Source: Gemmatimonadaceae bacterium
GTDB lineage: Bacteria; Gemmatimonadota; Gemmatimonadetes; Gemmatimonadales; Gemmatimonadaceae
Length of the DNA: 64,000 bases
NCBI GenBank assembly: GCA_013813715.1
Contig: JACCRF010000148.1
Location: 6,562 to 70,561, forward strand
Direction of reading: 5' to 3'
The notes under the pieces are model-generated. The model made no database searches. It worked only from the letters and a program-made list of their open reading frames with translations, and had not been told where the DNA came from. Below are positions 1 through 64,000 of this stretch, piece after piece; the first letter of the stretch is position 1, and each line of letters begins with the position of its first letter. Both the position numbers and the translations under genes were made by a program.

Positions 1-189
1 CTCGACGCCGTATTTTCGCATGAGGGCTGGAACGACAGTCGTGATCCGCGCTGCAAGCCAGCGCTGCTGGACCTCGGCTTGCTCGCGGAGGGTTCCAAAC
101 GGACGCGACGGCGTTGCGTGCTGCGCCGGCAGAACGGTGGCGGTTAGAGCGAGCAATGCAACGAGTGCGATGTGATGTCGTGGGCGCAT
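1..189 (-). CDS. 5' part of a secreted M24-family (Xaa-Pro aminopeptidase-like) peptidase, running off the left window edge
   Basis: My translation from ATG at 189 is open to position 1: MRPRHHIALVALLALTATVLPAQHATPSRPFGTLREQAEVQQRWLAARITTVVPALMRKYGVE. It has a signal peptide plus an N-terminus I recall from Gemmatimonadota M24 peptidases. The catalytic region is outside the window. Confidence 0.6.
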   Translation of the reverse strand, partial: MRPRHHIALVALLALTATVLPAQHATPSRPFGTLREQAEVQQRWLAARITTVVPALMRKYGVE

Positions 190-395
190 GTGCTGGGGGG
201 CCGGGATGGTGTAAGCGGCGCCAGGGTTGGCGTTTCGTTCCGAGTCTTATCGAGATTATCGCCGAGGAGCAAGCCGTTTGCCGGAAACCGCTTGCAGTTC
301 ACGCGACAGCCGCACATGATAGAACGACAGTTCAACCCGCCATTCGAGCACCGGGACATGGCTCGTATCGTTCGCGACCCAAAGGAGTAGCCGCC

Positions 396-1979
396 ATGCG
401 CCGCCTGTCTTCGATAACCCTCGCCGCCGCTCTCGCCGTCACCCCGCTCGCCGCGCAGCAGCACGATCACGGAAAACCGGGGGAGAAGCTCGGCGCTGTT
501 TCGTTTCAGACGTCCTGCTCCCCGGCCGCCGCGCCGCAGGTGAACCGCGCGATGGCGATGCTGCACTCGTTCTGGTTCGATGAGGCGCTGAAGGCGTTCA
601 CTGCCATCGCGGGCGCGGACTCGACATGCGCGATCGCGCACTGGGGCGCGGCGATGACGATGTGGGGCAACCCCTTCGTGCGCCAGCCGCACACCCCCGA
701 GCAACAGCGGCTCGGGCTCGCCGCCGCCGAGCGCGCCGCCGCACTTTCCCCTCGCGCGCAGCATCGCGAGCAGATGTACATCGACGCCGTGGTCGCGCTC
801 TGGCGCGACGCGGACAAGCTGGACCACCTCGGTCGGCTTGCACGACACGAAGCGGCGATGGAAAAGCTGTACGAGGCACATCCCGAGGATCCCGAAGCGG
901 CAATGTTCTACGCGCGGGCGCTGATCGCGAACGCTTCTCCAGCGGATCGCGAGTTCAAGAGCCAGCTCCACGCGGCATCCCTGCTCGAGCCGCTGTTCAC
1001 GAAGCAGCCCGATCATCCAGGGCTTTCTCACTACATCATCCACACGTTCGACTCGCCGAAGCTGGCGAGCCAGGGTCTCTCGGCTGCCAAGCGATATGCG
1101 TCGATCGCGCCGGCGGCACCGCACGCGCTTCACATGCCGTCGCACATTTTCACGCGGCTGGGACTATGGGACGAGTCTATTCTGACCAACCGCCGCTCGG
1201 CGGCCGCTGAGCCCGACTCGAATGCCGCGGTGCATCCGAACGATTACATGGTGTATGCCTATCTCCAGCAGGGTCGCGACGGCGATGCGTGGAAAGTCGT
1301 TGCACGCACGAAGTCAGCCGCCGACCGTTTCTACGGCGCGATCCTCGGTTACAACGCCGCAGCGATGCAGGCGCGGCACGCGCTCGAGCGCTCGGCCTGG
1401 CGCGACGCGGCGGCGATTCCGGTGCCAGCCACATCAGCGCCGTTTGTCGAGGCAATCACCCGGTTCGCTCGCGCGGTCGGTGCGGCGCGCAGCGGTGGAA
1501 TAACCTCGGCCCATGCTGATGTCGCAGCCCTGGCGACGTTGCGTGATACGCTGAAGGCGCGCAAGGATGTCTACTGGTCGACCATAATCGAGGCGCAGCG
1601 GCTGGCAGCGTCGGCGTGGATCGCCCGCGCCGAAGGGAAAAATGAGGAAGCCGTTCGGCTTGCGCGACAAGGGGCCGAGCTGGAAGAGAGCGTCGAGAAG
1701 CATCCCGTCACCCCGGGCCCGCTGCTTCCCGCCCGGGAGCTGGAGGGCGATCTCTTGCTGGAGCTCGGCCGCGCGAGCGATGCGCTCCAATCGTACGAGA
1801 TGACGCTGGTGCGCGAGCCGCGGAGGGCGCGAGCGCTATTCGGTGCGGCGAGTGCCGCTGAGAAGGCGGGGAATCGCGCGAAAGCGACCGAGCGGTACCA
1901 GGAGCTTCTCGCGCTCATGGATCGCGCCGACGCCTCGCGGACGGAGGTAAGGGTGGCCAAGGCATTTCTCGGTCGCTGA
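396..1979 (+). CDS. Secreted TPR-repeat protein (527 aa)
   Basis: SD AAAGGAG at 381-387 precedes ATG 396; signal peptide MRRLSSITLAAALAVTPLAAQ; helical TPR-like repeats; HPGLSHYIIH and HALHMPSHIF motifs. The ORF-track extension to 114 has no support. Confidence 0.85.
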   Translation: MRRLSSITLAAALAVTPLAAQQHDHGKPGEKLGAVSFQTSCSPAAAPQVNRAMAMLHSFWFDEALKAFTAIAGADSTCAIAHWGAAMTMWGNPFVRQPHTPEQQRLGLAAAERAAALSPRAQHREQMYIDAVVALWRDADKLDHLGRLARHEAAMEKLYEAHPEDPEAAMFYARALIANASPADREFKSQLHAASLLEPLFTKQPDHPGLSHYIIHTFDSPKLASQGLSAAKRYASIAPAAPHALHMPSHIFTRLGLWDESILTNRRSAAAEPDSNAAVHPNDYMVYAYLQQGRDGDAWKVVARTKSAADRFYGAILGYNAAAMQARHALERSAWRDAAAIPVPATSAPFVEAITRFARAVGAARSGGITSAHADVAALATLRDTLKARKDVYWSTIIEAQRLAASAWIARAEGKNEEAVRLARQGAELEESVEKHPVTPGPLLPARELEGDLLLELGRASDALQSYEMTLVREPRRARALFGAASAAEKAGNRAKATERYQELLALMDRADASRTEVRVAKAFLGR

Positions 1980-2001
1980 GGCAACAGCACCGGGACAAGA
2001 A

Positions 2002-2074
2002 CTGGGGCGGGTGGACTCGAACCACCAACTTCCTGATTAACAGTCAGGCGGTCTGCCAGTTGACCTACACCCCA
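2002..2074 (-). tRNA. tRNA-Asn (GTT), CCA not encoded
   Basis: Full cloverleaf: acceptor TGGGGTG/CGCCCCA, D-stem GGTC/GACC, anticodon arm CCTGA-CTGTTAA-TCAGG, T-arm GGTGG-TTCGAGT-CCACC, discriminator G. Confidence 0.97.
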
Positions 2075-2154
2075 TCACATGCCTCGCGCGGCAGTATCGC
2101 ACGCGTCGGAGCTCTCATCGCGTACACCGCCACTCTCCTCATGGTATCACGCAC

Positions 2155-2517
2155 TCACCTCGTTGGGGAGGGTCCTCTAGCTGGCCATACGTTGTCCGAC
2201 GCGTCGCGATCGGGGAACCGGCGAGCGGGATCCAGAGTAATCCGCTCGATCACACGCCCGCCGAAATCCAGATCCGCCATGAACGTGCGACTGCCGCTGA
2301 ACCACACGTCCACCGGATACGTCACCAGCGCCGTCACGCTGTCGGTCATCACCGCGTTCCGCATCGGACGGATGGCCGGGCCAGTTTGCGTAAATTTCAC
2401 CTCGAGTACGACAGGTGACGGCATTTGTCCCGCCTGGCGGATAGTGACGCTCGACCGGGAGCCAGTGACGTTCACGCGCTGAATCGAGCCATCCACGCTC
2501 TCGGTGGTGAACAGCCA
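2155..2517 (-). pseudogene. C-terminal remnant of an M1-family metallopeptidase (5'-truncated)
   Basis: Reads WLFTTESVDGSIQRV...QMPSPVVLEV...YPVDVWFSGSRTF...ITLDPARRFPDRDASDNVWP, which I recall as the C-terminal domain of Gemmatimonadota M1 peptidases. No HEXXH domain; an in-frame stop lies about 40 nt upstream; no SD. Confidence 0.6.
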
Positions 2518-3376
2518 ATCGACGAGTTGGGTTCGGGTGGCGTTACCGGCGACTCAGGCGCAGGCGGCGTGGGAACGCGCGGCCAGGATGCAGGCGCGCC
2601 TCGATCCGGGTGAAGCGCCCGTTCGCGGCAGCGCACCGCTGTCTCCGTCGTCATCGTATCGCGCCGATGTCGTTCGCGAATCGGCGAGAGAAGCGGGAAT
2701 CGGCACTCAGTTCATAGATCGCGCGCTCGCTGAAGGAGCCGCGGCTGGAACGTCCCTAGCGTCAACCGCAGCAGCGGCGACGACTCTGCCATCCTCCGAG
2801 GTCGTGGTTCGGGAGGGTGTAACTGCTCCACCGTCGCCGTGGTCAGGAGAAAAGTCGGCCATCGAGTTTGAGGCGTTCATACCGGGCGAGCTTCCGGAGC
2901 GTGACTTTGATACGGTAGTGGAAACCGTTCGGCGATCACTCGGCGATGTCGGCACAGTCAGCGGAGTCGGGAGGTCGCTGTCGTGGAGCTCGACAGATAA
3001 GAACCGCAAGGTCCACGTTTCGGTGCACGTCCGCGACGGAGTCACCACGGTGCGAGTCGGCGAGCGATTGTCGCAGTTGGCGGGCAGCATCTTCGGCGGA
3101 GTGATGGGCGGCGGCGGGGGTGGCTTCGGGGGCGCGTCCATCGGTATGACTATGGCTTTCACTCAGGAGCCGGTGCTCGCGTTCGGTGTGGCGGGCACCC
3201 TCGTCGCAGCATCCTACGCGGTGGCCCGTCTCGTCTACGGCGGGATTACTCGCCGACGCCGCAGCGAGCTGCGTGATCTGACCGAACGGCTTGCCGACGA
3301 TTTGCGGGCGATCATCTCGCGACGCAGCCAGCCACTCGAGACCTCCCGCCGGCGCGGGCGCTTGCCCGCTGACTGA
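2504..3376 (+). CDS. Membrane protein resembling the C-terminal domain of Gemmatimonadota Ser/Thr kinases; probably 5'-truncated
   Basis: AWERAARMQA...YRADVVRESAREAGIG..., GELPERDFDTVVETVRRSLGDVGTVSGVGRSLSW, Gly-rich GGVMGGGGGG plus two TM helices. No kinase domain and no SD; the start overlaps the opposite-strand remnant. Confidence 0.55.
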   Translation: MVNSQSTSWVRVALPATQAQAAWERAARMQARLDPGEAPVRGSAPLSPSSSYRADVVRESAREAGIGTQFIDRALAEGAAAGTSLASTAAAATTLPSSEVVVREGVTAPPSPWSGEKSAIEFEAFIPGELPERDFDTVVETVRRSLGDVGTVSGVGRSLSWSSTDKNRKVHVSVHVRDGVTTVRVGERLSQLAGSIFGGVMGGGGGGFGGASIGMTMAFTQEPVLAFGVAGTLVAASYAVARLVYGGITRRRRSELRDLTERLADDLRAIISRRSQPLETSRRRGRLPAD

Positions 3377-3500
3377 CCCGCCGCCGGCCGTATCGCGCGT
3401 GTGGCGTTCGTCGCAATCGATGCGCTTCTCGGGTCAGCGTCTCCTTAGCTATCTTTCGTTTTGATTTTCGAACAGCCTGACTCACCTGTGACTGACGACT

Positions 3501-3788
3501 ATGCGCGCGACGTTGAAGCAAATAATGGCCGAATACGGGGCGATCGCCGTAGGGATTTACCTGGTGATCTTCTCCCTGGTTCTGGCCAGCGCGTGGCTCG
3601 CGATGAGACTGGGGTGGACGCCGACAGGCGTCGCCGGAAATGCGGGGGTTTTCACCGCCGCGTATCTGTTTACCAAGGTGACTCAGCCGCTGCGAATTGG
3701 CGCCACGGTCGTGCTCACGCCGATCGTCGGCCGGCTTTGGAATCGCGCGACGGCGCGGAACCGACTGCCTGCCGAGGGGAACCAATGA
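3501..3788 (+). CDS. Small membrane protein, DUF1279/FAM210-like (95 aa)
   Basis: EYGAIAVGIYLVIF...AAYLFTKVTQPLRIGATVVLTP pattern typical of this family. Confidence 0.78.
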   Translation: MRATLKQIMAEYGAIAVGIYLVIFSLVLASAWLAMRLGWTPTGVAGNAGVFTAAYLFTKVTQPLRIGATVVLTPIVGRLWNRATARNRLPAEGNQ

Positions 3789-4275
3789 CAGCCGTTTCCG
3801 CAGGCACTTAGGAAGAACTGTCCGCCTGGCTCGCGGCCAGCAGCTCGCGTTCCGACGTTGGAGGAGAGACCTTCTGTCCGAGTTCTATCAGCTACGCCGC
3901 ATCGCCATCAAGGACCTCTCGGCGTATGTCGGCTTTCTGTTCGGATTCTTTGGATCAGCGCCGCTCGCGTGGCAGTACCTCGCCGCGCAAATCGAGGCCG
4001 GGGATTTCACGAAAGGGCTCTGGTATTTTGTGGGAATGGTTGGCGGTGCGGCCGTCATCACCGGCACATTCGGCTTGATAGGGGGCTTCGTAATCGGCTC
4101 GGCGTGGGAGCGCTTGCACCGATACCGCCGGCGAAAATCGGGGGTCGTCGCGCCTTCGTCGACTGCTGTCGAATCGGTGCAGCCGCGCCTCAAGCTGGTG
4201 TCGGCTGATGTTCCCAAACCGAGCCTCGCCCGGATGTCGCATTCAAGAACCTTCAAGCCCGCGATAGGGGATGGC
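3785..4275 (+). pseudogene. Two-TM membrane protein with an apparent 1-nt frameshift near 3808, reading in frame into the O-methyltransferase
   Basis: ATG 3785 overlaps the upstream stop (ATGA) but hits TAG at 3809. Adding one T gives MTAVSAGTLGRTVRLARGQQ...SAYVGFLFGFFGSAPLAWQYL...GMVGGAAVITGTFGLIGGFVIG. There is no stop before 4276. Confidence 0.45.
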
Positions 4276-4959
4276 ATGACTCAGGACTTGTGGAATAGCG
4301 TCGATGACTATTTCTCGAAGATGCTTCTGCCCCCCGACGCCGCGCTCGACTTGGCGATCGCGTCGAGCACGGAAGCCGGACTGCCTGCGATCCAGGTCTC
4401 GGCGAATCAGGGGAAGCAGCTCGAGATGCTCGCGCGAATGCAGAAGGCGCACTTCATTCTCGAGATCGGTACGCTCGGCGGATACAGTACGATCTGGATG
4501 GCGCGTGCCCTTGCGCCCGGCGGGCGCCTCATCACCCTGGAGTCCGATCCGAAGCATGCAGACGTTGCGCGCACCAACATCGAACGCGCCGGCTTTGGCG
4601 ACGTAGTCGAAGTGCGTACCGGGCTCGCGCTCGACACGCTCCCGCTGATCGCTGCAGAAAACGCGGGACCGTTCGACATGATTTTCATAGACGCCGACAA
4701 GGAAAACATTCCGGGGTACTTCAAGTGGGCCCTCGAGCTTTCGAGGCCGGGAAGTCTAATTGTCGTTGACAACGTCGTGCGCGAGGGAGCGGTGATCGAC
4801 GCGGCCAGCGATGACCTGCGCGTGCAGGGCGTCCGGCGTCTGATGGACTATTTGTCACGGGAACCGCGCGTGACCGCGACGGCCATACAGACTGTTGGCA
4901 CAAAGGGCTACGACGGCTTCGTGATGGCCATCGTCAAGTCAGAGGACTCAAAGCAATAA
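4276..4959 (+). CDS. O-methyltransferase, class I SAM-dependent (caffeoyl-CoA OMT/YrrM-like, 227 aa)
   Basis: ILEIGTLGGYS SAM motif, FDMIFIDADK, IVVDNVV; SD-like AGGGGA before ATG 4276. Confidence 0.92.
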   Translation: MTQDLWNSVDDYFSKMLLPPDAALDLAIASSTEAGLPAIQVSANQGKQLEMLARMQKAHFILEIGTLGGYSTIWMARALAPGGRLITLESDPKHADVARTNIERAGFGDVVEVRTGLALDTLPLIAAENAGPFDMIFIDADKENIPGYFKWALELSRPGSLIVVDNVVREGAVIDAASDDLRVQGVRRLMDYLSREPRVTATAIQTVGTKGYDGFVMAIVKSEDSKQ

Positions 4960-4974
4960 GGGAGGTAGTGCAAA

Positions 4975-5448
4975 ATGGCATCTTCCAAGGCTTCGACCGT
5001 TGCGGCGTATCTGGACGAGCTACCGCCAGACCGCCGAAAGGCGATTTCGAGCGTTCGCTCCCTCGTGAGAAAGCACATTCCAAAGGGTTACTCCGAGGGA
5101 ATGGGCTGGGGGATGATCACGTGGCACATTCCGTTGTCGGACTATCCAGACACGTACAACGGGCAGCCGCTTTGCTACGTCGCGCTCGCCGCACAGAAGA
5201 ACTACTGCTCTCTGTACCTGATGGGAGTCTATGGCGATCCGGCGCGGGAGAAGGTGCTCAAGGACGGTTTCACGAATGCCGGGAAGAAGCTCGACATGGG
5301 CAAGTCGTGTGTGCATTTCAAGAGCGCTGACGATCTGCCGCTCGACGTGATCGGCGATGTGATCGCGGGAATGCCCCCGGAGAAGCTCATCGCGGCCATC
5401 GAGCGCGCGCACGGAAAGAAACGATCCGCCAGGAAGCGCGTGTCCTGA
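4975..5448 (+). CDS. DUF1801 (YdhG-like) protein
   Basis: TVAAYLDELPPDRR..., YNGQPLCYVALAAQKNYCSLY, LDMGKSCVHFK; SD GGAGG. Confidence 0.87.
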   Translation: MASSKASTVAAYLDELPPDRRKAISSVRSLVRKHIPKGYSEGMGWGMITWHIPLSDYPDTYNGQPLCYVALAAQKNYCSLYLMGVYGDPAREKVLKDGFTNAGKKLDMGKSCVHFKSADDLPLDVIGDVIAGMPPEKLIAAIERAHGKKRSARKRVS

Positions 5449-5486
5449 GGCTGTATTCAGCCGTGTTAATCAACGCCAAATTCACA

Positions 5487-7391
5487 ATGCGAACTTCCAC
5501 CGCGCCAGCGATTGCCCTCGCGCTTGCCTGCATGTTCGGCAGCGCCTGCGACGAGCCCCCTCCATCCACGGGTCAGGTCGCGCAGGGCGACTCGCTCCCC
5601 CGCGACCCTCACTCGTACGCACAGCCTGCTGAGGCGCGCGTCACTCACGTGTCGCTCGACCTCACGCCCGATTTTGCATCTAAACGAATCCGCGGAACGG
5701 CGAAGCTCGCCATTGCGCGCGGCGCGTCGGCCGACAGCGTGGTTCTCGACGCGCGCGATCTGACGATCAAGCGTGTCACCGATGCGAGCGGTGCAGGGCT
5801 GGGCTTCAACCTCGGGACTACGAAGGAGCTGCTAGGCGCGCCGCTGACGATCGCGCTCCCAGCGCAAGGTGATACGATCGTGATCGAATACGAGACATCG
5901 CCCGACGCTGCGGCCGTGCAGTGGCTCACTCCCGCGCAGACAGCCGGGAAGAAGCTGCCGTTCCTCTTCACGCAGGGTCAGGCGATCCTCACGCGGACGT
6001 GGGTGCCGACGCAGGACGGACCTGGAATCCGTCAGACCTACGACGCGGCAATTCACGTCCCCGCCGGAATGCGCGCCGTCATGAGCGCTGACCACGCCGG
6101 AACGGAAGGCGAGAAGGATCCGCGGGGGCTCACGGTTTACCGCTTCAGGATGGCTAACCCTATTCCGCCGTATCTGATCGCGCTCGCCGTCGGCGATATC
6201 GCGTTCCGGCCCATTGGAAAAACGACGGGCGTGTACGCCGAGCCGTCGGTCGTGAATCGCGCGGCGAACGAATTCACGGAGGTTGATCAGATGATCGCCG
6301 CCGCCGAGAAGCTGTTCGGGCCGTACAGATGGGGCCGGTACGACATTCTCGTTCTGCCTCCGTCGTTTCCGTTTGGCGGAATGGAAAACCCCACACTGAC
6401 GTTTGCGACGCCGACCATTCTCGCCGGCGACCGTTCGCTTGTCAGCCTCGTCGCGCACGAGCTCGCGCACTCCTGGTCGGGAAATCTCGTCACCAACGCG
6501 ACATGGGACGATTTCTGGCTGAACGAAGGGTTCACGACATACCTCGAATCGCGGATCATGGAGAAAGTGCGCGGCAAGCGGTACGCGGACATGCTGCGGC
6601 AGCTCGGCCGGCAGGACATGCTGAAGGCGGTCACCGATGCCGGCGGACCGAAGGGCGCCGATACACGGCTGCGGCTCGACCTCGGCGGCCGCGATCCAGA
6701 TGAGGGACTCACCGACATCGCATACGAGAAGGGCGCCGCATTTCTCCAGACGGTCGAATCCGTGGTCGGACGCGAGCGACTCGATGCGTTCCTTAAGGAT
6801 TATTTCGATCGCTTTGCGTTCCAGCCGATGACATCAGACAGAATGGTCGCGTACATGAAGGAGAAGCTGCTCAAGGGTGACGACGAGCAGCGCATCAACC
6901 TTCGGCAATGGATATACGAGCCCGGGATTCCGGCGAACGTTCCGCCGGTGCAATCCGAAGCGTTCACCGCGGTGGACAAACAGGTGGAAGCCTGGAAGAG
7001 CGGCGCCGCGGCGTCGTCAATGACGACGAAGGACTGGTCGACACACGAATGGCTGCACTACCTGCGCGCGCTTCCCGACACGATCCCCTCGGAGCGTCTC
7101 GCCGATCTCGACCGGGCATTCAGTCTGACTTCCAGCGGGAACAGCGAGATACTCGGGGCGTGGCTGCTCATCGCGATTCGAAACCGTCATCAACCCGCAT
7201 TTGCGGCGCTGGACAGGTTCCTGACCTCGCAGGGCAGGCGAAAATTTCTGACGCCGCTCTATACGGAACTCGCGAAAACAGATTGGGGCCGCAGGATGGC
7301 GATGGACATCTACCGCCGTGCCCGGCCCACGTATCACTCGGTCGCCGTTGGCACTATCGACGGAGTTCTCAAGTGGAGCGAAGTCCGATGA
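5487..7391 (+). CDS. M1 aminopeptidase, leukotriene A4 hydrolase-like lipoprotein (634 aa)
   Basis: GGMEN exopeptidase motif, HELAHSW-x-NEGFTTY zinc motif, YEKG, LTA4H-type C-terminal domain ([10 protein letters not shown]); lipobox FGSAC. Confidence 0.95.
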
Positions 7392-7771
7392 TGTTTAGGC
7401 AACTGATAGAGAGGGATGGAGTCGTCTGTAGGCATAGTCCGAGCGACGACGTAGTGGTGAGCGTCGAACGCGTCACGAAGCGGTTTGGCACGGTAACCGC
7501 CGTCGACGATGTTTCGCTGGCGGTTCATCGAGGCGAGATCTTCGCGCTGCTGGAACCCAATGGCGCGGGGAAGTCCACCTTGATCCGGATGATCGTGGGG
7601 CTGATGCGTCCGGACTCGGGGCGGTTGCTGCGGGCGTGGGGCGACGCCGACTCTGCGAACTGGCCGGGCGGCAGAATGGGATACCTGCCGGAGGAGCGCG
7701 GTCTCTACCAGGACATGCCGATTCTGGGCACTCTTGTCTATTTCGGCGTCCCCAATGGAATGCCACCGTGA
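7388..7771 (+). pseudogene. Truncated ABC-2/NatA-like ATP-binding gene
   Basis: [23 protein letters not shown] is followed by a mutated Walker A (EPNGAGKS for GPNGAGKS) and [10 protein letters not shown]. It stops before the signature and Walker B motifs, and there is no permease. Confidence 0.78.
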
Positions 7772-7777
7772 ACGCGA

Positions 7778-8476
7778 CTACAGTCCGTCGACTATCCGGG
7801 CCTTGATCGACTCGTACTCGGCGTCGGTGATCAGGCCGCTGTCGAGCATGTCCTTTGCGCGTTTGAGGCGTGCTGCGGGGGTGTCTGCCGCCATCTCCCC
7901 GGCCGGTGCGGCGAACGTCGGGGCCGCGAACGCCGGGGCCGCAGCGCCGAGCTGAATTCCGCCGGAGCGGGCGCGCATCTCGTCGAGATCGCGCACGCGT
8001 CGCTTCTCGCGCCAGGCCTGCTCCTGCGACTGGCACACGCGATAGACCCGCCGCGCGTCCTCCTTACGGAGACCCTGGAAAGTGATACTGAGGCCAGGCC
8101 GGTCGGCCGAGGCGAGGTCGCCGACGGCGGCGGCCGTTATTGTGAGATCAGCGCCGAAGATTCCCTCACGAAGGCTCGCATCGTGAAGGTCCTGCCAGCG
8201 GACGTCGGTTGGCGAATAGCCGCCGAAAAGATGTCGCCTGAGCGCGATGAATCGTCCGCTCGTTGCGGCTACGAACACGCGGCGGCGGGTCAGAGCGAAC
8301 AAGCGTCGCTGCACCGCGAATGCCTCGAGTGACTCATCGGGTACCAGAATCGCGCGAAGTATCTCGAGCGCGCTATTGACTCCCGGATCGCCCGGGGCCG
8401 CCGCAGGTGGCTTGGCTGCTGGAATAGTCGAGACTGTGCTCTTGGCGGATTCTGCGCGAAGCTCGTCGGCGGCCAT
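7778..8476 (-). CDS. Bacterial PH-domain plus C-terminal SHOCT protein (232 aa)
   Basis: SD GAGGA before ATG 8476; PH-like core (LVPDESLEAFA..VFVAATSGRFI..DVRWQDL); SHOCT tail RLKRAKDMLDSGLITDAEYESIKARI. Confidence 0.8.
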   Translation of the reverse strand: MAADELRAESAKSTVSTIPAAKPPAAAPGDPGVNSALEILRAILVPDESLEAFAVQRRLFALTRRRVFVAATSGRFIALRRHLFGGYSPTDVRWQDLHDASLREGIFGADLTITAAAVGDLASADRPGLSITFQGLRKEDARRVYRVCQSQEQAWREKRRVRDLDEMRARSGGIQLGAAAPAFAAPTFAAPAGEMAADTPAARLKRAKDMLDSGLITDAEYESIKARIVDGL

Positions 8477-8794
8477 TGACGGTGTCCTCTCGTGGTGCAG
8501 GGAACGGCGAACGCGGTCTGATTCCGCGGGCGGAGCCCGGCGTCGGGCGTACAACGCATTGATAATGTCGAAAAACGTCGCGCGTCGTCAGGTGCGAGCG
8601 AAGGTGAACTGCTTTGTCGGACTGATGCCTCGAAACGTGGGCGAGACCGAAGCGGCGCGGCACTTCGTTCGGCCCAGGGAGGCGGGCTCGGCACAACGCC
8701 GCGGAGTATAGGGCACCTCCGCTATCGCCGCCTGCCAGCGCTATGCATATTGGGTCGGCTGCCGCCGCCTTCTCAGGCAATTCCACCACTGCCC

Positions 8795-9526
8795 ATGTCT
8801 CCCTTTCTCGCGGAATTCGTCGGCACCACGATTCTGATCGTGCTCGGCAACGGCGTGGTCGCAAATGTCGTGCTGCACCAAACCAAGGGGTACAACTCCG
8901 GTTGGATCGTTGTCACCGGTGGCTGGGCTTGCGCCGTGACGATCGCCGTCTACTGCGTTGGCAGCATCAGCGGTGCGCATCTCAATCCGGCAGTGACGAT
9001 CGGGTTGGCGTCGATAGGAACGTTCGCGTGGGCGAAGGTGCCGATGTATCTCGCTGCACAACTGGCCGGTGGAGTAGCTGGCGGCGTCGTCGTGTGGCTC
9101 GTGTATCTGCCACACTGGAGCGTGACGTCGGATCCGGACGCGAAGCTCGCCGTCTTCTCGACGGGACCAGCGATCAGGCAGCCGATCCCCAACCTGATCG
9201 CGGAGACCATCGGCACCTTTGTCTTGGTGCTCGCGCTGTCGGCGGTGCTCTCGCCCAGCAACTTCGTGCCCGGTTCCGACCTGGCGAAAGGGTTCGGCCC
9301 GGTACTGGTCGGCCTGATCGTCTGGGCCATTGGACTGTCGTTGGGTGGACCCACCGGTTACGCGATCAATCCCGCACGCGACCTGGGACCTCGCATTGCC
9401 CACGCCCTCCTGCCGATCCCCGGAAAAGGTAGCTCCGACTGGGGCTACGCCTGGATCCCCGTGGTGGGGCCGGTGACCGGCGGTGTGCTCGGCGCATGGC
9501 TCTACAAAATCATGTGGGTACTCTGA
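8795..9526 (+). CDS. glpF: Glycerol uptake facilitator (MIP aquaglyceroporin)
   Basis: Two NPA motifs ([17 protein letters not shown]); directly upstream of glycerol kinase. Confidence 0.95.
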
Positions 9527-11010
9527 TGAAGCACATTCTCGCGCTCGACCAGGGCACGACCAGCTCGCGGGCCATCCTCTTCGATCGCGCGGGCGGCATC
9601 GTCGCCGTCGCACAGAAGGAATTCCCACAGATCTTTCCGAAGCCCGGTTGGGTGGAGCACGACCCACGCGACATCTGGTCGACGCAAGCCGGCGTGGCGG
9701 CGGAGGTCCTGCAGAGGGCCGATGTCACAGCCGCAGATGTCGCCGCGATCGGGATCACGAATCAGCGCGAGACCGCAGTCGTCTGGAACCGCGCGACGGG
9801 ACAGCCGATTTGCAACGCCATCGTCTGGCAGGATCGGCGTACTGCATCCATCTGTGACCGGCTGAAGGCTAGGAAGCTGGATCGCGTGATCCGCAGGAAG
9901 ACCGGCCTCGTGATCGATGCGTATTTCTCCGCGACGAAGGTCCAGTGGATTCTTCAGAACGTGAAGGACGCCCGAGCCAAGGCGAAGGCGGGAGAGCTGG
10001 CGTTCGGCACCGTGGACTCATGGCTCGTCTGGAATCTCACGGGCGGCAGGGTTCATGTCACTGATGCCAGTAATGCCTCGCGAACGATGCTCTACAACAT
10101 CGCGAAGGGTGAATGGGACGACGAGCTGCTGGCGATCTTCGGCGTGCCGCGCTCGATGCTGCCTGAGGTGCGGTCGTCGAGCGAGGTGTATGGCGAGAGC
10201 ACGCTCTTGGGCGCCTCCATTCCGATCGCCGGCATTGCCGGCGACCAGCAGGCGGCCCTCTTCGGGCAAGTGTGCACGAAGCCGGGCATGGTGAAGAACA
10301 CGTACGGCACTGGCTGCTTCATGCTCATGAACACGGGCACGAAACCGATCGCCTCGAAGAACAACCTGCTCACGACGGTGGCGTGGCGGATCGGCACCCG
10401 CACCGAGTATGCGCTCGAGGGCAGCATCTTCATCGCGGGCGCCGTTGTGCAGTGGCTGCGTGACGGCCTCGACATGATCCGCTCGTCGGCGGACGTCGAG
10501 GCGCTCGCCGCGAGCGTGCCGGACACCGGCGGCGTCTATCTCGTGCCCGCCTTCGCCGGACTCGGAGCGCCGCACTGGGATCAGTATGCGCGCGGAACAA
10601 TCGTCGGCTTGACGCGAGGCACCACGAAAGCGCACCTGGCGCGAGCCGCACTCGAGGGCATCGCCCTGCAAGTGATGGACGTCCTCAAGGCGATGGAGGC
10701 CGACGCAGGCATCGAGCTCAAGGAGCTCCGCGTAGACGGCGGAGCCTGCGCCAACGATCTCCTCATGCAGTTGCAGGCCGATCTGCTGAGTGTGCCTGTC
10801 GTCCGCCCGAAGGTCGCCGAGACGACCGCGCTGGGTGCGGCCTATCTCGCGGGGCTCGCGGTGGGATACTGGAAGAGTCAGGCCGATATCGCTCGGCAGT
10901 GGCAGGCTGACAGGCGCTTCAAGCCTCGGATGAAACCGGCCGCGAGGAATCAGCTTGCCGCGGGTTGGGTCAAGGCGCTGAGCCGGGCAAAGGGGTGGGA
11001 GGATCCATAA
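9526..11010 (+). CDS. glpK: Glycerol kinase
   Basis: [50 protein letters not shown]; TGATG overlap with glpF. Confidence 0.97.
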
Positions 11011-11178
11011 CGGGATATCGCGACCAGCCAACTTTCCTTTCACTCATTTTACGCTCGTCCACGACGTCACGAGCTGCGCGCCGGCCGCGTGAGCCCCATG
11101 ATGTGCCGCGACTCCTTGGCGCGGACTCGGTGGGAAGGCTGGAGACCAACTCGGGCATGCCGCGCCTCAGCCTCGAAA

Positions 11179-11886
11179 TCACCGCGCGAGCGCCGCGTCG
11201 TGGATCATGGGAGCCGGTTCGGTTGGACGTATCTCCGAAGGAGTAAGGCTGGCGGCTCTCGTCACCGACTCCCGAACAGCGTCGCGAATGCGGTCGAACT
11301 GTCCTGATGCGATCCAGTCCGGCTGCGCCATCCAAGACCCCCCACACGCGACGACGTTCTTGAGAGGAAGATAGCTCTCGAAGTTTGCGGCAGTGAGCCC
11401 ACCGCTGGGATTGAATTCGACACCAGCGAACGGCCCGGACAGCAACTGGAGATACGCGACGCCACCCAGCGTCTCAATCGGCCACAACTTGAGCAGCTTG
11501 AGTCCCGCCTCGAGCGCGGCTTCGATCTCGGTTGCAGTGGCGACTCCGGGGTAAACGGGAACGTCGTATTCGAGGCAGTAGTCAACGACTGCGCGATTGA
11601 ATCCCGGGGATATGACGAACTGTGCTCCAGCATCCCTTACCTGTGCGGCTTGCGCGACGTTGAGCACCGTCCCGGCGCCAGCCAGCATTTCGGGCCGCGT
11701 CTGCGAGATGGCGCGCAGTGATTCCAACGCCCCAGGAGTGCGAAGAGTCACCTCGGCAATCGGCAGCCCGCCGTCCAGCAGCGCGCTCGCGAGCGGCACC
11801 GCTTTCTTCGGGTCGTCGATCACTATCACCGGAATGATGCGCGCGTGCCGGAGCGCTGCTGTCATCGCCGACTGCCGGACGCTCAT
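11179..11886 (-). CDS. eda: KDPG/KHG aldolase
   Basis: EVTLRTP, GAGTV, FVISPG, PGVAT, KLWP, FNPSGG, VACGGSW; SD GGAGG before ATG 11886. Confidence 0.93.
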   Translation of the reverse strand: MSVRQSAMTAALRHARIIPVIVIDDPKKAVPLASALLDGGLPIAEVTLRTPGALESLRAISQTRPEMLAGAGTVLNVAQAAQVRDAGAQFVISPGFNRAVVDYCLEYDVPVYPGVATATEIEAALEAGLKLLKLWPIETLGGVAYLQLLSGPFAGVEFNPSGGLTAANFESYLPLKNVVACGGSWMAQPDWIASGQFDRIRDAVRESVTRAASLTPSEIRPTEPAPMIHDAALAR

Positions 11887-11946
11887 GTCGCCTCCACCTA
11901 TGCGTTGCAGCAAAGGTGCATTCTTTTTGGGGAACCCGCTATTCGC

Positions 11947-12396
11947 TTACGGAGTCGCTGGAATCTGCGCCTCGGCAACCGCGACGTTGAACGGATCGCA
12001 CCAGATGAGGACCCACGTGTACGACGCTCCACCCGGCAGCTGGAAAACGTAGGACTGCGCGCCGCCGTTGCTTTTCAGCGCGGAGACACGTAGCGGGCGC
12101 CCCGTATTCGCGTTGTTGGTCGTGTTCACGTAGACGAACGGACCCGGCACCCCGCTCACCGAGAAATCATCCGAGAAGTCGAGACGCCCCACTCCACCCT
12201 GAACACCGAAGCTTACGGATCCCCGAGCGCTGTGCCCTACGCCGACCCAGCCTCCCGTTACACCGGTACCGGCCGGCGGTTGTGACATCCCCGGCTGAAC
12301 CGGCCTTGCATCCGGCGCCGTCGGAGGTTCCGCGGAGCTGCACCCACTGATTGCAATGGAGGCGGCGACGAGACTGGTCAGGTAGAGCTGGCGCAT
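11947..12396 (-). CDS. DM13-domain lipoprotein
   Basis: Lipobox AISGC; GHSARGSV..DFSVSGVPGPFVY..ALKSNGGAQSY..VLIWCDPFNVAVAEA matches the DM13 pattern. Confidence 0.8.
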   Translation of the reverse strand: MRQLYLTSLVAASIAISGCSSAEPPTAPDARPVQPGMSQPPAGTGVTGGWVGVGHSARGSVSFGVQGGVGRLDFSDDFSVSGVPGPFVYVNTTNNANTGRPLRVSALKSNGGAQSYVFQLPGGASYTWVLIWCDPFNVAVAEAQIPATP

Positions 12397-13133
12397 GCTG
12401 GTTCTCTGCGGGTGTCTACTTGAATAACGTCACTGAGATGCGAGCGGTTCTCGCGCGCCGGCACCGGCCCGGCCTGACGAGCGGCGCCGCCAGCCGGAAT
12501 CCACTCGAGCTGGCGGATCTCCGCCGTCGCCTGAGCGCGCGTCTGGTCGGTGTCCTGCATCACGCCAACGGCCGTGATCGCGGGCGGTTTGCGCTTCCAG
12601 ATGCGCCTGTAGTCGGCGAAGGGGTCGACAGTGTGCTCGCGCCACCGCGTTCGCTCGGCCGCTCCATCGACCCGTATCACCTGCAGCTTGTCGGAGACGA
12701 AGCTCGCGCGCGCATACCCTGACGGCTCGGCATTCCCGAACGTGTAGAAGATGATTCGCGCGGAGTTGCCGAATATCCCGGGCTTCCCGAACACGACGTA
12801 AACGCGGATCGGCGAGTCGTCGAGCTTCTCGCTGCGCATGTCTGCGACCGTCGGCGCATCCAGCACGCGCCACGACCACCTCAGCATGCCGTCCGTCTCG
12901 GCGACTTCTGGAGACAGCTCACGGTAGAACCACGCGGCGCGCCCTGCGCCGTGGATTCTGAGAACGGGGCCCTCACCGTCATTCCTGACCTCGATGTTGG
13001 GCGCGGACTGCCCGCGAACCGCGCGAACCTTCCACCCGGATGGAACGCCGGCGCCTGTTCGTGCGCCGTTCAGGTCGAGTATGACCAGCGGCTCGGACAC
13101 CAGCAACACGAGCAACAGCATCAGGAAGCGCAT
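12378..13133 (-). CDS. DUF3047 family protein
   Basis: Signal peptide; LRWSWRV, DDSPIRVYVVF, DPFADYRRIW, AVGVMQDTDQT motifs. Confidence 0.8.
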   Translation of the reverse strand: MRFLMLLLVLLVSEPLVILDLNGARTGAGVPSGWKVRAVRGQSAPNIEVRNDGEGPVLRIHGAGRAAWFYRELSPEVAETDGMLRWSWRVLDAPTVADMRSEKLDDSPIRVYVVFGKPGIFGNSARIIFYTFGNAEPSGYARASFVSDKLQVIRVDGAAERTRWREHTVDPFADYRRIWKRKPPAITAVGVMQDTDQTRAQATAEIRQLEWIPAGGAARQAGPVPARENRSHLSDVIQVDTRREPACASST

Positions 13134-13137
13134 GAGT

Positions 13138-13866
13138 CTAGAGCAACATGTGCGCGAGCTCTTTCCCGCGCGGCTCAGGAGATCGGTTCGATTTCGGTTC
13201 CATCGTAAGCGCGGCTCCGATCACAGTGCCACCCTCGGCCGGCATTCCCAGTGTGAGAAACACAGGCCTCCCCGGCTCTGATGTGACGGTGGCTCCGCGC
13301 ACCATGCCGTCCGAGCAGATGAACCAGAACTGGTAGGTCTCGCCCGGCGGTGCAGGTGGAAGACCGTGGACCACAACGTTCCAGCGATGCGAGACGTCAT
13401 CAGCGAAGATCAGCAGGCCGCCTTCATGCCCATTCATCGAGATGCTCGCCTGAAGCACGCGCGCCGCCTGGCGCATGACTGAAAGCGAATCGCGAAGGGC
13501 CATCAGCTCGCCGGTTCGAGTGGAGAGTGCTCTCGCGATTCGATCGGACTCACGTCGCTCCGATACGTATAGGCCGAACGCGATCAGAACCGACGCCGCA
13601 AGCGCAATCGGGACAATCCATCGGCGCCACGCGGGCTGCCTGTCTCCGAGAACGTCGCGCAGGATCTGACGACGGAATCCCGGCCGCGGTCTCACCGGCG
13701 GAGCGCCCATCGGCAGCCATGCGAAGTCACGCTCGATCGACTGCACAGCGGCCTTGCATTCTTCGCACCGGCGCAGGTGATCGGCGAAGCTCGTTTCGTC
13801 GCCGGAGTCGAGCGTCCGGGTGACGAAGTCCACGCAATGCTCAACGTACCAGTCGTGTGCGGTCAT
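13138..13866 (-). CDS. Anti-sigma factor: ZAS zinc site, TM helix and RskA-type C-terminal domain
   Basis: HLRRCEEC (HxxxCxxC), TM WIVPIALAASVLIAFGLYV, LPPAPPGETYQFWFI..ALTMEP; ATGA overlap with the sigma stop. Confidence 0.88.
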   Translation of the reverse strand: MTAHDWYVEHCVDFVTRTLDSGDETSFADHLRRCEECKAAVQSIERDFAWLPMGAPPVRPRPGFRRQILRDVLGDRQPAWRRWIVPIALAASVLIAFGLYVSERRESDRIARALSTRTGELMALRDSLSVMRQAARVLQASISMNGHEGGLLIFADDVSHRWNVVVHGLPPAPPGETYQFWFICSDGMVRGATVTSEPGRPVFLTLGMPAEGGTVIGAALTMEPKSNRSPEPRGKELAHMLL

Positions 13867-14513
13867 AGGTTCCAATCCTTCACCGTTGCAAGTGATACAC
13901 GGAGTTTGTCGAACGCGAGTCGAAGACGTGTTTTCACGGTGCCGAGCGGAATCGCGAGATGCTCGGCGATCTCGGATTGCGTCAGGCCCCGAAAATACGC
14001 GAGTAGTATCGCGGTGCGCTGGTCGTCGGGAAGTGCCCCGATCGCGGCTTTCACCGTCTCGTGGACATGCCATCCCGGCTGCGCGGCCTCGTTCGGCTCC
14101 GTCGCCGGGGTGACGTCCTCGTCCAACCCACCGAGCGTCGCGATGAGCTGGGTCTTCATCTGGTGCCGCCGCCGAGCACGGAGCTGGTCAATGGCGCGGT
14201 TTCGCGCGATTCGGAGAAGCCACGGAACGAGATCCGAACCATCGTCGCGCACGAGTCCGACCCGGTTCCACGCGATCTCGAACGTCTGCATCACCACGTC
14301 CTCGGCGTCACCGGCGTCGCTCAGCATGGCGTGGGTCACGCCTAGGAGCCACGGAGTCGCAACGTCGACGAGCTCGACCAGGGCCTGTTCGTCACGAGCG
14401 ACGAGCCGCTGGCAAAGCTCCTTCTCGTGCAGGATGACGAACCGTCCTCCGTCGCCCGCGGATGTGCCGGCTGGCCGGGAACGCTCGCGGGATCGATCGG
14501 CGTCAGCGGACAT
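13863..14513 (-). CDS. ECF RNA polymerase sigma factor (SigK-like)
   Basis: DAEDVVMQTF, WLLRIARNRAIDQLR (region 2), LPDDQRTAILLAYFRGLTQSEIAEHLAIPLGTVKTRLR (region 4). Start codon uncertain. Confidence 0.92.
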   Translation of the reverse strand: MSADADRSRERSRPAGTSAGDGGRFVILHEKELCQRLVARDEQALVELVDVATPWLLGVTHAMLSDAGDAEDVVMQTFEIAWNRVGLVRDDGSDLVPWLLRIARNRAIDQLRARRRHQMKTQLIATLGGLDEDVTPATEPNEAAQPGWHVHETVKAAIGALPDDQRTAILLAYFRGLTQSEIAEHLAIPLGTVKTRLRLAFDKLRVSLATVKDWNL

Positions 14514-15996
14514 ACTTGAACCAGGTTCGGAACAACCCCGCCGCACGCGGCGTCAGCTTCTTTCGGCGCCACGCGTCGGCGGCTTTCCGAATTGCTTCCG
14601 ACTCGGTGGGATACGGGAAGATCGTCTCGCCGATCGCGCCAAGGCCGAGTCGCCGGGTCATCGCCATGGAAAGCTGGGCGATCGTGTCGCCGGCACGGTC
14701 AGCCACGAGTGTCGCGGCGACGATTCGATCCGAACCCTTTCGAAGATGCACGCGCAGAAAGCCGTCCTCGCTTCCATCGAGCCTGGCGCGATCCACATCG
14801 CGGAGAGGGATCGTCAGAGATTCAGTAGGCACACTACCGTTCTTCATGGATTCCCACGACATGCCGACATGCGCGACTTCCGGCTGGGTGTAGGTACACC
14901 AGGGAACGACAAGATTCTCCACCTTGGCACGGCCGAAAAAGAGCGCGTTCCGAATGACCATTCGTGCCTGCGCGTCCGCCGCGTGGGTGAAAGGCGCGCG
15001 GCCTGTGATGTCGCCCGCTGCGTAGATGCGGCGGTTCGAGGTGCGAAGGCGATTATCGGTCATCACTTTGCGGTCGTCGTATTCAACGCCGGCCGCGTCG
15101 AGCCCGAGCCCATCCACGTTGGGGGCGCGTCCGCCCGCAACGAGGATCGCATCGGCATAGGCGGTCTCCGCCACGCCGTTGCGCGTGAAATGGACGACGG
15201 CTGGCGCGCTGCCGACCACCCGATCGATCGTCACGCCGGTCAGCACCGTGACGCCGTCGCGCTCGATGGCCAGTGCGACGACCCTTGCTGCATCGGGATC
15301 GTCCATCGTGAGAATGCGATCTTCGCGCTCCAGAAGCGTCACCTTGCTTCCGAATCGCGCGAATGTCTGGGCGAGCTCCGATCCGATCGCGCCGGCGCCA
15401 ATCACGACGAGCCGACGCGGACATTCCGTCAGCGTAAAGACCGTTTCGTTGGTGAGGTACCTTGCATCTGCGAGCCCGGGTATCGGCGGAACCGCCGGCC
15501 GGCTCCCCGTGGCGATCACGGCGCGACGGAACTCGAGGTCCTGCCCACCAACCGAGGCGCGGTCCTCGCTCCTGAAGGACGCCTGTCCAAAGAACACATC
15601 GACTCCGAGCGACCGAAAGCGATCGGCGCTGTCAACGGCGCTCATGTCTGCGCGAATCCCGCGCATTCTCTTCATCACGGATGCAAAGTCGCCCTGCCCA
15701 GCCACGGCTGGTCCTCCGAAGCGGGCCTGCGCCGTCGTCGCCGCGTTCCACGAACGTCCCGATCGAATGAGTGCCTTCGAAGGAACACAACCGACGTTGA
15801 GGCAATCGCCGCCCATCCAGTGCCGCTCAACGAGTGCGGTCTTGGCGCCGAGTCCGGCGGCGATCGCGGCCGTCACGAGTCCCGCAGTACCGCCGCCGAC
15901 CACGACGAGATGATATCTGGCTTTCGGCTGCGGGTTGACCCACCCGGCAGGATGGACGTTACGAAGCCGTATCGATTCGGAGGCATCATCCGGCAC
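14503..15996 (-). CDS. MerA-like/dihydrolipoamide-dehydrogenase-family FAD disulfide oxidoreductase of unknown substrate
   Basis: GGGTAG FAD motif, redox CLNVGC, GAGAIG, YAAGD, C-terminal PYPTESE; no C-terminal CC pair and no HMA domain; GTG start after GGAGG. Confidence 0.9.
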   Translation of the reverse strand: MPDDASESIRLRNVHPAGWVNPQPKARYHLVVVGGGTAGLVTAAIAAGLGAKTALVERHWMGGDCLNVGCVPSKALIRSGRSWNAATTAQARFGGPAVAGQGDFASVMKRMRGIRADMSAVDSADRFRSLGVDVFFGQASFRSEDRASVGGQDLEFRRAVIATGSRPAVPPIPGLADARYLTNETVFTLTECPRRLVVIGAGAIGSELAQTFARFGSKVTLLEREDRILTMDDPDAARVVALAIERDGVTVLTGVTIDRVVGSAPAVVHFTRNGVAETAYADAILVAGGRAPNVDGLGLDAAGVEYDDRKVMTDNRLRTSNRRIYAAGDITGRAPFTHAADAQARMVIRNALFFGRAKVENLVVPWCTYTQPEVAHVGMSWESMKNGSVPTESLTIPLRDVDRARLDGSEDGFLRVHLRKGSDRIVAATLVADRAGDTIAQLSMAMTRRLGLGAIGETIFPYPTESEAIRKAADAWRRKKLTPRAAGLFRTWFKYVR

Positions 15997-16669
15997 TGGC
16001 GCCTCCGAGTGCACGCCTGCTCGCCCGCGCGCCAACAACTACCACCGCCGCGGTCGCTGCGAGTCCCAACAACAGAACGAGATAGTACTCAGGACCTCTG
16101 CGCATCCCCTCGCTGCCAAGTGTCGCTAGATCGCCCGCGAGCTTTCCGTAGTACACATAAAGCAGCGTCCCGGGAATCATCCCCACCGAACCGAGTACGT
16201 AAGGAAGGAATCCTACTTTCGATATGCCGAGTGCGTAGTTCAGCGCGTTGAAGGGAAAGAGAGGCGAAAGCCGCATGAGCACGATCATCCTGCCGCCCTC
16301 GGCTTCGATCGCCCGATCGATTCGCTGGAATCTCTCGTTGCCGGCGAGCCTCTTCTCGACGATCGGCCTGGCGAGATACCGCGCAACGAGAAACGCCGCT
16401 GTCGAGCCAAGCGTCGCCCCGATGAAGACGTAGATCGTTCCGTGCAGCAAGCCGAAAATCGCGCCTGCCGCGAGCGTCAGAATGAGCCCTGGCACGAACG
16501 CTACTGTGGCGATGATGTAACCGGCGATGAACACGACAGGTGCGAACGGCCCGAGTCCGTCGACCCATTCCGCAAAATTTCTCAAGGGCTCTGCCGCGAA
16601 TCGGCCGACGAGGACAAGCACCGCGATCGTCGCGGCCAGGGCGGCGCCGGCGGCGAGCCATCTTTTCAT
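15986..16669 (-). CDS. TVP38/TMEM64 (DedA superfamily, YdjX/Z-like) membrane protein
   Basis: FVPGLILTLAAGAIFG, GATLGSTAAFLVARY, MRLSPLFPFNALNYALG, GMIPGT. Confidence 0.92.
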   Translation of the reverse strand: MKRWLAAGAALAATIAVLVLVGRFAAEPLRNFAEWVDGLGPFAPVVFIAGYIIATVAFVPGLILTLAAGAIFGLLHGTIYVFIGATLGSTAAFLVARYLARPIVEKRLAGNERFQRIDRAIEAEGGRMIVLMRLSPLFPFNALNYALGISKVGFLPYVLGSVGMIPGTLLYVYYGKLAGDLATLGSEGMRRGPEYYLVLLLGLAATAAVVVVGARASRRALGGASAG

Positions 16670-17097
16670 TGAGTGCGCGAGCGTTGTCCGCGGCGTGCGT
16701 CGATCGAGAGCCTGTCTTCCGGCCGGAACGACCACAACACGAGCACACCGGCGAAGATTACTATCGACGGGTAGAAGAGCACGTTACCTCCCTCGATGAC
16801 CCAGCCATGCGGATCGACAACCGACCGCCAGACACCAAGGAGCGTGGCGGCGGTGATTGCAAGCAGCACGGGATAGGCGTACCGCCGAAGCAGGCCAAGC
16901 GCGACGAGGAAGCCGATCAGGATCTGAAAGACGCCGAAGACTTTCAGGAGTCCGGGTGCGCTGAACAATCCGAGGTAGAACGTCTCCGAGACGAGGACCC
17001 CGTGAGAGACGTTCGCCAGCTTGTCGGCGCCCCAGATCAGCATCAGCGTCCCGATGGACACCCGCAACAGCAGCAAAGAAGCCTCGCGCCGCCTCAC
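16666..17097 (-). CDS. DoxX-like membrane protein
   Basis: LLLLRVSIGTLMLIWGADKL, GVFQILIGFLVALGL; four TM segments. GTG 17097 preferred (SD GGGGGA); ATG 17133 is an alternative. Confidence 0.75.
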   Translation of the reverse strand: MRRREASLLLLRVSIGTLMLIWGADKLANVSHGVLVSETFYLGLFSAPGLLKVFGVFQILIGFLVALGLLRRYAYPVLLAITAATLLGVWRSVVDPHGWVIEGGNVLFYPSIVIFAGVLVLWSFRPEDRLSIDARRGQRSRTQ

Positions 17098-17137
17098 GTT
17101 GGTTCCCCCAGATTGGGTATGAATGTGTGACACATGA

Positions 17138-17165
17138 GTAACGCGCCGAACGCGGCCCCGGTTCT
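17138..17165 (-). promoter_or_regulatory. Putative ECF-type promoter AGAACC-N16-CGTTAC for the leftward operon
   Basis: Motif read on the minus strand, about 40 nt upstream of the DoxX GTG; the operon contains the ECF sigma. Confidence 0.45.
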
Positions 17166-17178
17166 GTCCCGCCCCCGT

Positions 17179-17206
17179 GGATCCGCGTTACGGCTCGCGT
17201 CGTTAT
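17179..17206 (+). promoter_or_regulatory. Putative ECF-type promoter GGATCC-N16-CGTTAT for the rightward operon
   Basis: Same spacing and the same CGTTAY -10 as the opposite promoter; 41 nt upstream of ATG 17248. Confidence 0.45.
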
Positions 17207-17247
17207 TTGGTCTGGCTCCTTCAGTGACTCAATTCAACCGATCCGGG

Positions 17248-17859
17248 ATGCTTGATAATCTGCTGCGACCATTGAAGGATCGCACGCTCGATCCGCTCGC
17301 ACGGGCGCTGGGGCCCGCCGTACACCCGAACGCGCTGTCGATGCTCGGTCTCGGCGCCGGTCTGGCGGCGGCAATGCTGGCACTCCGCGGCGAGTACCCA
17401 GCGGCACTTGGGGTCTGGATACTGAACCGGTTTCTCGATGGCCTCGATGGAGCGGTCGCACGGGCTCGCGGACGTCAAACCGATTTCGGCGGTTACATCG
17501 ACATTCTCGCCGATTTCGTCGTGTATGCGGCGATTCCAGCGGCGATCGTACTTGGAATGCCCTATGACGAGGATGCCTATCGGGCGCTCGTCGCTCTGCT
17601 TGGCTCGTACTACGTGAACGCGGCGTCGTGGATGTATCTCGCTGCGATACTTGAACGCCGGGGACGCGGAGCCGGCGCCCGCGGTGATCAGACGACAGTG
17701 ACAATGCCGGCCGGGCTGATCGGCGGGAGTGAGACCGTTATCGCGTACGTCGTTTTCCTGATGGCCCCGGGCTACGTCGCGAGTCTGTTCGCGGCGTTCG
17801 CCGGATTTGTAGCAGTCACCGTATTCCAGCGACTGGCGTGGGCATTGCGAAACCTTTAA
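17248..17859 (+). CDS. CDP-alcohol phosphotransferase family protein (YnjF-like)
   Basis: Signature DGLDGAVAR-x7-GGYID-x3-D; MLDNLLRPLK start typical of YnjF-like proteins. Confidence 0.9.
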   Translation: MLDNLLRPLKDRTLDPLARALGPAVHPNALSMLGLGAGLAAAMLALRGEYPAALGVWILNRFLDGLDGAVARARGRQTDFGGYIDILADFVVYAAIPAAIVLGMPYDEDAYRALVALLGSYYVNAASWMYLAAILERRGRGAGARGDQTTVTMPAGLIGGSETVIAYVVFLMAPGYVASLFAAFAGFVAVTVFQRLAWALRNL

Positions 17860-17902
17860 TCGCGGCGCCGACGCCTCAACGAATCGAAGCGAGAGTGAGA
17901 GG

Positions 17903-20752
17903 ATGAACAACACGCATTATGCGGGAGCCCTTTGTCTGCTCGCTTTCGCGGGTCTCGGTTCTGTCCCTTCCGCCGTCGGCGCGCAGACTTCGGCGTCGAT
18001 TACCGGTGCAGTGCGATCCGCTCACGGCGAGCCGGTGACCGCCGCAAGGGTTGCCTTCATGCCGCGCGAGCCAGCGAACGCTTCGCGGATCGAGGTCGCA
18101 AGCGATGCCGGCGGGCGATTCCGGCTCGAGATCCCGCCCTCGACTGAAGGGACAGTCGTCTTAACCGCCGTCGGCTTCGAGTCCGCGACAGTCACTCTTC
18201 TGCCGATCATTCCGGGCGCGTCGCGCGCGATCACCGTGGTTCTCACACCGGTGTTCGCCCTCGACGCAGTCACCGTCATCGCCGCGCCGGAGCGTCCGCT
18301 CCTCAATACGAGAGACGCGGTTACTGGCGGCTCCGTCGAGCGGGCTGAGCTGCAGAGTCTTCCCACAGACGCGCGCAACGCGCTCTCGCTCGCGTTCACG
18401 ATTCCGGGAGTGGCGCAGGCAACCGGTTTCTTTGGAGATGCTCCGCCGCTGTCGATCAACGGATCGAACTCGCTCTACACGCAGTACAGCGTCGATGGCC
18501 TCGACAACAACGAGGGGTTCCTTGGAGGGCCGCGCGTCGAGTTTCCGCTCGCTGGGATGCGCCGCCTCAGCGTACTCGCCAGTGGGTACTCCCCGGCCTG
18601 GGGGCGCAGCTCCAACGGAGTCGTCGATGTCGAGACGCGGGCCGGCACAGCACGGTGGAGCGGCGAAGTATTCGGCTACAACAGACCGGGCATACCGTTC
18701 GATGCCGAGCCGCGGTTCGCCGCCGCGGGCGTGGACCCGGATGGGTTTCGCCGGGCGCAAGTCGGCGCAACGATCGGCGGACCCGTGGCACGCGATCGGA
18801 GCTTCATTTTCGCAACGGCGGAGTACTCCAACGAGAGCGAAGACCGGATCGGCTCGACTGCGCAGACTCAGTTCCTTGGAACCGAGATGCGCGACACGTA
18901 CAAGCTGTTCGCGCGCGCCGACCACGGATGGTCGCGCTCGCAGACATCCACGCTGCGGTTCGCGGTGAGCGACGTCAGCCGAGCCGGACAAGGCGGCGGT
19001 ACAGTGGTTCCGGAAGCCGATATCACGACGCGGCGCGTCGGAGCCATTCATTCGCTCACTCACCTGACGGCGCTCCGCGGCGGCAGCGCCAGCAATGCGC
19101 TTTCCGTGCAGCTAGGCACATTTCGATGGTTCTTTCCGCCCACGCGGAGCAGCTTCGCAACGCCGCAGGTCACGATTCTGTCTCGGGATTCGCTGACGGT
19201 CGAGGCCGTCGTCGGATCCAGCAACTTCGTGTTCGACGAGCGAGAAACCCAGATTCAGCTGCGCAACGTGTTCGAGACGCGATTGACGCGAGCCCATTCT
19301 CTTCGCGTCGGCGCGGATGCGACAGCGAGCCGGTTTCGGCTCGACGCATCCGGTACGAACCCGCAGGGCGCGTACGCGGTCATCAACGACGGCAACATCA
19401 ATCCGTCGGGACGCTTCGTGTCGATCCGCGATGTACCGGCTGACGTGCGAGTGCTGAGCTTCACGATCGACGCCAACCCGCAGCGCGTAAACCTGACGCA
19501 GGCCCTGTACTCGGCGTTCATCGAAGATGTCTGGAAGGTGACGCCATCCCTCACCGCCAATGTCGGTCTCCGCTGGGACTACGACGACATCACCTCGCGC
19601 GGAGCGAGCAGCCCGGACCTCGACAACATTCAACCCCGGGTCAGCTTCAACTGGTACGCAACGCCCGCCAGCGTCGTGCGCGGAAGCGCCGGCATCTACG
19701 CTGGCAAGTTTCCGTACGCGGTCTATTCGGACGCCGTCCAGTTCGGCGCCGACGGGAACGCTGTCGTGACTTTCCGCGGGAGCGAGTTCCCCCCGCCGCG
19801 CTTCGGTGAAGGTTTCACTACGAGCCAGCTTTTTGCGTTGCGAGGAATGTTCCCGCCTCGCGAAATTCGCGAGACGTTCGCGCTCGGTCTGGAGCAACCC
19901 GAGAGCCGACAGCTCTCGCTCGGCTACCAGCGTCAGTATGGAAAGTCGTGGGGACTCTCGGTGGACGCCGTATGGGTCGGAACGCGTCACCTTCCGCGCT
20001 CGTGGGATCTCAACCCGAACCTGCGTCCCCGGACGGCCGCCGATTCCCTCAACCAGGCGCCGGAAGCGGGCGATCGTTTCCGTCCGACCGCGGCCGCGGC
20101 CGGATCGTTCAGGCGACTGACGACGACCGAGTCGGGAGGGCGAAGCAGCTACGCGGGATTGCAGACAAACATGCGTCGGCGGGCGAGCGAGAAAACCGGA
20201 ATGGAAGCCACCTGGGTCTGGTCGCGCTCACAAAACGACACGGAAGACATCAACTTCAACGCATCGTACGCCAACGACTTCGATGCCGAGTGGGCCGACG
20301 CGATCAACGACCGCCGCCACAAGCTATCGATTCGCGGGATCCATGAAATTCTGCCGCGACTTCGTGTCACGGGCATCGCTGACTTCCAAACAGGAACTCC
20401 GGTCAACAGGATTGCGTTCTTCCGCGACCTCGACGGCTCGGGCCCGGTGTTCGGCAACGGATTCGTGGGGAATCACGATCGCTTTCCTGGAGTTCCGCGG
20501 AATGGAGAGCGATTGCCGAGCGCCACGCAGATCGCGGCGGCGCTCGATTACGGAGTGCCGGTCGGGCTCGGCAACCTGGCCCTGCGCGCCGACGTCTTCA
20601 ACCTGTTCAACTCTCGCGTCGTGACCGGATTCGCGAATGGAATTCCAGGCGGCGGACCGCGAACCCAGGTGGGGCGGTTTGGCGATCCGATCGTGTTTCA
20701 GAGCGCGGGTCCGTCGCGGCAGCTTCAGTTCTCGGCGCGGTACACGTTCTAG
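17903..20752 (+). CDS. TonB-dependent outer-membrane receptor (Oar-like, with N-terminal carboxypeptidase-regulatory domain)
   Basis: Signal peptide, SITGAVRS..G.PV..A.V, plug region (SINGS..YSVDGLDNN), NVGLRWDY, C-terminal QLQFSARYTF. Confidence 0.92.
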   Translation: MNNTHYAGALCLLAFAGLGSVPSAVGAQTSASITGAVRSAHGEPVTAARVAFMPREPANASRIEVASDAGGRFRLEIPPSTEGTVVLTAVGFESATVTLLPIIPGASRAITVVLTPVFALDAVTVIAAPERPLLNTRDAVTGGSVERAELQSLPTDARNALSLAFTIPGVAQATGFFGDAPPLSINGSNSLYTQYSVDGLDNNEGFLGGPRVEFPLAGMRRLSVLASGYSPAWGRSSNGVVDVETRAGTARWSGEVFGYNRPGIPFDAEPRFAAAGVDPDGFRRAQVGATIGGPVARDRSFIFATAEYSNESEDRIGSTAQTQFLGTEMRDTYKLFARADHGWSRSQTSTLRFAVSDVSRAGQGGGTVVPEADITTRRVGAIHSLTHLTALRGGSASNALSVQLGTFRWFFPPTRSSFATPQVTILSRDSLTVEAVVGSSNFVFDERETQIQLRNVFETRLTRAHSLRVGADATASRFRLDASGTNPQGAYAVINDGNINPSGRFVSIRDVPADVRVLSFTIDANPQRVNLTQALYSAFIEDVWKVTPSLTANVGLRWDYDDITSRGASSPDLDNIQPRVSFNWYATPASVVRGSAGIYAGKFPYAVYSDAVQFGADGNAVVTFRGSEFPPPRFGEGFTTSQLFALRGMFPPREIRETFALGLEQPESRQLSLGYQRQYGKSWGLSVDAVWVGTRHLPRSWDLNPNLRPRTAADSLNQAPEAGDRFRPTAAAAGSFRRLTTTESGGRSSYAGLQTNMRRRASEKTGMEATWVWSRSQNDTEDINFNASYANDFDAEWADAINDRRHKLSIRGIHEILPRLRVTGIADFQTGTPVNRIAFFRDLDGSGPVFGNGFVGNHDRFPGVPRNGERLPSATQIAAALDYGVPVGLGNLALRADVFNLFNSRVVTGFANGIPGGGPRTQVGRFGDPIVFQSAGPSRQLQFSARYTF

Positions 20753-20822
20753 TGCGACACCTGACCGCTGCCCTCTTGGGTTCATCGCGGAACTCCCGGA
20801 TGGTGGAGCCTTGAATTGCGGC

Positions 20823-22034
20823 GTGAAGAACCCAATCTTGCTCGCGGCGGCCCTGTCGAGCTGGGCGTGCAGTGGCGAGCCACCGCCTCCTCACATCTCG
20901 GGCGCTCTTGCATGGGACAGCGTCGAGGCACGTGCTCGCGGGAGCACAGTGCAATGGCGGATGTGGCGCGGCGATCCATCGATCAACGGCTACGTCGACC
21001 GGTGGGTTGCGCCTCGCCTGCGTCAGCGCTACGGGATCATCTTGAAAACGGTAGACGGGCGAGGACCCGAGATCGTGAACCAGTTGACCGTCGAGCGCGA
21101 CGCACGCGCGAACGGTTCGGCTGATCTCGTATGGATCAACGGTGAAACGTTCAACAACCTGCGGAAAGAGGCGCTGCTGTGGGGACCGTGGGCTCACCGT
21201 CTTCCGCACGCACTGTACGTTGACAGTCTGTCCGCGATCGTCATGAGAGACTTCGAGCAGCCGACAGGCGGCTGGGAGTCACCATGGGGGCGGGTACAGT
21301 TCACACTCATATACGATTCGGCGCGTGTATTGAGGCCGCCGCAGACCGTACCCGCGCTCGAGAATTGGATCCGCGCGAATCCGGGACGCTTTACCCACGA
21401 TCAGCAGTTCACCGGCACGACTTTTCTCAAGTCGCTGATGTACGCGCTGGGCGGGGGCGCCGTTGTTTTTCAGGGTGGCTTCAGCGAGGAGCGCTACAGG
21501 GCAGGGAGTCAGCGCGTGTGGAGCTGGCTCGACGGCGTGCGCCCCTCTTTCTGGAGGCGCGGCGCGACATATCCGGCGGGAGTTGCCGACCTTCATCGGT
21601 TGTTCGCCAACGGCGAGGTGGATTTCACGATGTCGTACAACCAGAACGAGGTGATCACTAAGGTCCGGCAGGGCGTGCTGCCGGCGACATCGCGAGCCAT
21701 CGTGCTGCGGGAAGGCAGCATCGCCAACACTCACTATGTCGGGATTCCGTTCAACGCCCGCAACCCGGCGGGAGCCATGGTTGTCGCAAACCTCCTGCTG
21801 TCGCCTGAAGCGCAGCTCGAGAAACTGCGCCCGGAAGTCTGGGCGGACGGAACTGTGCTCGATCTGCGGAAGATGCCGCCGGAACTCAGCGACAGCTTTC
21901 GCGTGCTTATGGACGATCCGCGCGGGGTTCCGCACGACACGCTGCTGCGCTATCAGGTTCCCGAGGTAGCTCCGGAGTACACCGAGCGACTGTCTCGCGA
22001 CTGGAGGTCACGAATTCGCGCGAATACCAGGTGA
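20823..22034 (+). CDS. ABC transporter substrate-binding lipoprotein (YnjB-like)
   Basis: Lipobox SSWAC; ADLVWINGETF, ESPWGRVQFTLIYD, NPGRFT..FTGTTFLK, NTHYVGIPFNA..GAMVVANLLLSPEAQ. TTG 20811 is an alternative start. Confidence 0.88.
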   Translation: MKNPILLAAALSSWACSGEPPPPHISGALAWDSVEARARGSTVQWRMWRGDPSINGYVDRWVAPRLRQRYGIILKTVDGRGPEIVNQLTVERDARANGSADLVWINGETFNNLRKEALLWGPWAHRLPHALYVDSLSAIVMRDFEQPTGGWESPWGRVQFTLIYDSARVLRPPQTVPALENWIRANPGRFTHDQQFTGTTFLKSLMYALGGGAVVFQGGFSEERYRAGSQRVWSWLDGVRPSFWRRGATYPAGVADLHRLFANGEVDFTMSYNQNEVITKVRQGVLPATSRAIVLREGSIANTHYVGIPFNARNPAGAMVVANLLLSPEAQLEKLRPEVWADGTVLDLRKMPPELSDSFRVLMDDPRGVPHDTLLRYQVPEVAPEYTERLSRDWRSRIRANTR

Positions 22035-22876
22035 AAGGGCAACGATTCGGATTGTTCGCGGCGGTTCTCGTCGCCAGTCCGGTCATCGCGGGCATCGTGT
22101 ACTCCGTGCTCGGCGCGATCGGCATTGCTGGTTCTGGTCGCGACGGCCCCTCGCTCGATCACGTCAGCAACGTTATCGCTGACGGTGCGACGTGGACCGG
22201 TCTCATGTGGACCCTCTGGGTGGCGTTCGCTTCGACAGCCCTCGCCCTTGTTCTCGCTATAGTCGTTGCGATGGTTCTGCGCGGGGACCGCCGGATCGAT
22301 CGACTGGCGCGCACGTTCGCAATTGTCCCGCTGCCTTTTCCGCACGTCGTTGCCGCTCTATGTGCGGTACTCTTCCTATCCCAGAGTGGAATGCTCTCCC
22401 GGCTGGCATACAGCGCTGGCATCTACGCATCTCCGGGCGACATGCCGGCGCTGGTATACGATCGCTGGGGAATCGGGCTCATTATCGCGCTGACGTGGAA
22501 GGAGTTTTCGTTCCTCGTCTTCATCGCCTTCTCGGTTCTGGCGCGTAGGGGCGCTATCCTGGAGGAAACGGCGCGAAGCCTGGGTGCGGGAACGATCCGG
22601 ACCTTTCGCGTGGCGACGCTGCCAGCATTGTGGCGCGGGCTGCTGCCCTCGGCGATCGCCGTCTTCACATTTGTGGCCGGCAACTATGAAGCGACAGTTC
22701 TGCTCGCGCCGAGCTCTCCGCTAGCTCTGCCGCTGCTTACAATGGAGAGCCATACTGACCCGTCGCTCGAAAGAAGAGGCGAGGCGTACGTGCTGGTTCT
22801 CATCGCCGCGATCGTGAGTGTGTGCGCCGTAGTGGTTCACGAGTGGGTCGCTAACCGTGTCGAGGTCGTGGAATGA
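22031..22876 (+). CDS. ABC transporter permease (YnjC-like, first half)
   Basis: Six TM segments, EAA loop EETARSLGA; GTGA overlap. Confidence 0.9.
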   Translation: MKGQRFGLFAAVLVASPVIAGIVYSVLGAIGIAGSGRDGPSLDHVSNVIADGATWTGLMWTLWVAFASTALALVLAIVVAMVLRGDRRIDRLARTFAIVPLPFPHVVAALCAVLFLSQSGMLSRLAYSAGIYASPGDMPALVYDRWGIGLIIALTWKEFSFLVFIAFSVLARRGAILEETARSLGAGTIRTFRVATLPALWRGLLPSAIAVFTFVAGNYEATVLLAPSSPLALPLLTMESHTDPSLERRGEAYVLVLIAAIVSVCAVVVHEWVANRVEVVE

Positions 22877-23670
22877 CGGCGACGCGAACTCTCGTTCGCG
22901 GGAGCGTCGTGACCGCACTGGCGGTATCGGCGGTAATTCCAGCCGCGTTTCTTATTGCGTTATCGGTGAGCGAGGAGTGGTTCTATCCGTCGCTTCTGCC
23001 CCGGCGCTGGAGCATCGACCGCTGGGCGCTGGCCGTGCGCACCGGCGAAGTGCTGGCCGGGTCTCTGTGGACGAGCACCGCTCTGGCTCTTGGTGCGGGA
23101 CTGACGTCAGCCGTCGCCGGCCTCGCCGCGGGCCGAGCGATTTCGCGGTTGCGGGGCTGGCGACGCCGGGTCGCCGTGTCGCTCGCATTCCTTCCAGTGG
23201 CCGTCCCGCCGCTGGCGCTCGCCGTCGGGTTGCAATACTCGATGCTTCGCATCGGCTTGGGCGGAAGCTTCGCCGGCGTGATGTTCGCCCATTTCGTGCC
23301 CGCGCTTGGATACGCGACGCTCTTCTTCATCGGTATTTTCGCCGTCTACGACATGCGTGCGGAGGATGAAGCGCGATCACTCGGAGCGAACCAGCGTGAC
23401 GTGCTCAAGCGCGTGACGCTCCCGCTGTTGCGCCGGCCCCTAATCGAGGCGTTCGCCCTGGGTTTTCTGGTTTCCTGGGCGCAGGTTCCGCTCACACTGC
23501 TGATCGGTCAGGGGCTCGTGATAACGTTGCCGGTCGAACTGATGTCGTATGTGAGTGCCGGCCAGGATCACCTCGCGGCGACGGCCGGTCTCATTCTGAC
23601 GATTCCGCCTCTCGTGCTGCTGGCAGTGACCGGAATGGCGGTGCGCCGGCTCAGCGTGGTGGTCGTCTGA
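22873..23670 (+). CDS. ABC transporter permease (YnjC-like, second half)
   Basis: EAA loop EDEARSLGA..VTLPLLR; ATGA overlap. Confidence 0.9.
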   Translation: MTATRTLVRGSVVTALAVSAVIPAAFLIALSVSEEWFYPSLLPRRWSIDRWALAVRTGEVLAGSLWTSTALALGAGLTSAVAGLAAGRAISRLRGWRRRVAVSLAFLPVAVPPLALAVGLQYSMLRIGLGGSFAGVMFAHFVPALGYATLFFIGIFAVYDMRAEDEARSLGANQRDVLKRVTLPLLRRPLIEAFALGFLVSWAQVPLTLLIGQGLVITLPVELMSYVSAGQDHLAATAGLILTIPPLVLLAVTGMAVRRLSVVVV

Positions 23671-24713
23671 ACGACATCGCTCTCCGCCTGAGCGGACTCA
23701 CGCTCCGTTACGACAGCGAGGTCGTCGTCCGGAACATCGACCTCGAGGTGCGACGTGGCGAGCGCTTCGTGCTCGTGGGCCCGTCCGGCGCCGGGAAGAC
23801 GACACTCCTGCGCGCGATCGCCGGATTTGGCGACCTAGTTGAAGGAGGCATCGAGATTTCCGGTCGCGACGTGACCGGGGTCCCAACGGAGAAGCGCAAC
23901 GCCGTCTATATGCATCAGTCGCCCGTCCTCTTTCCCCACCTCTCGGTTTTCGAGAACGTCGCGTTTCCTCTTCGAGTTCGGCGGACACCCGCGAGCGAGA
24001 TAGCCTCGCGCGTTGGGAACTCACTGGACGCGATGCGGCTCACGGGCCTGGCGGCCCGCATTCCACGAACGCTTAGCGGCGGTCAGCGGCATCGCGTTGC
24101 GCTTGCGCGGGCGATCGTGGCGAGGCCGGATCTGCTGCTTCTGGACGAACCGTTGGCTGGCCTTGATCCCGCGCTCAAGAGCGAGGTACGCGAAGCTGTT
24201 CGCGAAGCACACGGGCAGTACGGTCCTGCCTTCGTTCTCGTCACTCACGATTTCGCGGACGCTGCTCTGATCGCAGACCGGATCGGAGTGCTGATCGACG
24301 GCCAACTCGCGCAGGTCGCGACTCCGTCGGAGTTGTTCGCGCGGCCGGCGTCGCTCCGTGTGGCCCGGTTTCTCGCCGTGGCTAACGAGATTCCGGGTCA
24401 CGCCGATGGCGCTGGCGGTTTTCGCTCGGCGCTGGGTACGCTCGGAGGCGTGTGCGACGGCCTGCCATCAGGACCGGCCCTCGCTGTCTTCAGGCCGGCC
24501 GGCGTGCGGATCGGCGGGAATAACGGGTTTCCAGGGCGGGTATCGGCAATTCGCGTTCGTCCCGAGCACACCACGATGATGATGTCGACGGTTGTAGGCC
24601 CGATGGAGGTCGCACTGCCGGCGAGCTTCGAAGGTCCTTCAAAAGGCGACGAGCTGACGATGTCGCTCGATCCTCGGCAGGTCGTCGTGTTCCCATTGGA
24701 CGCGAGAGAGTAA
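23667..24713 (+). CDS. ABC transporter ATP-binding subunit (YnjD/PotA-like, TOBE domain); probable CTG start
   Basis: GPSGAGKT, LSGGQ, LLLLDEP, VTHD. The N-terminal strand LRLSGLTLRY..VRNIDLEV lies upstream of the first canonical start (23748), which points to CTG 23667. Confidence 0.9.
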   Translation: MNDIALRLSGLTLRYDSEVVVRNIDLEVRRGERFVLVGPSGAGKTTLLRAIAGFGDLVEGGIEISGRDVTGVPTEKRNAVYMHQSPVLFPHLSVFENVAFPLRVRRTPASEIASRVGNSLDAMRLTGLAARIPRTLSGGQRHRVALARAIVARPDLLLLDEPLAGLDPALKSEVREAVREAHGQYGPAFVLVTHDFADAALIADRIGVLIDGQLAQVATPSELFARPASLRVARFLAVANEIPGHADGAGGFRSALGTLGGVCDGLPSGPALAVFRPAGVRIGGNNGFPGRVSAIRVRPEHTTMMMSTVVGPMEVALPASFEGPSKGDELTMSLDPRQVVVFPLDARE

Positions 24714-24881
24714 CGGCTTCGGGGGAAGGCCAACCGAAAACGTCACTGGTGAGAGACGCCAGAAGCATACTCGCGCCGGTGCCTCCGTCTTCTCTAGCCC
24801 GTGTATTTCTTGGTTCCGTCGTTCGGCACTCCTTTCGAAGCGGGGGGCCGAGCTCCGAGCCAATCTGTATATTCAAGAACG

Positions 24882-27275
24882 ATGACGGCCTCAGCGATCC
24901 CGGTCAGCCAGATGTTCGGCGATCGTTATACCATCGAGCGCGTGCTCGGCCAGGGCGGCATGGCAACCGTGCACCTCGCCGAAGAGCGAAAGCATCGGCG
25001 CAAGGTCGCCATAAAGATTCTCAGAAGGGAGCTGAGCGCCTCCGTCAGCGCAGCGCGTTTTCTGAGAGAGATTGGGATCGCGGCCCGTCTCTCCCATCCG
25101 CACATCGTGCCGCTCATAGATTCCGGCGAATCGCACGGCGTACTGTACTACGTCTCGCCTTTCGTTCCAGGCGGCTCGCTTCGCGATCGACTCGATCGCG
25201 AGAAGCCGCTCCCGGTTGACGACGCGATCCGAATCGCTACCGAGATCGGTGCCGCGCTCGACTACGCGCACCGCAACGGCTTCGTACACCGCGACGTCAA
25301 ACCGGCGAACATCCTCTTCGCCGACGGCCACGCACTGCTCGCTGATTTCGGCATTGCCTACATGTGCGCGGCATCGGGCGCGGAGGCCCTGACCCAGGGT
25401 GGTCTTGCAGTAGGAACGCCCGAATACATGAGTCCCGAGCAAGCGGCGGGCGAAAGCGAGATCGGCAATCCCGGAGACATCTACTCGCTCGCGTGCGTCG
25501 TCTACGAAATGCTGGCGGGGGAACCTCCACTGCGCGGAACGAGCGCGCGTTCGACGATGGCGAAGCAGGTAACAGAGCGGCCGCGCCCGCTCCGGGCGCT
25601 ACGGCCCGATGCGCCAGGTGGCGTAGACCAGGTGCTTGCTCAGGCGCTGGCGAAGGATCCGGCCCAGCGCTTTGCGACTGTATCGGAGTTCATCTCTGCT
25701 CTCCGGCGCGGAAAGCGGTCGCCAGCTCCGCGATCAGCCGCCGCAATACGCAGCATCGCCGTTCTCCCGTTCGTCAACGCCAGCCCGGACGCCGACAACG
25801 AGTACCTGAGCGACGGCATCACCGACGAGCTGATCAACGCACTCGCAAAGGTGGATGGCCTGAGAGTCGCGTCACGCACCTCCGTGTTCGCGCTCAAGGG
25901 GAAGCCGCTCGACGTCCGCGCGATCGGAGCGCTACTCGAGACTTCGGAAGTGCTCGAGGGGACGGTGCGCCGCTCGGGCCAGAATCTCAGGATAACGGCG
26001 CAGCTCACGTCGGCCGCGGACGGCCGTCTTGTCTGGTCGCGCCGGTACGATCGGGAGCTCGACGACGTGTTCGCGATCCAGGACGAGATCGCGCGCACGA
26101 TCGTGACGACCCTTCAGGCGAATTCTTTCGGTGATAGCACTGAACCGGCGCCCGTGACATCGGCGCCACCGATCATCGGGAGCGTTGCGGCACCGCCCCT
26201 CGTGAGCGATTTGGGGCGTGGAAAGGTCGACCAGTTCACCGCGCTCGATATCCTTTTGGAGAACATGACCAGCCAGCGCACGGAGAATGTCCACGCATAC
26301 GGGCTCTATCTCCGCGGCCGCTACGCGTGGAACAAGCGCACGCAGGAAGGAGTCTCCGAGGGCATCCAGTATTTCGAGCAGGCAATCGCTGCCGATCCGA
26401 ACTACGCGCTGGCTTACACCGGGCTCGCTGATTCATACGCACTTCACGTCGACTACCGCAACGTTCCCGTCCATGAGGGCTTCGAGCGTGCGAAGTTGTA
26501 CGCTCGAAAAGCGCTCGAGCTCGACGACTCGGTGGCCGAAGCACACGCGTCGCTGGCGTGGAGTCTTTTCATATACGACTGGGACTGGGACGGCGCGACA
26601 CGTCAGTTTCGCCGCGCGATCGAGATCGATCCGCGTTACGCCACGGCTCATCAGTGGTACAGCTTTCTGCTCGCGTCGCGGGGCCGGCTGGAGGAAGCAT
26701 TGGTTGAGGCGCACACCGCCCAGGAGCTCGATCCGGCCTCGGTCTCGGTGCGTCGCAGTCTGGGCTATGTCTATCTCTACGCGCGGAGGTACGAGCAGGC
26801 GAGCTACCATTTGACGCGGGCGATAGCAATGAATCCAACCGCCGAGGAGAGCTATCGTGTGCATGGGCTCATCCTCGCGCTGGACGGGCAGATTGCTGAA
26901 GCCGAGCGCGTGCTGGGCGAAGCGCTCGAGCTCGCGGGAGAGGGAACGTACTCAAAGGTGACGCTCGCCTACGCGCTTGCGAAGGGCGGAAACTCGAGTT
27001 ACGCCAGTGAACTACTGAAAGAGCTGACGGCCAAGCTCGAGCGCGACTACGTCTCACCTGTCGAGCTTGCGACGCTGCACATCGCGCTCGGCGACGCGCA
27101 GGCCGCCATTGACTGGGCCGACCACGCCTATGAAGAGCGGCGCGGATGGGTTGCATATCTCGGTGTGCATCCGGTGGTCGATCCGCTGAGAGGCGTGCCG
27201 CGGTTCGAAGCGCTCATGGCAAAGGTCGGGGTAGCCGGTCAGAGCGTGACGGCGTTACGGCCGGATTCTCCCTGA
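24882..27275 (+). CDS. Ser/Thr protein kinase with TolB-N-like domain and TPR repeats
   Basis: GQGGMA, VAIK, HRDVKPAN, DFG, GTPEYMSPEQ; SIAVLPFVNAS..EYLSDGITDELI; TPR C-terminus. Confidence 0.95.
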   Translation: MTASAIPVSQMFGDRYTIERVLGQGGMATVHLAEERKHRRKVAIKILRRELSASVSAARFLREIGIAARLSHPHIVPLIDSGESHGVLYYVSPFVPGGSLRDRLDREKPLPVDDAIRIATEIGAALDYAHRNGFVHRDVKPANILFADGHALLADFGIAYMCAASGAEALTQGGLAVGTPEYMSPEQAAGESEIGNPGDIYSLACVVYEMLAGEPPLRGTSARSTMAKQVTERPRPLRALRPDAPGGVDQVLAQALAKDPAQRFATVSEFISALRRGKRSPAPRSAAAIRSIAVLPFVNASPDADNEYLSDGITDELINALAKVDGLRVASRTSVFALKGKPLDVRAIGALLETSEVLEGTVRRSGQNLRITAQLTSAADGRLVWSRRYDRELDDVFAIQDEIARTIVTTLQANSFGDSTEPAPVTSAPPIIGSVAAPPLVSDLGRGKVDQFTALDILLENMTSQRTENVHAYGLYLRGRYAWNKRTQEGVSEGIQYFEQAIAADPNYALAYTGLADSYALHVDYRNVPVHEGFERAKLYARKALELDDSVAEAHASLAWSLFIYDWDWDGATRQFRRAIEIDPRYATAHQWYSFLLASRGRLEEALVEAHTAQELDPASVSVRRSLGYVYLYARRYEQASYHLTRAIAMNPTAEESYRVHGLILALDGQIAEAERVLGEALELAGEGTYSKVTLAYALAKGGNSSYASELLKELTAKLERDYVSPVELATLHIALGDAQAAIDWADHAYEERRGWVAYLGVHPVVDPLRGVPRFEALMAKVGVAGQSVTALRPDSP

Positions 27276-28582
27276 TCGCGGCGGCAGACCCGACAGTCGC
27301 CGAAGGCCGGCCCACCCTCGTCCGTGCGATCGGCCGGTGGGCGCTAACCGCCGCCGTCATCAACAGCGTAATCGGCAGCGGCATATTCGGGATGCCGGCA
27401 CCGCTCGCCGGGTACCTCGGCGCGTCGAGTCCATGGGCGGTCTTACTCGCGGGGGCGGGCATCTTTGTCATCGTGCTCTGCTTCGCCGAGGTCGGGAGCC
27501 GCTTCGACCAGGCCGGCGGCCCTTATCTTTACGCGCGCGAAGCATTTGGATCGGCGGCCGGTTTCCAAGTGGGATGGCTTCACATCCTCACGAGAATGCT
27601 CTCCGGTGCGGCCGTGCTGAATGTACTGGTCTCGTACCTGGCAGCGCTGGCGCCGGCGGCCGGAACGCCGCTCGGACGCACAATCACGATGACTGTGGCG
27701 ACCCTTTTCGTGACGGCTGTGAATCTCGGTGGAGTTCGCCAAGCCGCATGGACAGTGAGTCTCTTCACCGTTGCCAAGCTGCTGCCACTGCTCGGGCTGA
27801 TCGCAATCGGCATGTTCAAACTCAACGGCGATGTGCTCGCCGCACAGACCGTCAGCGAACCTAAGTGGACCGATGCCATCCTGTTGCTCGTGTTCGCGTA
27901 CGGCGGCTTCGAGTCGGGGATCATTGCAGCCAGCGAAACGCGCGATCCCAAACGTCACACCGCTTTCGCCCTGATAGCGGCGATGCTCTCCGTGACGGCT
28001 ATCTACTGTCTGCTGCAGCTCGTCGTCGTCGCGGTGCTCCCGAATGCGGCGAGCAACACCGTGCCCGTTGCGGCGACGCTTCGCGAGCTTCTCGGGCCGG
28101 TCGGATCTACAGTCGGCAGCCTGGCGGTTGTGATTTCCGTATACGGGTGGCTCACAGGTTTCGCGCTGATGACCCCCCGTCTGATGTTCTCGATGGCCGA
28201 GCGCGGCGAGCTGCCTGCGTTCCTCGCCCGCGTTCATCCTCGGTGGCGTACTCCGCACAACGCGATCGTCGTCAATTCCGCGATCGCACTAGCGCTCGGT
28301 CTCGCCGGAAGTTTCGCGCAGATGGCGACATTCTCCGTCATCTCGCGGATCGCGATTTACGCCACCACTTGCGGTGCCCTCATCGCACTCCGCAGGCGGC
28401 AGGGTGACGTGTCGGAATTCCGGGTGCCTGGCGGATACGCGGTCGCTCTTTCCGGCATAGCTTTCTGCGTGTGGCTTTTCGCCACACGCAGTCTCGCGCA
28501 GGCCTGGTTTCTTCCGGTTGTCATGGCGGTCGGCGCGGCTCTGTGGCTGATCGCTCGCCGACGGGGGGAAAACGATGAGTGA
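27272..28582 (+). CDS. APC-family amino acid permease; probable CTG start
   Basis: LVRAIGRW..INSVIGSGIF, GGPYLYAREAFG, FAYGGFE, RVHPRWRTP; about 12 TM segments. No ATG/GTG/TTG between 27146 and TM1. Confidence 0.88.
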   Translation: MIAAADPTVAEGRPTLVRAIGRWALTAAVINSVIGSGIFGMPAPLAGYLGASSPWAVLLAGAGIFVIVLCFAEVGSRFDQAGGPYLYAREAFGSAAGFQVGWLHILTRMLSGAAVLNVLVSYLAALAPAAGTPLGRTITMTVATLFVTAVNLGGVRQAAWTVSLFTVAKLLPLLGLIAIGMFKLNGDVLAAQTVSEPKWTDAILLLVFAYGGFESGIIAASETRDPKRHTAFALIAAMLSVTAIYCLLQLVVVAVLPNAASNTVPVAATLRELLGPVGSTVGSLAVVISVYGWLTGFALMTPRLMFSMAERGELPAFLARVHPRWRTPHNAIVVNSAIALALGLAGSFAQMATFSVISRIAIYATTCGALIALRRRQGDVSEFRVPGGYAVALSGIAFCVWLFATRSLAQAWFLPVVMAVGAALWLIARRRGENDE

Positions 28583-28767
28583 TCAGACCTTGCCGGCGCG
28601 TACGAGGCTCCGAATCCTCGATCATTACTCACCGGCGTCGGAAAGCGATTGGGCGAATGACGGATTAGAAACGGAGGAGATTCATGAGAAGATCGCCGGA
28701 CCATGACCCGCTCTACGGCAATTGCTCCTCGGCGTGCGCGCGTTAACCAGACAGGGAGATAAATCCG

Positions 28768-30237
28768 ATGTCACCTCTTCGCTCTCGTATTGCGCTGTTG
28801 CCATTCGCCGCGTTCGCGGCTTCGTCCGATCTCGCCGCGCAGCGGCCGGGAAGACCCCTGATAGAAAATGTCGCTCGAGCGATGGGCGGACGCGATCGCG
28901 TTCTCGCCGTCCGGACGCTCGTCATCGAGGGCACGGGAGACAACTTCAACCTCGGTCAGAACCCCTCCCCGGAGGCGGTGCTTCCAAGGTACGAGGTGAC
29001 GGAATTCCGCCGGTCGATCGATTTCGCCGGACGGCGGTGGCTTCAGGACCAGACCCGCGTGCCGCGCTTCACCACCGGCAACACCGCGCCTCAACGCCAG
29101 CGCAGCGGATATGACAGCGTCGCCTTCAACATTGCCGCCGATGGAACGGTGGCCCGCGGATCCGCGCGCGCCGACGTTGACCGCGCGAACGAGCTCCTCC
29201 ACCATCCCATCGGATTCATCCAGGCTGCTCTCGCGCCAGGCGTGGAGCTGACCGAACATGCGCGGGTCTCCGGCCTTCGCCACGTTCGGATGAATGCGGG
29301 CGGCAACAAGCTCGCGATGTTCATCGAACCGCGTACCAGCCTGCCCGTGCGCATCGAGAAGGTCGGAGCGCACGCGATGCTCGGAGACGTCGTAATCGAA
29401 ACCCGGATGTCCGATTGGCGCATGGTAGACGGCATCCGTCTGCCGATGCGAATCGCTCAGTGGATCGACGGTCGATGGCCGCTTTCCGATCTGCAGCTCA
29501 AGTCGGCGAGCTTGAACGCCACCTTGAGTGACATAGGCGTCACGCCCGAAGTAAGGGCGGCTCAGCCGCCGGCGGTGGCGGTGAACGTGACGGCCGATTC
29601 GATTGCTCCTGGCGTGTGGTATCTCACAGGGGGATCACACCACAGCGTTGCGATAGAAATGCGCGACCACCTCGTGCTTGTCGAGGCGCCCTTGAGCGAT
29701 GCGCGCACTCTAGCCGTGATCCGGAAGGCGCGCGAGCTGCGGCCCGACAAACCGCTGCGTTCGGTAATCAACACGCATCATCACTTCGACCATGCCGGCG
29801 GCATTCGCGCGGCGATCGCCGAAGGGCTGACGGTGGTCACACACGCCGGTAACGCGAGGTTCTTCGAGGGTCTCGCGCGGCGCCGGCACTTCGTCGTCGA
29901 AGATGCGCTGGCGAAATCACCGCGGCCGGCGCGCATCGAGAGGGTTGAAGGAAAACGAATTCTGACAGACGGCTCGCGGTCGGTCGAGATCCACCACATC
30001 AGCGGCAACCCCCACGCTGGCACGTTCCTGATGATTTACCTGCCCGCCGAGCGGATTCTCATTGAAGCCGACGCGTACAATCCGCCTGCGGCGAACACGA
30101 CGCCAGGCCCGGCACCGTTCGCGCCGAATCTCGTCGAGAACATCGACAGGCTCGGGCTGCGCGTGGATCGTGTCGTGCCAATTCACGGTGGGATCTTCAC
30201 GATGGGCGATCTTCGGGCTGCGGCACTGCGCAAATAA
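28768..30237 (+). CDS. Secreted MBL-fold metallo-hydrolase
   Basis: Signal peptide; INTHHHFDHAGG metal motif, HAGTFLMIYLP, PIHG. Confidence 0.87.
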   Translation: MSPLRSRIALLPFAAFAASSDLAAQRPGRPLIENVARAMGGRDRVLAVRTLVIEGTGDNFNLGQNPSPEAVLPRYEVTEFRRSIDFAGRRWLQDQTRVPRFTTGNTAPQRQRSGYDSVAFNIAADGTVARGSARADVDRANELLHHPIGFIQAALAPGVELTEHARVSGLRHVRMNAGGNKLAMFIEPRTSLPVRIEKVGAHAMLGDVVIETRMSDWRMVDGIRLPMRIAQWIDGRWPLSDLQLKSASLNATLSDIGVTPEVRAAQPPAVAVNVTADSIAPGVWYLTGGSHHSVAIEMRDHLVLVEAPLSDARTLAVIRKARELRPDKPLRSVINTHHHFDHAGGIRAAIAEGLTVVTHAGNARFFEGLARRRHFVVEDALAKSPRPARIERVEGKRILTDGSRSVEIHHISGNPHAGTFLMIYLPAERILIEADAYNPPAANTTPGPAPFAPNLVENIDRLGLRVDRVVPIHGGIFTMGDLRAAALRK

Positions 30238-30238
30238 G

Positions 30239-30323
30239 ACGATCTGACGAATAGGAGCGGACCAAGTGCGGACAATCAAGACTTAGAGTCCCGTCCCATA
30301 TCCGTTCGCATCCGTCAAATCGT
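30239..30323. repeat. Imperfect inverted-repeat (REP-like) element between convergent genes
   Basis: ACGATCTGACGAATAGGAGCGGA (30239-30261) versus the reverse complement of 30301-30323, ACGATTTGACGGATGCGAACGGA. Confidence 0.6.
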
Positions 30324-30333
30324 TGTCAACAGG

Positions 30334-31731
30334 TCAGGGAATCGGCCGCGGTCTTGGCCACGGCCAGGGCCAGGGATCGGGCGAGCGGCCCCCCGCCAAG
30401 CCGCGAATAGCGGCTTCGCGGACCTGCGGATCGCCCGACTCCAGAAGATCGGTCAACGCGGCCACCGATCGTTCTCCCGATTTCATCAGGGCTCGGATGA
30501 GACCGCGACGAACCCTGTCGCTTTTTTCCTGACGAAGCGCGGTGCGAATTGCGGGAAGACCGGCGCTGTCGGCGATCTGCCCGAGTGCCCACGCCGCCTT
30601 GAGCCGCGTGTCCTCGCTATCGTCGCGCAACACCTGAAACAGCGCGGCCGGTGCTCTGCCGCCACGCTGGAGTTGCCCGATCGCCCATGCCGCCGTACCG
30701 CGGACCCGCGAACTGCGGTCGCTGCCGGCAATCGCGGAGAGAGCATCAACCGCTGCCCGGTCTTCGACCTGCGCGATTGCCCACACCGCGGTTTCGCGGA
30801 CTCGGTCGTCTGCGTCACGCCGCCCTGCCGCGGCGAGGGCGGCTGACGCGCCGCGACTCTCGATACTACCCAGCGCCCACGCCGCCATTTCACGCACGCG
30901 CGGATCGCGGTCCTGGGCGAGAACGCCGCTCAGCGCCTCGACACCTTCTCGCGCTTCGAGCTTACCGAGAGCCCATGCGGCCGCTCGCCGAACCGACGCC
31001 GCGTCGTCCTGCCGGATTACTCGGATGAGCGCCGACGTAGCGATCGTCGAGTCGATTCTGCCCGCTGCGATGACTGCCGCCTCGCGTACCTTCGCTTCGC
31101 TGTCGCGAAAAAGTTCGAGCAGCGGTGAAAGCGCGCGTCCGGCTTCCATTCGACCGAGCGCCCACGCCGAGTTCGCGCGCACGCCTGTGACTCCATCACG
31201 CAACGCGCGGAGGAGGGGTTCGACGGCTGCCGCCGGCTCGACGATTCCGAGCCCAAGTGCCGCGATCTCGCGCAGCGGAGCCGACGACGACGCGAGACGA
31301 GCGATGAGGCCGCTGGCCACACTCTCGTTCCTGCTGCGTCCCAGCACACGCACTGACAGCTCGCGCACGCATGCATCTTCCGACCCCAGACCTTCGAGCA
31401 ACAGCTCGATGTCCGCCTGGGAAAGGCCCGAACCCTCGAAATCATCGCCTCGATTCGAGACTGCTGCCGCGAGCGGCGTCGAGGGCGCGTCGCTCCAGTC
31501 GCCCCATCCGAAACCCCGCACCGCCTGCGATGCGAGCGAACAGATCATTGCCGGCGCACCGCGCGCCGATGTGAGCAGCGCTCGGACGTCGAGCGGCGCG
31601 CGATCGTCGCTCGGGCCGCGTGCCTCCATCATCGCACTCTCTGCAGGAGCGACGGAGCCACTCGCGAAAATCGCGGGTCCTTCGGTGGTCAGCATAACAG
31701 CAGCTACTATCAATCCGGTTGTTCCGAACAT
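30334..31731 (-). CDS. Secreted HEAT-repeat protein (about 11 repeats) with PWPWPWPRPRPIP tail
   Basis: Repeats of the form L..L.D.D..VR..AAWALG; hydrophobic N-terminus; SD GAGGA before ATG 31731 (ATG 31755 is an alternative). Confidence 0.88.
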   Translation of the reverse strand: MFGTTGLIVAAVMLTTEGPAIFASGSVAPAESAMMEARGPSDDRAPLDVRALLTSARGAPAMICSLASQAVRGFGWGDWSDAPSTPLAAAVSNRGDDFEGSGLSQADIELLLEGLGSEDACVRELSVRVLGRSRNESVASGLIARLASSSAPLREIAALGLGIVEPAAAVEPLLRALRDGVTGVRANSAWALGRMEAGRALSPLLELFRDSEAKVREAAVIAAGRIDSTIATSALIRVIRQDDAASVRRAAAWALGKLEAREGVEALSGVLAQDRDPRVREMAAWALGSIESRGASAALAAAGRRDADDRVRETAVWAIAQVEDRAAVDALSAIAGSDRSSRVRGTAAWAIGQLQRGGRAPAALFQVLRDDSEDTRLKAAWALGQIADSAGLPAIRTALRQEKSDRVRRGLIRALMKSGERSVAALTDLLESGDPQVREAAIRGLAGGRSPDPWPWPWPRPRPIP

Positions 31732-31779
31732 GATGATTCCTCGCGAGTGGCGCATCCTGGGCTATCAGGGATAAGGGTA

Positions 31780-31795
31780 AGTTGAAAAATCAGCA
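31780..31795. promoter_or_regulatory. Putative BlaI-family operator (AGTTGAAAAATCAGCA)
   Basis: 14/16 identical to the reverse complement of the 34488-34503 site; lies just upstream of the HEAT gene. Confidence 0.55.
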
Positions 31796-31802
31796 CTAAG
31801 CT

Positions 31803-31841
31803 CCAAAGAACGGGCGCGCCGCAAGCATCTCGGCGCGCCCG
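31803..31841 (-). terminator. Intrinsic terminator after the M56 gene
   Basis: Perfect 11-bp stem CGGGCGCGCCG/CGGCGCGCCCG with a 9-nt loop, followed by TTCTTT on the minus strand. Confidence 0.75.
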
Positions 31842-31856
31842 GTTAGAACGCGCTGC

Positions 31857-34015
31857 TCAGGGGAACGGGCGCGGTTCCGGCCACGGCCATGGCCACGGAC
31901 CAGCCGCATTCCCGCCGGCCAGTGCGCGAACGGCCATCGTGCGAATCCGCTGATCGCGTGAATCAAGCAACCCTCGAATCGCGTCGACCGAATGTTCCCC
32001 GATCGCCGCGAGCGCGCGGATGTAAGCGAGCTGAAGATCCTTGTCTGTCTCGATGCGCAAGGCGGCGTCGAGTGCGGCAACCGTGTTGCGATCCTCGATC
32101 TGGTAGAGAGCCCACGCCGCGAGCTCGCGCGCCTTCGGATCGCGATCCTTGAGCATGTCCACCAATGGACGCGGCGCCTCGCGGGGTTCGACGTGCCCGA
32201 GCGCCCATGCAGCGCGGCGGCGAACCGATACGTCCGCGTCGCCGAGTGCAGCCGCGAGCGCCGCTGTAGCATCGCGGTCGCCCACATGCCCAAGCGCCCA
32301 CGCGGCGATGCCGCGAACCTTTGGTTCGGAATCTCCGCGAAGCGCCGCCGACAGCGATTCTATCACTGTTGAATTCCCGTCCTCGCAATTCGACATCGCC
32401 CATGCCGCCATCTCACGAACGGAAGCATTTGCGTCGCGCCGAAGCGCGCTCGACAATGCGGTGATCGCAACCGGCGACTCGGCGAATTCGGACAATCCCC
32501 ACGCCGCAATACGGCGGAGCGATGCACTCGTATCGCTGCGCAGCACGTTCGCGAGTAGAACCGGCCGGTCGTCGGCACGTCCCTGCGCCGAGCGCGCGCT
32601 GGCGCTTTCGTTCAGCCGCTGAAACGCCGCAGCAACCTGGTCTGTCAGCTTGGTTCTAGCGACCTCTCGATTTGTCTCTGGGGCAACGGTCTCTGTCGCC
32701 TGCGTGACGTTCGGAACGATTCCTGCGCCGACCTTCGGCGCGCCTGGCTTCAGCGCGACAGCCGCATCCGACTTTGCTTCGACCATCGCGTCGTCCTTCG
32801 AATCGGGAACATCTGCGGGAAGCGAATGATCGGGGGCGCTCGGCGTACCGAGCTCGATGTTCGTCGCAATCGTCTCGCTGCCCCGATCGGCGCGCGGAGC
32901 CGGCGCGGCCGCGCCGACGACGATTGATATCAAGGCCAGCGATGCGATCAGCGCTGCCGACTGACGGCGGCCAGGACTCGAGTGGCGGAGCTCGGGGTCG
33001 AGAATCGCGAGCATGCGGCCCTCGAACTCCTTGCGGCGAGCCATTGCAAGCGCGACGGCCGGAGTTGTGTCGCGCCTCACCGATGTCACGATGTCCAGGA
33101 GATGCTCGGCGTAGTCACTGGCGCGCGCCCCGCAGGCGAGCGCGAGGTCGTCGCAGGCTCGCTCGCTCTCGGAGCGAAGCTGCTTCGCGGCGGTCCACAC
33201 AAGCGGATGGAACCAGTATAGCGCGCACGCAATGCGTCCCAGGGTATGTCCGACGAGATCGTGACGCCGGACGTGCGCCAGTTCGTGCAGCAGCACCGCG
33301 CGGCGGCGATCGGGGCTCCACGCATCACACTCGGCCGGCAGCACGATCGTGGGCTGAAACAGTCCGCAAGCGAACGGCATCTTCGCCTCCTCGCTGCGGA
33401 GCAGGCGCGGTGGTTCGTCGAGGGATAGCCGGTCGGAGACCTCCCACAGTGGCGTGAGCCAGTCCTGGGTCTCGAGCGGCCGTGCTGCGCGAATGATCCG
33501 CCGAACAGCTAGTGCACTATAGCCAAGCGACCCGGTGATGATGGCGACAACGCCTGCCCACAGGATTACCAGCACAGCGAACGGGGTCAGCGAGCGTACA
33601 CGGTCGAGAACGTTCCAGCTTCCGGGTACATCGCGGGCGTCGCCGGAGAGTTTGGTAGCATCGGCGACACCGTTGGCACGCGCAGGTGCTGAGGTCGCCG
33701 CGCCCGGCGGGTTTTCGTCGACGGTTTTTCGGAAGCGGAGGATTCGTTCAATTGCGAGCCAGCTGGCAACGCGGCGACCACCGGCGGAAGAACCTCGAGA
33801 CGAAGTGGTGCCCACGCCGAGAGCGCCGGAACGAGGAGCAGAGCTCCGAGCGTGACCAGCCAGACGAGGTGCCGCGCCCCTGCCGACGCACGCCGCATCG
33901 CGAGAGTGATTCCAAGCGCGGCGAGCAGAATCACCGTTGCCTTCGCCAGCAGGATCACCATCGATACGTTGAACGACGGGAACGCGATCAGATCGGCGAG
34001 ATTTGCCTGTATCAT
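31857..34015 (-). CDS. BlaR1-like M56 metallopeptidase with C-terminal HEAT repeats and PWPWPWPEPRPFP tail; 1-nt frameshift at 33725-33729
   Basis: SD GGAGGT before ATG 34015; N-terminal TMs (ARHLVWL) are in one frame, while PFACGLFQPTIVLP, HELAH, ESERACD and 7 HEAT repeats are in another. One extra A in the A5 run gives a 719-aa protein. Confidence 0.85.
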
Positions 34016-34020
34016 CTGAT

Positions 34021-34428
34021 TTACCTCCCGCTCTGCCGAGCGCGGCGGATCGTGTCGCGAAGCCGCTTGACCTCGGCATCGTTGATATCGACGTCGGACA
34101 TCCTGAGGAGGGCTGTCACTGCCTGCTCCGGTGAGTCAGCGAAATAGGTTCGGACAACGTGAGCCAGCACGTCGTCGCGCGCTCTCTCGGTGGATTCGGC
34201 AGGGTAGTACACGTAGCGGGGGCCGTCTTCCTTATGCCGTATCAACGCCTTCTCACCGAGGATGCGGAGAACCGATCGCACGGCGGAGTATGTCGGCGGA
34301 TCAGGGAGGTCGCCCATGATCTCGGCGACCGTCGCGCCGTTCCGCCGGTGGAGGATGTCCATGACCTGTCGTTCGCGGCGCGAGAGTGCAGGCGAGTCGG
34401 TCTTGTTCTTCAGGAGAGCGGAGGCCAT
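34021..34428 (-). CDS. BlaI/MecI/CopY-family transcriptional repressor
   Basis: LSRRERQVMDIL, TYSAVRSVLRILGEKALI..DGPRYVY, VVRTYFADS. Confidence 0.93.
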   Translation of the reverse strand: MASALLKNKTDSPALSRRERQVMDILHRRNGATVAEIMGDLPDPPTYSAVRSVLRILGEKALIRHKEDGPRYVYYPAESTERARDDVLAHVVRTYFADSPEQAVTALLRMSDVDINDAEVKRLRDTIRRARQSGR

Positions 34429-34470
34429 CGGAATCGGGTTGGGGATTATGAGATCGAAGCTGGCGGATGA

Positions 34471-34521
34471 TGCTGAAATATCACCCGTGCTGAATTTTCA
34501 ACAGCAACCCCCGATTGTCAA
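34471..34521. promoter_or_regulatory. Two operator-like sites (TGCTGAAATATCACCC, TGCTGAATTTTCAACA) plus a TTGACA -35 for blaI
   Basis: Sites at 34471-34486 and 34488-34503, 17 bp apart; TTGACA on the minus strand at 34521-34516 places the -10 inside site 2. Confidence 0.55.
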
Positions 34522-34551
34522 GGGCGGGTTTTTGAGCCATATGGATTCGGC

Positions 34552-36171
34552 ATGAACTTGCGACTCCCGGTCCGGGCGGCGGCCTTCTTGATTCTCTCTT
34601 CGTGCGCGACGGCGTCGGCGCCCACCGCCGGGTCGGAAGCCGCCGTAGCCAGCGCCAGAGGGACGGAGGCTCAGGCTCGTCCAAATATCGTGTTCATGTT
34701 CGCGGACGACCACGCAGCCCACGCGATTTCCGCTTATCGAAGCCATCTCAGGTACGGCGCTCGCCTGCCGGCCACGCCGAATCTCGACCGTCTGGCGCGC
34801 GACGGCATGCTGTTCGTCAATGCGTTCGCGACGAATTCCATCTGCGGTCCGGCACGGGCGACCGTGTTCACCGGGCAGTACGGGCATCTGAACGGCGTTC
34901 TCACCAACACCATTAATGAGCTCCACCCGGCGACCGTCACGTTCCCCAAGCTGATGCAGGCGGCGGGATACCAGACTGCGCTCTTCGGCAAATGGCACCT
35001 CAGGAGCCGCCCTGAGGGATTCGACCTCTACGAGATCCTCGCCGGTCAGGGACCTTACTACAATCCGGTGCTCATCTCCGCAACCGACAGTGTCAGGCAC
35101 ACCGGCTATACGCTCGACATAGTGACCGACCGTGCACTCGCGTGGCTGAGTTCAGCGCGAGACCCGAATCGGCCGTTCATGATGATGCTCCACTTCAACG
35201 GTCCGCACCGGTGGTGGGACCCGGGTCCGGATCAGCTCGCGATGTATCGCGATACCCTGTTCGCCGAACCTCCTACGTTCTGGGATTCCGCGGGCGGGCG
35301 GGCATCGCCGGCGCGCGATCCGGAGATGAAGATCGCGCTCGATATGAATGCGCGTGACCTCAAGCTCGAGCCGCCGAACAATCTGACGCCCGAGCAGCGG
35401 GCGCGCTGGGAGAGCGCATACGATGCGGAGAACGCGAAATTTCGCGCATCCGGACTGCAAGGCGATGAACTCACCCGGTGGAAGTACCAGCGCTACATCG
35501 CGGACTACATGCGCGTGGTGTCGGCGCTCGATGCACAGGCGGGTCGCGTCGTTGAGGCGCTCGACAACGCGGGACTCGCCGACAACACTGTCCTGGTCTA
35601 CACGTCGGACCAGGGATTCTTTCTCGGAGATCATGGCTGGTTCGACAAGCGATGGATGTACGAGGAATCGATCCGGACACCGCTAATCGTTCGCTGGCCG
35701 GCCTCGATCGAACCGGGCTCGCGGAATACAGATCTGGTGATGAACCTCGATCTCGCCGAAACGTTTCTCGATCTGGCGGGCGCGCCGATACCTGCATCCA
35801 TGCAGGGCCGCAGCCTCGTTCCGCTCCTTAAGGGGAAGACCCCGCGCGACTGGCGGAGCGCCATCTACTATCAGTACTTCGAGTATCCTGGATGGCACGC
35901 CGTCAGGCGGCAGTACGGAGTGCGAACCGATCGGTACAAGCTCATTCATTACTATGAGACCAGCGAGTGGGAACTGTTCGATCTCGATCGCGATCCCGAA
36001 GAGCTGAAAAGCGTCTACGCCGACCGCGCGTACGCGGGGGTCGTTAAGCGGCTCGAAGGAACGTTGCGGGGTCTCCGGCGCCAGTATGCCGTTCCCGATC
36101 GCGACCCGGCTCCATACCAGCCCTTCACGCTTCCTCCGGAGTACCAGCGAAGCAATATTCGATTGAAGTGA
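34552..36171 (+). CDS. Cys-type sulfatase lipoprotein
   Basis: PNIVFMFADDH, CGPAR (CxPxR) with TGQY, GKWH, YTSDQG.FLGDHG..DKR; lipobox LSSC. Confidence 0.95.
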   Translation: MNLRLPVRAAAFLILSSCATASAPTAGSEAAVASARGTEAQARPNIVFMFADDHAAHAISAYRSHLRYGARLPATPNLDRLARDGMLFVNAFATNSICGPARATVFTGQYGHLNGVLTNTINELHPATVTFPKLMQAAGYQTALFGKWHLRSRPEGFDLYEILAGQGPYYNPVLISATDSVRHTGYTLDIVTDRALAWLSSARDPNRPFMMMLHFNGPHRWWDPGPDQLAMYRDTLFAEPPTFWDSAGGRASPARDPEMKIALDMNARDLKLEPPNNLTPEQRARWESAYDAENAKFRASGLQGDELTRWKYQRYIADYMRVVSALDAQAGRVVEALDNAGLADNTVLVYTSDQGFFLGDHGWFDKRWMYEESIRTPLIVRWPASIEPGSRNTDLVMNLDLAETFLDLAGAPIPASMQGRSLVPLLKGKTPRDWRSAIYYQYFEYPGWHAVRRQYGVRTDRYKLIHYYETSEWELFDLDRDPEELKSVYADRAYAGVVKRLEGTLRGLRRQYAVPDRDPAPYQPFTLPPEYQRSNIRLK

Positions 36172-36209
36172 CTCCGGGGTTTGCAACCGGCAACGCAACC
36201 AGTTTCGGC

Positions 36210-36397
36210 ACAGCGTTAACACAGATGCACAGATGGAAACCGATGTCACAGATGAAACGGCCAAACCAGGAAAGGATTCGGGAACGACGGTGCGGTAGTG
36301 GGCGGTTGTGCAGTTCCCCCCTTTGATCGTTTGCAGTTGTTGTCCCGCCGTCATCCTTGCTCATCTGAGGTCATCTGAGCATCTGTGTTAACGCTGT
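36210..36397. repeat. 188-bp palindromic element with perfect 19-bp terminal inverted repeats (MITE/REP-like)
   Basis: ACAGCGTTAACACAGATGC (36210-36228) and GCATCTGTGTTAACGCTGT (36379-36397), with internal tandem (A/T)CAGATG units on both arms. Confidence 0.85.
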
Positions 36398-36426
36398 CAA
36401 ACCCGACAGTCCGGAGAGCACCGCGC

Positions 36427-37299
36427 ATGTCTCAGCATGCCGAAACGAAGTTCGCAGGTTCGGGAGGCGTCGAGCTGTATGCGCAATCCTGGACCCCGGC
36501 CGGCGACACCCACGCTGTTGTACCGATCGTCCACGGCATCGGTGAGCATTCCGGGCGATACGCGAACCTCGTCGAATACCTGACTTCTCATGATTTCACG
36601 GTGTTCGGTTTCGACCATCGCGGGCATGGACGGTCGCCCGGGCGGCGTGGTCACGTGGCACGCTGGAGTGAGTATCGGGAGGACATCGCAGCGTTTCTGC
36701 GTCTTGCGCGCGAGTCCGCTCCCGGCGTTCCCCTCTTTCTCTTTGGTCACAGCCTCGGCGCACTCATCGTCGTTGAATTCACGCTCCACTACCCGGCCGG
36801 GCTGGCGGGGTTGGTCGCCAGCGGCATCCCGATGCAGCCGACGGGGGTCGCCAAACCACATCTTGTCGCCTTTGCGCGTGTGATGTCACGCGTTTGGCCT
36901 TCGCTATCGATATCGATGGGCCTCGACGCGGGAGCGCTGTCGCGGGACGAAGGAGTCGTTCAGGCGTATCGCGACGATCGTCTCGTGCATCCGCGTGCCA
37001 GCGTCCGGTGGGGTGCAGAGACACTCGCCGCGATAGAAAGGGTGCGCTCGCGCGCCGCCGAGATCCGCCTTCCGCTGCTTCTCCTCCATGGCGAGGCAGA
37101 CAGGATCAATTCGGTGGAGGGAAGCCGTGAGCTCCTGGCGAGGGTGTCGAGCGTGGACAAGACGCTTCAAGTCTACCCTGGCGGATCGCATGAGCCGCAC
37201 AACGATCTCTGCAGCCCTCAGGCGGTGAGCGACGTCGAGATGTGGCTCACCCGCCAGCTCGCGGGCAGAGCGCACCGTCTTATGGTGCCGCCGACGTGA
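36427..37299 (+). CDS. Alpha/beta hydrolase, lysophospholipase/monoacylglycerol lipase family
   Basis: VHGIGEHSGRY, DHRGHGRS, GHSLG nucleophile, LHGEAD, HEPHND. Confidence 0.92.
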   Translation: MSQHAETKFAGSGGVELYAQSWTPAGDTHAVVPIVHGIGEHSGRYANLVEYLTSHDFTVFGFDHRGHGRSPGRRGHVARWSEYREDIAAFLRLARESAPGVPLFLFGHSLGALIVVEFTLHYPAGLAGLVASGIPMQPTGVAKPHLVAFARVMSRVWPSLSISMGLDAGALSRDEGVVQAYRDDRLVHPRASVRWGAETLAAIERVRSRAAEIRLPLLLLHGEADRINSVEGSRELLARVSSVDKTLQVYPGGSHEPHNDLCSPQAVSDVEMWLTRQLAGRAHRLMVPPT

Positions 37300-37320
37300 A
37301 GCTGGCATCTTGAGCCCGAA

Positions 37321-39018
37321 ATGACTTCCCGCTTCTGGCTCGCGAGCTACGACGAGGGCGTTCCGGCGAGTCTCGCTCCGTACCCCGATCGAACTCTCCT
37401 CGATTATCTCGCGGACAGCGCGCGAGACCATCCGGGGCGGGCGGCCCTTCTGTTCAAGGGCGGCTCGGTCAGCTACCGCGAGCTCGCCCGGTTGAGCGAC
37501 GCGTTTGCGGGCGGACTCAAAGGCCTTGGCGTGAGGACCGGCGACAGGGTTGCGCTCATTCTTCCCAATTGCCCGCAGTTCATGATCGCGGAGCTCGGCG
37601 CATGGAAAATTGGCGCGATCGTCTGCCCTCTCAATCCGACGTACAGCCCGCGCGAGATGGAACAGGCGCTCGCAACAACCGGTGCGCGGGTCGCCGTCGT
37701 GCTGAGCCGGTACTACGAAAAGGTGAAGGAGCTCCAGCCGCGGACATCGCTCCAACGAATCGTATCCACGAACATCAAGGAACATCTCCCCTTTCATCTT
37801 CGAATCGCTTACACGTTTCTCAAGGAGAAGAAAGAGGGCGATCGCGTGAGCCTGCGGGAGGGGGATGTTTCGATGAGCCGGCTGCTGCTCCGGCACCGGC
37901 TCGCGAAGCCGGTTGGTGTCCGCGTATCTCCCGACGACCTGGCCGTAATCCTGATGAGCGGCGGAACGACCGGCACGCCGAAAGGGGTCACCGGACTACA
38001 TCGCGGAATGGTCATGGCCGGCCTTCAGCTTCGTGCGTGGCTCAGCTCCGCGATCAACGAGTGGGAAGTGATCCTGCTCCCGCTGCCGCTCTTTCACACC
38101 TATGGCAATAACGGCGTGCAGAGTCTCGCCCTGATCAACCACAACCCGATTGCGCTGATTCCAAATCCTCGCGAGCTGCGCGACGTGCTGCACGAGATCA
38201 ACGCAGTCAAGCCGGCCTTCGTGTGTGCGGTGCCGACGCTCCTCAACGGACTCATGAACCATTCGCTGGCGCGCGAGGGCAAGGTTGACTTCAGTCCGAT
38301 CAAGCTGTGCTTCTGCGGCGCCGCGCCTCTCATGGCAGAGACGCGCAAGCGGTTCGAGGAGCTCATTGGCGGCGTCGTCGTCGAGGGATACTCGCTCACC
38401 GAGGCCCAGATGGCCGTGATCGCCAACCCCGTGAGAGGGGAAAAGAAAATCGGCTCGGTGGGATTACCGCTGCCGGATGTCGGCGTCCGTATTCTCGATA
38501 CGGAGGATGGAAGAACGCCGGTTACGCGCGGCGAAGTCGGTGAGATTGTCCTGCACGCACCGCAGCTCATGGTGGGATATTGGGACAGGCCGGAAGAGAC
38601 CCGCGAGATGCTCCGCACGAATGAGCTGGGCGAGCGCCTGCTTTTCACCGGCGACCTTGGGTACCTCGACGAGCAGGGCTATCTCTTTATCGTCGACCGC
38701 AAGAAGGATCTGATAAAGACGAGCGGATACCAGGTGTGGCCGCGCGAGATCGAGGAAGTTATCGCTGCTCATCCCGCCGTCGCCGAGGTCGGCGTTGCTG
38801 GCCTGCCAGACCAGATGCGCGGCGAGAGCGTGAAGGCATGGGTCGTTCTTCGTCCCGGAATGAAGGTCGGCCGCGCCGACATGAAACTCTATTGCCGCGA
38901 GCACCTCGCACCCTACAAAGTGCCGTCGTCCTTTGAGTTCGTGGACGACCTCCCGAAATCAGCCGCCGGAAAAGTCCTCCGGCGCGTGCTTCGCCAGCAG
39001 GAGCTCGCCGAGACATGA
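37321..39018 (+). CDS. fadD: Long-chain fatty acid-CoA ligase
   Basis: MSGGTTGTPKG, EGYSLTE, GSVGLP, TGDLG, DRKKDLI, PKSAAGKVLRR. Confidence 0.88.
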   Translation: MTSRFWLASYDEGVPASLAPYPDRTLLDYLADSARDHPGRAALLFKGGSVSYRELARLSDAFAGGLKGLGVRTGDRVALILPNCPQFMIAELGAWKIGAIVCPLNPTYSPREMEQALATTGARVAVVLSRYYEKVKELQPRTSLQRIVSTNIKEHLPFHLRIAYTFLKEKKEGDRVSLREGDVSMSRLLLRHRLAKPVGVRVSPDDLAVILMSGGTTGTPKGVTGLHRGMVMAGLQLRAWLSSAINEWEVILLPLPLFHTYGNNGVQSLALINHNPIALIPNPRELRDVLHEINAVKPAFVCAVPTLLNGLMNHSLAREGKVDFSPIKLCFCGAAPLMAETRKRFEELIGGVVVEGYSLTEAQMAVIANPVRGEKKIGSVGLPLPDVGVRILDTEDGRTPVTRGEVGEIVLHAPQLMVGYWDRPEETREMLRTNELGERLLFTGDLGYLDEQGYLFIVDRKKDLIKTSGYQVWPREIEEVIAAHPAVAEVGVAGLPDQMRGESVKAWVVLRPGMKVGRADMKLYCREHLAPYKVPSSFEFVDDLPKSAAGKVLRRVLRQQELAET

Positions 39019-40055
39019 CATCAATCCTCGGTTTTACGCTGGAATCGCCCGCCTTTCCTGCTTGCTTCCCTTTCTTGTCTTTCTCTGTGCCCCGGTGCCT
39101 CTGTGGCGGCTTTTGTGTCGTGCTCGTCACGGTATCCGGATGTGCTTCGACGCAGCGCCAAACAAGCGAGTCTCCTCTCGCGCCGGGAACGCAGGCAATC
39201 TCATTCCTCGGCGACACTCTGCGTACCTTCCCGCTGGCGGCGGAAACGCGAGTTCGCTATGAGGCCCAGCTCGCGCTTGCTCGCGCGTCATACGACCGTG
39301 CCCCAGCAAACGCCGACTCCATCATCTGGCTCGGCCGGCGTCTGGCCTACCTCGGCCGCATTCGCGAGGCGATCGACGTTTACACCCGCGGCATCGCCAT
39401 TCACCCGGACAACCCGTGGCTCTACCGCCATCGCGGACACCGGTATATCACCGTGCGCGAACTGCCTCGAGCGGTCGCCGATTTCGAGCGTGCGGCACTT
39501 CTCGCTCGTGGCATGCCTGACGAGATAGAACCCGACGGCCAGCCGAATGCTCGTAACATCCCGATAGGCACCCTTCACTCGAACATCGATTACCATCTGG
39601 CCCTCGCCTGGTACCTCGCCGGAGACTACGCGAAGGCCCTGCCCGTGTATCGGCGCGAGCTCGCCCGCGCGGGCAACGACGACCGCCGCGTGTCGATCGC
39701 GCACTGGCATTACATGGCACTGCGTCGACTCGGCCGCACCGATGAGGCGGCCCAGGTGCTCACGCCGATCAACCGGCAGATGAACGTGATAGAAAACGAT
39801 ACGTACCTGCGGCTGCTTCTCATGTACAAGGCGGACCTTCCCCCCGATTCACTCCTCGCCGCAAGCAGTGCCAGCGAGATGTCCGTCACCGATGCTACTG
39901 CGGCATACGGTGTCGGGAACTGGCACCTTTACAATGGTCGTCCCGCGGAGGCCGAGCGGATTTTCAGACGGATCGTGGCCGGTGGCCAGTGGGGCGCCTT
40001 CGGATACATCGCGGCGGAGGCCGAGCTCGCGCGCATGCGTTCGAAGCCGCGATGA
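39015..40055 (+). CDS. TPR-repeat lipoprotein
   Basis: Lipobox VSGC; TPRs (IWLGRRLAYLG, LYRHRGHRY, YHLALAWYL). Start is ATG 39015 (ATGA overlap) or GTG 39087. Confidence 0.82.
   Translation: MTSILGFTLESPAFPACFPFLSFSVPRCLCGGFCVVLVTVSGCASTQRQTSESPLAPGTQAISFLGDTLRTFPLAAETRVRYEAQLALARASYDRAPANADSIIWLGRRLAYLGRIREAIDVYTRGIAIHPDNPWLYRHRGHRYITVRELPRAVADFERAALLARGMPDEIEPDGQPNARNIPIGTLHSNIDYHLALAWYLAGDYAKALPVYRRELARAGNDDRRVSIAHWHYMALRRLGRTDEAAQVLTPINRQMNVIENDTYLRLLLMYKADLPPDSLLAASSASEMSVTDATAAYGVGNWHLYNGRPAEAERIFRRIVAGGQWGAFGYIAAEAELARMRSKPR
39083..39106. repeat. Half of a CTCTGTG-type palindromic repeat inside the 5' end of the TPR gene
   Basis: CTCTGTGCCCCGGTGCCTCTGTGG after a pyrimidine-rich tract; resembles the right arms at 36361-36397 and 52497-52531. 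Confidence 0.5.
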
Positions 40056-40681
40056 AGCGCACCGCGAAAACGGGAAACCCTTCGCCCGCCAAGCCCGTGT
40101 TCTTTCCGACCCCGAAAAAGTTTCGCGCGTGGCTCGCCCGCCATCACGCGTCGGCCACCGAGCAGTTGGTCGGTTTTCACAAGAAAGGCTCGGGTCTGCC
40201 GAGCATCACTTGGCCGGAATCAGTCGACGAGGCGCTCTGCTACGGTTGGATTGACGGCATCCGCAAGTCGCTCGGCGAAACGAGCTATGTGATTCGCTTC
40301 ACGCCGCGCAGGAAGGGCAGTATCTGGAGCGCGGTGAATGTCGGCCGCGTGGCAGCGCTTTCCGCCGAAGGACGCATGCGCACCGCCGGCATTCGCGCGT
40401 TCAAGCAGCGCACGGACAGCAGGACCGGCGTATACGCGTTCGAGCAGCGGGGCGAAGCTACGCTGGGCCCTGCATTCGAGCGCATCTTCAAGGCCGACAA
40501 GAAGGCGTGGGAATTCTTTCAATCGCTGCCGTCCGGGTATCGCCGAACGGCGAGCTGGTGGGTGATCAGCGCAAAGAAGGAAGAGACACGCGCGAAGCGA
40601 CTGGCCAAGCTCATCGATGATTCGGCGAACGGGCGATCCATCAGCCAGCTCCTGCGGCCCGCGGGCGCGAAATCGCGATGA
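40052..40681 (+). CDS. YdeI/OmpD-associated family protein
   Basis: FRAWLARHH, ITWPESVDEALCYGWIDG, FTPRRKGSIWSAVN, SAKKEETRAKRL. Confidence 0.9.
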   Translation: MKRTAKTGNPSPAKPVFFPTPKKFRAWLARHHASATEQLVGFHKKGSGLPSITWPESVDEALCYGWIDGIRKSLGETSYVIRFTPRRKGSIWSAVNVGRVAALSAEGRMRTAGIRAFKQRTDSRTGVYAFEQRGEATLGPAFERIFKADKKAWEFFQSLPSGYRRTASWWVISAKKEETRAKRLAKLIDDSANGRSISQLLRPAGAKSR

Positions 40682-41739
40682 CCTCGCTCGAGTCCTCCCG
40701 CAGGCATCTGGCATCCGACAACTGGTCGGGCGTCCACCCTGAGGTGATCGCTGCACTCGCGGCTGTCAACACCGGCCACCTTCCCTCATACGGTCACGAT
40801 GACTACACGGAATCGATCCTCGACCGGCTGAAGTCCGTGTTCGGGAAGGACACAGAGATTTTTTTCGTGTTCACCGGCACCGGCGCGAACGTACTGGGGC
40901 TCCAGTCGCTGACCCGTCCGTACAACTCCGTCATTTGCTCCGAGACGGCGCACATCCACACCTCCGAGTGCGGAGCCGTCGAGAAGCACTCGGGATGCAA
41001 GCTACTAACTGTCGCGAGCTCCGATGGAAAAATCGATCGCGATGGCATCGCCGCTCATCTTCACGATTTCGGCAACGACCACAGCGTGCAGCCGAGCGTG
41101 GTTTCCATCTCGCAGGCAACCGAGTACGGAACGGTCTACACGCGCGATGAAGTCCAGGCGATCGCGGCCTTCGCGCACGATCACGGGCTCAAGCTGCACA
41201 TGGACGGAGCCCGTCTCGCCAATGCGGCCGCACACCTCGGGTTGTCGCTCCGCGATGTCTCGGGTGATGCGGGAGTGGACGTGCTCTCGTTCGGCGGCAC
41301 CAAGAACGGGCTAATCGCCGCCGAAGCGGTGGTGTTCTTCGATTCCGAGCTCGGCAGGGATTTCAAGTACCGGCGGATGCAGGGCATGCAGCTCGCGTCA
41401 AAAATGCGGTTCATCGCCGCGCAGTTCGACGCGCTCTTCACCAACGATCTCTGGCTCCGCAGCGCCACCCACGCCAACCGTCTGGCAACGCTGCTGGGGG
41501 AGCGGCTCTCGGCAGTTCCCGGATTTCGCGTGACGCAGAAAATCCAGGCGAACGAGGTGTTTGCCTTTGTGCCGAGGGAGCATATCGCTAGCCTTCAGGA
41601 TGATTGCTTCTTTCATGTGTGGGACGAAGCGGCATCGGAGGCACGCTTCGTAACGTCCTTCGACACGACAGAGAACGACGTCAATTCCTTCGCCGCAGCC
41701 GCAGGAAGGATCGCGGCGGGCATGAATCAGAATGGTTAA
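40678..41739 (+). CDS. ltaE: Low-specificity L-threonine aldolase (PLP)
   Basis: ASDNWSG, TGTGAN, HIHTSECG, SQATEYGTVY, HMDGARLANA, SFGGTKNG. Confidence 0.9.
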   Translation: MTSLESSRRHLASDNWSGVHPEVIAALAAVNTGHLPSYGHDDYTESILDRLKSVFGKDTEIFFVFTGTGANVLGLQSLTRPYNSVICSETAHIHTSECGAVEKHSGCKLLTVASSDGKIDRDGIAAHLHDFGNDHSVQPSVVSISQATEYGTVYTRDEVQAIAAFAHDHGLKLHMDGARLANAAAHLGLSLRDVSGDAGVDVLSFGGTKNGLIAAEAVVFFDSELGRDFKYRRMQGMQLASKMRFIAAQFDALFTNDLWLRSATHANRLATLLGERLSAVPGFRVTQKIQANEVFAFVPREHIASLQDDCFFHVWDEAASEARFVTSFDTTENDVNSFAAAAGRIAAGMNQNG

Positions 41740-41753
41740 ACCTCGGAGCGGGA

Positions 41754-42461
41754 ATGGATCTGAAGAACGCAAAGGCGCTCGTCACCGGCGGCAGTTCCGG
41801 GATCGGGTATGCCACGGCTCAACTGCTTCGCGATCGCGGTGCTGCGGTCGCGATCTGCGGGCGGAAGTCGGACGCGGTCGAGCAGGCCGCATCGGAGCTG
41901 GGGGCGGTCGGCATCGTCGCCGACGTATCGCGCGAGGATGACGTCACGCGGATGGTCGCCCGTGTGATCGCCGAGCTCGGCGACTACAATGTTCTCGTCA
42001 ACAATGCCGGCTTCGGCCACTGGGCGCCACTAGTGGACACCGAGGCAGACGACTTCCGCCGCGTGTGGGAGACCAACGTGTTCGGCGCGATGCTCGTGGC
42101 GCGCGAATCAGCGCGGCACTTCGTGTCGCGCAACACGGGAAACATCGTCAACATCGCGTCAACCGCCGGGCTCAAGGGCTCTGCTGGCGGGACTTCCTAC
42201 GTGTCCACGAAGTTCGCGCTCGCGGGAATGACACAATGCTGGCGGGCCGAGCTGCGCAAGAACAATATCCGCGTGATTCAAGTCAATCCCAGCGAGGTTC
42301 AGACCAACTTCTTCGTGACCTCAGGCCGTATCGCCCGCGCAACCGATCCCTCGAAGCTCCAGTCCGACGACATCGCGCAGACGATCTGTGGAATGCTGGA
42401 GATACCGGATCGCGGTTTCGTGACCGAGGCCACGGTATGGGCGACTAATCCCAAGGACTAA
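41754..42461 (+). CDS. SDR-family oxidoreductase (3-ketoacyl-ACP reductase-like)
   Basis: TGGSSGIG, NNAG, NIASTAG, YVSTK (YxxxK). Confidence 0.92.
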   Translation: MDLKNAKALVTGGSSGIGYATAQLLRDRGAAVAICGRKSDAVEQAASELGAVGIVADVSREDDVTRMVARVIAELGDYNVLVNNAGFGHWAPLVDTEADDFRRVWETNVFGAMLVARESARHFVSRNTGNIVNIASTAGLKGSAGGTSYVSTKFALAGMTQCWRAELRKNNIRVIQVNPSEVQTNFFVTSGRIARATDPSKLQSDDIAQTICGMLEIPDRGFVTEATVWATNPKD

Positions 42462-42466
42462 AAAAC

Positions 42467-42684
42467 GAACTACCGAACTTAGAACCACCAGGCTGCCGGC
42501 GGCCGGCTCGAAGAGGCGCTGCCTGCGGCCGGCTCAACCAGAACTGCTGGAAAGCGATCAAGCGCATTAGCAGATCATGGATCTAAAGTTGAGACTCGCT
42601 GCCCGGTCCAACATCCGTCGTTCTGGTCGAGCCCGTAGCGGGTAGCGCCGTTTGTGGCCGGCAGCTGGCAGCAAGGTAGTTCTA
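42467..42684. repeat. Degenerate palindromic intergenic element (GAACTACC...GCTGCCGGC arms)
   Basis: Left arm 42467-42474 and 42492-42500; inverted copies at 42675-42682 and 42657-42665; tandem units of about 8 nt on the left. Confidence 0.45.
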
Positions 42685-43326
42685 CGTTCCGTTGTTCCCC
42701 CCGAGTCCGAACCGCTCCCGCGCCGCATGCACGATCAGAGCGGCAGCGCCCTGAGTGCCGAGCCATTCGGTGTTCACCGAAAGGTGATAGTTCTCGTGGG
42801 CGCGCCATGCGCGGTTCCAGTATTTGCGCACCCATTGTTCACGCTGCTCGTTCGTCTCGTCCACCAGCTTCGCCGCCGCCTCCTGGTCGATCCGGTCTCG
42901 GACCATCGACCGCGCGATGAGCGCCGAGCGCGAAGCGTAGCAGAACACGTGCAGCGCATCGGTTCGCGCGGCCAGCATGGACTGCGCGCCTCGCCCGACG
43001 AGAACCAGTGGGCCGCGCGCGATTGCCTCCTCGACGATGTGGCGCGTGACTTCCACCAGTTGATCGTCGGTGGGCGGACGCAAACCGGCGGCGATCGGCG
43101 TCAGCCATTCCTGCGAGCCGAGCGCCATCGCATCAACCAGGCGCTCCACCAGAGATGGCACGCGCTCTTCGCGCGCGGCGATCTGCGACGGTGTGACGCC
43201 GAGGCGTACCGCGACAGCATCCACTACCGCATTGTCGAGTAATGACCAACCGAGCGCGTGGGCAACCAGCGCGGCGACCTCCGATCCGCCGGAGCCGTAG
43301 AGCCGGGAGACCGTGACTATCGACAC
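42682..43326 (-). CDS. Cytidylate kinase-like family protein
   Basis: IVTVSRLYGSGGSEVA, VLVGRGAQ, LHVFCYA, ENYHLSVNT. Confidence 0.88.
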   Translation of the reverse strand: MSIVTVSRLYGSGGSEVAALVAHALGWSLLDNAVVDAVAVRLGVTPSQIAAREERVPSLVERLVDAMALGSQEWLTPIAAGLRPPTDDQLVEVTRHIVEEAIARGPLVLVGRGAQSMLAARTDALHVFCYASRSALIARSMVRDRIDQEAAAKLVDETNEQREQWVRKYWNRAWRAHENYHLSVNTEWLGTQGAAALIVHAARERFGLGGNNGT

Positions 43327-44787
43327 TCAGTCCTGGAATGGGCGCCGGCGCTTCTCCTCGATCGAACGGCTGTAGAGACCGGTATCGGTGCGTGAGATCT
43401 TCCGGCGGGCGACGAGCGATTCGAGGATCAGCTCGCACGCCCCGGCAACCACAGGCGCGTCGCTCATTCTCGCGAGGCCGGTGAACTCCACGAGCGAGAT
43501 GAGGCTCGGCACCGTGCTGAACCCTTCGACGACGGCGTCCGCCGCGACGTCGTCGCTGACCTGGAGGGCGCCGCCAGCGTCAAACCACATTATCACTTCG
43601 TCCGCGTTGATGCCGCCCGCTCGCTCCTGAAACGTCGAATCTGCGGCACGCCTGATCAGCTCGCGGGCGATGTTGTGCCCGCCGACGAGCTCGCCTTCGT
43701 ACTCGAGCTCGATCTTTCCTGTGATTGCCGGAAGCGCAGCGTAGATGTCGCCGATGCGCGGCACGATCTCGCGCTCGCCGGTAAGAATTGATCGCCGCTC
43801 CGCGTTCGACACGATGTTCTCCATTACCGTGATCGGCATTCGCTGGGAGACGCCCGACCGCCGGTCGATGCGCTTGTCGGTGCGCGCCTCGAACGCGATT
43901 CGCTCCACCACCTCGGCGATAAAGTCGGGCACGCGAATCTCCCGCGCATCGCGATCCGTCCACGCCTCCTGCCCGGTGATCGCCATGCCGATCTCGACGG
44001 TTTCGGGGTAGTGGGTCATGATCTCGCTGCCGATGCGGTCCTTGAGTGGAGTGATGATCTTGCCCCGCGCCGTGTAGTCCTCAGGGTTGGCGGTGAAGCA
44101 GAGGAGGACGTCGAGTGGCAGGCGCACGGGGTAGCCTTTGATCTGGACGTCTCCCTCCTGCATGATGTTGAACAGGCTGACCTGCACCTTGCCGGCGAGA
44201 TCTGGCAGCTCGTTCAGCGCGAAGATGCCGCGGTTGGCTCGCGGCAGCATTCCGTAGTGAATCGTCAGTTCGTCGGACAGCACGTGTCCGCCGCGCGCGG
44301 CGCGGATGGGATCTACATCGCCGATGATATCGGCCACTGTGACGTCGGGAGTCGCGAGCTTCTCCACGAACCTGCTGTCGCGATCCAGCCAGTCGATCCG
44401 CGTAGCGTCTCCGCATTCCTCGAGCATTCCACGCGCGAACTTGGAAATCGGCGCGAAGGGATTGTCGTTGACTTCGCTGCCGGCGACGATAGGGATCGCG
44501 TCGTCGAGAAGCGTCGTCAGCGCTCTGAGAATCCGCGACTTGGCCTGCCCGCGAAGTCCCAGGAGAATGAGATTGTGGCGCGAGAGCAGCGCGTTCACGA
44601 TTTGCGGCATGACGGTGTCCTCGTATCCCACAACTCCTTCGAAGAGGAGGAACTGGTCATCGTCGCGATCGAGGCGTTTTAGCAGGTTTGCCCGGACCTC
44701 GTCTTTTACAGATCGAAGTGCGCGACCTGGTTCGGCCCACGGTGATCTCTTCAGACCACCAAATGTTTCGGGGTAATGCGAAGACAA
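43327..44787 (-). CDS. Mg-chelatase-like AAA+ ATPase
   Basis: Walker A variant GLRGQAKS, FALNELPDL, ANPEDYTARG, LKDRIGS; TTG start after GGAGAG. Confidence 0.85.
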   Translation of the reverse strand: MSSHYPETFGGLKRSPWAEPGRALRSVKDEVRANLLKRLDRDDDQFLLFEGVVGYEDTVMPQIVNALLSRHNLILLGLRGQAKSRILRALTTLLDDAIPIVAGSEVNDNPFAPISKFARGMLEECGDATRIDWLDRDSRFVEKLATPDVTVADIIGDVDPIRAARGGHVLSDELTIHYGMLPRANRGIFALNELPDLAGKVQVSLFNIMQEGDVQIKGYPVRLPLDVLLCFTANPEDYTARGKIITPLKDRIGSEIMTHYPETVEIGMAITGQEAWTDRDAREIRVPDFIAEVVERIAFEARTDKRIDRRSGVSQRMPITVMENIVSNAERRSILTGEREIVPRIGDIYAALPAITGKIELEYEGELVGGHNIARELIRRAADSTFQERAGGINADEVIMWFDAGGALQVSDDVAADAVVEGFSTVPSLISLVEFTGLARMSDAPVVAGACELILESLVARRKISRTDTGLYSRSIEEKRRRPFQD

Positions 44788-44928
44788 GGACGCTCTCCGT
44801 GCCGATGGATAGAGGGGAGGGGTTAATCTAGCGGCGGGAAAGAGCCGCTACTAGCAATCGTCCAAGCAGGTTAGCTTTATTGGTTACCGTACCTTATTCT
44901 CGGACGTCTTGATCAGCAGCCTCAGGTC

Positions 44929-44956
44929 TTGACAGCTTTTTGGGATGGGGTAACTT
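44929..44956 (+). promoter_or_regulatory. Putative sigma70 promoter TTGACA-N16-TAACTT
   Basis: Consensus -35 with a TAnnnT -10, about 85 nt upstream of the small lipoprotein. Confidence 0.5.
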
Positions 44957-45041
44957 TTTTCCGCGCCAACAACGAGCATCGCGATCGCGTGCACCGACCG
45001 GCGTTTAACCACGTTGGCCCCCCTCTAAGGAGATCTGGATA

Positions 45042-45227
45042 ATGAAGCGCATTGCTCTCGTCGCCGCTGTTGTCGCACTTGCCGCATGCTCGCCCAAGGA
45101 TGAGCCCGCTGTCGTCGATACTGGTGCCGCGATGGCCCCGGCTCCGGCAATGATGGACACCGGCATGAGGATGGACACGACGATGATGAAGGACTCGGCC
45201 ATGATGATGGACACGACGAAGAGATAG
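45042..45227 (+). CDS. Small Met-rich lipoprotein (61 aa)
   Basis: Strong SD TAAGGAG, signal MKRIALVAAVVALAAC, MDT/MKD-type repeats; has its own promoter and terminator. Confidence 0.85.
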   Translation: MKRIALVAAVVALAACSPKDEPAVVDTGAAMAPAPAMMDTGMRMDTTMMKDSAMMMDTTKR

Positions 45228-45251
45228 TTCTCTCCGTTCTGCCGAAATCCG

Positions 45252-45279
45252 AAGGGCGCGACTATCCAGTCGCGCCTTT
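45252..45279. terminator. Bidirectional intrinsic terminator hairpin
   Basis: AAGGGCGCGAC-TATCCA-GTCGCGCCTTT between convergent genes; the opposite gene's stop lies in the loop. Confidence 0.7.
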
Positions 45280-46260
45280 CTCTTGTGCGGCTATCTGCAT
45301 CGTGCACTCGCCGCCGTCCCATCTCGCGTTGAGAGTCGTCCCCGGGGCGACCTCGCGCCGCACCATCGCCAGCGCGACTCCGCCTTGCCGCGGTGACATC
45401 GCCACGCTCCTCACGTCTCCGACAACATTCCCGGCATCGTCAAGCAGCTCCGCGTTCGTCGGCGGAACGGCCGCGCTCACGAAATGCAGTCGGCGCAGAA
45501 AGCGGTTTACATGCCCGCGGAAATGCACCCGGGCGACCGTCTCCTGTCCGGTGTAGCAGCCCTTCGTGTACGAGATGGCGCCGAGCGCGTCGAAGTTCGC
45601 CTCCTGAGGAATTGTCGCATCGTTCATGTCGATCCCCCATTCGGGGCGCCCCGCCTCGATGCGGGCGATGTCCCACGCCCTCGCCCCGCCCGGGATCGCT
45701 CCCCCAGACAGCAAGCGCTCACGCAGCCTGGGCTCAGCCGCGGAAGGCGCGAAGATCTCGTAACCTTCGACATCCACCTCCGTCACACGCACCACCATCT
45801 GCCGCGCATCGGCATCGCCCACTCTGATGTGCCCGTACGGCGGAAGGGCTGCGAGCATATCCTCGTCGACACCGGCAACACTCGCAACAAGCTTCCGGGA
45901 CTTCGGTCCGAACACGCCGAGGTCCCGCGTCTCGGCGGACACGTCACGGTACGGAGCGATTCGGGGATTGATGTATTTGGTAACGATCTCTCGCCAGTTG
46001 GACCCGGCGCGCGCGGACGTGTCAGTGATCAGTCCTTCGTCATCGGCGAAAATGCGCAGATCGGCCGCAATCTTTCCTTTGGGGGTGAGTGCCCCCGCGT
46101 ACTGTCCGTGCCCGGGAGTGAGCGACAGCACATCGTTCGTGACGAGTCCGGTCACAAGCTCCGCCGCCTTTGCGCCCCCGAACCGAATGCGTACGCGGTC
46201 GCTACGATCGATGAGCAGCGCGCCCGAGCGCATCGCAGAGTATTCGCTCGCGTCCGTCAT
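45262..46260 (-). CDS. ygfZ: YgfZ/GcvT-family folate-binding protein
   Basis: KGCYTGQE signature, LTPKGKI, ARIEAG.P. The 505-aa ORF-track extension overlaps glcF and is rejected. Confidence 0.85.
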   Translation of the reverse strand: MTDASEYSAMRSGALLIDRSDRVRIRFGGAKAAELVTGLVTNDVLSLTPGHGQYAGALTPKGKIAADLRIFADDEGLITDTSARAGSNWREIVTKYINPRIAPYRDVSAETRDLGVFGPKSRKLVASVAGVDEDMLAALPPYGHIRVGDADARQMVVRVTEVDVEGYEIFAPSAAEPRLRERLLSGGAIPGGARAWDIARIEAGRPEWGIDMNDATIPQEANFDALGAISYTKGCYTGQETVARVHFRGHVNRFLRRLHFVSAAVPPTNAELLDDAGNVVGDVRSVAMSPRQGGVALAMVRREVAPGTTLNARWDGGECTMQIAAQEKGATG

Positions 46261-46334
46261 ACCCGCAATTAAAACGGAGATTTCCGGGAAAGCTACTGGG
46301 GTCAGGTACGCGGTAGTCCGGTGCCGGCACCGAA

Positions 46335-47654
46335 CTACCGCTCCGATCCAGCGTACGAAGCATCCAGCAGATCCACAGGGTGTATCGCGCGCGCCTTCGA
46401 ACCCGAGCGAATCAACCCCGCTCCGATCTGCATCAGACACCCGGGATTGCCCGTTGCGACGAATGGCGCGCCGGTCTCGGCGATATGCGCCAGTTTTGGC
46501 GCAAGCACCGCGTCCGACGTTTCGGGCTCGATGAGGTTGTAGATGCCTGCGCTTCCGCAGCAGTTCTCCGCTTCGACAAGCGGAATGAGATCGAGCTCCG
46601 GAATCGCGGCCAGCACCGAGAGCGGCTGGGTCACCACTCGCTGCGCATGGACAAGGTGGCAGGGCGCGTCGTATGTCACCCGCAGCGCGAGAGGGCCGCC
46701 CCGGGCAGGACCAGCCGCCGCGAGAAGCTCGCTGATGTCCCGCACCCGCTTTCCGACCGACTCTGCACGCTCGCTCCAATCAGGATCGTCGCGGAGCAGG
46801 TGGCCGTACTCCTTCATCATCGCGCCGCACCCTGCCGCATTCACCGCGATGAACTCGGCCCCGGACCGCTCGAACGCCGCGGTGTTGCGCCGGGCGAGCC
46901 GGCGGGCCGTCTCGAGGTCACCCGCGTGCGCGTGAAGCGCTCCACAGCACTCCTGCTTCGCCGCATCGACAGTGGCATACCCGTTTCTGCGCAGAACACG
47001 CTCGGTGGCCCGGTTCGTTTCGCCGAACAGGCCCTCCATCACGCATCCGAGAAGGACGGCCACCTTTCCTCGTGCTCCGGTAGCGCTCGTCGCATATGGA
47101 TCGCGCTCGAGCGGTGACCCGGTGGAAGCGAGCATCGCCATCGCGAAACCAAGGCGGCCGTTCGCTTTCGCAAGCACTGTCGGGACAGGCGAAGCAGCGA
47201 GCAGCCGCGAAAGGAACATCGCCCCACGCAGGAGCAGCCGGTGCGAGAAGACCCAGAGGATCAGTCGCGCGGCAAATGGCGGGCGACGCGCTTCCCGCAA
47301 TGTTGCCCGCGTCGCCTCGAGGAGATGGCCGTACGGAACGCCCGACGGACACGCGGTCTCGCATGCCCGGCATCCCAGGCAGCGGTCGATGTGCGCATGC
47401 ACACTGCTGTCGTCCGGAGTGACTGTGCCCTCGAGCAGCGATCTCATCAGGAAGATTCTGCCACGTGGGCTCTCGTTCTCGTCCTCGAGCGCGAGATAAG
47501 TTGGACACGCCTGAAGGCAGAATCCGCAGTGCACGCAGGCGTTGATTCCCGGCAGCGCCGCCGCGAGCGGACTGTCCGGGAGCGCGCACGCGGGTCTCGC
47601 GTCCGCAGGTGCTCCATCGGTCTCGTCGTCGGTAAACGGAGTGGAGGTGCTCAT
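46335..47654 (-). CDS. glcF: Glycolate oxidase Fe-S subunit
   Basis: CVHCGFCLQACP and CLGCRACETACP ferredoxin motifs; two CCG domains; third gene of the operon. Confidence 0.9.
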   Translation of the reverse strand: MSTSTPFTDDETDGAPADARPACALPDSPLAAALPGINACVHCGFCLQACPTYLALEDENESPRGRIFLMRSLLEGTVTPDDSSVHAHIDRCLGCRACETACPSGVPYGHLLEATRATLREARRPPFAARLILWVFSHRLLLRGAMFLSRLLAASPVPTVLAKANGRLGFAMAMLASTGSPLERDPYATSATGARGKVAVLLGCVMEGLFGETNRATERVLRRNGYATVDAAKQECCGALHAHAGDLETARRLARRNTAAFERSGAEFIAVNAAGCGAMMKEYGHLLRDDPDWSERAESVGKRVRDISELLAAAGPARGGPLALRVTYDAPCHLVHAQRVVTQPLSVLAAIPELDLIPLVEAENCCGSAGIYNLIEPETSDAVLAPKLAHIAETGAPFVATGNPGCLMQIGAGLIRSGSKARAIHPVDLLDASYAGSER

Positions 47655-48778
47655 GCCATGGCGCCGAGTATTCCGGGATTGAGGATGCCGCTCGGATCGA
47701 ACGCCCGTTTGATGCCCAACGATAAGCGATCGGATACGAAGGTCGGAGCCAGGGAGGTCCATGCCGCGGCGGGAAGCCGCTCAGGGATGACGGTGCAACG
47801 CTCCGTCGACGAAATGAGCCGCGACAATAGCTCGGCGCTTGCGGCTGCAGGTGCGGGCAGTATGCAACGCACGATGCCGAGCCCGGCGCTCGCCTGCGTC
47901 ATCGCGCCTTCGGTGGCGGCCAGCACGTTGCGCGTATTGTTCCAGAGCTCGGCGATGCGCGCTGGCAGCACCGAAAGCCGAATCACCGCCGCGGCCCCGT
48001 CGTCTGCGATGCGGAACCGGCTCCATATACTCGTTGGAACCTCCACGGCACCGAGCGAGGCGAATGCCTGGAGCTGCGCGGCGACCGAGGCTGTGTTTCC
48101 GCCAAGGTGGATCAGAATCGCTGTTCGCGGGGCGAGCCCGCAGTGCCGCGCGGTCGCGGAGTCAACGAGCTCGACGGCATGCGGAACCGCGGGCGCCGCC
48201 AGGATTGCCGCGATCCTCTCGCCGAGCCGCCTTTCGTCGGGAACCCTGACGGCGATCGTCGCCGGATTCGGCGGGAGGGAATACAACCGCAGCGTGACCT
48301 CGGTCACGATGCCCAACGTTCCCCACGATCCGGTGATCATCCGCACAAGGTCGAACCCGGCGACGTTTTTCACCACGCGGCCGCCGCCTCTGACGACGCT
48401 TCCGACGCCAGTGACGAACTCGGCCCCCAGGATGAGATCCCGGATGCCGCCGAATCCATGGGCGAGCGGGCCGAACGACCCCGTCGCGACTGTGGCGCCG
48501 ATGGTGCCGTCCTCGCTTCCGTGCGGATCGAGGGGCAGGTACTGCCCCTCCTTCGCCGTGATCCTGGCGAGCTCGCGAAGCGTTGTCCCCGACCGTACTG
48601 TGATCGTAAGGTCTCCCGGGACGTAGTCGGCAACTCCGGTGTGCGTGGCCAGCGTTGCGATTCGCCCTGCGTGCACGGGGCGCCCTGCGTCCATCCAGTG
48701 CGCGCGCCCGGAAATGCGGAGAGGCGTGCCTGCCGCGCCTGCTTCGCGGACCAGCCGCTGGATTTCCTGCACGCTCAT
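47651..48778 (-). CDS. glcE: Glycolate oxidase FAD-binding subunit
   Basis: YVPGDLTITVRSG, TIGATVATG, GGRVVKNVAGFDL..GSWGTLG, FDPSGILNPG. Confidence 0.88.
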   Translation of the reverse strand: MSVQEIQRLVREAGAAGTPLRISGRAHWMDAGRPVHAGRIATLATHTGVADYVPGDLTITVRSGTTLRELARITAKEGQYLPLDPHGSEDGTIGATVATGSFGPLAHGFGGIRDLILGAEFVTGVGSVVRGGGRVVKNVAGFDLVRMITGSWGTLGIVTEVTLRLYSLPPNPATIAVRVPDERRLGERIAAILAAPAVPHAVELVDSATARHCGLAPRTAILIHLGGNTASVAAQLQAFASLGAVEVPTSIWSRFRIADDGAAAVIRLSVLPARIAELWNNTRNVLAATEGAMTQASAGLGIVRCILPAPAAASAELLSRLISSTERCTVIPERLPAAAWTSLAPTFVSDRLSLGIKRAFDPSGILNPGILGAMA

Positions 48779-50220
48779 CGCGACGCCGCTACCGCCTGCG
48801 AGCGTCGTGATGCAGGCGTGCCGATCCATTCCTTGCACGAATGGATCGGGACAACCTTGCCGGGGTTTGCCCGGCGCTCGGGATCGAACACCTCACGCAG
48901 GCTGCACATCGCGGCGAGCGAATCGGGCGAGAAGATCAGATCGATGTAGCCGAGCTTGTCGAGCCCGACTCCGTGCTCACCAGTTATGCTTCCTCCCGCG
49001 TCAACGCACGCACGCATGATCTGGCCCATCGCCGTGTGCACGCGCCCGCTCTCGTCCGGATCGTCGGCGTTGTAAGGAATGTTGGGATGGAGATTTCCGT
49101 CGCCGGCGTGGAAGACGTTGCAGACCTCGACTCGGTTCGCTTCCGCGATCACCCGAATGCGCGCGAGAATTTCCGCGAGCCGCGTGCGCGGAATCACCGC
49201 ATCCTGCACGACGAGATGCGGCGCGAGACGCCCCATGGCGCCGAACGCCTTCTTCCGCCCTTGCCAGAGTCGCAGCCGCTCGGCGTCATTCTGCGCGACG
49301 CGGACCGTCCGGGCGCCGCCTTCCTCGCAGATTCGGCGTACCGTGTCGCGATCGGCATCCACTCCTGCGACAAGACCGTCGAGCTCGATGAGAAGTATGG
49401 CCTCCGCGTCTGCCGGATATCCGGCCGCGTATACCGACGCCTCCACGACCCGGATCGTCGCCCCATCCATGAACTCGAGTGCCGCAGGGACGATCCCCGA
49501 CGCGATGATCGCTGACGTAACGCGAGCCGCCTCATCCACCGAAATAAAGTCCGCGAGCATCGTCCTCACCGCCGCGGGCTTGGGTGTGAGCTTAACAGTG
49601 ATGTCGAGCGCGACACCGAAGCACCCCTCCGACCCGATGAACGCGCCCAACAAATCGTAGCCCCTCCGCTCACCCTCGGCGTTGCCCAGCTGGACGATCT
49701 CGCCGTCGGGGAGAATCGCCGTAATGGCGAGGATGTGATTCAGTGTCACCCCGTACTTGAGGCAGTGGGGCCCACCCGCATTCTCGGCAACATTTCCACC
49801 GATGGTGCATGCCGCCTCGCTCGACGGGTCCGGCGCGTAGATGAGACCGAGCGGTGCCACCGTCCGGTTGAGCGCGAGGTTCACGACACCGGGCTCGACG
49901 ACGGCGCGCTGGTTCTCCCGGTCGATAGAAATCACGCGTTTGAGGCGGTGCATTCCCAGGAGGACGACGTCGTCCGCCAGTGCGCCGCCCGACAGTCCGG
50001 TACCAGCTCCCCGCGGTACGAACGGCGTGCCGTCGGCGGCCAGTGCCCGAACCACCGCGACTGCCTCGTCACGGTCGCCCGGAAAGACAGCCAACCGCGG
50101 CATGCGGCGGTATCCGGGAAGCCCGTCCGAATTGTAGACGAGGAGGTCGGTCTGCCGGCGGAGGACGAAGCGGTCGCCGACGATCGACCCGAGCTGTGCC
50201 GCCAGCGCCGACTCGGTCAC
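48775..50220 (-). CDS. glcD: Glycolate oxidase subunit (FAD-linked oxidase)
   Basis: PRGAGTGLSGG, PDPSS, GGNVAENAGG.HCLKYG, HAGDGNLHP, GEHGVG, NPGK. Confidence 0.92.
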   Translation of the reverse strand: MTESALAAQLGSIVGDRFVLRRQTDLLVYNSDGLPGYRRMPRLAVFPGDRDEAVAVVRALAADGTPFVPRGAGTGLSGGALADDVVLLGMHRLKRVISIDRENQRAVVEPGVVNLALNRTVAPLGLIYAPDPSSEAACTIGGNVAENAGGPHCLKYGVTLNHILAITAILPDGEIVQLGNAEGERRGYDLLGAFIGSEGCFGVALDITVKLTPKPAAVRTMLADFISVDEAARVTSAIIASGIVPAALEFMDGATIRVVEASVYAAGYPADAEAILLIELDGLVAGVDADRDTVRRICEEGGARTVRVAQNDAERLRLWQGRKKAFGAMGRLAPHLVVQDAVIPRTRLAEILARIRVIAEANRVEVCNVFHAGDGNLHPNIPYNADDPDESGRVHTAMGQIMRACVDAGGSITGEHGVGLDKLGYIDLIFSPDSLAAMCSLREVFDPERRANPGKVVPIHSCKEWIGTPASRRSQAVAASR

Positions 50221-50226
50221 CAGGTT

Positions 50227-51129
50227 CTAGGAGGGCGAGAGAGGTTTGGCGGGGTCTTCATCGGTCGAGGCGATCACAACGTGCAGTGCGTCGCGGGCTA
50301 TTCGGTACTCCAGTGGAGTTGGCATCGACTTGATCTCACCGTCCGCCGCGACGCGCGCGAGTGACTTTCGCATAGTGATCCTGCAACGCTCCACGATGAA
50401 GCTGTCGAGTTCGATGGTTCGGGAGACCTCATCCACTCCCTTGAAGATAGCGCCGATCACGAGCGCGAGGAGTCTCAGCCTGCCGCGGTCACGCACCACC
50501 ATCACGTGGAGCCCGCGCTGCCCATCCTTCACGCGGTTGCCGAGGGTGGGGAACTGGAGCTCGCGCTCGTCCACGCCGACGAAGACCACCGACGCGCGAT
50601 AAACCTGTGCCTTGCCTTCGACCTCCAGCTCGACCGCGACTTTCCGCATCCGGAGGAACGTCTGAATGAGGGCCAGCACGCTTGCCATCTTGTATGGGAG
50701 GCGCTTCTCGAGCTTTTCGCGGACCCGCGCGAAAATCACGTACGCGCCTATCGAGCTCGTATTCAGGAAGAGCTTGTCTCCGACATATGCCACGTCGGTT
50801 GTCGCAACGGCCGGCCCGGCGGCTACCCGGGCCGCTTCCTCCAGATTTTCGGGAATGCCGAGATCCCTGGCGAAATGGTTGAGGGTGCCGGCGGGCAGGA
50901 CCGCCAGCTCGACTTCGGTTCCGGCAACGACCCCCGCACCGGTTGCTATGCTGCCGTCGCCACCCGCAACCAGGACGCGGCGGGCGCCTTCGCCAACCGC
51001 GGTGCGGACCAAGGACTCGAGCTGAGCCGGATCGATTTCCCTTACATCGAAAAGGCCCGTGGACGCGAGTGCGTCACGAGCCTTTTCTGCGTTTCCTGCT
51101 CCCGGGTTGACGAACGCTGGAATTCGCAT
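50227..51129 (-). CDS. Diacylglycerol/lipid kinase family protein (YegS/BmrU-like)
   Basis: NPGAG, AGGDGS, LPAGTLNHFARDLG, FLNTSSIG, AADGE. Confidence 0.88.
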   Translation of the reverse strand: MRIPAFVNPGAGNAEKARDALASTGLFDVREIDPAQLESLVRTAVGEGARRVLVAGGDGSIATGAGVVAGTEVELAVLPAGTLNHFARDLGIPENLEEAARVAAGPAVATTDVAYVGDKLFLNTSSIGAYVIFARVREKLEKRLPYKMASVLALIQTFLRMRKVAVELEVEGKAQVYRASVVFVGVDERELQFPTLGNRVKDGQRGLHVMVVRDRGRLRLLALVIGAIFKGVDEVSRTIELDSFIVERCRITMRKSLARVAADGEIKSMPTPLEYRIARDALHVVIASTDEDPAKPLSPS

Positions 51130-51152
51130 GGCGCCCGTCACCAGCGAAGGGC

Positions 51153-52046
51153 CTAGTCCGCGGTCCAGAACCCCGACAAGGCGGCGCCGTCAGGAGACTC
51201 CCGGAGCTTCTCGAAAGCGCGCTCGCGAATCTGCCGGATTCGCTCGCGCGTGACGCCCATCAGCGCGCCGATCTTCTCCAGGGTCATCGCATCCGATCCC
51301 TGCTCAAGCCCATAGTACAGATGAAGGATCTTCCGTTCCCGTGGCGTCAGATACTTCCTGAACACCTTGTCGATGAACTCCTTCATCAGGTGGAAGTCGG
51401 TGACTTCCTCGATCTCGTCCCCGTTCACCCCCGCGAATCGCTCACCTAGCGTGCAGGCCTCGCGGTCGGATCGATCGATAGGAGCGTCGAGTGATATCTC
51501 GGTGGCGGACATCTGCTTGGCCGAACGTACTGCATCGGGGCTTTCTTCGAGGAGACGGCCGATCTCGTGGTCGGTCGGGTCGCGTTTGAGAACCTGGGAA
51601 AGAACTGTCTGGGCGCGGGCCAGCTTGATGAGCTGGGAGTTCTGGTTCAGGGGGATACGGACTGACCGGGTCTGCTCCGCCAACGCCTTGAGGACTGCCT
51701 GCCTCACCCACCAGACCGCGTAAGAGATGAACTTCACCCCCTGCTCGGGGTCGAATTTTCGTACGGCCTTCAGCAGTCCTTCGTTGCCGATTGCGACTAG
51801 CTCGCTCAGGTCGAGTCCGTGGCCCTGGTACTTTTTTACATAGGAGATGACGAACCGGAGGTTGGCAGTGACAAGTCTTTCGGCTGCCTTTTCGTCACCG
51901 CCCTGGGCACGTCTTGCCAGCCGGCGCTCCTCTTCGGCGTCCGTTATCAGCGGGAGCTTCTGGATGTCCTGGAGGTACTGGTCGAATGCGGTTGAGGGTG
52001 ACGAACGGAAAAAGCCTTTAGACTTGCTCTCGGTCGAAGTCTGCAT
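51153..52046 (-). CDS. RpoD/SigA-family sigma70 factor lacking region 1.1
   Basis: YLQDI, NLRFV, GNEGLLKAVRKFDP..KFISYAVWWVRQ, RSVRIP, TLEKIG..TRERIRQI. Confidence 0.93.
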   Translation of the reverse strand: MQTSTESKSKGFFRSSPSTAFDQYLQDIQKLPLITDAEEERRLARRAQGGDEKAAERLVTANLRFVISYVKKYQGHGLDLSELVAIGNEGLLKAVRKFDPEQGVKFISYAVWWVRQAVLKALAEQTRSVRIPLNQNSQLIKLARAQTVLSQVLKRDPTDHEIGRLLEESPDAVRSAKQMSATEISLDAPIDRSDREACTLGERFAGVNGDEIEEVTDFHLMKEFIDKVFRKYLTPRERKILHLYYGLEQGSDAMTLEKIGALMGVTRERIRQIRERAFEKLRESPDGAALSGFWTAD

Positions 52047-52065
52047 TCGTGCCCCAGATCAGTTG

Positions 52066-52074
52066 TGTGGATAA
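52066..52074 (-). promoter_or_regulatory. Consensus DnaA box TTATCCACA
   Basis: Exact 9-mer, 20 nt upstream of the sigma factor ATG. Confidence 0.45.
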
Positions 52075-52107
52075 GCACATTTGTGCTCGCCGGTCACTTA
52101 TGGGCGC

Positions 52108-52137
52108 ACATTAACAACGGTATACGGTTCAGGTCAA
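52108..52137 (-). promoter_or_regulatory. Putative sigma70 promoter TTGACC-N18-TAATGT with extended -10 (TGn)
   Basis: Read on the minus strand upstream of the sigma gene. Confidence 0.5.
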
Positions 52138-52173
52138 CAGCCACGTTTCGTGCCAACGCCGAAACGCGGGTGT

Positions 52174-52356
52174 TTACATCGTCGTCGGCGGATCTTTGGT
52201 CTTCGTTCGGCTCGTTCCCGTCAAAATCCCGATGCCAATGAGGACGATTACCCCCACAACGATCCACGTCGTCGGCACACCGAGGAGGTAGGCGGCGACC
52301 GCGAGTCCGATGATCAGAACCACGAATCCGATCAGATATGTACTGAAGGACGACAT
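52174..52356 (-). CDS. Small two-TM membrane protein (60 aa)
   Basis: SD AGGAG; MSSFSTYLIGFVVLIIG..WIVVGVIVLIGIGIL..RTKTKDP. Confidence 0.8.
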   Translation of the reverse strand: MSSFSTYLIGFVVLIIGLAVAAYLLGVPTTWIVVGVIVLIGIGILTGTSRTKTKDPPTTM

Positions 52357-52425
52357 GGGTTAACTCCTGTGTCTTGTTGAGCCGGATCAGGGCAAAACCA
52401 GGGCCAAGCTTCGGTCAAGGGCCTC

Positions 52426-52531
52426 ACCGCAGGGAACACAGGGGGACGCAGGGGATCGCAGGGAACAACAACATAATTTTTTTGTTATCAATTCCGCTGC
52501 GACCTCTGCAGTCCCCTGCGTTCTCTGCGGT
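52426..52531. repeat. Palindromic element with about 35-bp imperfect arms and an AT-rich spacer
   Basis: ACCGCAGGGAACACAGGGGGACGCAGGGGATCGCAG versus the reverse complement of the right arm, ACCGCAGAGAACGCAGGGGACTGCAGAGGTCGCAG. Confidence 0.8.
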
Positions 52532-52553
52532 AAGATCTTTTCTGTCTCTTGAC

Positions 52554-53204
52554 CTAGCGCCCCGCGAGCCCGTCGATGAGCGATGCGATTGCGGCGAGGT
52601 CCGGGATGAGATTCAGGTCCACCGTCGCCGTGAGGGGCTGGCGCTCCGCGGCGCGCGATACGAGTACCGCCCGGCCGTGCTGTCTGCCGAAGCGGGTTGC
52701 CTGCCGGCAGGATGGAGTCCAGATGTCGAGCGTAGCCCCGATGACATTGCCGCCCGTATCGTCAACGAGGAAGCGGCCGAGGTATTTCTTGCCCATGAAA
52801 ACTTCGACGTAGCGGGCGAGAGGAAAGATGCGCGGGTCGGCGGCGACGATGCCTGGCCGCACGTATCGGCCGCGGCGGGTAATCCCCTGCAGGCAGTACT
52901 GGGTCAGCGAGACTGAAATCTCTTCGCCGGGAACGGCGCGGGCGAAGCGACGCGGATCGGGGAGGAGCCCGGCGGCCCGCATCCGGATTGCCTCGCCCGC
53001 AGTCGCGCGGCGGAACTGGCCCCGTTCGGCGACGACCTTTCGCGCGGTGACGATCAGCGGGTCGAGCCATGGCTCGGCGTAGACGATGACCGGGGCGTGG
53101 TGGATAAGCCTGCTTCCGAACGGCAGCCTCGCCGCACCGGTCCCGATGAAGAGGATGGCAATGACACCCGCGATCGCAAGCCTGATCAGGTCGCCACGTT
53201 TCAA
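52554..53204 (-). CDS. 3D (Asp-Asp-Asp) domain protein with N-terminal TM/signal
   Basis: TQYCLQGITRRG, AADPRIFPL, DDTGG, LDIW; TTG start in a TTGA overlap with the aroB stop. Confidence 0.82.
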   Translation of the reverse strand: MKRGDLIRLAIAGVIAILFIGTGAARLPFGSRLIHHAPVIVYAEPWLDPLIVTARKVVAERGQFRRATAGEAIRMRAAGLLPDPRRFARAVPGEEISVSLTQYCLQGITRRGRYVRPGIVAADPRIFPLARYVEVFMGKKYLGRFLVDDTGGNVIGATLDIWTPSCRQATRFGRQHGRAVLVSRAAERQPLTATVDLNLIPDLAAIASLIDGLAGR

Positions 53205-54298
53205 ATCAGAACCTCCCGAACCAGCTCGTCGTTCACGGAAACCGTCCAGCCCGATTCCGAGCCGGCCATTTCCCCGATCCTCTTCGGAAGCGCGTACTCG
53301 ATCGCTCCCCCCTTCACCTTCTTGTCGCCCAGCATGGCGTGGAGAAGTTCGTCTGGCTTCATTCCACTGGGAAGAGTTGCCGGCAGTCCCGCCCGTTCGA
53401 CAGCAGCCCGGACCCTCCTCGCAGTGCCACCTTCCGCGACCCCTGCCAGCTCGGCAATCGAGCTTTCGACCACCATTCCGATCGCGACCGCGGCGCCGTG
53501 AGCGACTCGGTATCCGCTCCACATCTCGACCGCGTGTCCGACCGTGTGGCCGAAGTTCAGAACCTTCCGAAGGCCCGATTCGCCCGGGTCGTGCCGAACG
53601 ATATCCGACTTGATCTCAATGCTACGGACGACGAGGCGGACGAGCGAGTCACTACCGGAACCTCTTGACTCGACCAGTTCCGGAATGGCCGCCGCGACGA
53701 AATCAAAGTAACCCTCATCGGCAATAACGCCATGCTTTAGCGCCTCAGCCAACCCTTGCCGAAGTTCGTCAAGTGGAAGCGTGGCAAGGGTTTGAGTATC
53801 GGCGATGACTGCTGCCGGAGGATGAAACGCACCCACCAGATTCTTGCCTGCGGGGGTGTCGACCCCTGTCTTGCCACCGATCGAGGCATCTATCATTGAT
53901 AGAAGGGTGGTGGGAATCTGAACCACCGGAACGCCGCGCATGAAGGTCGCGGCGACGAATCCGGCGAGGTCGCCGACAACGCCGCCGCCCAGGGCGACGA
54001 TCGTGGTGTCCCGGCCGAAGCGAAGCGCCAGGAGCTCATCGGTCAGGCGGGCCCAGGTTTCGCGGGTCTTGTGCGCTTCGCCGGCTGGAACGGTGAGGAC
54101 GTGAGCTGAACGCTCCGGAAGTGACGCCAGGACTCTTTTTCCGTAGAGCGGGCCGACATTCGAGTCGGTGATGATCGCGTACCTGTGCGCTGGGGCCGAT
54201 TCCTCGATGATTTCGCCTGCGTCGGCGAGGCAGCCCGGTCCCGCTATTACTGGGTAGGGAAGGGCAACGGCAATTATTTGCCGCGAGGGTCTAGCCAT
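53201..54298 (-). CDS. aroB: 3-dehydroquinate synthase
   Basis: GEAHKT, ALGGGVVGDLAGF, PTTLLSMIDASIGGKTG, KNLVGAFHPP, LNFGHTVGHA. Confidence 0.96.
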   Translation of the reverse strand: MARPSRQIIAVALPYPVIAGPGCLADAGEIIEESAPAHRYAIITDSNVGPLYGKRVLASLPERSAHVLTVPAGEAHKTRETWARLTDELLALRFGRDTTIVALGGGVVGDLAGFVAATFMRGVPVVQIPTTLLSMIDASIGGKTGVDTPAGKNLVGAFHPPAAVIADTQTLATLPLDELRQGLAEALKHGVIADEGYFDFVAAAIPELVESRGSGSDSLVRLVVRSIEIKSDIVRHDPGESGLRKVLNFGHTVGHAVEMWSGYRVAHGAAVAIGMVVESSIAELAGVAEGGTARRVRAAVERAGLPATLPSGMKPDELLHAMLGDKKVKGGAIEYALPKRIGEMAGSESGWTVSVNDELVREVLI

Positions 54299-54338
54299 CG
54301 TCTGGCACTCCAGCGGGCGGGCGATCGCTGCGATTCAC

Positions 54339-54481
54339 AGGCATCTGCGGAGGAAAGGGAGAAATGCGAAAAAGGGGGGGGAACTACGTTGTCACGGCAT
54401 TCGCGTTTTTTCCATCAATCCTTCCGTTCCTGATCCGTTCAATCCGCCCGATCGCTTTCCACCCTTTCGTCATAGATGCCT
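54339..54481. repeat. Palindromic intergenic element with TCCGTT-type tandem units
   Basis: AGGCATCTGCGGAGGAAAGGG (54339-54359) versus the reverse complement of 54462-54481, AGGCATCTATGACGAAAGGG. Inner TCCGTTCCTGATCCGTTCAATCCG resembles the 30301 arm. Confidence 0.5.
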
Positions 54482-54524
54482 GGGAGGCGGATCCCTCATC
54501 GGTCTCCCACATTCCACTCTTCCC

Positions 54525-55070
54525 CTACCAGGTTACCTCACCAGCCCCCGCGCGGGTGTTGGCGATGCGGGCCAACGAGAAAAGCAGATCGGACAGGCGG
54601 TTGAGGTAAACAACTACGAGCTGCGGAATCTCATGGTCGCGCTGGAGATGGATCACCCGGCGCTCGGCCCGGCGGCAAACCGTACGCGCGACGTGCAACG
54701 CCGCGGACTTCGGCGTGCCACCGGGCACGATGAAGGCACGAAGGGGCTCGAGCTCGCGATCGCAGGCATCGATCGAACGCTCGAGCTCTGCGATTCTGTC
54801 GTCATCTATCCGCGCTTTGACCAGATGCTGATGCATCTTCTCCAGGTGGGGCGTTGCGAGGAGAGCGCCGATGCTGAACAAGTCGCGCTGGACCGGAACG
54901 AGCACCTCGTCGATGCGCGGCATCAGCTCGACTGAACGCGCAAGGCCGAGTACTGCGTTCAGCTCGTCGACGTCGCCGTACGCTTCGACGCGTGGATCAT
55001 CCTTGGAGACCCTTCCCCCGCCGAACAGGCCGGTTTGCCCCTCGTCGCCGGTCTTCGTGTAGATCTTCAT
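54525..55070 (-). CDS. PduO-type ATP:cob(I)alamin adenosyltransferase
   Basis: MKIYTKTGDEGQTGL, EAYGDVDELN, FIVPGG, ARTVCRRAER, YLNRLSDLLF. Confidence 0.95.
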   Translation of the reverse strand: MKIYTKTGDEGQTGLFGGGRVSKDDPRVEAYGDVDELNAVLGLARSVELMPRIDEVLVPVQRDLFSIGALLATPHLEKMHQHLVKARIDDDRIAELERSIDACDRELEPLRAFIVPGGTPKSAALHVARTVCRRAERRVIHLQRDHEIPQLVVVYLNRLSDLLFSLARIANTRAGAGEVTW

Positions 55071-55097
55071 GGTTGAAATGTCGCTATATATTTGGCG

Positions 55098-56111
55098 ATG
55101 CACGAGATAAGGGACATCACCATCATCGGCGGCGGGCCGACCGGGCTCTTCGCCTCCTTTTACGCCGGTATGCGCGGCGCGACCGCCCAGATCGTTGACA
55201 CTCTCCCACAGCTCGGCGGGCAGCTCACGGCGCTGTACCCCGAGAAGTACATCTTTGACGTCGCTGGCTTCGCGAAGGTGCTCGCCAAGGATCTCGTGCA
55301 CTCGCTTACGGAGCAGACCGCTCAGTTCCATTTTCCCTCGTTCCTCGGCCAGCATGTCACGGGGCTCGAAGAAGAGGACGGCCATTTCGTGCTCGTCACC
55401 GATACCGACCGCTTCCCGACGCGGTCGGTGGTAATAGCGGCCGGAATCGGCGCGTTCTCACCCCGCCGGCTCCCGCAGCAATGCGCCGATCCCTGGTACG
55501 GCAGGGGGATCTTCGACAACGTGGCCGATCCTGAGGCCTTTCGGGGCCAGAAGATTGTGATCATCGGTGGTGGCGACTCGGCCTTCGACTGGGCACACCA
55601 GCTCCGCGACCGGGCGGCAGCCGTGACGCTGGTGCATCGTAGCGACAAGTACCGGGCCCATGGAGCCACGGTAGGCGAGGTGAACGCCGCCGTCGCTGCT
55701 GGCCGCACGACTCTGCTGCCGTTCTACGAGCTGCACGAGATCATTGCCGACGGCGACCGCCTCAGCGCGATCGTCGTCCGCGAGGTCAAGACGAAAGAGA
55801 CGCGGACGATCGAGGCCGATTGTGTCCTGCCGATGCTCGGCTTCATAAGTGACATCGGACCGCTGGCCGAGTGGGGACTGAATCTCGAGAAGCACGAGAT
55901 TGTCGTGAACTCGCTGATGGAGACGGGTCGGCCTGGGGTTTACGCGGCGGGCGACATCACTTCATATCCAGGAAAGCTCAAATTGATCGCGACCGGGTTT
56001 GCCGAAGCGGCGACGGCCGTAAACCAGGCTTTTCACTGGATTTACCCGGACAAGAAGGTAAATCCGGGGCACAGTTCGAACATGGCGGTGTTCGGGCAGA
56101 AGGACGATTAG
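55098..56111 (+). CDS. TrxB-like ferredoxin--NADP+ reductase (YumC-type)
   Basis: GGGPTG, YPEKYIFDV, GIGAFSPRR, GGGDSA, YAAGD..YPGKLKLIATGF; no CxxC. Confidence 0.9.
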   Translation: MHEIRDITIIGGGPTGLFASFYAGMRGATAQIVDTLPQLGGQLTALYPEKYIFDVAGFAKVLAKDLVHSLTEQTAQFHFPSFLGQHVTGLEEEDGHFVLVTDTDRFPTRSVVIAAGIGAFSPRRLPQQCADPWYGRGIFDNVADPEAFRGQKIVIIGGGDSAFDWAHQLRDRAAAVTLVHRSDKYRAHGATVGEVNAAVAAGRTTLLPFYELHEIIADGDRLSAIVVREVKTKETRTIEADCVLPMLGFISDIGPLAEWGLNLEKHEIVVNSLMETGRPGVYAAGDITSYPGKLKLIATGFAEAATAVNQAFHWIYPDKKVNPGHSSNMAVFGQKDD

Positions 56112-56200
56112 TCCGCACGCTCCGCACCTGAAGCTCAGTCCGCACGACCGCGGTGCAGCAGGGTAGTTCTATTTTCCGTACTTAAATGCACCACGCGAAC
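56111..56200. repeat. Short-period tandem/palindromic element between convergent genes
   Basis: 9-nt-period GTCCGCACG/CTCCGCACC units at 56111-56146; GCAGCAGGGTAGTTCTA (56155-56171) is 16/17 identical to 42668-42684. Confidence 0.45.
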
Positions 56201-56232
56201 CCGAATTGCGCGAAGAACTTTTTTCGCACACG

Positions 56233-57153
56233 TCAGCTATAGGCCACCCTTGGATCAGCCTTCGCGTACGCGAGGTCAGTAATCAGGTTCACCATCACGA
56301 AGACAACGCTGAGGAACAGAACCGACCCATTGATCGCCGGCAGGTCGCGACGCGCGATAGCGTTCACCACGTAGCGCCCGATCCCAGGCCAACTGAAAAT
56401 CGTCTCGGTGAGAATGCTCCCGGTGAGGTAGTACCCGAAATCGAGTCCCAGCACCGTGATGATCGGGATCAAAGCGTTTCGCAGCGCGTGCCTGCCGACG
56501 ACGACTCGCTCACGAAGCCCCTTGGCGCGCGCCGTCCGAACGAAATCGCCGCCCAGCACCTCGAGCATCGATGACCTCGTCACCCGCGCCAGAAATGCGA
56601 TGGAACGAGACCCAAGCGCGAACGCCGGCAGAATCAGATACTTGACCCCGCCATACCCCGAGGGCGGAAGCCACTTGAGGTTCACCGCGAAGATAAGAAT
56701 CAGAATCAGTCCCACCCAGTACACAGGGAACGAGATTCCAAGGTACGCGAGGCCGAGGCCCAATCGGTCGAACCACCCGCCGGGATTCCGCGCGCTCAAA
56801 ACTCCAATCGTTATGCCGACGATCGAAGCCAGCAGCATCGCGGAGCCGGCGAGGAGAAGCGTCTTGGGGAAACGCTCTTTGATGTCCTGGACGATGGGGC
56901 GCTGCGTGATATAGGAGTTGCCGAGGTCTCCCTTCAGAACTCCGGCTGTATAAGCCGCGAACTGTTTGTAGATGGGTTCGTCGAGGTGCAGCTCTTTCCG
57001 GAGACGCGCGATCGTCTCGGCGTCAGCGCGTTCGCCCACCATGTCCTGCACCGGATCACCGGGCGCGACATAGAGCAGCAGAAAGACGACGACCATCACT
57101 CCGAACAGAGTCGGAATGGACAACGCGAGCCGCCGAATGACGAACGCGAACAT
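56233..57153 (-). CDS. Peptide ABC transporter permease (DppB/OppB-like)
   Basis: PGDP, LHLDEP..QF, ERFPKT, TRSSMLEVLGGDFVRTARAKGL, DLAYAKADPR. Confidence 0.93.
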   Translation of the reverse strand: MFAFVIRRLALSIPTLFGVMVVVFLLLYVAPGDPVQDMVGERADAETIARLRKELHLDEPIYKQFAAYTAGVLKGDLGNSYITQRPIVQDIKERFPKTLLLAGSAMLLASIVGITIGVLSARNPGGWFDRLGLGLAYLGISFPVYWVGLILILIFAVNLKWLPPSGYGGVKYLILPAFALGSRSIAFLARVTRSSMLEVLGGDFVRTARAKGLRERVVVGRHALRNALIPIITVLGLDFGYYLTGSILTETIFSWPGIGRYVVNAIARRDLPAINGSVLFLSVVFVMVNLITDLAYAKADPRVAYS

Positions 57154-57174
57154 CAATTCATCAGGTCAGCGTGG

Positions 57175-58731
57175 TCAACGCTGGATCTGCACGTCTGTCC
57201 ACCGCTGGCCGGTGAAGATCGTCGGAACCTTGAAGGCCTTGATCCACGGCTGAATCGCGTACAGCTCCTTGTAAAAGAACAGGTAGATCATTGGCGCATC
57301 GGCAAACGCCACCTGGTCGGCCTGCGCGTACATTGTGACGCGCTTTGCCTCGTCCTGCTCCCGCCGCGAAGTGGCCACTAACTCATCGAACCGCGGGTTG
57401 GAGTAGAATGACACGTTGCCGCCGACGCCCTTGTTTGCGGAATGCAGCAGCGGATAGAGAAAATTCTCTGCGTCCGGATAGTCGGCGAACCAGTCCTTGA
57501 GCGCGAGGTCGGTTTGTCCAGCTCGCGCGGCCTCGCGCATCGACGATGCATCGCGCTGCACGAGTTTCACGCGCACGCCGGCCTCGAGAAGATTCGCCTG
57601 AATCGTCTGGGCGATGCGCGGGAAGGGAGGCGTCTGCGATGACCACAGCTCGACGTCTATTCCGTTGCTGTGGCCGGCCGCCGCGAGAAGCTGCTTCGCC
57701 TTCGCGATGTCGCGCCTGTAGCCCGCCCTCGCCGAGTCGCCACCAGGAAGCGCCGGAGGAATTACACCCGCCGAAAGATTTCCCCGGCCGCTCATGATTC
57801 CCTCGAGGATTCCCGCTGCATCGGTCGCGTGGTTGAGCGCCTGGCGCACGCGCGCATCGGCGAGCGGCCCGCGCGTCGTATTGATCGCCACATACATCAT
57901 CCTGAGCGCCGGCGCAGACTCGAGCATTGCTTTCTTCTCGTCGGTCTGCTCCCAGTTTCGCGTTTCACCCTCGGGGACATATAGCACGTCGACGTTTCCG
58001 CTCTCGAACTCCGCGACGGCGGTGCTCGGCTCGGGGATGATTCTCGCTTTCAGGCTGTCGGCTTCGGGGGCGCTGTCGAAGTAATCCGGGTTCTTCGCGA
58101 ACAGCAGGTAGTCGTCATGCTTCCATTCGACGAACTTCCAGGGCCCCGTACCGATTGGATGCTCGCCGAAGTTGGATGGCACCGAGTCGGGCACGATTGC
58201 CGCGACCGGCATGGCGAGCAGCTTCGGAAAGATCGCGAATGGCTCGGCCAGAGTAATGACGACGGTGGTGTCGTTCGGGGCGGAGAGTCCGGTAATCGTC
58301 CGGCCCTTGCCGTCGGCGTAATCCTTGGCGCCGGCGATCGGATAGAGCGGCCAGCCGCGCCCGCCTTTTGTCGCGGGATCGAGCACGCGCTGGAAGCTGC
58401 TCAGCACGTTTCGCGCTCTGAACGGCCGGCCGTCGTGGAACTTTACTCCGCTTCGAAGGTGAAACGTATAAGTCCGGCCATCGGTGGAAACATCCCACGC
58501 GCGGGCAAGGCCGGGCACCACCTGAGCGTCCGGCGTGAAGCGGACCAGACCGTCGAACACATATCCCACTGCACGACCAGTGGGAACGTCGGTGGACAGT
58601 GCGGGGTCGAGCGATCGCGGGTCGTACGTATCACGCGAATCGATGAGGGTGCGGCGCGCGGGAGAGCTTTCGCCTCCCATGCAGGCCATTGCCAGCAACA
58701 AAGTTACGAGAGCATATCGCCGAGTGCGCAT
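57175..58731 (-). CDS. Peptide ABC transporter substrate-binding lipoprotein (family 5)
   Basis: Lipobox AMAC; SLDPA, FHLRSGVKFHDG, PIGTGPW, VRQALNHA. Confidence 0.93.
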   Translation of the reverse strand: MRTRRYALVTLLLAMACMGGESSPARRTLIDSRDTYDPRSLDPALSTDVPTGRAVGYVFDGLVRFTPDAQVVPGLARAWDVSTDGRTYTFHLRSGVKFHDGRPFRARNVLSSFQRVLDPATKGGRGWPLYPIAGAKDYADGKGRTITGLSAPNDTTVVITLAEPFAIFPKLLAMPVAAIVPDSVPSNFGEHPIGTGPWKFVEWKHDDYLLFAKNPDYFDSAPEADSLKARIIPEPSTAVAEFESGNVDVLYVPEGETRNWEQTDEKKAMLESAPALRMMYVAINTTRGPLADARVRQALNHATDAAGILEGIMSGRGNLSAGVIPPALPGGDSARAGYRRDIAKAKQLLAAAGHSNGIDVELWSSQTPPFPRIAQTIQANLLEAGVRVKLVQRDASSMREAARAGQTDLALKDWFADYPDAENFLYPLLHSANKGVGGNVSFYSNPRFDELVATSRREQDEAKRVTMYAQADQVAFADAPMIYLFFYKELYAIQPWIKAFKVPTIFTGQRWTDVQIQR

Positions 58732-58797
58732 CAGTGAACCGTTGACATTGTGGGGGCGGACGCGAGAACTTACCGGGCCTTCGAGAAGGCGTCAAAC

Positions 58798-59016
58798 ATG
58801 AGCGAAGACTACTATTATAGGCGCCAGCTTGGGGCCGCTGAGCTGGTGCCGGCCATCGGTGTTGGCATCGCGGCGGGGCTGGCCGGTTTTTATCTGGTGC
58901 AACTGTTAGTCCAGCGTACTCCGCTCGTGCCGTCGCCCGCAGTCGTCCGCGAGCCGCCCTTACCCGATCCGAAAAGCGGGCCGGCGGGTCCGTGGGACCG
59001 AAAGCGACGGGGTTGA
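58798..59016 (+). CDS. Small single-TM protein (72 aa) coupled to tamA
   Basis: MSEDYYYRRQL, hydrophobic AIGVGIAAGLAGFYLVQLLV, Pro-rich tail; TGATG overlap with the next gene. Confidence 0.65.
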   Translation: MSEDYYYRRQLGAAELVPAIGVGIAAGLAGFYLVQLLVQRTPLVPSPAVVREPPLPDPKSGPAGPWDRKRRG

Positions 59017-61280
59017 TGCGCCCCGCACGGGCGCGTGCTCTCTCCATGCTCGGCTGCGCCCTGCTCGTCCTCACCTTCGTGGCACCCGCATCAGCGCAGG
59101 ACGTAAACTGCGACCCAGGCGACCTCGAAGTCCGTGGGCTCTCCTTCAGTGGCAACGAAGCGTTTCGCGACGCCGAGCTGTCGAGGATCATCGTAACGAC
59201 TCCCTCGGCGTTCGCGCGGAGAACGCTCCGTCTGCCGCTCACGGCGCGACGATGCCTCGATCGTAGTGAGCTTCCCAAGGATCGCGCGCGTCTCGTGATT
59301 TATTACCGGAGGCGTGGCTACCCCGACGCCGCGGTTGATACCGCCGTGCGCAACATCGGCAGGGATGGAGTCGAGGTGCGGTTCCTGATTAGCGAGGGAC
59401 TGCCGACGCGGCTCGAGTCGTTCGTCGTGCAGGGCCTGGACTCGGTGCGCGACCGCGCCTCGGTCACCCGCGATCTTCCGATCCGCGCCGGCGGCCGCTT
59501 CGACCGGATACACATCGAGGCGGCACGTGACACCATCGCGCGCCGGCTTCGCAACACCGGTTACCCCCGCGCTCAGGTGACGAACAGCTTCGACGTTGAC
59601 GACGCGCGAAGAGTGGCGTTCGACACGATCGCCGTCTCGCCGGGCCCGTTCACCCGAATCGGCGGCGTCGACATCGATGTCGTCCCTTTCGCTTCAAAGC
59701 CCCAGCAGGTACCGGATGGCGTCGTGCGCCGAATCATCGGTCTCGACTCAGGGCGGGTGTACCGCGAAGAGGAGGTTCTCAACGCTCAGCGCACGCTCTA
59801 CCGCACCGAGGCGTACCAGCACGTCTCTCTGCTCACCGATTCGGCGTCCGGTGCCGCCGACTCGACCATCGACATCAAGGCATTGCTCGTCGAGAACACC
59901 ACGAGATCAGCGCGGCTTGGTGCGGGCTACGGAACGCTCGACTGCTTTCGTCTGACGGGCGAGCTGTCGAGCTACAATTTCCTGCGCACCGCGCGGCGAC
60001 TGGATCTGACGACGAGAGTTTCGAAGATCGGGATCGGCGAGCCCCTCGCCGGTGCGAGAGAGTTGTGCCCCCAGGCAAAGCGTGATCCGTTCAGCGCGAA
60101 ACTCAACTACTACGTCGGTGCGACGCTCCGCCAGCCCGTTTTCTTCGGGCTGCGTACGATTCCGACCATCACCGTTTTCAGCGAGCGGGTGTCGGAGTAC
60201 AACGCGTACCTGAGGACAACCGCGATCGGAGGGATCGCGTCACTTGAATGGCGCCAGTTCTCCCGCCTTCCCTTCACCCTTGCATACTCGATGGACCTCG
60301 GCCGCACGGAAGCGCAGCCCGCGCTCTTCTGCGCCGTGTTCAACATCTGCGACCAGGAAGACAGGCGGCGCGTGCAGCAGACGCAACGGCTTGCGGTCGT
60401 CAGCGCGATTGTCTCCCGCGACAACTCGAACAGCCTGGTATCTCCGACCCACGGATCGCAGTGGCGAGTCGAGGCCCGGCATGCGTCGCGATTCATCCTG
60501 TCCGACACGGCGCTGCAATTCAACAAGCTTCTGGCCGAGCGTTCGCAGTACTGGGGATCACCGGGCGGGGCGGTTGTCGCGCTCCGCGTTCGCGGCGGGG
60601 CGGTGTTCGGCCGCACGTTCGGAACGGTGACCGGTTTTATTCCGCCGCAGGAGCGACTCTACGCCGGCGGCCCCACGACGGTCCGCGGATTCTCGCAGAA
60701 CGAGCTTGGCTCTGCGATTTACATCGCGCGGTCGTTCGTCGTCGTCGAGTCGCCCTCGCTCGGGTACACGGTGTTCCGCGTTGCTGACAGCGTCCGCGAC
60801 TTTCGCCGGGCGGTTCCCGTCGGCGGAAACTCGCTCGTGGTTGGTAATCTCGAGCTGCGGCTGCCGAGCCCGTTCCTGCCGGAGCTGCTTCAGTGGACGC
60901 TGTTCACCGATGCAGGCGACGTCTGGAACCGCGGCGGCGCAGGCAATTTTCGGAATTTTTCGATCAAGGTTACGCCCGGAATTCAGGTTACTGCTTTCTC
61001 TCCCGTGGGTCCGGTTCGGGTGGTGCTCGGTTACAATCCGTATGACAGGCCTCGGGGGCCGCTCTATTTCGAGGTGCCGAGCAATCAGCCGGTGGACGGT
61101 CGGAGCCCGGCGGCCGGGACGCTTCCCTGTGTGAGTCCCGGGAACACACTGCGAGTGACCCTCGTGGACGGCGTGCTCGAGCAGGCCGAGGGAGTCTGCG
61201 AGGCGAAGTTCGTTCCGCGGTCTGACAACAGCTTTCGCAGTCGCCTGACATTCGGTCTCGCGATCGGACAGGCGTTCTAG
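59016..61280 (+). CDS. tamA: Omp85/TamA-family outer-membrane protein with POTRA domains
   Basis: POTRA-type segments (YYRRRGYPDAAV, LRNTGYPRA), YAGGPTTVRGF lid motif, C-terminal FGLAIGQAF; precedes a TamB-like gene. Confidence 0.82.
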   Translation: MRPARARALSMLGCALLVLTFVAPASAQDVNCDPGDLEVRGLSFSGNEAFRDAELSRIIVTTPSAFARRTLRLPLTARRCLDRSELPKDRARLVIYYRRRGYPDAAVDTAVRNIGRDGVEVRFLISEGLPTRLESFVVQGLDSVRDRASVTRDLPIRAGGRFDRIHIEAARDTIARRLRNTGYPRAQVTNSFDVDDARRVAFDTIAVSPGPFTRIGGVDIDVVPFASKPQQVPDGVVRRIIGLDSGRVYREEEVLNAQRTLYRTEAYQHVSLLTDSASGAADSTIDIKALLVENTTRSARLGAGYGTLDCFRLTGELSSYNFLRTARRLDLTTRVSKIGIGEPLAGARELCPQAKRDPFSAKLNYYVGATLRQPVFFGLRTIPTITVFSERVSEYNAYLRTTAIGGIASLEWRQFSRLPFTLAYSMDLGRTEAQPALFCAVFNICDQEDRRRVQQTQRLAVVSAIVSRDNSNSLVSPTHGSQWRVEARHASRFILSDTALQFNKLLAERSQYWGSPGGAVVALRVRGGAVFGRTFGTVTGFIPPQERLYAGGPTTVRGFSQNELGSAIYIARSFVVVESPSLGYTVFRVADSVRDFRRAVPVGGNSLVVGNLELRLPSPFLPELLQWTLFTDAGDVWNRGGAGNFRNFSIKVTPGIQVTAFSPVGPVRVVLGYNPYDRPRGPLYFEVPSNQPVDGRSPAAGTLPCVSPGNTLRVTLVDGVLEQAEGVCEAKFVPRSDNSFRSRLTFGLAIGQAF

Positions 61281-61289
61281 GCAGCGACG

Positions 61290-64000
61290 ATGCCACGCCG
61301 GCAGCGAATCGTAGTAACGAGTGGGATCATCCTCGTGAGTGTCATCGCGCTCATGGCCCTCGTCGCCTTGTCCATTACGCGGACCGAGTACGGACAGGGA
61401 CAGGTGCGCAAGTTCGTGCAGGCGTGGGTTTCCGGGAAAGTGCGCGGAACGATTCACGTCGGGCGGATCAGCGGCGGCCTCTTGAACGGTGTTGTTATCG
61501 ACTCGCTGGAGATTCGCGACGATCAGGACTCGCTGTTCCTCAGCTCGGGCAAGATCCGCGTTCGTTACGACCTGCGCGATCTCTTCGACCGGCGAATCCT
61601 GCTGAGCCATCTGAACATTGAGCACCCGGTGGTCCACGTCACGCAGCATGAGAATGGCGACTGGAACTGGCGGCGCATTTTTCCTGAAGGGGCGGAGACT
61701 CCGCAATCGGCCGGGCGTGGCTTCGGCTATTTCATAGTGATGGATTCGGCGGATGTGCGCGACGCCGTGATCCGTCTTACCCTGCCGTGGCATCCGTCTG
61801 ACACATTGCGGGGATCGAAGCGCGACAGTGCCGTCGCACACGCGCTCGGATCGCTCACCCGCGCGAGTCCGGGCAACCAGTGGCGAAGCGAGATTCGCCG
61901 CACCGGTGAGGGGCTCGCGCGGACATGGCGCTTCACCTCGGTGAACGCCAGCCTGGGGTACGCGCGCATCGCCGATCCCGACAGTGTCGGCCGGTTCTTC
62001 CGCATCTCTCGCGCGTCGCTCAACTCGGCCGACCCGCCGATGAAATTCCGGAACGTCAGGGCGGACGTCCGCCATCTCGGAGATTCCATCTGGCTTGACG
62101 CGTCGCACTTCGACCTGCCGGGATCAACCGGCCGGGCGGACGGCAAAATCGTCTGGGGCAGCGACCTGCCGATACGCTACGCCATCGACGTTGTCGGTGA
62201 TTCCGTCTCGCTACGCGATGTGGCCTGGGTGTATCCGACGCTTCCGACTACAGGCGGCGGACGCCTCGATCTCGAGATCAACAACGTCCGCCATCCCCGA
62301 GTCATCGACTACGCGCTGCGCAACATCGACGTGCGGACAGCTGGATCTCGCCTTAAAGGCAACATGACATACGGCGTCGGCGGGCCGGTGCTGGTGGTGA
62401 AGGACGTGGACCTCGAGGCGGCCCCCCTCGACTTTGCACTGATCCGGGCGCTCAACGGTAAGCCTTTCCCGCTGCCCTGGAACGGAAGGTTCATCGGATT
62501 CGCGCGCGGGCCCGGTGGGCCGCTCAACCGCTTTCGCGTGGAGGAATCGAGGTTCAGTTTCTCGGACGGCAACGTGCCCGGCGCGGTCACGACGGGCTCG
62601 GCACGCGGCGAGTTGAACATTCTCTATCCCGCTTTCACGATTTTTCGCGGGTTGGAGGTGAACGTCGAGGCTCTCGACGTGCGGACGCTGCAGTTCCTGA
62701 ATCCTGCCTTTCCGGAGATCAAGGGATCCATCTCCGGCGTCGCGCGTCTCGACTCGTCGTGGCTCGACGCGAGGTTCTCGAACGCGGATCTTGTGCATCG
62801 GGACGGCGACGCGCCAATCTCGCGGGTCACCGGAAGCGGCCGGGTGACGTACGGCGAGATGTTCATGACGTACGATCTCGCTCTCGAGGCGGCGCCCATT
62901 TCGATGACATCGCTGGCGCGTTCGTATCCCGACATTCCGCTGCGCGGCAACTATACCGGCCCGCTGACGGTGAAAGGCACGCCGCCCGCGCTTGAGATCG
63001 TCACGACGCTCACCGGCGGCGGCGGAACGATCGCCTACAGCGGGACCGTAGACGCGAACCTGCCGCTGTACGGTGCGCGGGGCAGCGGCACGGTCTCGGC
63101 GCTCAACGTGCGCGCCCTCATCGAGAACCCGAAGGCGCCGCGCACCCTGCTTACGGGCGACTACATCGTTGATTTCGTCGGAGACTCGATCGTCACCGGC
63201 ACCGGCGCCATCGGCACGTCGCTCGCGGGAACGATCGAGAAGCTGAACATCGCGTCCTCCACCGCAAGGGTGCGGCTGGACAACGGAATCGCGCGCATCG
63301 ACACGCTCCTCGTGAGAAGTGATGCGGCACATGCGAGCGCGTCCGGGACAGTCGGTCTCCGCCCGGGAATTGAAGGCCGGCTGGGGTTCGTGCTATCGGT
63401 CGACTCGCTCGCCGATGTTAGGCGCTACATCGGCGCGAACACGCCGATCTCGAGCGACTCGCTCCGTGGATCGCTTCGCGTGGCGGGCGATCTCAGCGGA
63501 ACCACCGAGCGGCTCGGACTCGTCGGGACGATCCACGGCCGTGAGTTGTTCGTCGAAGGAAAGAGCGTGGAACAGATCGCCGGAAAATTCGCGCTGACCG
63601 ATCTCACGAAGCAGCCCGCTGGGCAGGTCACCCTCACCGCCGACACGATTCGCGCGGGTGCGTTCGGGTTCACATCGCTGACGGCCACCGCCGACGTTCG
63701 GTCGGCGACGAGCGCGGGGTTCAGTGCGCGTCTCGCGAGTGAGGGAGGCGTGATCTCGACGATCGGTGGCAGCGCGACGCTGAGCGGCGACACCGTGCGT
63801 CTCGCGGTGGACTCGGGCGCAATGACGGTCACGAGTGGCAACGACTATCGGCTCGAGTCGCCGGTTCATGTCACTCTGATGCCGGGCGGGGGGACGCTCG
63901 ACTCGCTGCTGTTGCGACACTCCAGCACCGCGCGGCTTGCGATCCGCGACGTGCGGCTCACCGGCGATTCGGTTCGGGGGAACGTCCGCACCGACAGCGT
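61290..64000 (+). CDS. tamB: TamB/AsmA-like translocation-assembly protein (5' part, runs off the right edge)
   Basis: N-terminal TM anchor, then a long beta-rich frame open to the window end (GTIHVGRISGGLLNGVVIDSLEIRD..); directly downstream of the tamA-like gene. Confidence 0.78.
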   Translation, partial: MPRRQRIVVTSGIILVSVIALMALVALSITRTEYGQGQVRKFVQAWVSGKVRGTIHVGRISGGLLNGVVIDSLEIRDDQDSLFLSSGKIRVRYDLRDLFDRRILLSHLNIEHPVVHVTQHENGDWNWRRIFPEGAETPQSAGRGFGYFIVMDSADVRDAVIRLTLPWHPSDTLRGSKRDSAVAHALGSLTRASPGNQWRSEIRRTGEGLARTWRFTSVNASLGYARIADPDSVGRFFRISRASLNSADPPMKFRNVRADVRHLGDSIWLDASHFDLPGSTGRADGKIVWGSDLPIRYAIDVVGDSVSLRDVAWVYPTLPTTGGGRLDLEINNVRHPRVIDYALRNIDVRTAGSRLKGNMTYGVGGPVLVVKDVDLEAAPLDFALIRALNGKPFPLPWNGRFIGFARGPGGPLNRFRVEESRFSFSDGNVPGAVTTGSARGELNILYPAFTIFRGLEVNVEALDVRTLQFLNPAFPEIKGSISGVARLDSSWLDARFSNADLVHRDGDAPISRVTGSGRVTYGEMFMTYDLALEAAPISMTSLARSYPDIPLRGNYTGPLTVKGTPPALEIVTTLTGGGGTIAYSGTVDANLPLYGARGSGTVSALNVRALIENPKAPRTLLTGDYIVDFVGDSIVTGTGAIGTSLAGTIEKLNIASSTARVRLDNGIARIDTLLVRSDAAHASASGTVGLRPGIEGRLGFVLSVDSLADVRRYIGANTPISSDSLRGSLRVAGDLSGTTERLGLVGTIHGRELFVEGKSVEQIAGKFALTDLTKQPAGQVTLTADTIRAGAFGFTSLTATADVRSATSAGFSARLASEGGVISTIGGSATLSGDTVRLAVDSGAMTVTSGNDYRLESPVHVTLMPGGGTLDSLLLRHSSTARLAIRDVRLTGDSVRGNVRTDS

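Follow-up and report, generated by a model that had tools for sequence, protein, structure and literature searches.

The locus at positions 11,947 to 24,713 of the window (the whole analyzed stretch of 64,000 nucleotides of Gemmatimonadaceae DNA) raises the question of whether its two divergent gene arms, one with membrane, redox and sigma factor genes and the other with receptor, importer and transferase genes, form one system and what such a system might do. We report that the cassette is a real, conserved and as yet uncharacterized system, the variant present here having a TonB-dependent receptor and ECF control. Tentatively, we favor one accessory, stress-regulated membrane system of three layers: a redox/lipid core, a supply-and-attachment arm and an ECF pair.

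Gene content of the two arms

Profile searches (Pfam and NCBIfam) recovered all 13 genes and the domains that an earlier sequence-only reading had assigned, in two compact divergent arms, and the close packing it described was also found (4-19 nt overlaps or gaps of at most 70 nt). Its left-arm gene list followed the order of transcription, i.e. opposite to the coordinate order. The starts of DoxX, transferase, TVP38, flavoprotein, sigma, anti-sigma, substrate-binding protein (SBP) and ATPase genes were revised. The features are, with each arm in transcription order:

16666..17097, minus strand: DoxX-family membrane protein (PF07681), first minus-arm gene; start GTG 17097 with the SD sequence GGGGGA ahead, ORF reaching 17133
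15986..16669, minus strand: VTT/TVP38 (DedA COG0398 subfamily) membrane protein, YdjX-like (PF09335, 95.7 bits); start ATG 16669 overlapping the DoxX stop codon (ATGA), ORF reaching 16735
14503..15996, minus strand: flavoprotein, a class I FAD/NAD(P)H disulfide reductase of the PRK06370.1-3 subfamily (NF004991, 672.8 bits versus cut-off 620); start GTG 15996, ORF reaching TTG 16038
13863..14513, minus strand: ECF sigma factor with sigma-2 and sigma-4, SigK/PRK12519-like in profile searches; start ATG 14513, alternative ORF start GTG 14546
13138..13866, minus strand: anti-sigma factor with N-terminal ZAS, one TM helix and extracytoplasmic RskA_C (PF10099, NF052375); start ATG 13866 overlapping the sigma stop codon (ATGA)
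12378..13133, minus strand: DUF3047 protein with N-terminal signal or anchor (PF11249, 97.3 bits)
11947..12396, minus strand: DM13-domain lipoprotein, signal peptide with lipobox ISGC (PF10517, 34.8 bits), last minus-arm gene
17248..17859, plus strand: YnjF-like CDP-alcohol phosphatidyltransferase (CDP-OH_P_transf, PF01066), 203 aa, about 6 TM
17903..20752, plus strand: TonB-dependent outer-membrane receptor with CarboxypepD_reg, Plug and OMP_b-brl_4 domains
20823..22034, plus strand: YnjB-family substrate-binding lipoprotein (NF008633, 400.7 bits versus cut-off 203); GTG start
22031..22876, plus strand: ABC permease 1, aligning to the N half of YnjC
22873..23670, plus strand: ABC permease 2, aligning to the C half of YnjC
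23667..24713, plus strand: ABC ATPase, YnjD-like with a TOBE_2 domain; start CTG 23667 overlapping the permease stop codon (CTGA)
17138..17165, minus strand: ECF-type promoter motif AGAACC-N16-CGTTAC ahead of doxX and the minus arm
17179..17206, plus strand: ECF-type promoter motif GGATCC-N16-CGTTAT ahead of the transferase gene and the plus arm
12424..12451, minus strand: ECF-type promoter motif AGAACC-N16-CGTTAT ahead of DM13, 28 nt from its ATG

With the transferase starting at ATG 17248 and DoxX at GTG 17097 there is a real 150-bp divergent promoter region between the arms.

The flavoprotein scores under the cut-off of the MerA model TIGR02053 (383 versus 454 bits); its closest PDB neighbors are mercuric reductases (MerA) and E3, and it has a CLNVGC redox pair and a MerA-like Tyr (in FPYPTESE), while its sequence lacks a C-terminal Cys pair and ends in a basic, amphipathic tail. 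DUF3047, predicted to be extracytoplasmic, is modeled as a beta jelly-roll (AF2, pLDDT 92.7), for which the fold search gave weak CBM/GH11-like matches and nothing stronger. On the plus arm, the transferase retains the motif DGxxDGxxARx8GxxxDxxxD intact, falls under every NCBIfam equivalog cut-off and, next to four other CDP-OH transferases in the genome, is a divergent fifth paralog. The SBP model (AF2, pLDDT 93.9) has a Cluster-D SBP fold; the nearest structures are PhnS, PotD, AfuA and FbpA at 11-18% identity only, and no sequence match was present in the PDB. A grouping with characterized polyamine or thiamine binders, which the sequence-only reading had named, together with binding of those ligands, as counting against its proposal, was not seen in sequence and structure comparisons, nor was one with phosphonate binders. 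The ligands of these structural neighbors are polyamines, phosphonate, sugar phosphates or iron, and the predicted pocket gives no substrate call.

Co-conservation and regulation

HMM and gene-neighborhood comparisons revealed co-conservation of the arms at the level of the genus and of the phylum and also between phyla, i.e. they belong to one unit. Three of 25 same-genus genomes have the cassette, each time with both arms. Among 201 Gemmatimonadota genomes the YnjB-type SBP was found in seven and a YnjF-like gene in eight, and in all seven SBP genomes the latter shares a contig with the SBP gene, about 4 kb away at most. The flavoprotein gene adjoins the importer in five of these seven (four above the NF004991 cut-off and G129 below it) and is present somewhere in the genome in all seven (p=0.003), as is DUF3047 in five (p=8e-4; both Fisher tests, which ignore phylogeny). 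Receptor orthologs (50-85% identity) adjoin the cassette at all Gemmatimonadota loci that were compared. Outside the phylum, a Spirochaetales locus (L042) has the single same-strand run FA_hydroxylase-ATPase-SBP-permease-permease-TVP38-flavoprotein-DUF3047-YnjF, which joins genes of both arms in one operon. The partnership was also seen in Symbiobacteriaceae, Cohnella, Nanopelagicales, Vicinamibacteria and E. coli, and in the SBP tree YnjF-linked SBPs fall in at least five clades, in both halves of the tree.

The sigma/anti-sigma pair, in contrast, is a lineage-specific insert, since the same-genus genome G007 has the cassette without it; no ortholog of the sigma factor was found there, while that in G020 is 78% identical. 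DUF3047 is part of the conserved redox core and not of the sigma module. Other differences are a secreted MsrA in place of DoxX in G007 and L010, and the DM13 ortholog in G007 is 68% identical. Among the NCBIfam models the sigma factor passes just the generic sigma70-ECF superfamily one, TIGR02937, and stays below the cut-offs of all sigma equivalog and subfamily models; the anti-sigma ZAS motif is H-x3-C-x2-C (HLRRCEEC).

The motif RGAWCC-N16-CGTTAY occurs three times in the window, all copies correctly placed, versus 0.02 expected by chance, which makes it plausible that the embedded ECF sigma factor acts at three promoters of the same type and controls DM13 as well as both arms. The minus-arm copy is kept in L009 and G020; the plus-arm copy has the counterparts GGATCC-N16-CGTTAG in L009 and CGATCC-N16-CGTACT in G020, and none ahead of the transferase gene in sigma-less G007. 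The DM13 copy lies inside the DUF3047 gene, in a 3' tail that is not conserved, and has a homolog, GGAACC-N16-CGTTAC, ahead of DM13 in G007. Motifs of the same type precede the corresponding genes in L009, G020, G007, L013, L012 and L094. The motif (GGAAC-N16-CGTT type) is generic, and because G007 retains such motifs without the cassette sigma, another sigma factor could read them. The ECF control proposed from the sequence fits the three matching promoters, but the pair is not universal to the cassette.

Putative function and alternative explanations

Sister genomes have the same TVP38-flavoprotein pair within "arsenosugar-type" operons (ArsM, radical SAM, TIGR04282/TIGR04283), e.g. in L094 and G046 together with an rSAM-ArsM fusion, TIGR04283 and TIGR04282; this link is new here, and the NCBIfam "arsenosugar" names are themselves neighborhood-based inferences. 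The flavoprotein is present in 61 of the 66 genomes that have TIGR04283 versus 27 of the 135 that lack it (p=4e-24). TIGR04283 itself is in none of the seven Ynj genomes, an absence that does not reach significance by itself (p=0.10; both Fisher tests, ignoring phylogeny). Since none of the seven importer-bearing genomes carries those arsenosugar-type genes, the importer may take up from outside what such operons synthesize inside. The sequence-only reading had suggested thiol/disulfide chemistry; the strongest contextual clue points beyond this, to organo-arsenic/selenium ("arsenosugar-type") pathways.

In the three-layer system that we tentatively favor, the core would comprise TVP38, the cytoplasmic flavoprotein and the periplasmic DUF3047, extended here by DoxX and the DM13 lipoprotein, the supply-and-attachment arm the receptor, the YnjBCD-type importer and the YnjF-like transferase, and the third layer the embedded ECF sigma and its ZAS/RskA anti-sigma, driving both arms and DM13. 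We infer the biochemical steps as follows. Envelope or thiol-reactive stress would free the sigma factor, and a scarce exogenous polar compound with a free hydroxyl would be captured by receptor and importer. YnjF would then condense this alcohol with CDP-diacylglycerol to an unusual phospholipid, which TVP38 may redistribute across the inner membrane; the flavoprotein would hold either a redox-active center in the head group or the thiol of a partner in the reduced state, and DUF3047, DM13 and DoxX may act on the periplasmic and membrane side. The head group would most likely be a sulfur-, selenium- or arsenic-containing sugar-like compound. The intact catalytic motif of YnjF and 7-8 mostly alphaproteobacterial loci, where an APH-family small-molecule kinase gene directly upstream of the SBP gene replaces ynjF, count in favor of a putative alcohol substrate. 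Against the lipid model, CDP-alcohol transferases can also yield soluble phosphodiesters; DIPP synthases are an example.

Two alternatives are both rather unlikely, and neither more so than the other. The cassette might salvage or detoxify organo-arsenic/selenium compounds: the receptor and importer would take up methylated or ribosylated compounds of other microbes, the flavoprotein would reduce them, TVP38 would carry these or derived conjugates to the other side of the membrane, and YnjF would make a soluble phosphodiester or have a side role. The arsenosugar-type operons fit this, as do ArsM and a TIGR03169 "Nterm_to_SelD" reductase flanking the Ynj cassette in Gemmatimonadetes T265, the mercuric reductases as nearest solved relatives of the flavoprotein with the MerA-type Tyr retained, and mer and copper-peptide genes nearby in L090, L091 and L094; however, coupling to the importer is strict for YnjF, a minimal CDP-alcohol phosphatidyltransferase with six helices, COG0398 DedA proteins have so far been tied to lipids (PMC10127716), and neither arsenic nor selenium genes are present in the locus, ArsM being encoded on another contig of the genome, a point that also counts against the favored model. 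Repair of envelope oxidative or thiol stress would instead have the ZAS anti-sigma sense oxidants, the NAD(P)H-driven flavoprotein with TVP38 and DoxX send reducing power or a low-molecular-weight thiol to DM13, DUF3047 or MsrA-type proteins in the periplasm, and the Ynj arm import the thiol or a precursor. The ZAS motif, the exchange of DoxX for MsrA, the AhpC/TSA, CMD (AhpD-like), thioredoxin-like and ergothioneine genes adjoining relatives in L021, L090 and L092, and YnjA (CMD) and YnjE (rhodanese) in the E. coli cluster argue for it, but the strictly coupled transferase is left without a role, the NC10 reductase adjoining Egt genes is no ortholog (31% identity), EgtB/EgtD lie elsewhere in the window's genome, and such contexts may merely reflect stress islands.

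That two unrelated operons abut, i.e. an ordinary thiamine/polyamine-type importer with a housekeeping phospholipid synthase beside an ECF-regulated redox operon, is improbable. The best family matches of the permeases and ATPase are indeed PotABC, PhnTUV and ThiPQ, YnjBCD is presumably grouped with thiamine or polyamine importers (TCDB-style placement), and about 70 of 80 sampled YnjB-family loci consist of ABC genes alone; on the other hand, the spirochaete operon joins both arms, the partnership recurs across phyla, both sides carry the same promoter motif, the Rfam search gave no TPP riboswitch or other match, and YnjF, below all equivalog cut-offs, is a rare accessory gene (8/201 genomes) alongside the four further CDP-OH transferases. 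Least probable is FecI/FecR/FecA-type surface signaling, where the receptor would sense a ligand and signal via the anti-sigma to the ECF sigma factor. One locus does hold all three genes, but the domain content already disfavors it: the domain search found CarboxypepD_reg and no STN signaling domain at the receptor N-terminus, and the anti-sigma is of the ZAS/RskA and not the FecR type. Moreover, genomes without the sigma pair still have the receptor alongside the cassette.

Comparison with known systems

The E. coli K-12 neighborhood ydjX-ydjY-ydjZ-ynjA-ynjB-ynjC-ynjD with ynjE and the convergent ynjF (b1750-b1758) shares with the cassette homologs of YdjX/YdjZ (TVP38), YnjB (same NCBIfam family), YnjC, YnjD and YnjF. 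The likeness noted from the sequence was upheld (TVP38 41% to YdjX, transferase 31% to YnjF, SBP 38% to YnjB and ATPase 36% to YnjD), as were the split of YnjC over permeases 1 and 2 and the lack of YnjA (CMD) and YnjE (rhodanese) domains in 11947-24713, where YdjY is also missing. The cassette adds the receptor, TOBE_2 in the ATPase, a PRK06370-type flavoprotein, DoxX, DUF3047 and DM13. Our literature search returned no paper characterizing E. coli ydjXYZ-ynjABCD/ynjF and no experiments on YnjB, YnjF or any cassette component. Regulation differs, i.e. the embedded ECF/ZAS pair proposed here versus FNR, which directly activates the E. coli ydjX-ynjD operon (PMC3688515).

COG0398 DedA proteins are putative phospholipid scramblases and, where fused to another protein, most often have as partner a pyridine nucleotide-disulfide oxidoreductase of the same type as the flavoprotein (Todor et al. 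2023, PMC10127716); in the cassette the two families are adjacent, translationally coupled but separate genes, inside a larger regulated set that also holds importer and lipid transferase genes. The Gemmatimonadota arsenosugar-type cassettes (ArsM, ArsS-type radical SAM, TIGR04282, TIGR04283) have TVP38 and flavoprotein orthologs at 51-56% identity to those here, often with DUF3047 or DUF547 and an ECF sigma gene nearby, while our locus has receptor, importer and YnjF instead of biosynthetic genes. The phosphatidylcholine synthase (Pcs) pathway condenses choline, once imported, with CDP-diacylglycerol, and the logic proposed here is alike: a head-group alcohol would be imported and condensed directly by a CDP-alcohol phosphatidyltransferase. 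The YnjF-like protein is nevertheless far from the Pcs models (19.9 versus 400 bits), and Pcs genes, unlike ynjF in the cassette, are not known to have operon coupling to a dedicated YnjB-type importer. Finally, the regulatory pair resembles SigK/RskA-type ECF systems in having a sigma gene followed by a translationally coupled ZAS, TM and RskA_C anti-sigma gene and a GGAAC/CGTT-type promoter ahead of the operon, but here the sigma gene comes fourth, not first, in the operon, and the target genes differ.

Gene content of the cassette and its proteins

ORF listing and profile searches recovered every gene that the sequence-only reading had named in 11947-24713, arranged as a redox arm on the minus strand and an importer arm on the plus strand. 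After start codons had been refined using homolog alignments and the junction sequences, the genes were found to be joined by overlaps of 4-19 nt (several of the ATGA type) or separated by gaps of at most 70 nt, and the true divergent intergenic region between the arms is 17098-17247 (150 bp).

Genes of the cassette (coordinates, strand, assignment)
17097-16666, minus: DoxX (profile search)
16669-15986, minus: VTT/TVP38 (DedA) protein (PF09335 match)
15996-14503, minus: class I flavoprotein disulfide reductase (NF004991, PRK06370.1-3)
14513-13863, minus: ECF sigma factor (sigma-2 and sigma-4 domains, no others)
13866-13138, minus: anti-sigma factor (ZAS motif HLRRCEEC, one TM helix, RskA_C)
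13133-12378, minus: DUF3047 protein (profile search)
12396-11947, minus: DM13 lipoprotein (profile search)
17248-17859, plus: CDP-alcohol phosphatidyltransferase (YnjF-like), 203 aa
17903-20752, plus: TonB-dependent receptor (profile search)
20823-22034, plus: YnjB-family binding lipoprotein, SBP (NF008633)
22031-22876, plus: permease 1
22873-23670, plus: permease 2
23667-24713, plus: ATPase with TOBE_2 domain

No ATG, GTG or TTG is present where the ATPase homologs start (window 23660-23672; compared loci L009 7630-7650, L005 ~18615 and L007 ~3290), and the first canonical start, at 23748, would cut off a conserved N-terminus. The overlap between the permease stop and the ATPase start reads CTGA in the window and in G007 (the same-genus genome that carries L005), ATGA in L009 and GTGA in the related genome G020; the start codon is likely CTG, probably used via translational coupling. 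The ATPase gene is followed by a Ser/Thr protein kinase gene with C-terminal TPR repeats (24801-27275), and L089 and L013 also have large Pkinase genes close to the cassette.

The whole-protein score of the flavoprotein passes NF004991 (672.8 bits, cut-off 620), which puts it within the subfamily PRK06370.1-3. It carries a CLNVGC redox pair and has the MerA-type Tyr where E3 and GR enzymes have His; its closest solved relatives are MerA and E3 enzymes. MerA itself was rejected as its identity, given a TIGR02053 score of 383.5 bits against 454.45, no C-terminal Cys pair and no mer genes at the locus. The TVP38 protein scores well below the cut-off for the UndP flippase DedA, UptA (NF052604, 20 bits against 250). 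It belongs to the COG0398 branch of DedA proteins, the relatives of human TMEM41B and VMP1. Members of this branch (YdjX/YdjZ/TVP38) are putative phospholipid scramblases, and their commonest fusion partner is a reductase of the type found here (PMC10127716). For the DUF3047 protein, prediction gives a secreted beta jelly-roll, and a fold search returned only generic jelly-roll/CBM/GH11 matches (TM ~0.5) and no functional lead.

In the YnjF-like protein the superfamily catalytic motif, DGxxDGxxARx8GxxxDxxxD, is complete, and its scores are below all characterised equivalog cut-offs in NCBIfam (AIP synthase, the best, 72.9 bits against 180; PssA 43 against 107; Pcs 19.9 against 400; PgsA and PIP synthase likewise). 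Of the five CDP-OH transferases encoded in the genome it is the most divergent, and so not the housekeeping enzyme. The subfamily is small: at E<=1e-30, 1.84 billion representatives contain 141 clusters of it (50% identity). In one called protein (P0246, 572 aa) a YnjF-like domain (54% identity) is joined to one resembling flavin monooxygenases; another (P0241, 1140 aa) joins YnjF to the TonB receptor and is probably a short-gap read-through.

A sequence search gave no relatives of the SBP in the PDB. Structure prediction and grouping with known binders had been proposed as a check on its ligand: the AlphaFold model (pLDDT 93.9) has PhnS, PotD, AfuA and FbpA as fold neighbours at 11-18% identity and TM ~0.6, and no characterised binder groups with the SBP beyond this broad PotD/FbpA/AfuA/PhnS cluster. 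Trp/Phe and Asp/Glu/Asn/Gln are frequent at its conserved positions, a composition that would suit cationic or sugar-like ligands without telling them apart. No TPP or other riboswitch was detected in an Rfam scan of 11000-25500 (E<=1). In 7-8 mostly alphaproteobacterial loci (L022, L045, L049, L053, L058, L060, L078 and L082) an APH-family (PF01636) small-molecule kinase gene replaces YnjF directly upstream of the SBP; since both YnjF and the APH kinase act on a hydroxyl group, this favours an alcohol as the transported compound.

ECF sigma factor and candidate promoter motifs

The embedded ECF sigma and anti-sigma pair described from the sequence was confirmed by Pfam and NCBIfam matches, with the H-x3-C-x2-C signature present as HLRRCEEC and followed by the TM helix and RskA_C; the anti-sigma gene lies downstream of the sigma gene and is joined to it by an ATGA overlap. 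The motif RGAWCC-N16-CGTTAY, of a type generic for ECF sigmas, occurs three times in the 64-kb window, each time at the cassette (0.02 expected from shuffles), and five times in the whole 3.7-Mb genome. A promoter scan of the locus found no sigma-70-type promoter.

Candidate ECF promoter motifs (coordinates, strand, sequence, position)
17165-17138, minus: AGAACC-N16-CGTTAC, divergent region
17179-17206, plus: GGATCC-N16-CGTTAT, divergent region
12451-12424, minus: AGAACC-N16-CGTTAT, 28 nt upstream of the DM13 start, in the non-conserved tail of the DUF3047 gene

The closest relatives, L009 and G020, have conserved copies of these motifs. Motifs of this kind are also seen ahead of MsrA and DM13 in G007, ahead of DUF3047 and the gene after it in L013, and, in L012, ahead of the gene that comes after an ECF sigma; in L094, a locus with an arsenosugar-type operon, one lies ahead of a DUF3047-DUF547-TVP38-flavoprotein operon with an ECF sigma gene alongside. 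G007 lacks the cassette sigma/anti-sigma pair and has no ortholog elsewhere in its genome (best match 38% identical). There the motifs are kept on the redox arm and none precedes the transferase gene, so that only the transferase/importer arm is without a motif. From these sequence patterns we read ECF control of the redox core as a probable recurring theme and the embedded sigma pair as a putative lineage-specific insert, the importer arm having apparently been drawn into the regulon in sigma-bearing cassettes.

With respect to the first gene of the redox arm, two sigma-less relatives have a secreted MsrA (GGCFWCM) in the place of DoxX (L005 11330-12040; L010 140-800). The G007 ortholog of DUF3047 (L005 ~8677) aligns in two frames, indicating a frameshift or a sequencing error. 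A Ynj/TVP38/flavoprotein cassette in L091 has as its neighbours (11736-15545) an ECF sigma paired with an NrsF anti-sigma, and an operon of the bufferin type (BufA1, MbnB-like, HvfC_N, DoxX).

Distribution of the two arms and their metalloid context

The proposed link between the two arms held in a preset co-conservation check by neighbourhood and profile analysis, in the genus, in the phylum and across phyla. Among 25 same-genus genomes the YnjB-type SBP is present in three, all three having both arms side by side; the cassette is thus accessory within the genus. Of 201 Gemmatimonadota genomes sampled evenly, eight have the YnjF-like gene and seven the SBP, the latter all among the eight, and in these seven SBP and YnjF are always on one contig, ~4 kb apart at most, arranged either as SBP-permease-permease-ATPase-YnjF or as YnjF-receptor-SBP. 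An NF004991-type flavoprotein gene adjoins the Ynj cassette in 5/7 importer genomes (four above the cut-off, G129 below); above the cut-off it is present in 36/201 genomes and hence much commoner than the Ynj genes. DUF3047 occurs in 29/201 genomes overall and in 5/7 importer genomes.

Across phyla, approximately 70 of 80 SBP-centred loci comprise ABC genes only, and the partnership of the SBP with YnjF/TVP38/flavoprotein recurs in Symbiobacteriaceae, Cohnella, Nanopelagicales, Aeromonadaceae and E. coli. A Spirochaetales MAG (L042) has a packed same-strand run, FA_hydroxylase-ATPase-SBP-permease-permease-TVP38-flavoprotein-DUF3047-YnjF, so that genes from each arm of the cassette stand together in one operon in a distant phylum. 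YnjF-centred neighbourhoods agree with this, in the Gemmatimonadetes genome T265, a Vicinamibacteria MAG and another long contig. The SBP tree places YnjF-linked loci in five or more clades, on either side of the deepest split, and this scatter implies that the link between SBP and YnjF is ancient or has been re-formed repeatedly. Besides the APH kinase and FA_hydroxylase, neighbour clustering of the 80 loci gave no other strongly recurrent SBP partner.

The FA_hydroxylase-family protein, a membrane (di-iron) enzyme, recurs by Ynj-type loci in three phyla (L013 15618-16562; L042 8139-8921; L073 2483-3379; L091 10730-11338). A variant without the ABC importer is present in L098 (G109, 6574-14133): the flavoprotein gene is divergent from a TonB receptor gene (51% identity to that of the window), which is followed by a rhodanese-like protein with its active-site Cys replaced, then a YnjF-like gene (37% identity) and a universal stress protein in tandem form. 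Ergothioneine genes also occur in some neighbourhoods. EgtB, EgtD, EgtA and an EgtUV-like transporter adjoin the Ynj-YnjF cassette of the Vicinamibacteria MAG (L090 10696-15410, 17566-19847), and such genes lie beside DUF3047 and a disulfide reductase in an NC10 MAG (L092 2585-8252). A link to ergothioneine was set aside, the NC10 reductase being only 31% identical and the EgtB/EgtD homologs of the genome studied here being on another contig (C135:26156-28295).

Other neighbourhoods of DUF3047 and the flavoprotein involve metalloid genes. In L094, DUF3047-DUF547-TVP38-flavoprotein (the flavoprotein 56% identical to that of the window) comes before a radical-SAM~ArsM fusion and a PHO4-like transporter, after which lie proteins that pass the TIGR04283 and TIGR04282 cut-offs; NCBI calls these two families arsenosugar biosynthesis glycosyltransferases, names that are themselves computational. 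G046 has TIGR04282-like, TVP38, flavoprotein, TIGR04283, DUF547, radical-SAM~ArsM and PHO4-like genes in one interleaved operon, which operons in G028 and G162 resemble. The Ynj cassette of T265 is flanked by ArsM (355.6 against 263) and a TIGR03169 'Nterm_to_SelD' reductase; in Cohnella the TIGR03169 reductase comes after TVP38 and the flavoprotein. ArsM is present in 156/201 genomes, and in the genome studied here on another contig; being near-universal in the phylum, it is uninformative.

Within Gemmatimonadota, where these associations were tested, PRK06370-like flavoproteins (E<=1e-100) occur in 61/66 genomes with TIGR04283 and in 27/135 without (p=4e-24, uncorrected for phylogeny), and the two genes are 0.4-2 kb apart in at least 25 of the 201 genomes. 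The seven genomes with the YnjB-type importer are among the 27 flavoprotein-positive genomes without TIGR04283; its absence from all seven is alone not significant (p=0.10, uncorrected for phylogeny). Around a shared core, the importer arm and the arsenosugar-type biosynthetic arm have a complementary distribution.

Proposed function and relation to the E. coli ydj/ynj module

Taking the observed anatomy, co-conservation, motif enrichment and contextual associations together, the best-supported account is that the cassette is a single stress-regulated membrane system. Its conserved core would be TVP38-flavoprotein-DUF3047, and the receptor/importer/YnjF arm would capture an exogenous hydroxyl-bearing compound and most likely phosphatidylate it; the SBP-dependent architecture points to import as the direction of transport. 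Lipid formation, flipping, the target of reduction and the inducing signal are what we infer here. A candidate head group would be a sugar-like molecule containing sulfur, selenium or arsenic; operons that enclose this core in other genomes would produce it internally.

A more specific proposal, bold and on balance quite improbable, is that the missing synthases of arsenosugar-type (or selenium/sulfur-sugar) phospholipids are to be found in the YnjF-type transferases, that the core TVP38-flavoprotein-DUF3047 flips these lipids and keeps them reduced, and that an internal ArsM/radical-SAM/TIGR04282/TIGR04283 pathway supplies the core in some genomes, the supply here coming from scavenging of a ready-made head group through the TonB receptor and YnjBCD, with the ECF/ZAS switch turning all of this on. 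The same metalloid neighbourhoods could reflect metalloid salvage without a lipid product, a reading that we consider less likely. A periplasmic thiol-repair relay has a similarly low probability; the neighbourhoods of DUF3047 and the flavoprotein point away from the thiol-only picture of the sequence-only reading, toward metalloids. Chance adjacency of two operons, for which it counts that most SBP loci stand by themselves, is disfavoured by the co-conservation of the arms. Signalling of the FecIRA type, to which a sigma/anti-sigma pair next to a TonB receptor might point, is disfavoured by domain content and was rejected, as profile searches found no STN domain on the receptor and no FecR-like anti-sigma.

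The cassette has its closest known counterpart in E. coli K-12, and direct BLASTP against that locus bore out the comparison made in the sequence-only reading. YdjX and YdjZ are 41% and 28% identical, respectively, to the TVP38 protein. YnjF is 31% identical to the transferase over 201 aa, and the two have an identical NCBIfam profile, with archaetidylinositol-phosphate synthase as the best match, below cut-off. YnjB is 38% identical to the SBP, both belonging to the NF008633/PRK11622 family (the SBP with 400.7 bits against a cut-off of 203), and YnjD is 36% identical to the ATPase encoded beside the SBP. The N and C halves of YnjC are matched by the two separate permeases, which are split in 34 related loci and fused in 24. 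As noted earlier from the sequence, YnjA (CMD) and YnjE (rhodanese) domains are absent from 11947-24713, and profile searches and BLASTP found no YdjY counterpart there; YnjA, YnjE and YdjY appear to be lineage-specific accessories. In E. coli, ydjXYZ-ynjABCD and ynjE are directly activated by FNR (PMC3688515), and BaeR overproduction mildly induces ynjABCD (PMC2731931).

A search of the literature on ynj/ydj genes (YnjB and YnjF included), on DUF3047 and on arsenosugars with DedA or phosphatidyltransferases found no functional study. To our knowledge, the E. coli ydj/ynj genes, COG0398 DedAs, DUF3047 and PRK06370-type 'MerA-like' flavoproteins are widespread and none has a known function; the present locus presents these families as one regulated unit. 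It offers two experimental handles, a dedicated sigma/anti-sigma pair with its candidate promoters, and a receptor and binding protein for ligand fishing. The complementary distribution of the two arms turns a vague idea of an unknown lipid into a concrete hypothesis testable by mass spectrometry, which, if true, would mean a new bacterial phospholipid class and would supply a step now missing from the arsenic or selenium cycle in the environment. Both the partnership of Ydj/Ynj genes and the pairing of DedA with a reductase had been noted before, as uncharacterised associations; new at this locus are the outer-membrane receptor, the embedded ECF/ZAS switch with three candidate promoters, and the DoxX and DM13 additions. 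The main value of the locus is that it makes a long-standing question, the role of the E. coli ydj/ynj genes and of COG0398 DedA proteins, directly testable.

Follow-up and report, generated by a model that had tools for sequence, protein, structure and literature searches.

We describe a module, conserved in Gemmatimonadales, in which a BlaI-type repressor and an M56 sensor-protease appear to control a secreted paralog of the sensor's own ectodomain, a conclusion that is well supported by comparative sequence analysis. Our preferred reading, to which we assign a probability of roughly 0.6, is a non-canonical switch of the BlaI/BlaR1 type operating by regulated proteolysis, with the secreted paralog competing with the sensor for a partner. 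The module was recognized in a stretch of 64,000 nucleotides (the window) from a genome of the Gemmatimonadaceae, where all of its parts are encoded on the reverse strand. In this copy the sensor-protease gene is frameshifted, and therefore the loop may not operate in this genome.

A conserved trio with two HEAT proteins

The first gene, blaI (34021..34428), encodes a 135-aa winged-helix repressor of the BlaI/MecI/CopY family, and its original identification is borne out by a full-length match to the Penicillinase_R winged-helix domain (PF03965; E 5.5e-22; 78.7 bits, cut-off 22.6; positions 1-114 of the 115-position profile). The M56 gene with its HEAT ectodomain (34015..31857) starts 5 nt past the blaI stop, with a GGGAGG Shine-Dalgarno sequence upstream of its start, and as read from the DNA the repressor and the four-TM zinc protease are translationally coupled. 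The third gene (30334..31755) encodes a soluble HEAT protein of 473 aa with a signal-peptide-like N-terminus. Gene order (blaI, M56-HEAT, HEAT) and spacing are identical across all 38 complete related loci, the order being kept in every related locus with enough upstream DNA, with conserved gaps of ~5 nt between blaI and M56 and ~85 nt between M56 and HEAT; the neighbourhood conservation that had been proposed as a check on the trio is thus found in 38/38 loci. BlaI orthologs, 64-89% identical, are present in all loci. The trio is intact in two relatives, one of which is a complete genome of the same family on a single contig (G067), and an intact copy also occurs in Gemmatimonas (L080). Its distribution is patchy, with clear orthologs in ~25 of the 201 genomes sampled from the phylum and two same-genus genomes among those that have none.

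A search of the flanks revealed no fourth conserved gene, the best cluster comprising only 16 loci in mixed orientation. The convergent neighbour in the window (28768..30237) encodes a protein of the MBL superfamily, which was rejected as the effector since it falls far under every curated beta-lactamase cut-off and adjoins the trio in none of the 56 related loci with enough downstream DNA; a sulfatase was likewise rejected, as it adjoins the trio in no related locus. The earlier statement that no beta-lactamase is present holds with respect to these cut-offs, but its wording was loose given that an MBL-superfamily protein lies next to the trio here. Elsewhere in the window, an AT-skew dip at 22-24 kb corresponds to ABC-permease genes.

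The sensor-protease carries a clear M56 domain (PF05569; E 1.6e-33, 116.6 bits) with the predicted zinc site HELAHVRRHD intact (33287..33258), comprising HEXXH and a downstream Asp. This site lies between TM3 (33581..33519) and TM4 (32960..32904), and is followed after TM4 by an acidic linker, a HEAT ectodomain (32573..31860; Pfam HEAT_2, E 6.6e-30), which by motif count has the seven repeats originally reported, and a C-terminal tail, PWPWPWPEPRPFP (31898..31860), of the type PWPWPWPxPRPxP. Pfam finds only HEAT-family domains after TM4, a penicillin-binding (transpeptidase-like) domain being absent, and the NCBIfam model blaR1_generic reaches 93 bits against a cut-off of 400, with the match confined to the N-terminal half of the protein. 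By the positive-inside rule, the C-terminal domain is predicted to be periplasmic. Sequence divergence is so great that a phmmer search of PDB sequences returned no solved BlaI or BlaR1 relative, and our literature search retrieved neither an M56-HEAT sensor nor a periplasmic HEAT sensor.

The soluble protein matches HEAT_2 with E 1.3e-51 and has more than 120 orthologs at 53-67% identity. Its AF2 model (pLDDT 82, pTM 0.79) contains 11 helix pairs with pLDDT above 90, in agreement with the motif count and with the 11 HEAT repeats first proposed. The ortholog alignment reveals a conserved N-domain with two invariant cysteines, C72 and C129, which together with the signal-peptide-like N-terminus fit export, and the protein is predicted to be Sec-type secreted. 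Every score against the NCBIfam lyase models is far under cut-off, and the solenoid resembles the binder scaffolds alphaRep and importin-alpha (best Foldseek TM-scores 0.85-0.92 on target). PBS-lyase-type HEAT-like proteins and alphaRep share the 31-33-residue repeat (VRxxAAWALG...) and the solenoid fold; however, the known natural members are cytoplasmic, whereas a periplasmic location is predicted for both HEAT proteins described here, each of which terminates in a Pro/Trp tail.

The likeness between the C-termini of the two HEAT proteins, initially put at about 55 aa, is real and considerably larger: the HEAT parts share 41% identity over 227 aa (E 2e-31) and stay in register as far as the common C-terminus, which in the soluble protein is PWPWPWPRPRPIP (30375..30337), again of the PWPWPWPxPRPxP type. 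The similarity spans the last seven repeats and the Pro/Trp tail of the soluble protein, and the sensor is its sole other match in the genome at E<=1e-40. In the tree, the sensor and soluble clades each receive 100/100 support and have parallel topologies; judged from these comparisons, the two HEAT parts are true paralogs that arose by one old duplication.

Operators and the predicted regulon

Each of the two units carries an operator-like site, as had been proposed. The blaI promoter (34494..34521; TTGACA-16 nt-GAAAAT, 10/12 in the promoter scan) is overlapped at its -10 element by O1, TGTTGAAAATTCAGCA (34488..34503), a perfect 16-bp palindrome of the form TGYTGA-W4-TCARCA, and a tandem second site, O2, GGGTGATATTTCAGCA (34471..34486), has two mismatches to the palindrome, the tandem pair covering the -10 region and the consensus at the O2 position in orthologous promoters being (G/A)GTTGATTTTTCARCA. 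Operators are found at 42/43 orthologous blaI promoters, with a second site after O1 in 36/43, and in 42 of the 43 loci TTGAC precedes the first operator by no more than 30 nt. The third site, O3, TGCTGATTTTTCAACT (31780..31795), is located 24 nt upstream of the HEAT ATG, after the terminator-like hairpin that was said to separate the units. This GC-rich hairpin (31841..31805; CGGGCGCGCCG-N9-CGGCGCGCCCG, then TTCTTT as T-run) keeps its position: hairpins of -19 to -39 kcal/mol occur in all 49 spacers with an O3 core, with differing stem sequences, and 31 of these spacers pass a strict test for stem and T-run. Of 46 called spacers, 39 have an invariant O3 core, TGCTGA-W4-TCA, and in at least six of the remaining seven the script had placed the start codon too far upstream, so that the site falls at or beyond it. 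In a second family of the order, O3 is a perfect palindrome.

The palindrome is rare. At no more than one mismatch it occurs four times in the 3.73-Mb genome (O1, O3 and two sites on contig C10), three sites including O1 being perfect, whereas the reversed-pattern control gave no site at 0-1 mismatch. Perfect sites are present in eight of ten relatives; apart from two extra sites, they mark the blaI promoter, the DNA immediately before the HEAT gene, or both places, and all control patterns in the ten relatives gave 0. The accessory genes that bear an operator vary among genomes (CBM9/DUF5916, a secreted HExxH peptidase, a membrane protein). BlaI control of the HEAT gene, without which the original prediction would fall, thus has strong comparative support, the rare palindrome of the blaI promoter also preceding this gene in essentially all loci. 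The operators are assigned to the BlaI of the trio by position alone, because the genome encodes four BlaI paralogs. The promoter scan yielded no convincing sigma-70 promoter for the HEAT gene, so that read-through transcripts may instead be the target of O3.

The frameshift in the M56 gene

Domains, gene order and operators of the proposed three-gene circuit stand, but the M56 gene of the window, previously taken as one open frame, is split into two. TM1 and TM2 are encoded in a different frame from that of TM3, the protease and the HEAT domain. The 5' piece, in frame A (33587..34015, a 142-aa ORF), contains TM1 and TM2, is conserved to ~33714 and then runs out of frame to a stop, while the 3' piece, in frame B (31857..33696), carries everything from TM3 to the tail. 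Between them, the frameshift zone (33697..33728; net -1/+2 nt) falls in the variable periplasmic TM2-TM3 loop. The 572-aa gene call (P0122) begins at a GTG within TM3, the Pfam M56 match in the long ORF covers profile positions 93-295 only, and residues 1-77 of the 5' piece align with the N-termini of intact orthologs. Aligned at the DNA level with L082, the nearest of the intact orthologs (84% aa identity), the gene follows frame A until GAAAAACCGTCGACG and frame B from GCGGCGACCTCA, with 14 nt between these points in the window against 12 in the ortholog. The gene is uninterrupted in every relative, the frameshift being found only in this genome; hence a single polypeptide with four TM helices, protease inside and sensor outside, is encoded by the orthologs and not by the window copy. 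Programmed frameshifting was rejected, given that no X XXY YYZ slippery site is present and all orthologs are single-frame.

That the shift is an artefact of assembly or sequencing, leaving a fully functional module in this organism, seems to us possible though rather improbable. Such an error would agree with the position of the shift amid short homopolymers (AAAACCCGCCGGGC), with the otherwise lesion-free sequence of the gene, which retains its 84% identity to the intact ortholog, and with other frameshift-like breaks in the MAG, namely in a DDAH-like gene (C118) and a DUF5916 gene (C10). However, an independently assembled Logan contig (L081, run SRR11719865) matches over 9.7 kb with 100% identity, shift included, and its long k-mer contigs imply accurate reads. 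Furthermore, two of the few operator-linked genes are broken, as compared with only ~2/74 surveyed genes, which resembles decay of the regulon rather than random error. A gapped-pattern scan of metagenome contigs found no intact allele of the frameshift site. Split after TM2, the M56 gene probably leaves the switch of this genome stuck in its repressed state, barring an assembly error.

The secreted paralog and its possible roles

Following the model that we favour, BlaI dimers bound at O1, O2 and O3 would keep both units repressed. Engagement of the HEAT ectodomain by an envelope signal, most probably a protein or peptide, would activate the cytoplasmic M56 site, which would cleave BlaI and derepress both units. 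The secreted paralog, using its HEAT surface and PWPWPWP tail, would then compete with the sensor for a common partner, resulting in negative feedback or neutralization of the inducer, comparable to BlaZ, which removes the BlaR1 inducer, or to CpxP, which damps CpxA. That the paralog titrates the ligand of the sensor, as the original prediction had it, is pure inference, and the residues common to both paralog clades are mostly structural HEAT positions, which do not by themselves point to a shared ligand. A stricter form of the idea, which we put forward only tentatively, is a bacterial “decoy receptor”, where a transmembrane protease-sensor and a secreted paralog of its ectodomain, the two of them anchored or targeted by the conserved PWPWPWPxPRPxP tail, would compete for one envelope ligand. 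Soluble decoy receptors are well known from animal cytokine signalling, and we found no description of such logic in bacteria in the literature.

Two other roles need to be weighed against competition. The secreted HEAT protein might instead be indispensable to the sensor, capturing the signal and docking on the paralogous ectodomain, by homotypic HEAT-HEAT contacts or with its tail in a groove, in the manner of LuxP-LuxQ and TorT-TorS, so that induction would give positive feedback and not damping. The two paralogs have invariably stayed together since the old duplication, with parallel trees, and their tails have remained distinct (EPRP in the sensor, RPRP in the soluble protein), as might be expected of such a co-receptor. 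An AF2 model of a pseudo-fusion, taken from a natural stop-loss fusion (L085) and based on a joint alignment scaffolded on 18 rows with in-frame stop read-through, shows both solenoids confidently, including the seven sensor repeats, and its pTM of 0.68 is somewhat above the expectation for one confident domain alone. Yet the tails have low pLDDT (~50-65 over the AF2 models, ~55-65 in the pseudo-fusion), their docking is not confident, and it would be odd for a component needed for the first signal to be repressed at rest; we consider a co-receptor unlikely. Slightly less likely still, the soluble protein could simply be what the pathway produces, such as a periplasmic scaffold or chaperone serving some envelope process, related to the sensor by ancestry only, with neither a common ligand nor feedback. 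The four extra N-terminal repeats and the Cys-containing N-domain that are found only in the soluble protein, the many clade-specific surface residues of helix A and the varying set of accessory operator-bearing genes would all suit such an effector. Against it stands the unusual PWPWPWPxPRPxP tail, which both paralogs have kept and whose PWPWPWP-encoding DNA, across a sample of the order, is located chiefly at trio loci; this common, mostly trio-bound tail therefore argues for a shared binding partner or location.

The module resembles the BlaI/BlaR1 and MecI/MecR1 systems of Staphylococcus aureus and Bacillus licheniformis, in which a winged-helix repressor gene is likewise coupled to a four-TM M56 zinc-protease sensor, tandem palindromic operators on the repressor promoter recur on a separately transcribed target, and the extracellular sensor domain and the induced protein have a common fold. 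In contrast, the BlaR1/MecR1 sensor is a penicillin-binding (class D-like) domain instead of a HEAT solenoid, the target here is a non-enzymatic paralog of the sensor, and the operator TGYTGA-W4-TCARCA replaces the TACA/TGTA box of BlaI/MecI systems. With CpxP-CpxA the proposed logic shares a pathway-induced periplasmic protein that acts back on the sensor input, this feedback being inferred here, although CpxP has no sequence kinship to the CpxA sensor domain and Cpx is a two-component phosphorelay, unlike the M56 switch. Other non-canonical BlaIR systems are CenIR of C. difficile (PMC13492132), PvmSR of P. aeruginosa (bioRxiv 10.64898/2026.08.03.742534) and BlaIR of M. tuberculosis and M. 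abscessus, which also combine BlaI with an M56 sensor devoid of a transpeptidase domain and control envelope or other genes rather than beta-lactamases; their ectodomains, however, are short, disordered or absent, whereas the present sensor has a large folded repeat domain and a co-regulated secreted paralog. Most M56 sensors lack a penicillin-binding domain and adjoin BlaI, the classical beta-lactam sensor is found in only ~6% of BlaI/BlaR-type switches, and HEAT is absent from the nine common M56 architectures listed in the survey that reports this (PMC13492132).

BlaI/BlaR-type switches are now seen as a large, mostly uncharacterised class of envelope signalling systems, of which the HEAT-sensor module is a new, non-canonical variant. 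The Gemmatimonadales module is unusually tractable, as it combines a folded sensor, a tiny regulon readable from sequence and a co-evolving secreted paralog that points to possible handling of the input. In addition, it defines a new C-terminal Pro/Trp motif, PWPWPWPxPRPxP, and indicates the probable function and localization of a widespread family whose annotation is merely “HEAT repeat protein”. With intact copies in Gemmatimonas and in a complete genome, direct tests look feasible if a cultured strain has the trio. Should the decoy receptor prove true, the pathway would adjust how sensitive it is through secretion of its receptor in soluble form.

Gene content and paralogy of the trio

The trio lies on the minus strand and opens with blaI (34428..34021), encoding a full-length Penicillinase_R repressor of 135 aa (PF03965, E 5.5e-22). 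The M56 gene starts at 34015, 5 nt past the blaI stop and with a GGGAGG ribosome-binding site in front, and the long middle ORF (34079..31857, minus, 740 aa) matches Pfam Peptidase_M56 (E 1.6e-33) and then HEAT_2. The soluble HEAT protein gene (31755..30334, minus, 473 aa) begins 101 nt past the M56 stop, and HEAT-type repeats are the sole Pfam matches of its product. Thus, the predicted BlaI-M56-HEAT layout holds for gene content, but the M56 gene is split over two frames. Seven repeats in the sensor region and 11 in the soluble neighbour, as originally predicted, were recovered by motif count, the latter in agreement with an AlphaFold model of 11 confident helix pairs (pLDDT 82, pTM 0.79).

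Paralogy of sensor and putative effector, previously claimed from about 55 C-terminal residues, proved considerably more extensive, as the sensor ectodomain shares 41% identity, over 227 aligned residues, with soluble-protein repeats 5-11 (composition-adjusted E 2e-31). The alignment stays in register up to the extreme C-terminus, where both proteins end in PWPWPWPxPRPxP. No other ORF of the same genome carries this motif, and in a sample of the order, PWPWPWP-encoding DNA was found mostly at trio loci. Throughout 38 complete loci, sensor tails read GPWPWPWP(E/Q)PRPxP and soluble tails (N/D)PWPWPWPRPRPxP. In a maximum-likelihood tree built on the final 235 residues, sensors and soluble proteins formed separate clades with 100/100 support and parallel internal topologies, which points to a single old duplication followed by co-inheritance of both paralogs; the same tree gave no sign of gene conversion between them. 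The tail aside, columns conserved across the two clades are largely structural HEAT positions; in the monomer AlphaFold model of the soluble protein, the tail lacks structure. Such identical and unusual tails argue for a docking site or location that the two proteins may have in common.

The soluble HEAT protein has >120 orthologs (53-67% identity), every one with a name beginning in Gemmatimonad-. Among 80 genomic loci fetched for comparison, the order blaI, M56-HEAT, HEAT gene was kept in every locus having enough upstream DNA, as expected if the trio is conserved together, with gaps of about 5 nt (blaI-M56) and about 85 nt (M56-HEAT). We found no further conserved gene around the trio in related loci, and neither the window's MBL-fold gene (28768..30237, plus, convergent with the HEAT gene) nor its divergent sulfatase gene is ever next to the trio there. 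The MBL gene encodes a secreted 489-aa protein with an HHHFDH motif, which falls far below the cut-offs of every curated beta-lactamase model; the earlier statement that no beta-lactamase is present stands to this extent, although the neighbour still belongs to the MBL superfamily. Of 201 genomes sampled evenly across the phylum, 39 passed E<=1e-40 and about 25 had clear orthologs; apart from one outlier, these came from two families of a single order, and they were missing from some genomes of the same genus. The module is accessory and patchy. One genome of the same genus has it intact, and so does a complete genome (4.64 Mb) from the same family.

Operators and regulon

The blaI promoter is remarkably constant across the aligned loci, consisting of TTGACA, a 16-17-nt spacer, TGTTGAAWWTTCAGCA, and then (G/A)GTTGATTTTTCARCA; the window's copy scores 10/12. 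The last two elements are tandem copies of the palindrome TGYTGA-W4-TCARCA (34503..34488 and 34486..34471 in the window), the first of which covers the -10. Equally constant is the M56-HEAT spacer, in which a GC-rich hairpin, with a stem whose sequence differs between loci while its pairing is kept, is followed by a T-run and then by TGCTGATTTTTCA(A/C)C, located a median of 20 nt ahead of the HEAT start (31795..31780 in the window) and forming a perfect palindrome in the second family. Hence both the terminator between the units and the operator-like site of each, as first proposed, are present and conserved across loci.

The palindrome is very rare; with up to 1 mismatch, the 3.73-Mb genome has it four times, namely at the first blaI site, the site before the HEAT gene and a tandem pair on contig C10, while the reversed pattern yielded 0 sites in the same genome. 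Perfect sites were present in 8 of 10 relatives, all controls being zero, and, two extra sites excepted, were located at the blaI promoter, immediately in front of the HEAT gene, or at both. This rare shared palindrome and the constant spacer layout provide strong comparative evidence that the HEAT gene would be a separate transcription unit under blaI's repressor. The operator favours the predicted BlaI control of this gene. A good sigma-70 promoter for the gene was not found; a TTGnnn set 16-17 nt ahead of CAACTT, where it overlaps the last part of the terminator T-run, is a weak candidate at most.

The C10 pair (C10:11597-11650) repeats the layout of the blaI promoter, with a 17-nt spacer between TTGACA and two perfect palindromes in tandem, and stands upstream of a gene for an 892-aa CBM9_1 + DUF5916 protein (C10:11470..8792). 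The two extra sites in relatives (L083:3997-4012, at G036:C4:389696, and L084:3984-3999, at G067:C1:4323583) differ in the gene they precede: the gene behind one of them, 27 nt downstream, encodes a secreted 492-aa HExxH (M1-like) protein, and the gene immediately behind the other a membrane-anchored protein of 239 aa. Accessory members of the regulon therefore vary by genome, and its core is confined to the trio. The half-site TGCTGATTTTTCA recurs at C17:~549 (minus), where a small ribbon-helix-helix-like ORF (MEKSRQFVIRIKPDDYELIRQAA...) begins 16 nt downstream; this may be due to chance. Furthermore, the genome contains three more BlaI/M56 pairs (C10:21771-23032, C171:36832-37581 and C144:7641-8668), one with an M56 open frame of 986 aa; none carries the palindrome, so each probably has its own operator and signal.

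Frameshift in the M56 gene

The Pfam M56 match in the 740-aa ORF starts only at profile position 93, and the 5' piece with the predicted transmembrane helices TM1 and TM2 (MIQANLADLIAFPSF...) forms a separate 142-aa ORF in another frame (34015..33587, minus), whereas in all orthologs both parts share a single frame. DNA alignment with the closest intact ortholog (P0121 at locus L082, 84% aa identity) mapped the shift to the variable periplasmic TM2-TM3 loop, around 33728-33697, where the window has 14 nt (AAAACCCGCCGGGC) and L082 has 12 nt. Joining the frames yields a 719-aa protein with the predicted order TM1, TM2, periplasmic loop, TM3, cytoplasmic HELAHVRRHD protease, TM4, acidic linker and an outside HEAT domain, its cytoplasmic sides being flanked by positive residues; this is the classical BlaR1 layout.

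Programmed frameshifting was rejected, as a slippery site is absent and the shift is confined to this genome. Run SRR11719865 as assembled independently by Logan reproduces the window with 100% identity across 9,719 nt, shift included, and a pattern scan of metagenomes did not find another allele of the site; we consider a real mutation moderately more probable than a consensus error, and this copy of the trio may be broken. A crude survey against related loci detected clear frameshifts in about 2 of 74 testable genes of this MAG, the M56 gene and a DDAH/amidinotransferase-like gene (C118:2503-3257) whose two parts, in different frames and divided at reference residue 147, show 54% and 52% identity. 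The CBM9_1 + DUF5916 gene on C10 is also frameshifted, since its signal peptide (MNRTVALAATVAGSASLAIASAARSAFA...) is out of frame with the mature part. Two breaks among a handful of operator-linked genes exceed that survey background, which hints, if the shifts are real, at a regulon decaying in this lineage.

On one metagenome contig (L085:1501-5235), TTA stands in place of the M56-HEAT stop codon and the spacer stays open in the same frame, giving a 1244-aa ORF (P0123) that runs through terminator, operator and signal peptide into the soluble HEAT gene, probably a stop-loss or error and not a functional fusion. When this natural read-through was folded as a pseudo-fusion, from an alignment kept in register by 18 rows that read through in frame, both domains came out confident (pTM 0.68) and the interface was not readable.

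Relation to known systems and proposed mechanism

The module resembles BlaI/BlaR1 in its likely working but is devoid of BlaR1's defining sensor feature; the M56-HEAT protein scores far below the NCBI BlaR1 model, and a phmmer search turned up no relative, BlaI or BlaR1, with a solved structure. A survey of about 15,000 M56 proteins distinguished 254 architectures, HEAT being outside the nine having at least 100 entries (PMC13492132). Databases label such proteins 'signal transducer with metallopeptidase domain/HEAT repeat protein', so the M56-HEAT fusion itself is already annotated; in the literature searched, neither the co-regulated secreted paralog nor the shared tail nor the operator is described.

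Altogether, the observation behind the original prediction is partly confirmed, and its interpretation as an envelope signalling loop partly supported. The module belongs among the non-canonical BlaIR systems, such as CenIR, PvmSR and mycobacterial BlaIR. Gene content, the topology prediction, paralogy, co-inheritance and the architecture of operators and terminator are shown here; beyond them, we propose that BlaI would repress both units, and that a periplasmic ligand, acting via the HEAT ectodomain, would activate the M56 site, leading to cleavage of BlaI. This ligand is probably a protein or peptide, a guess prompted by the match of the modelled solenoid to the binder scaffolds alphaRep and importin-alpha. 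The induced soluble paralog might then compete for the sensor's partner, or remove it, thereby providing feedback.
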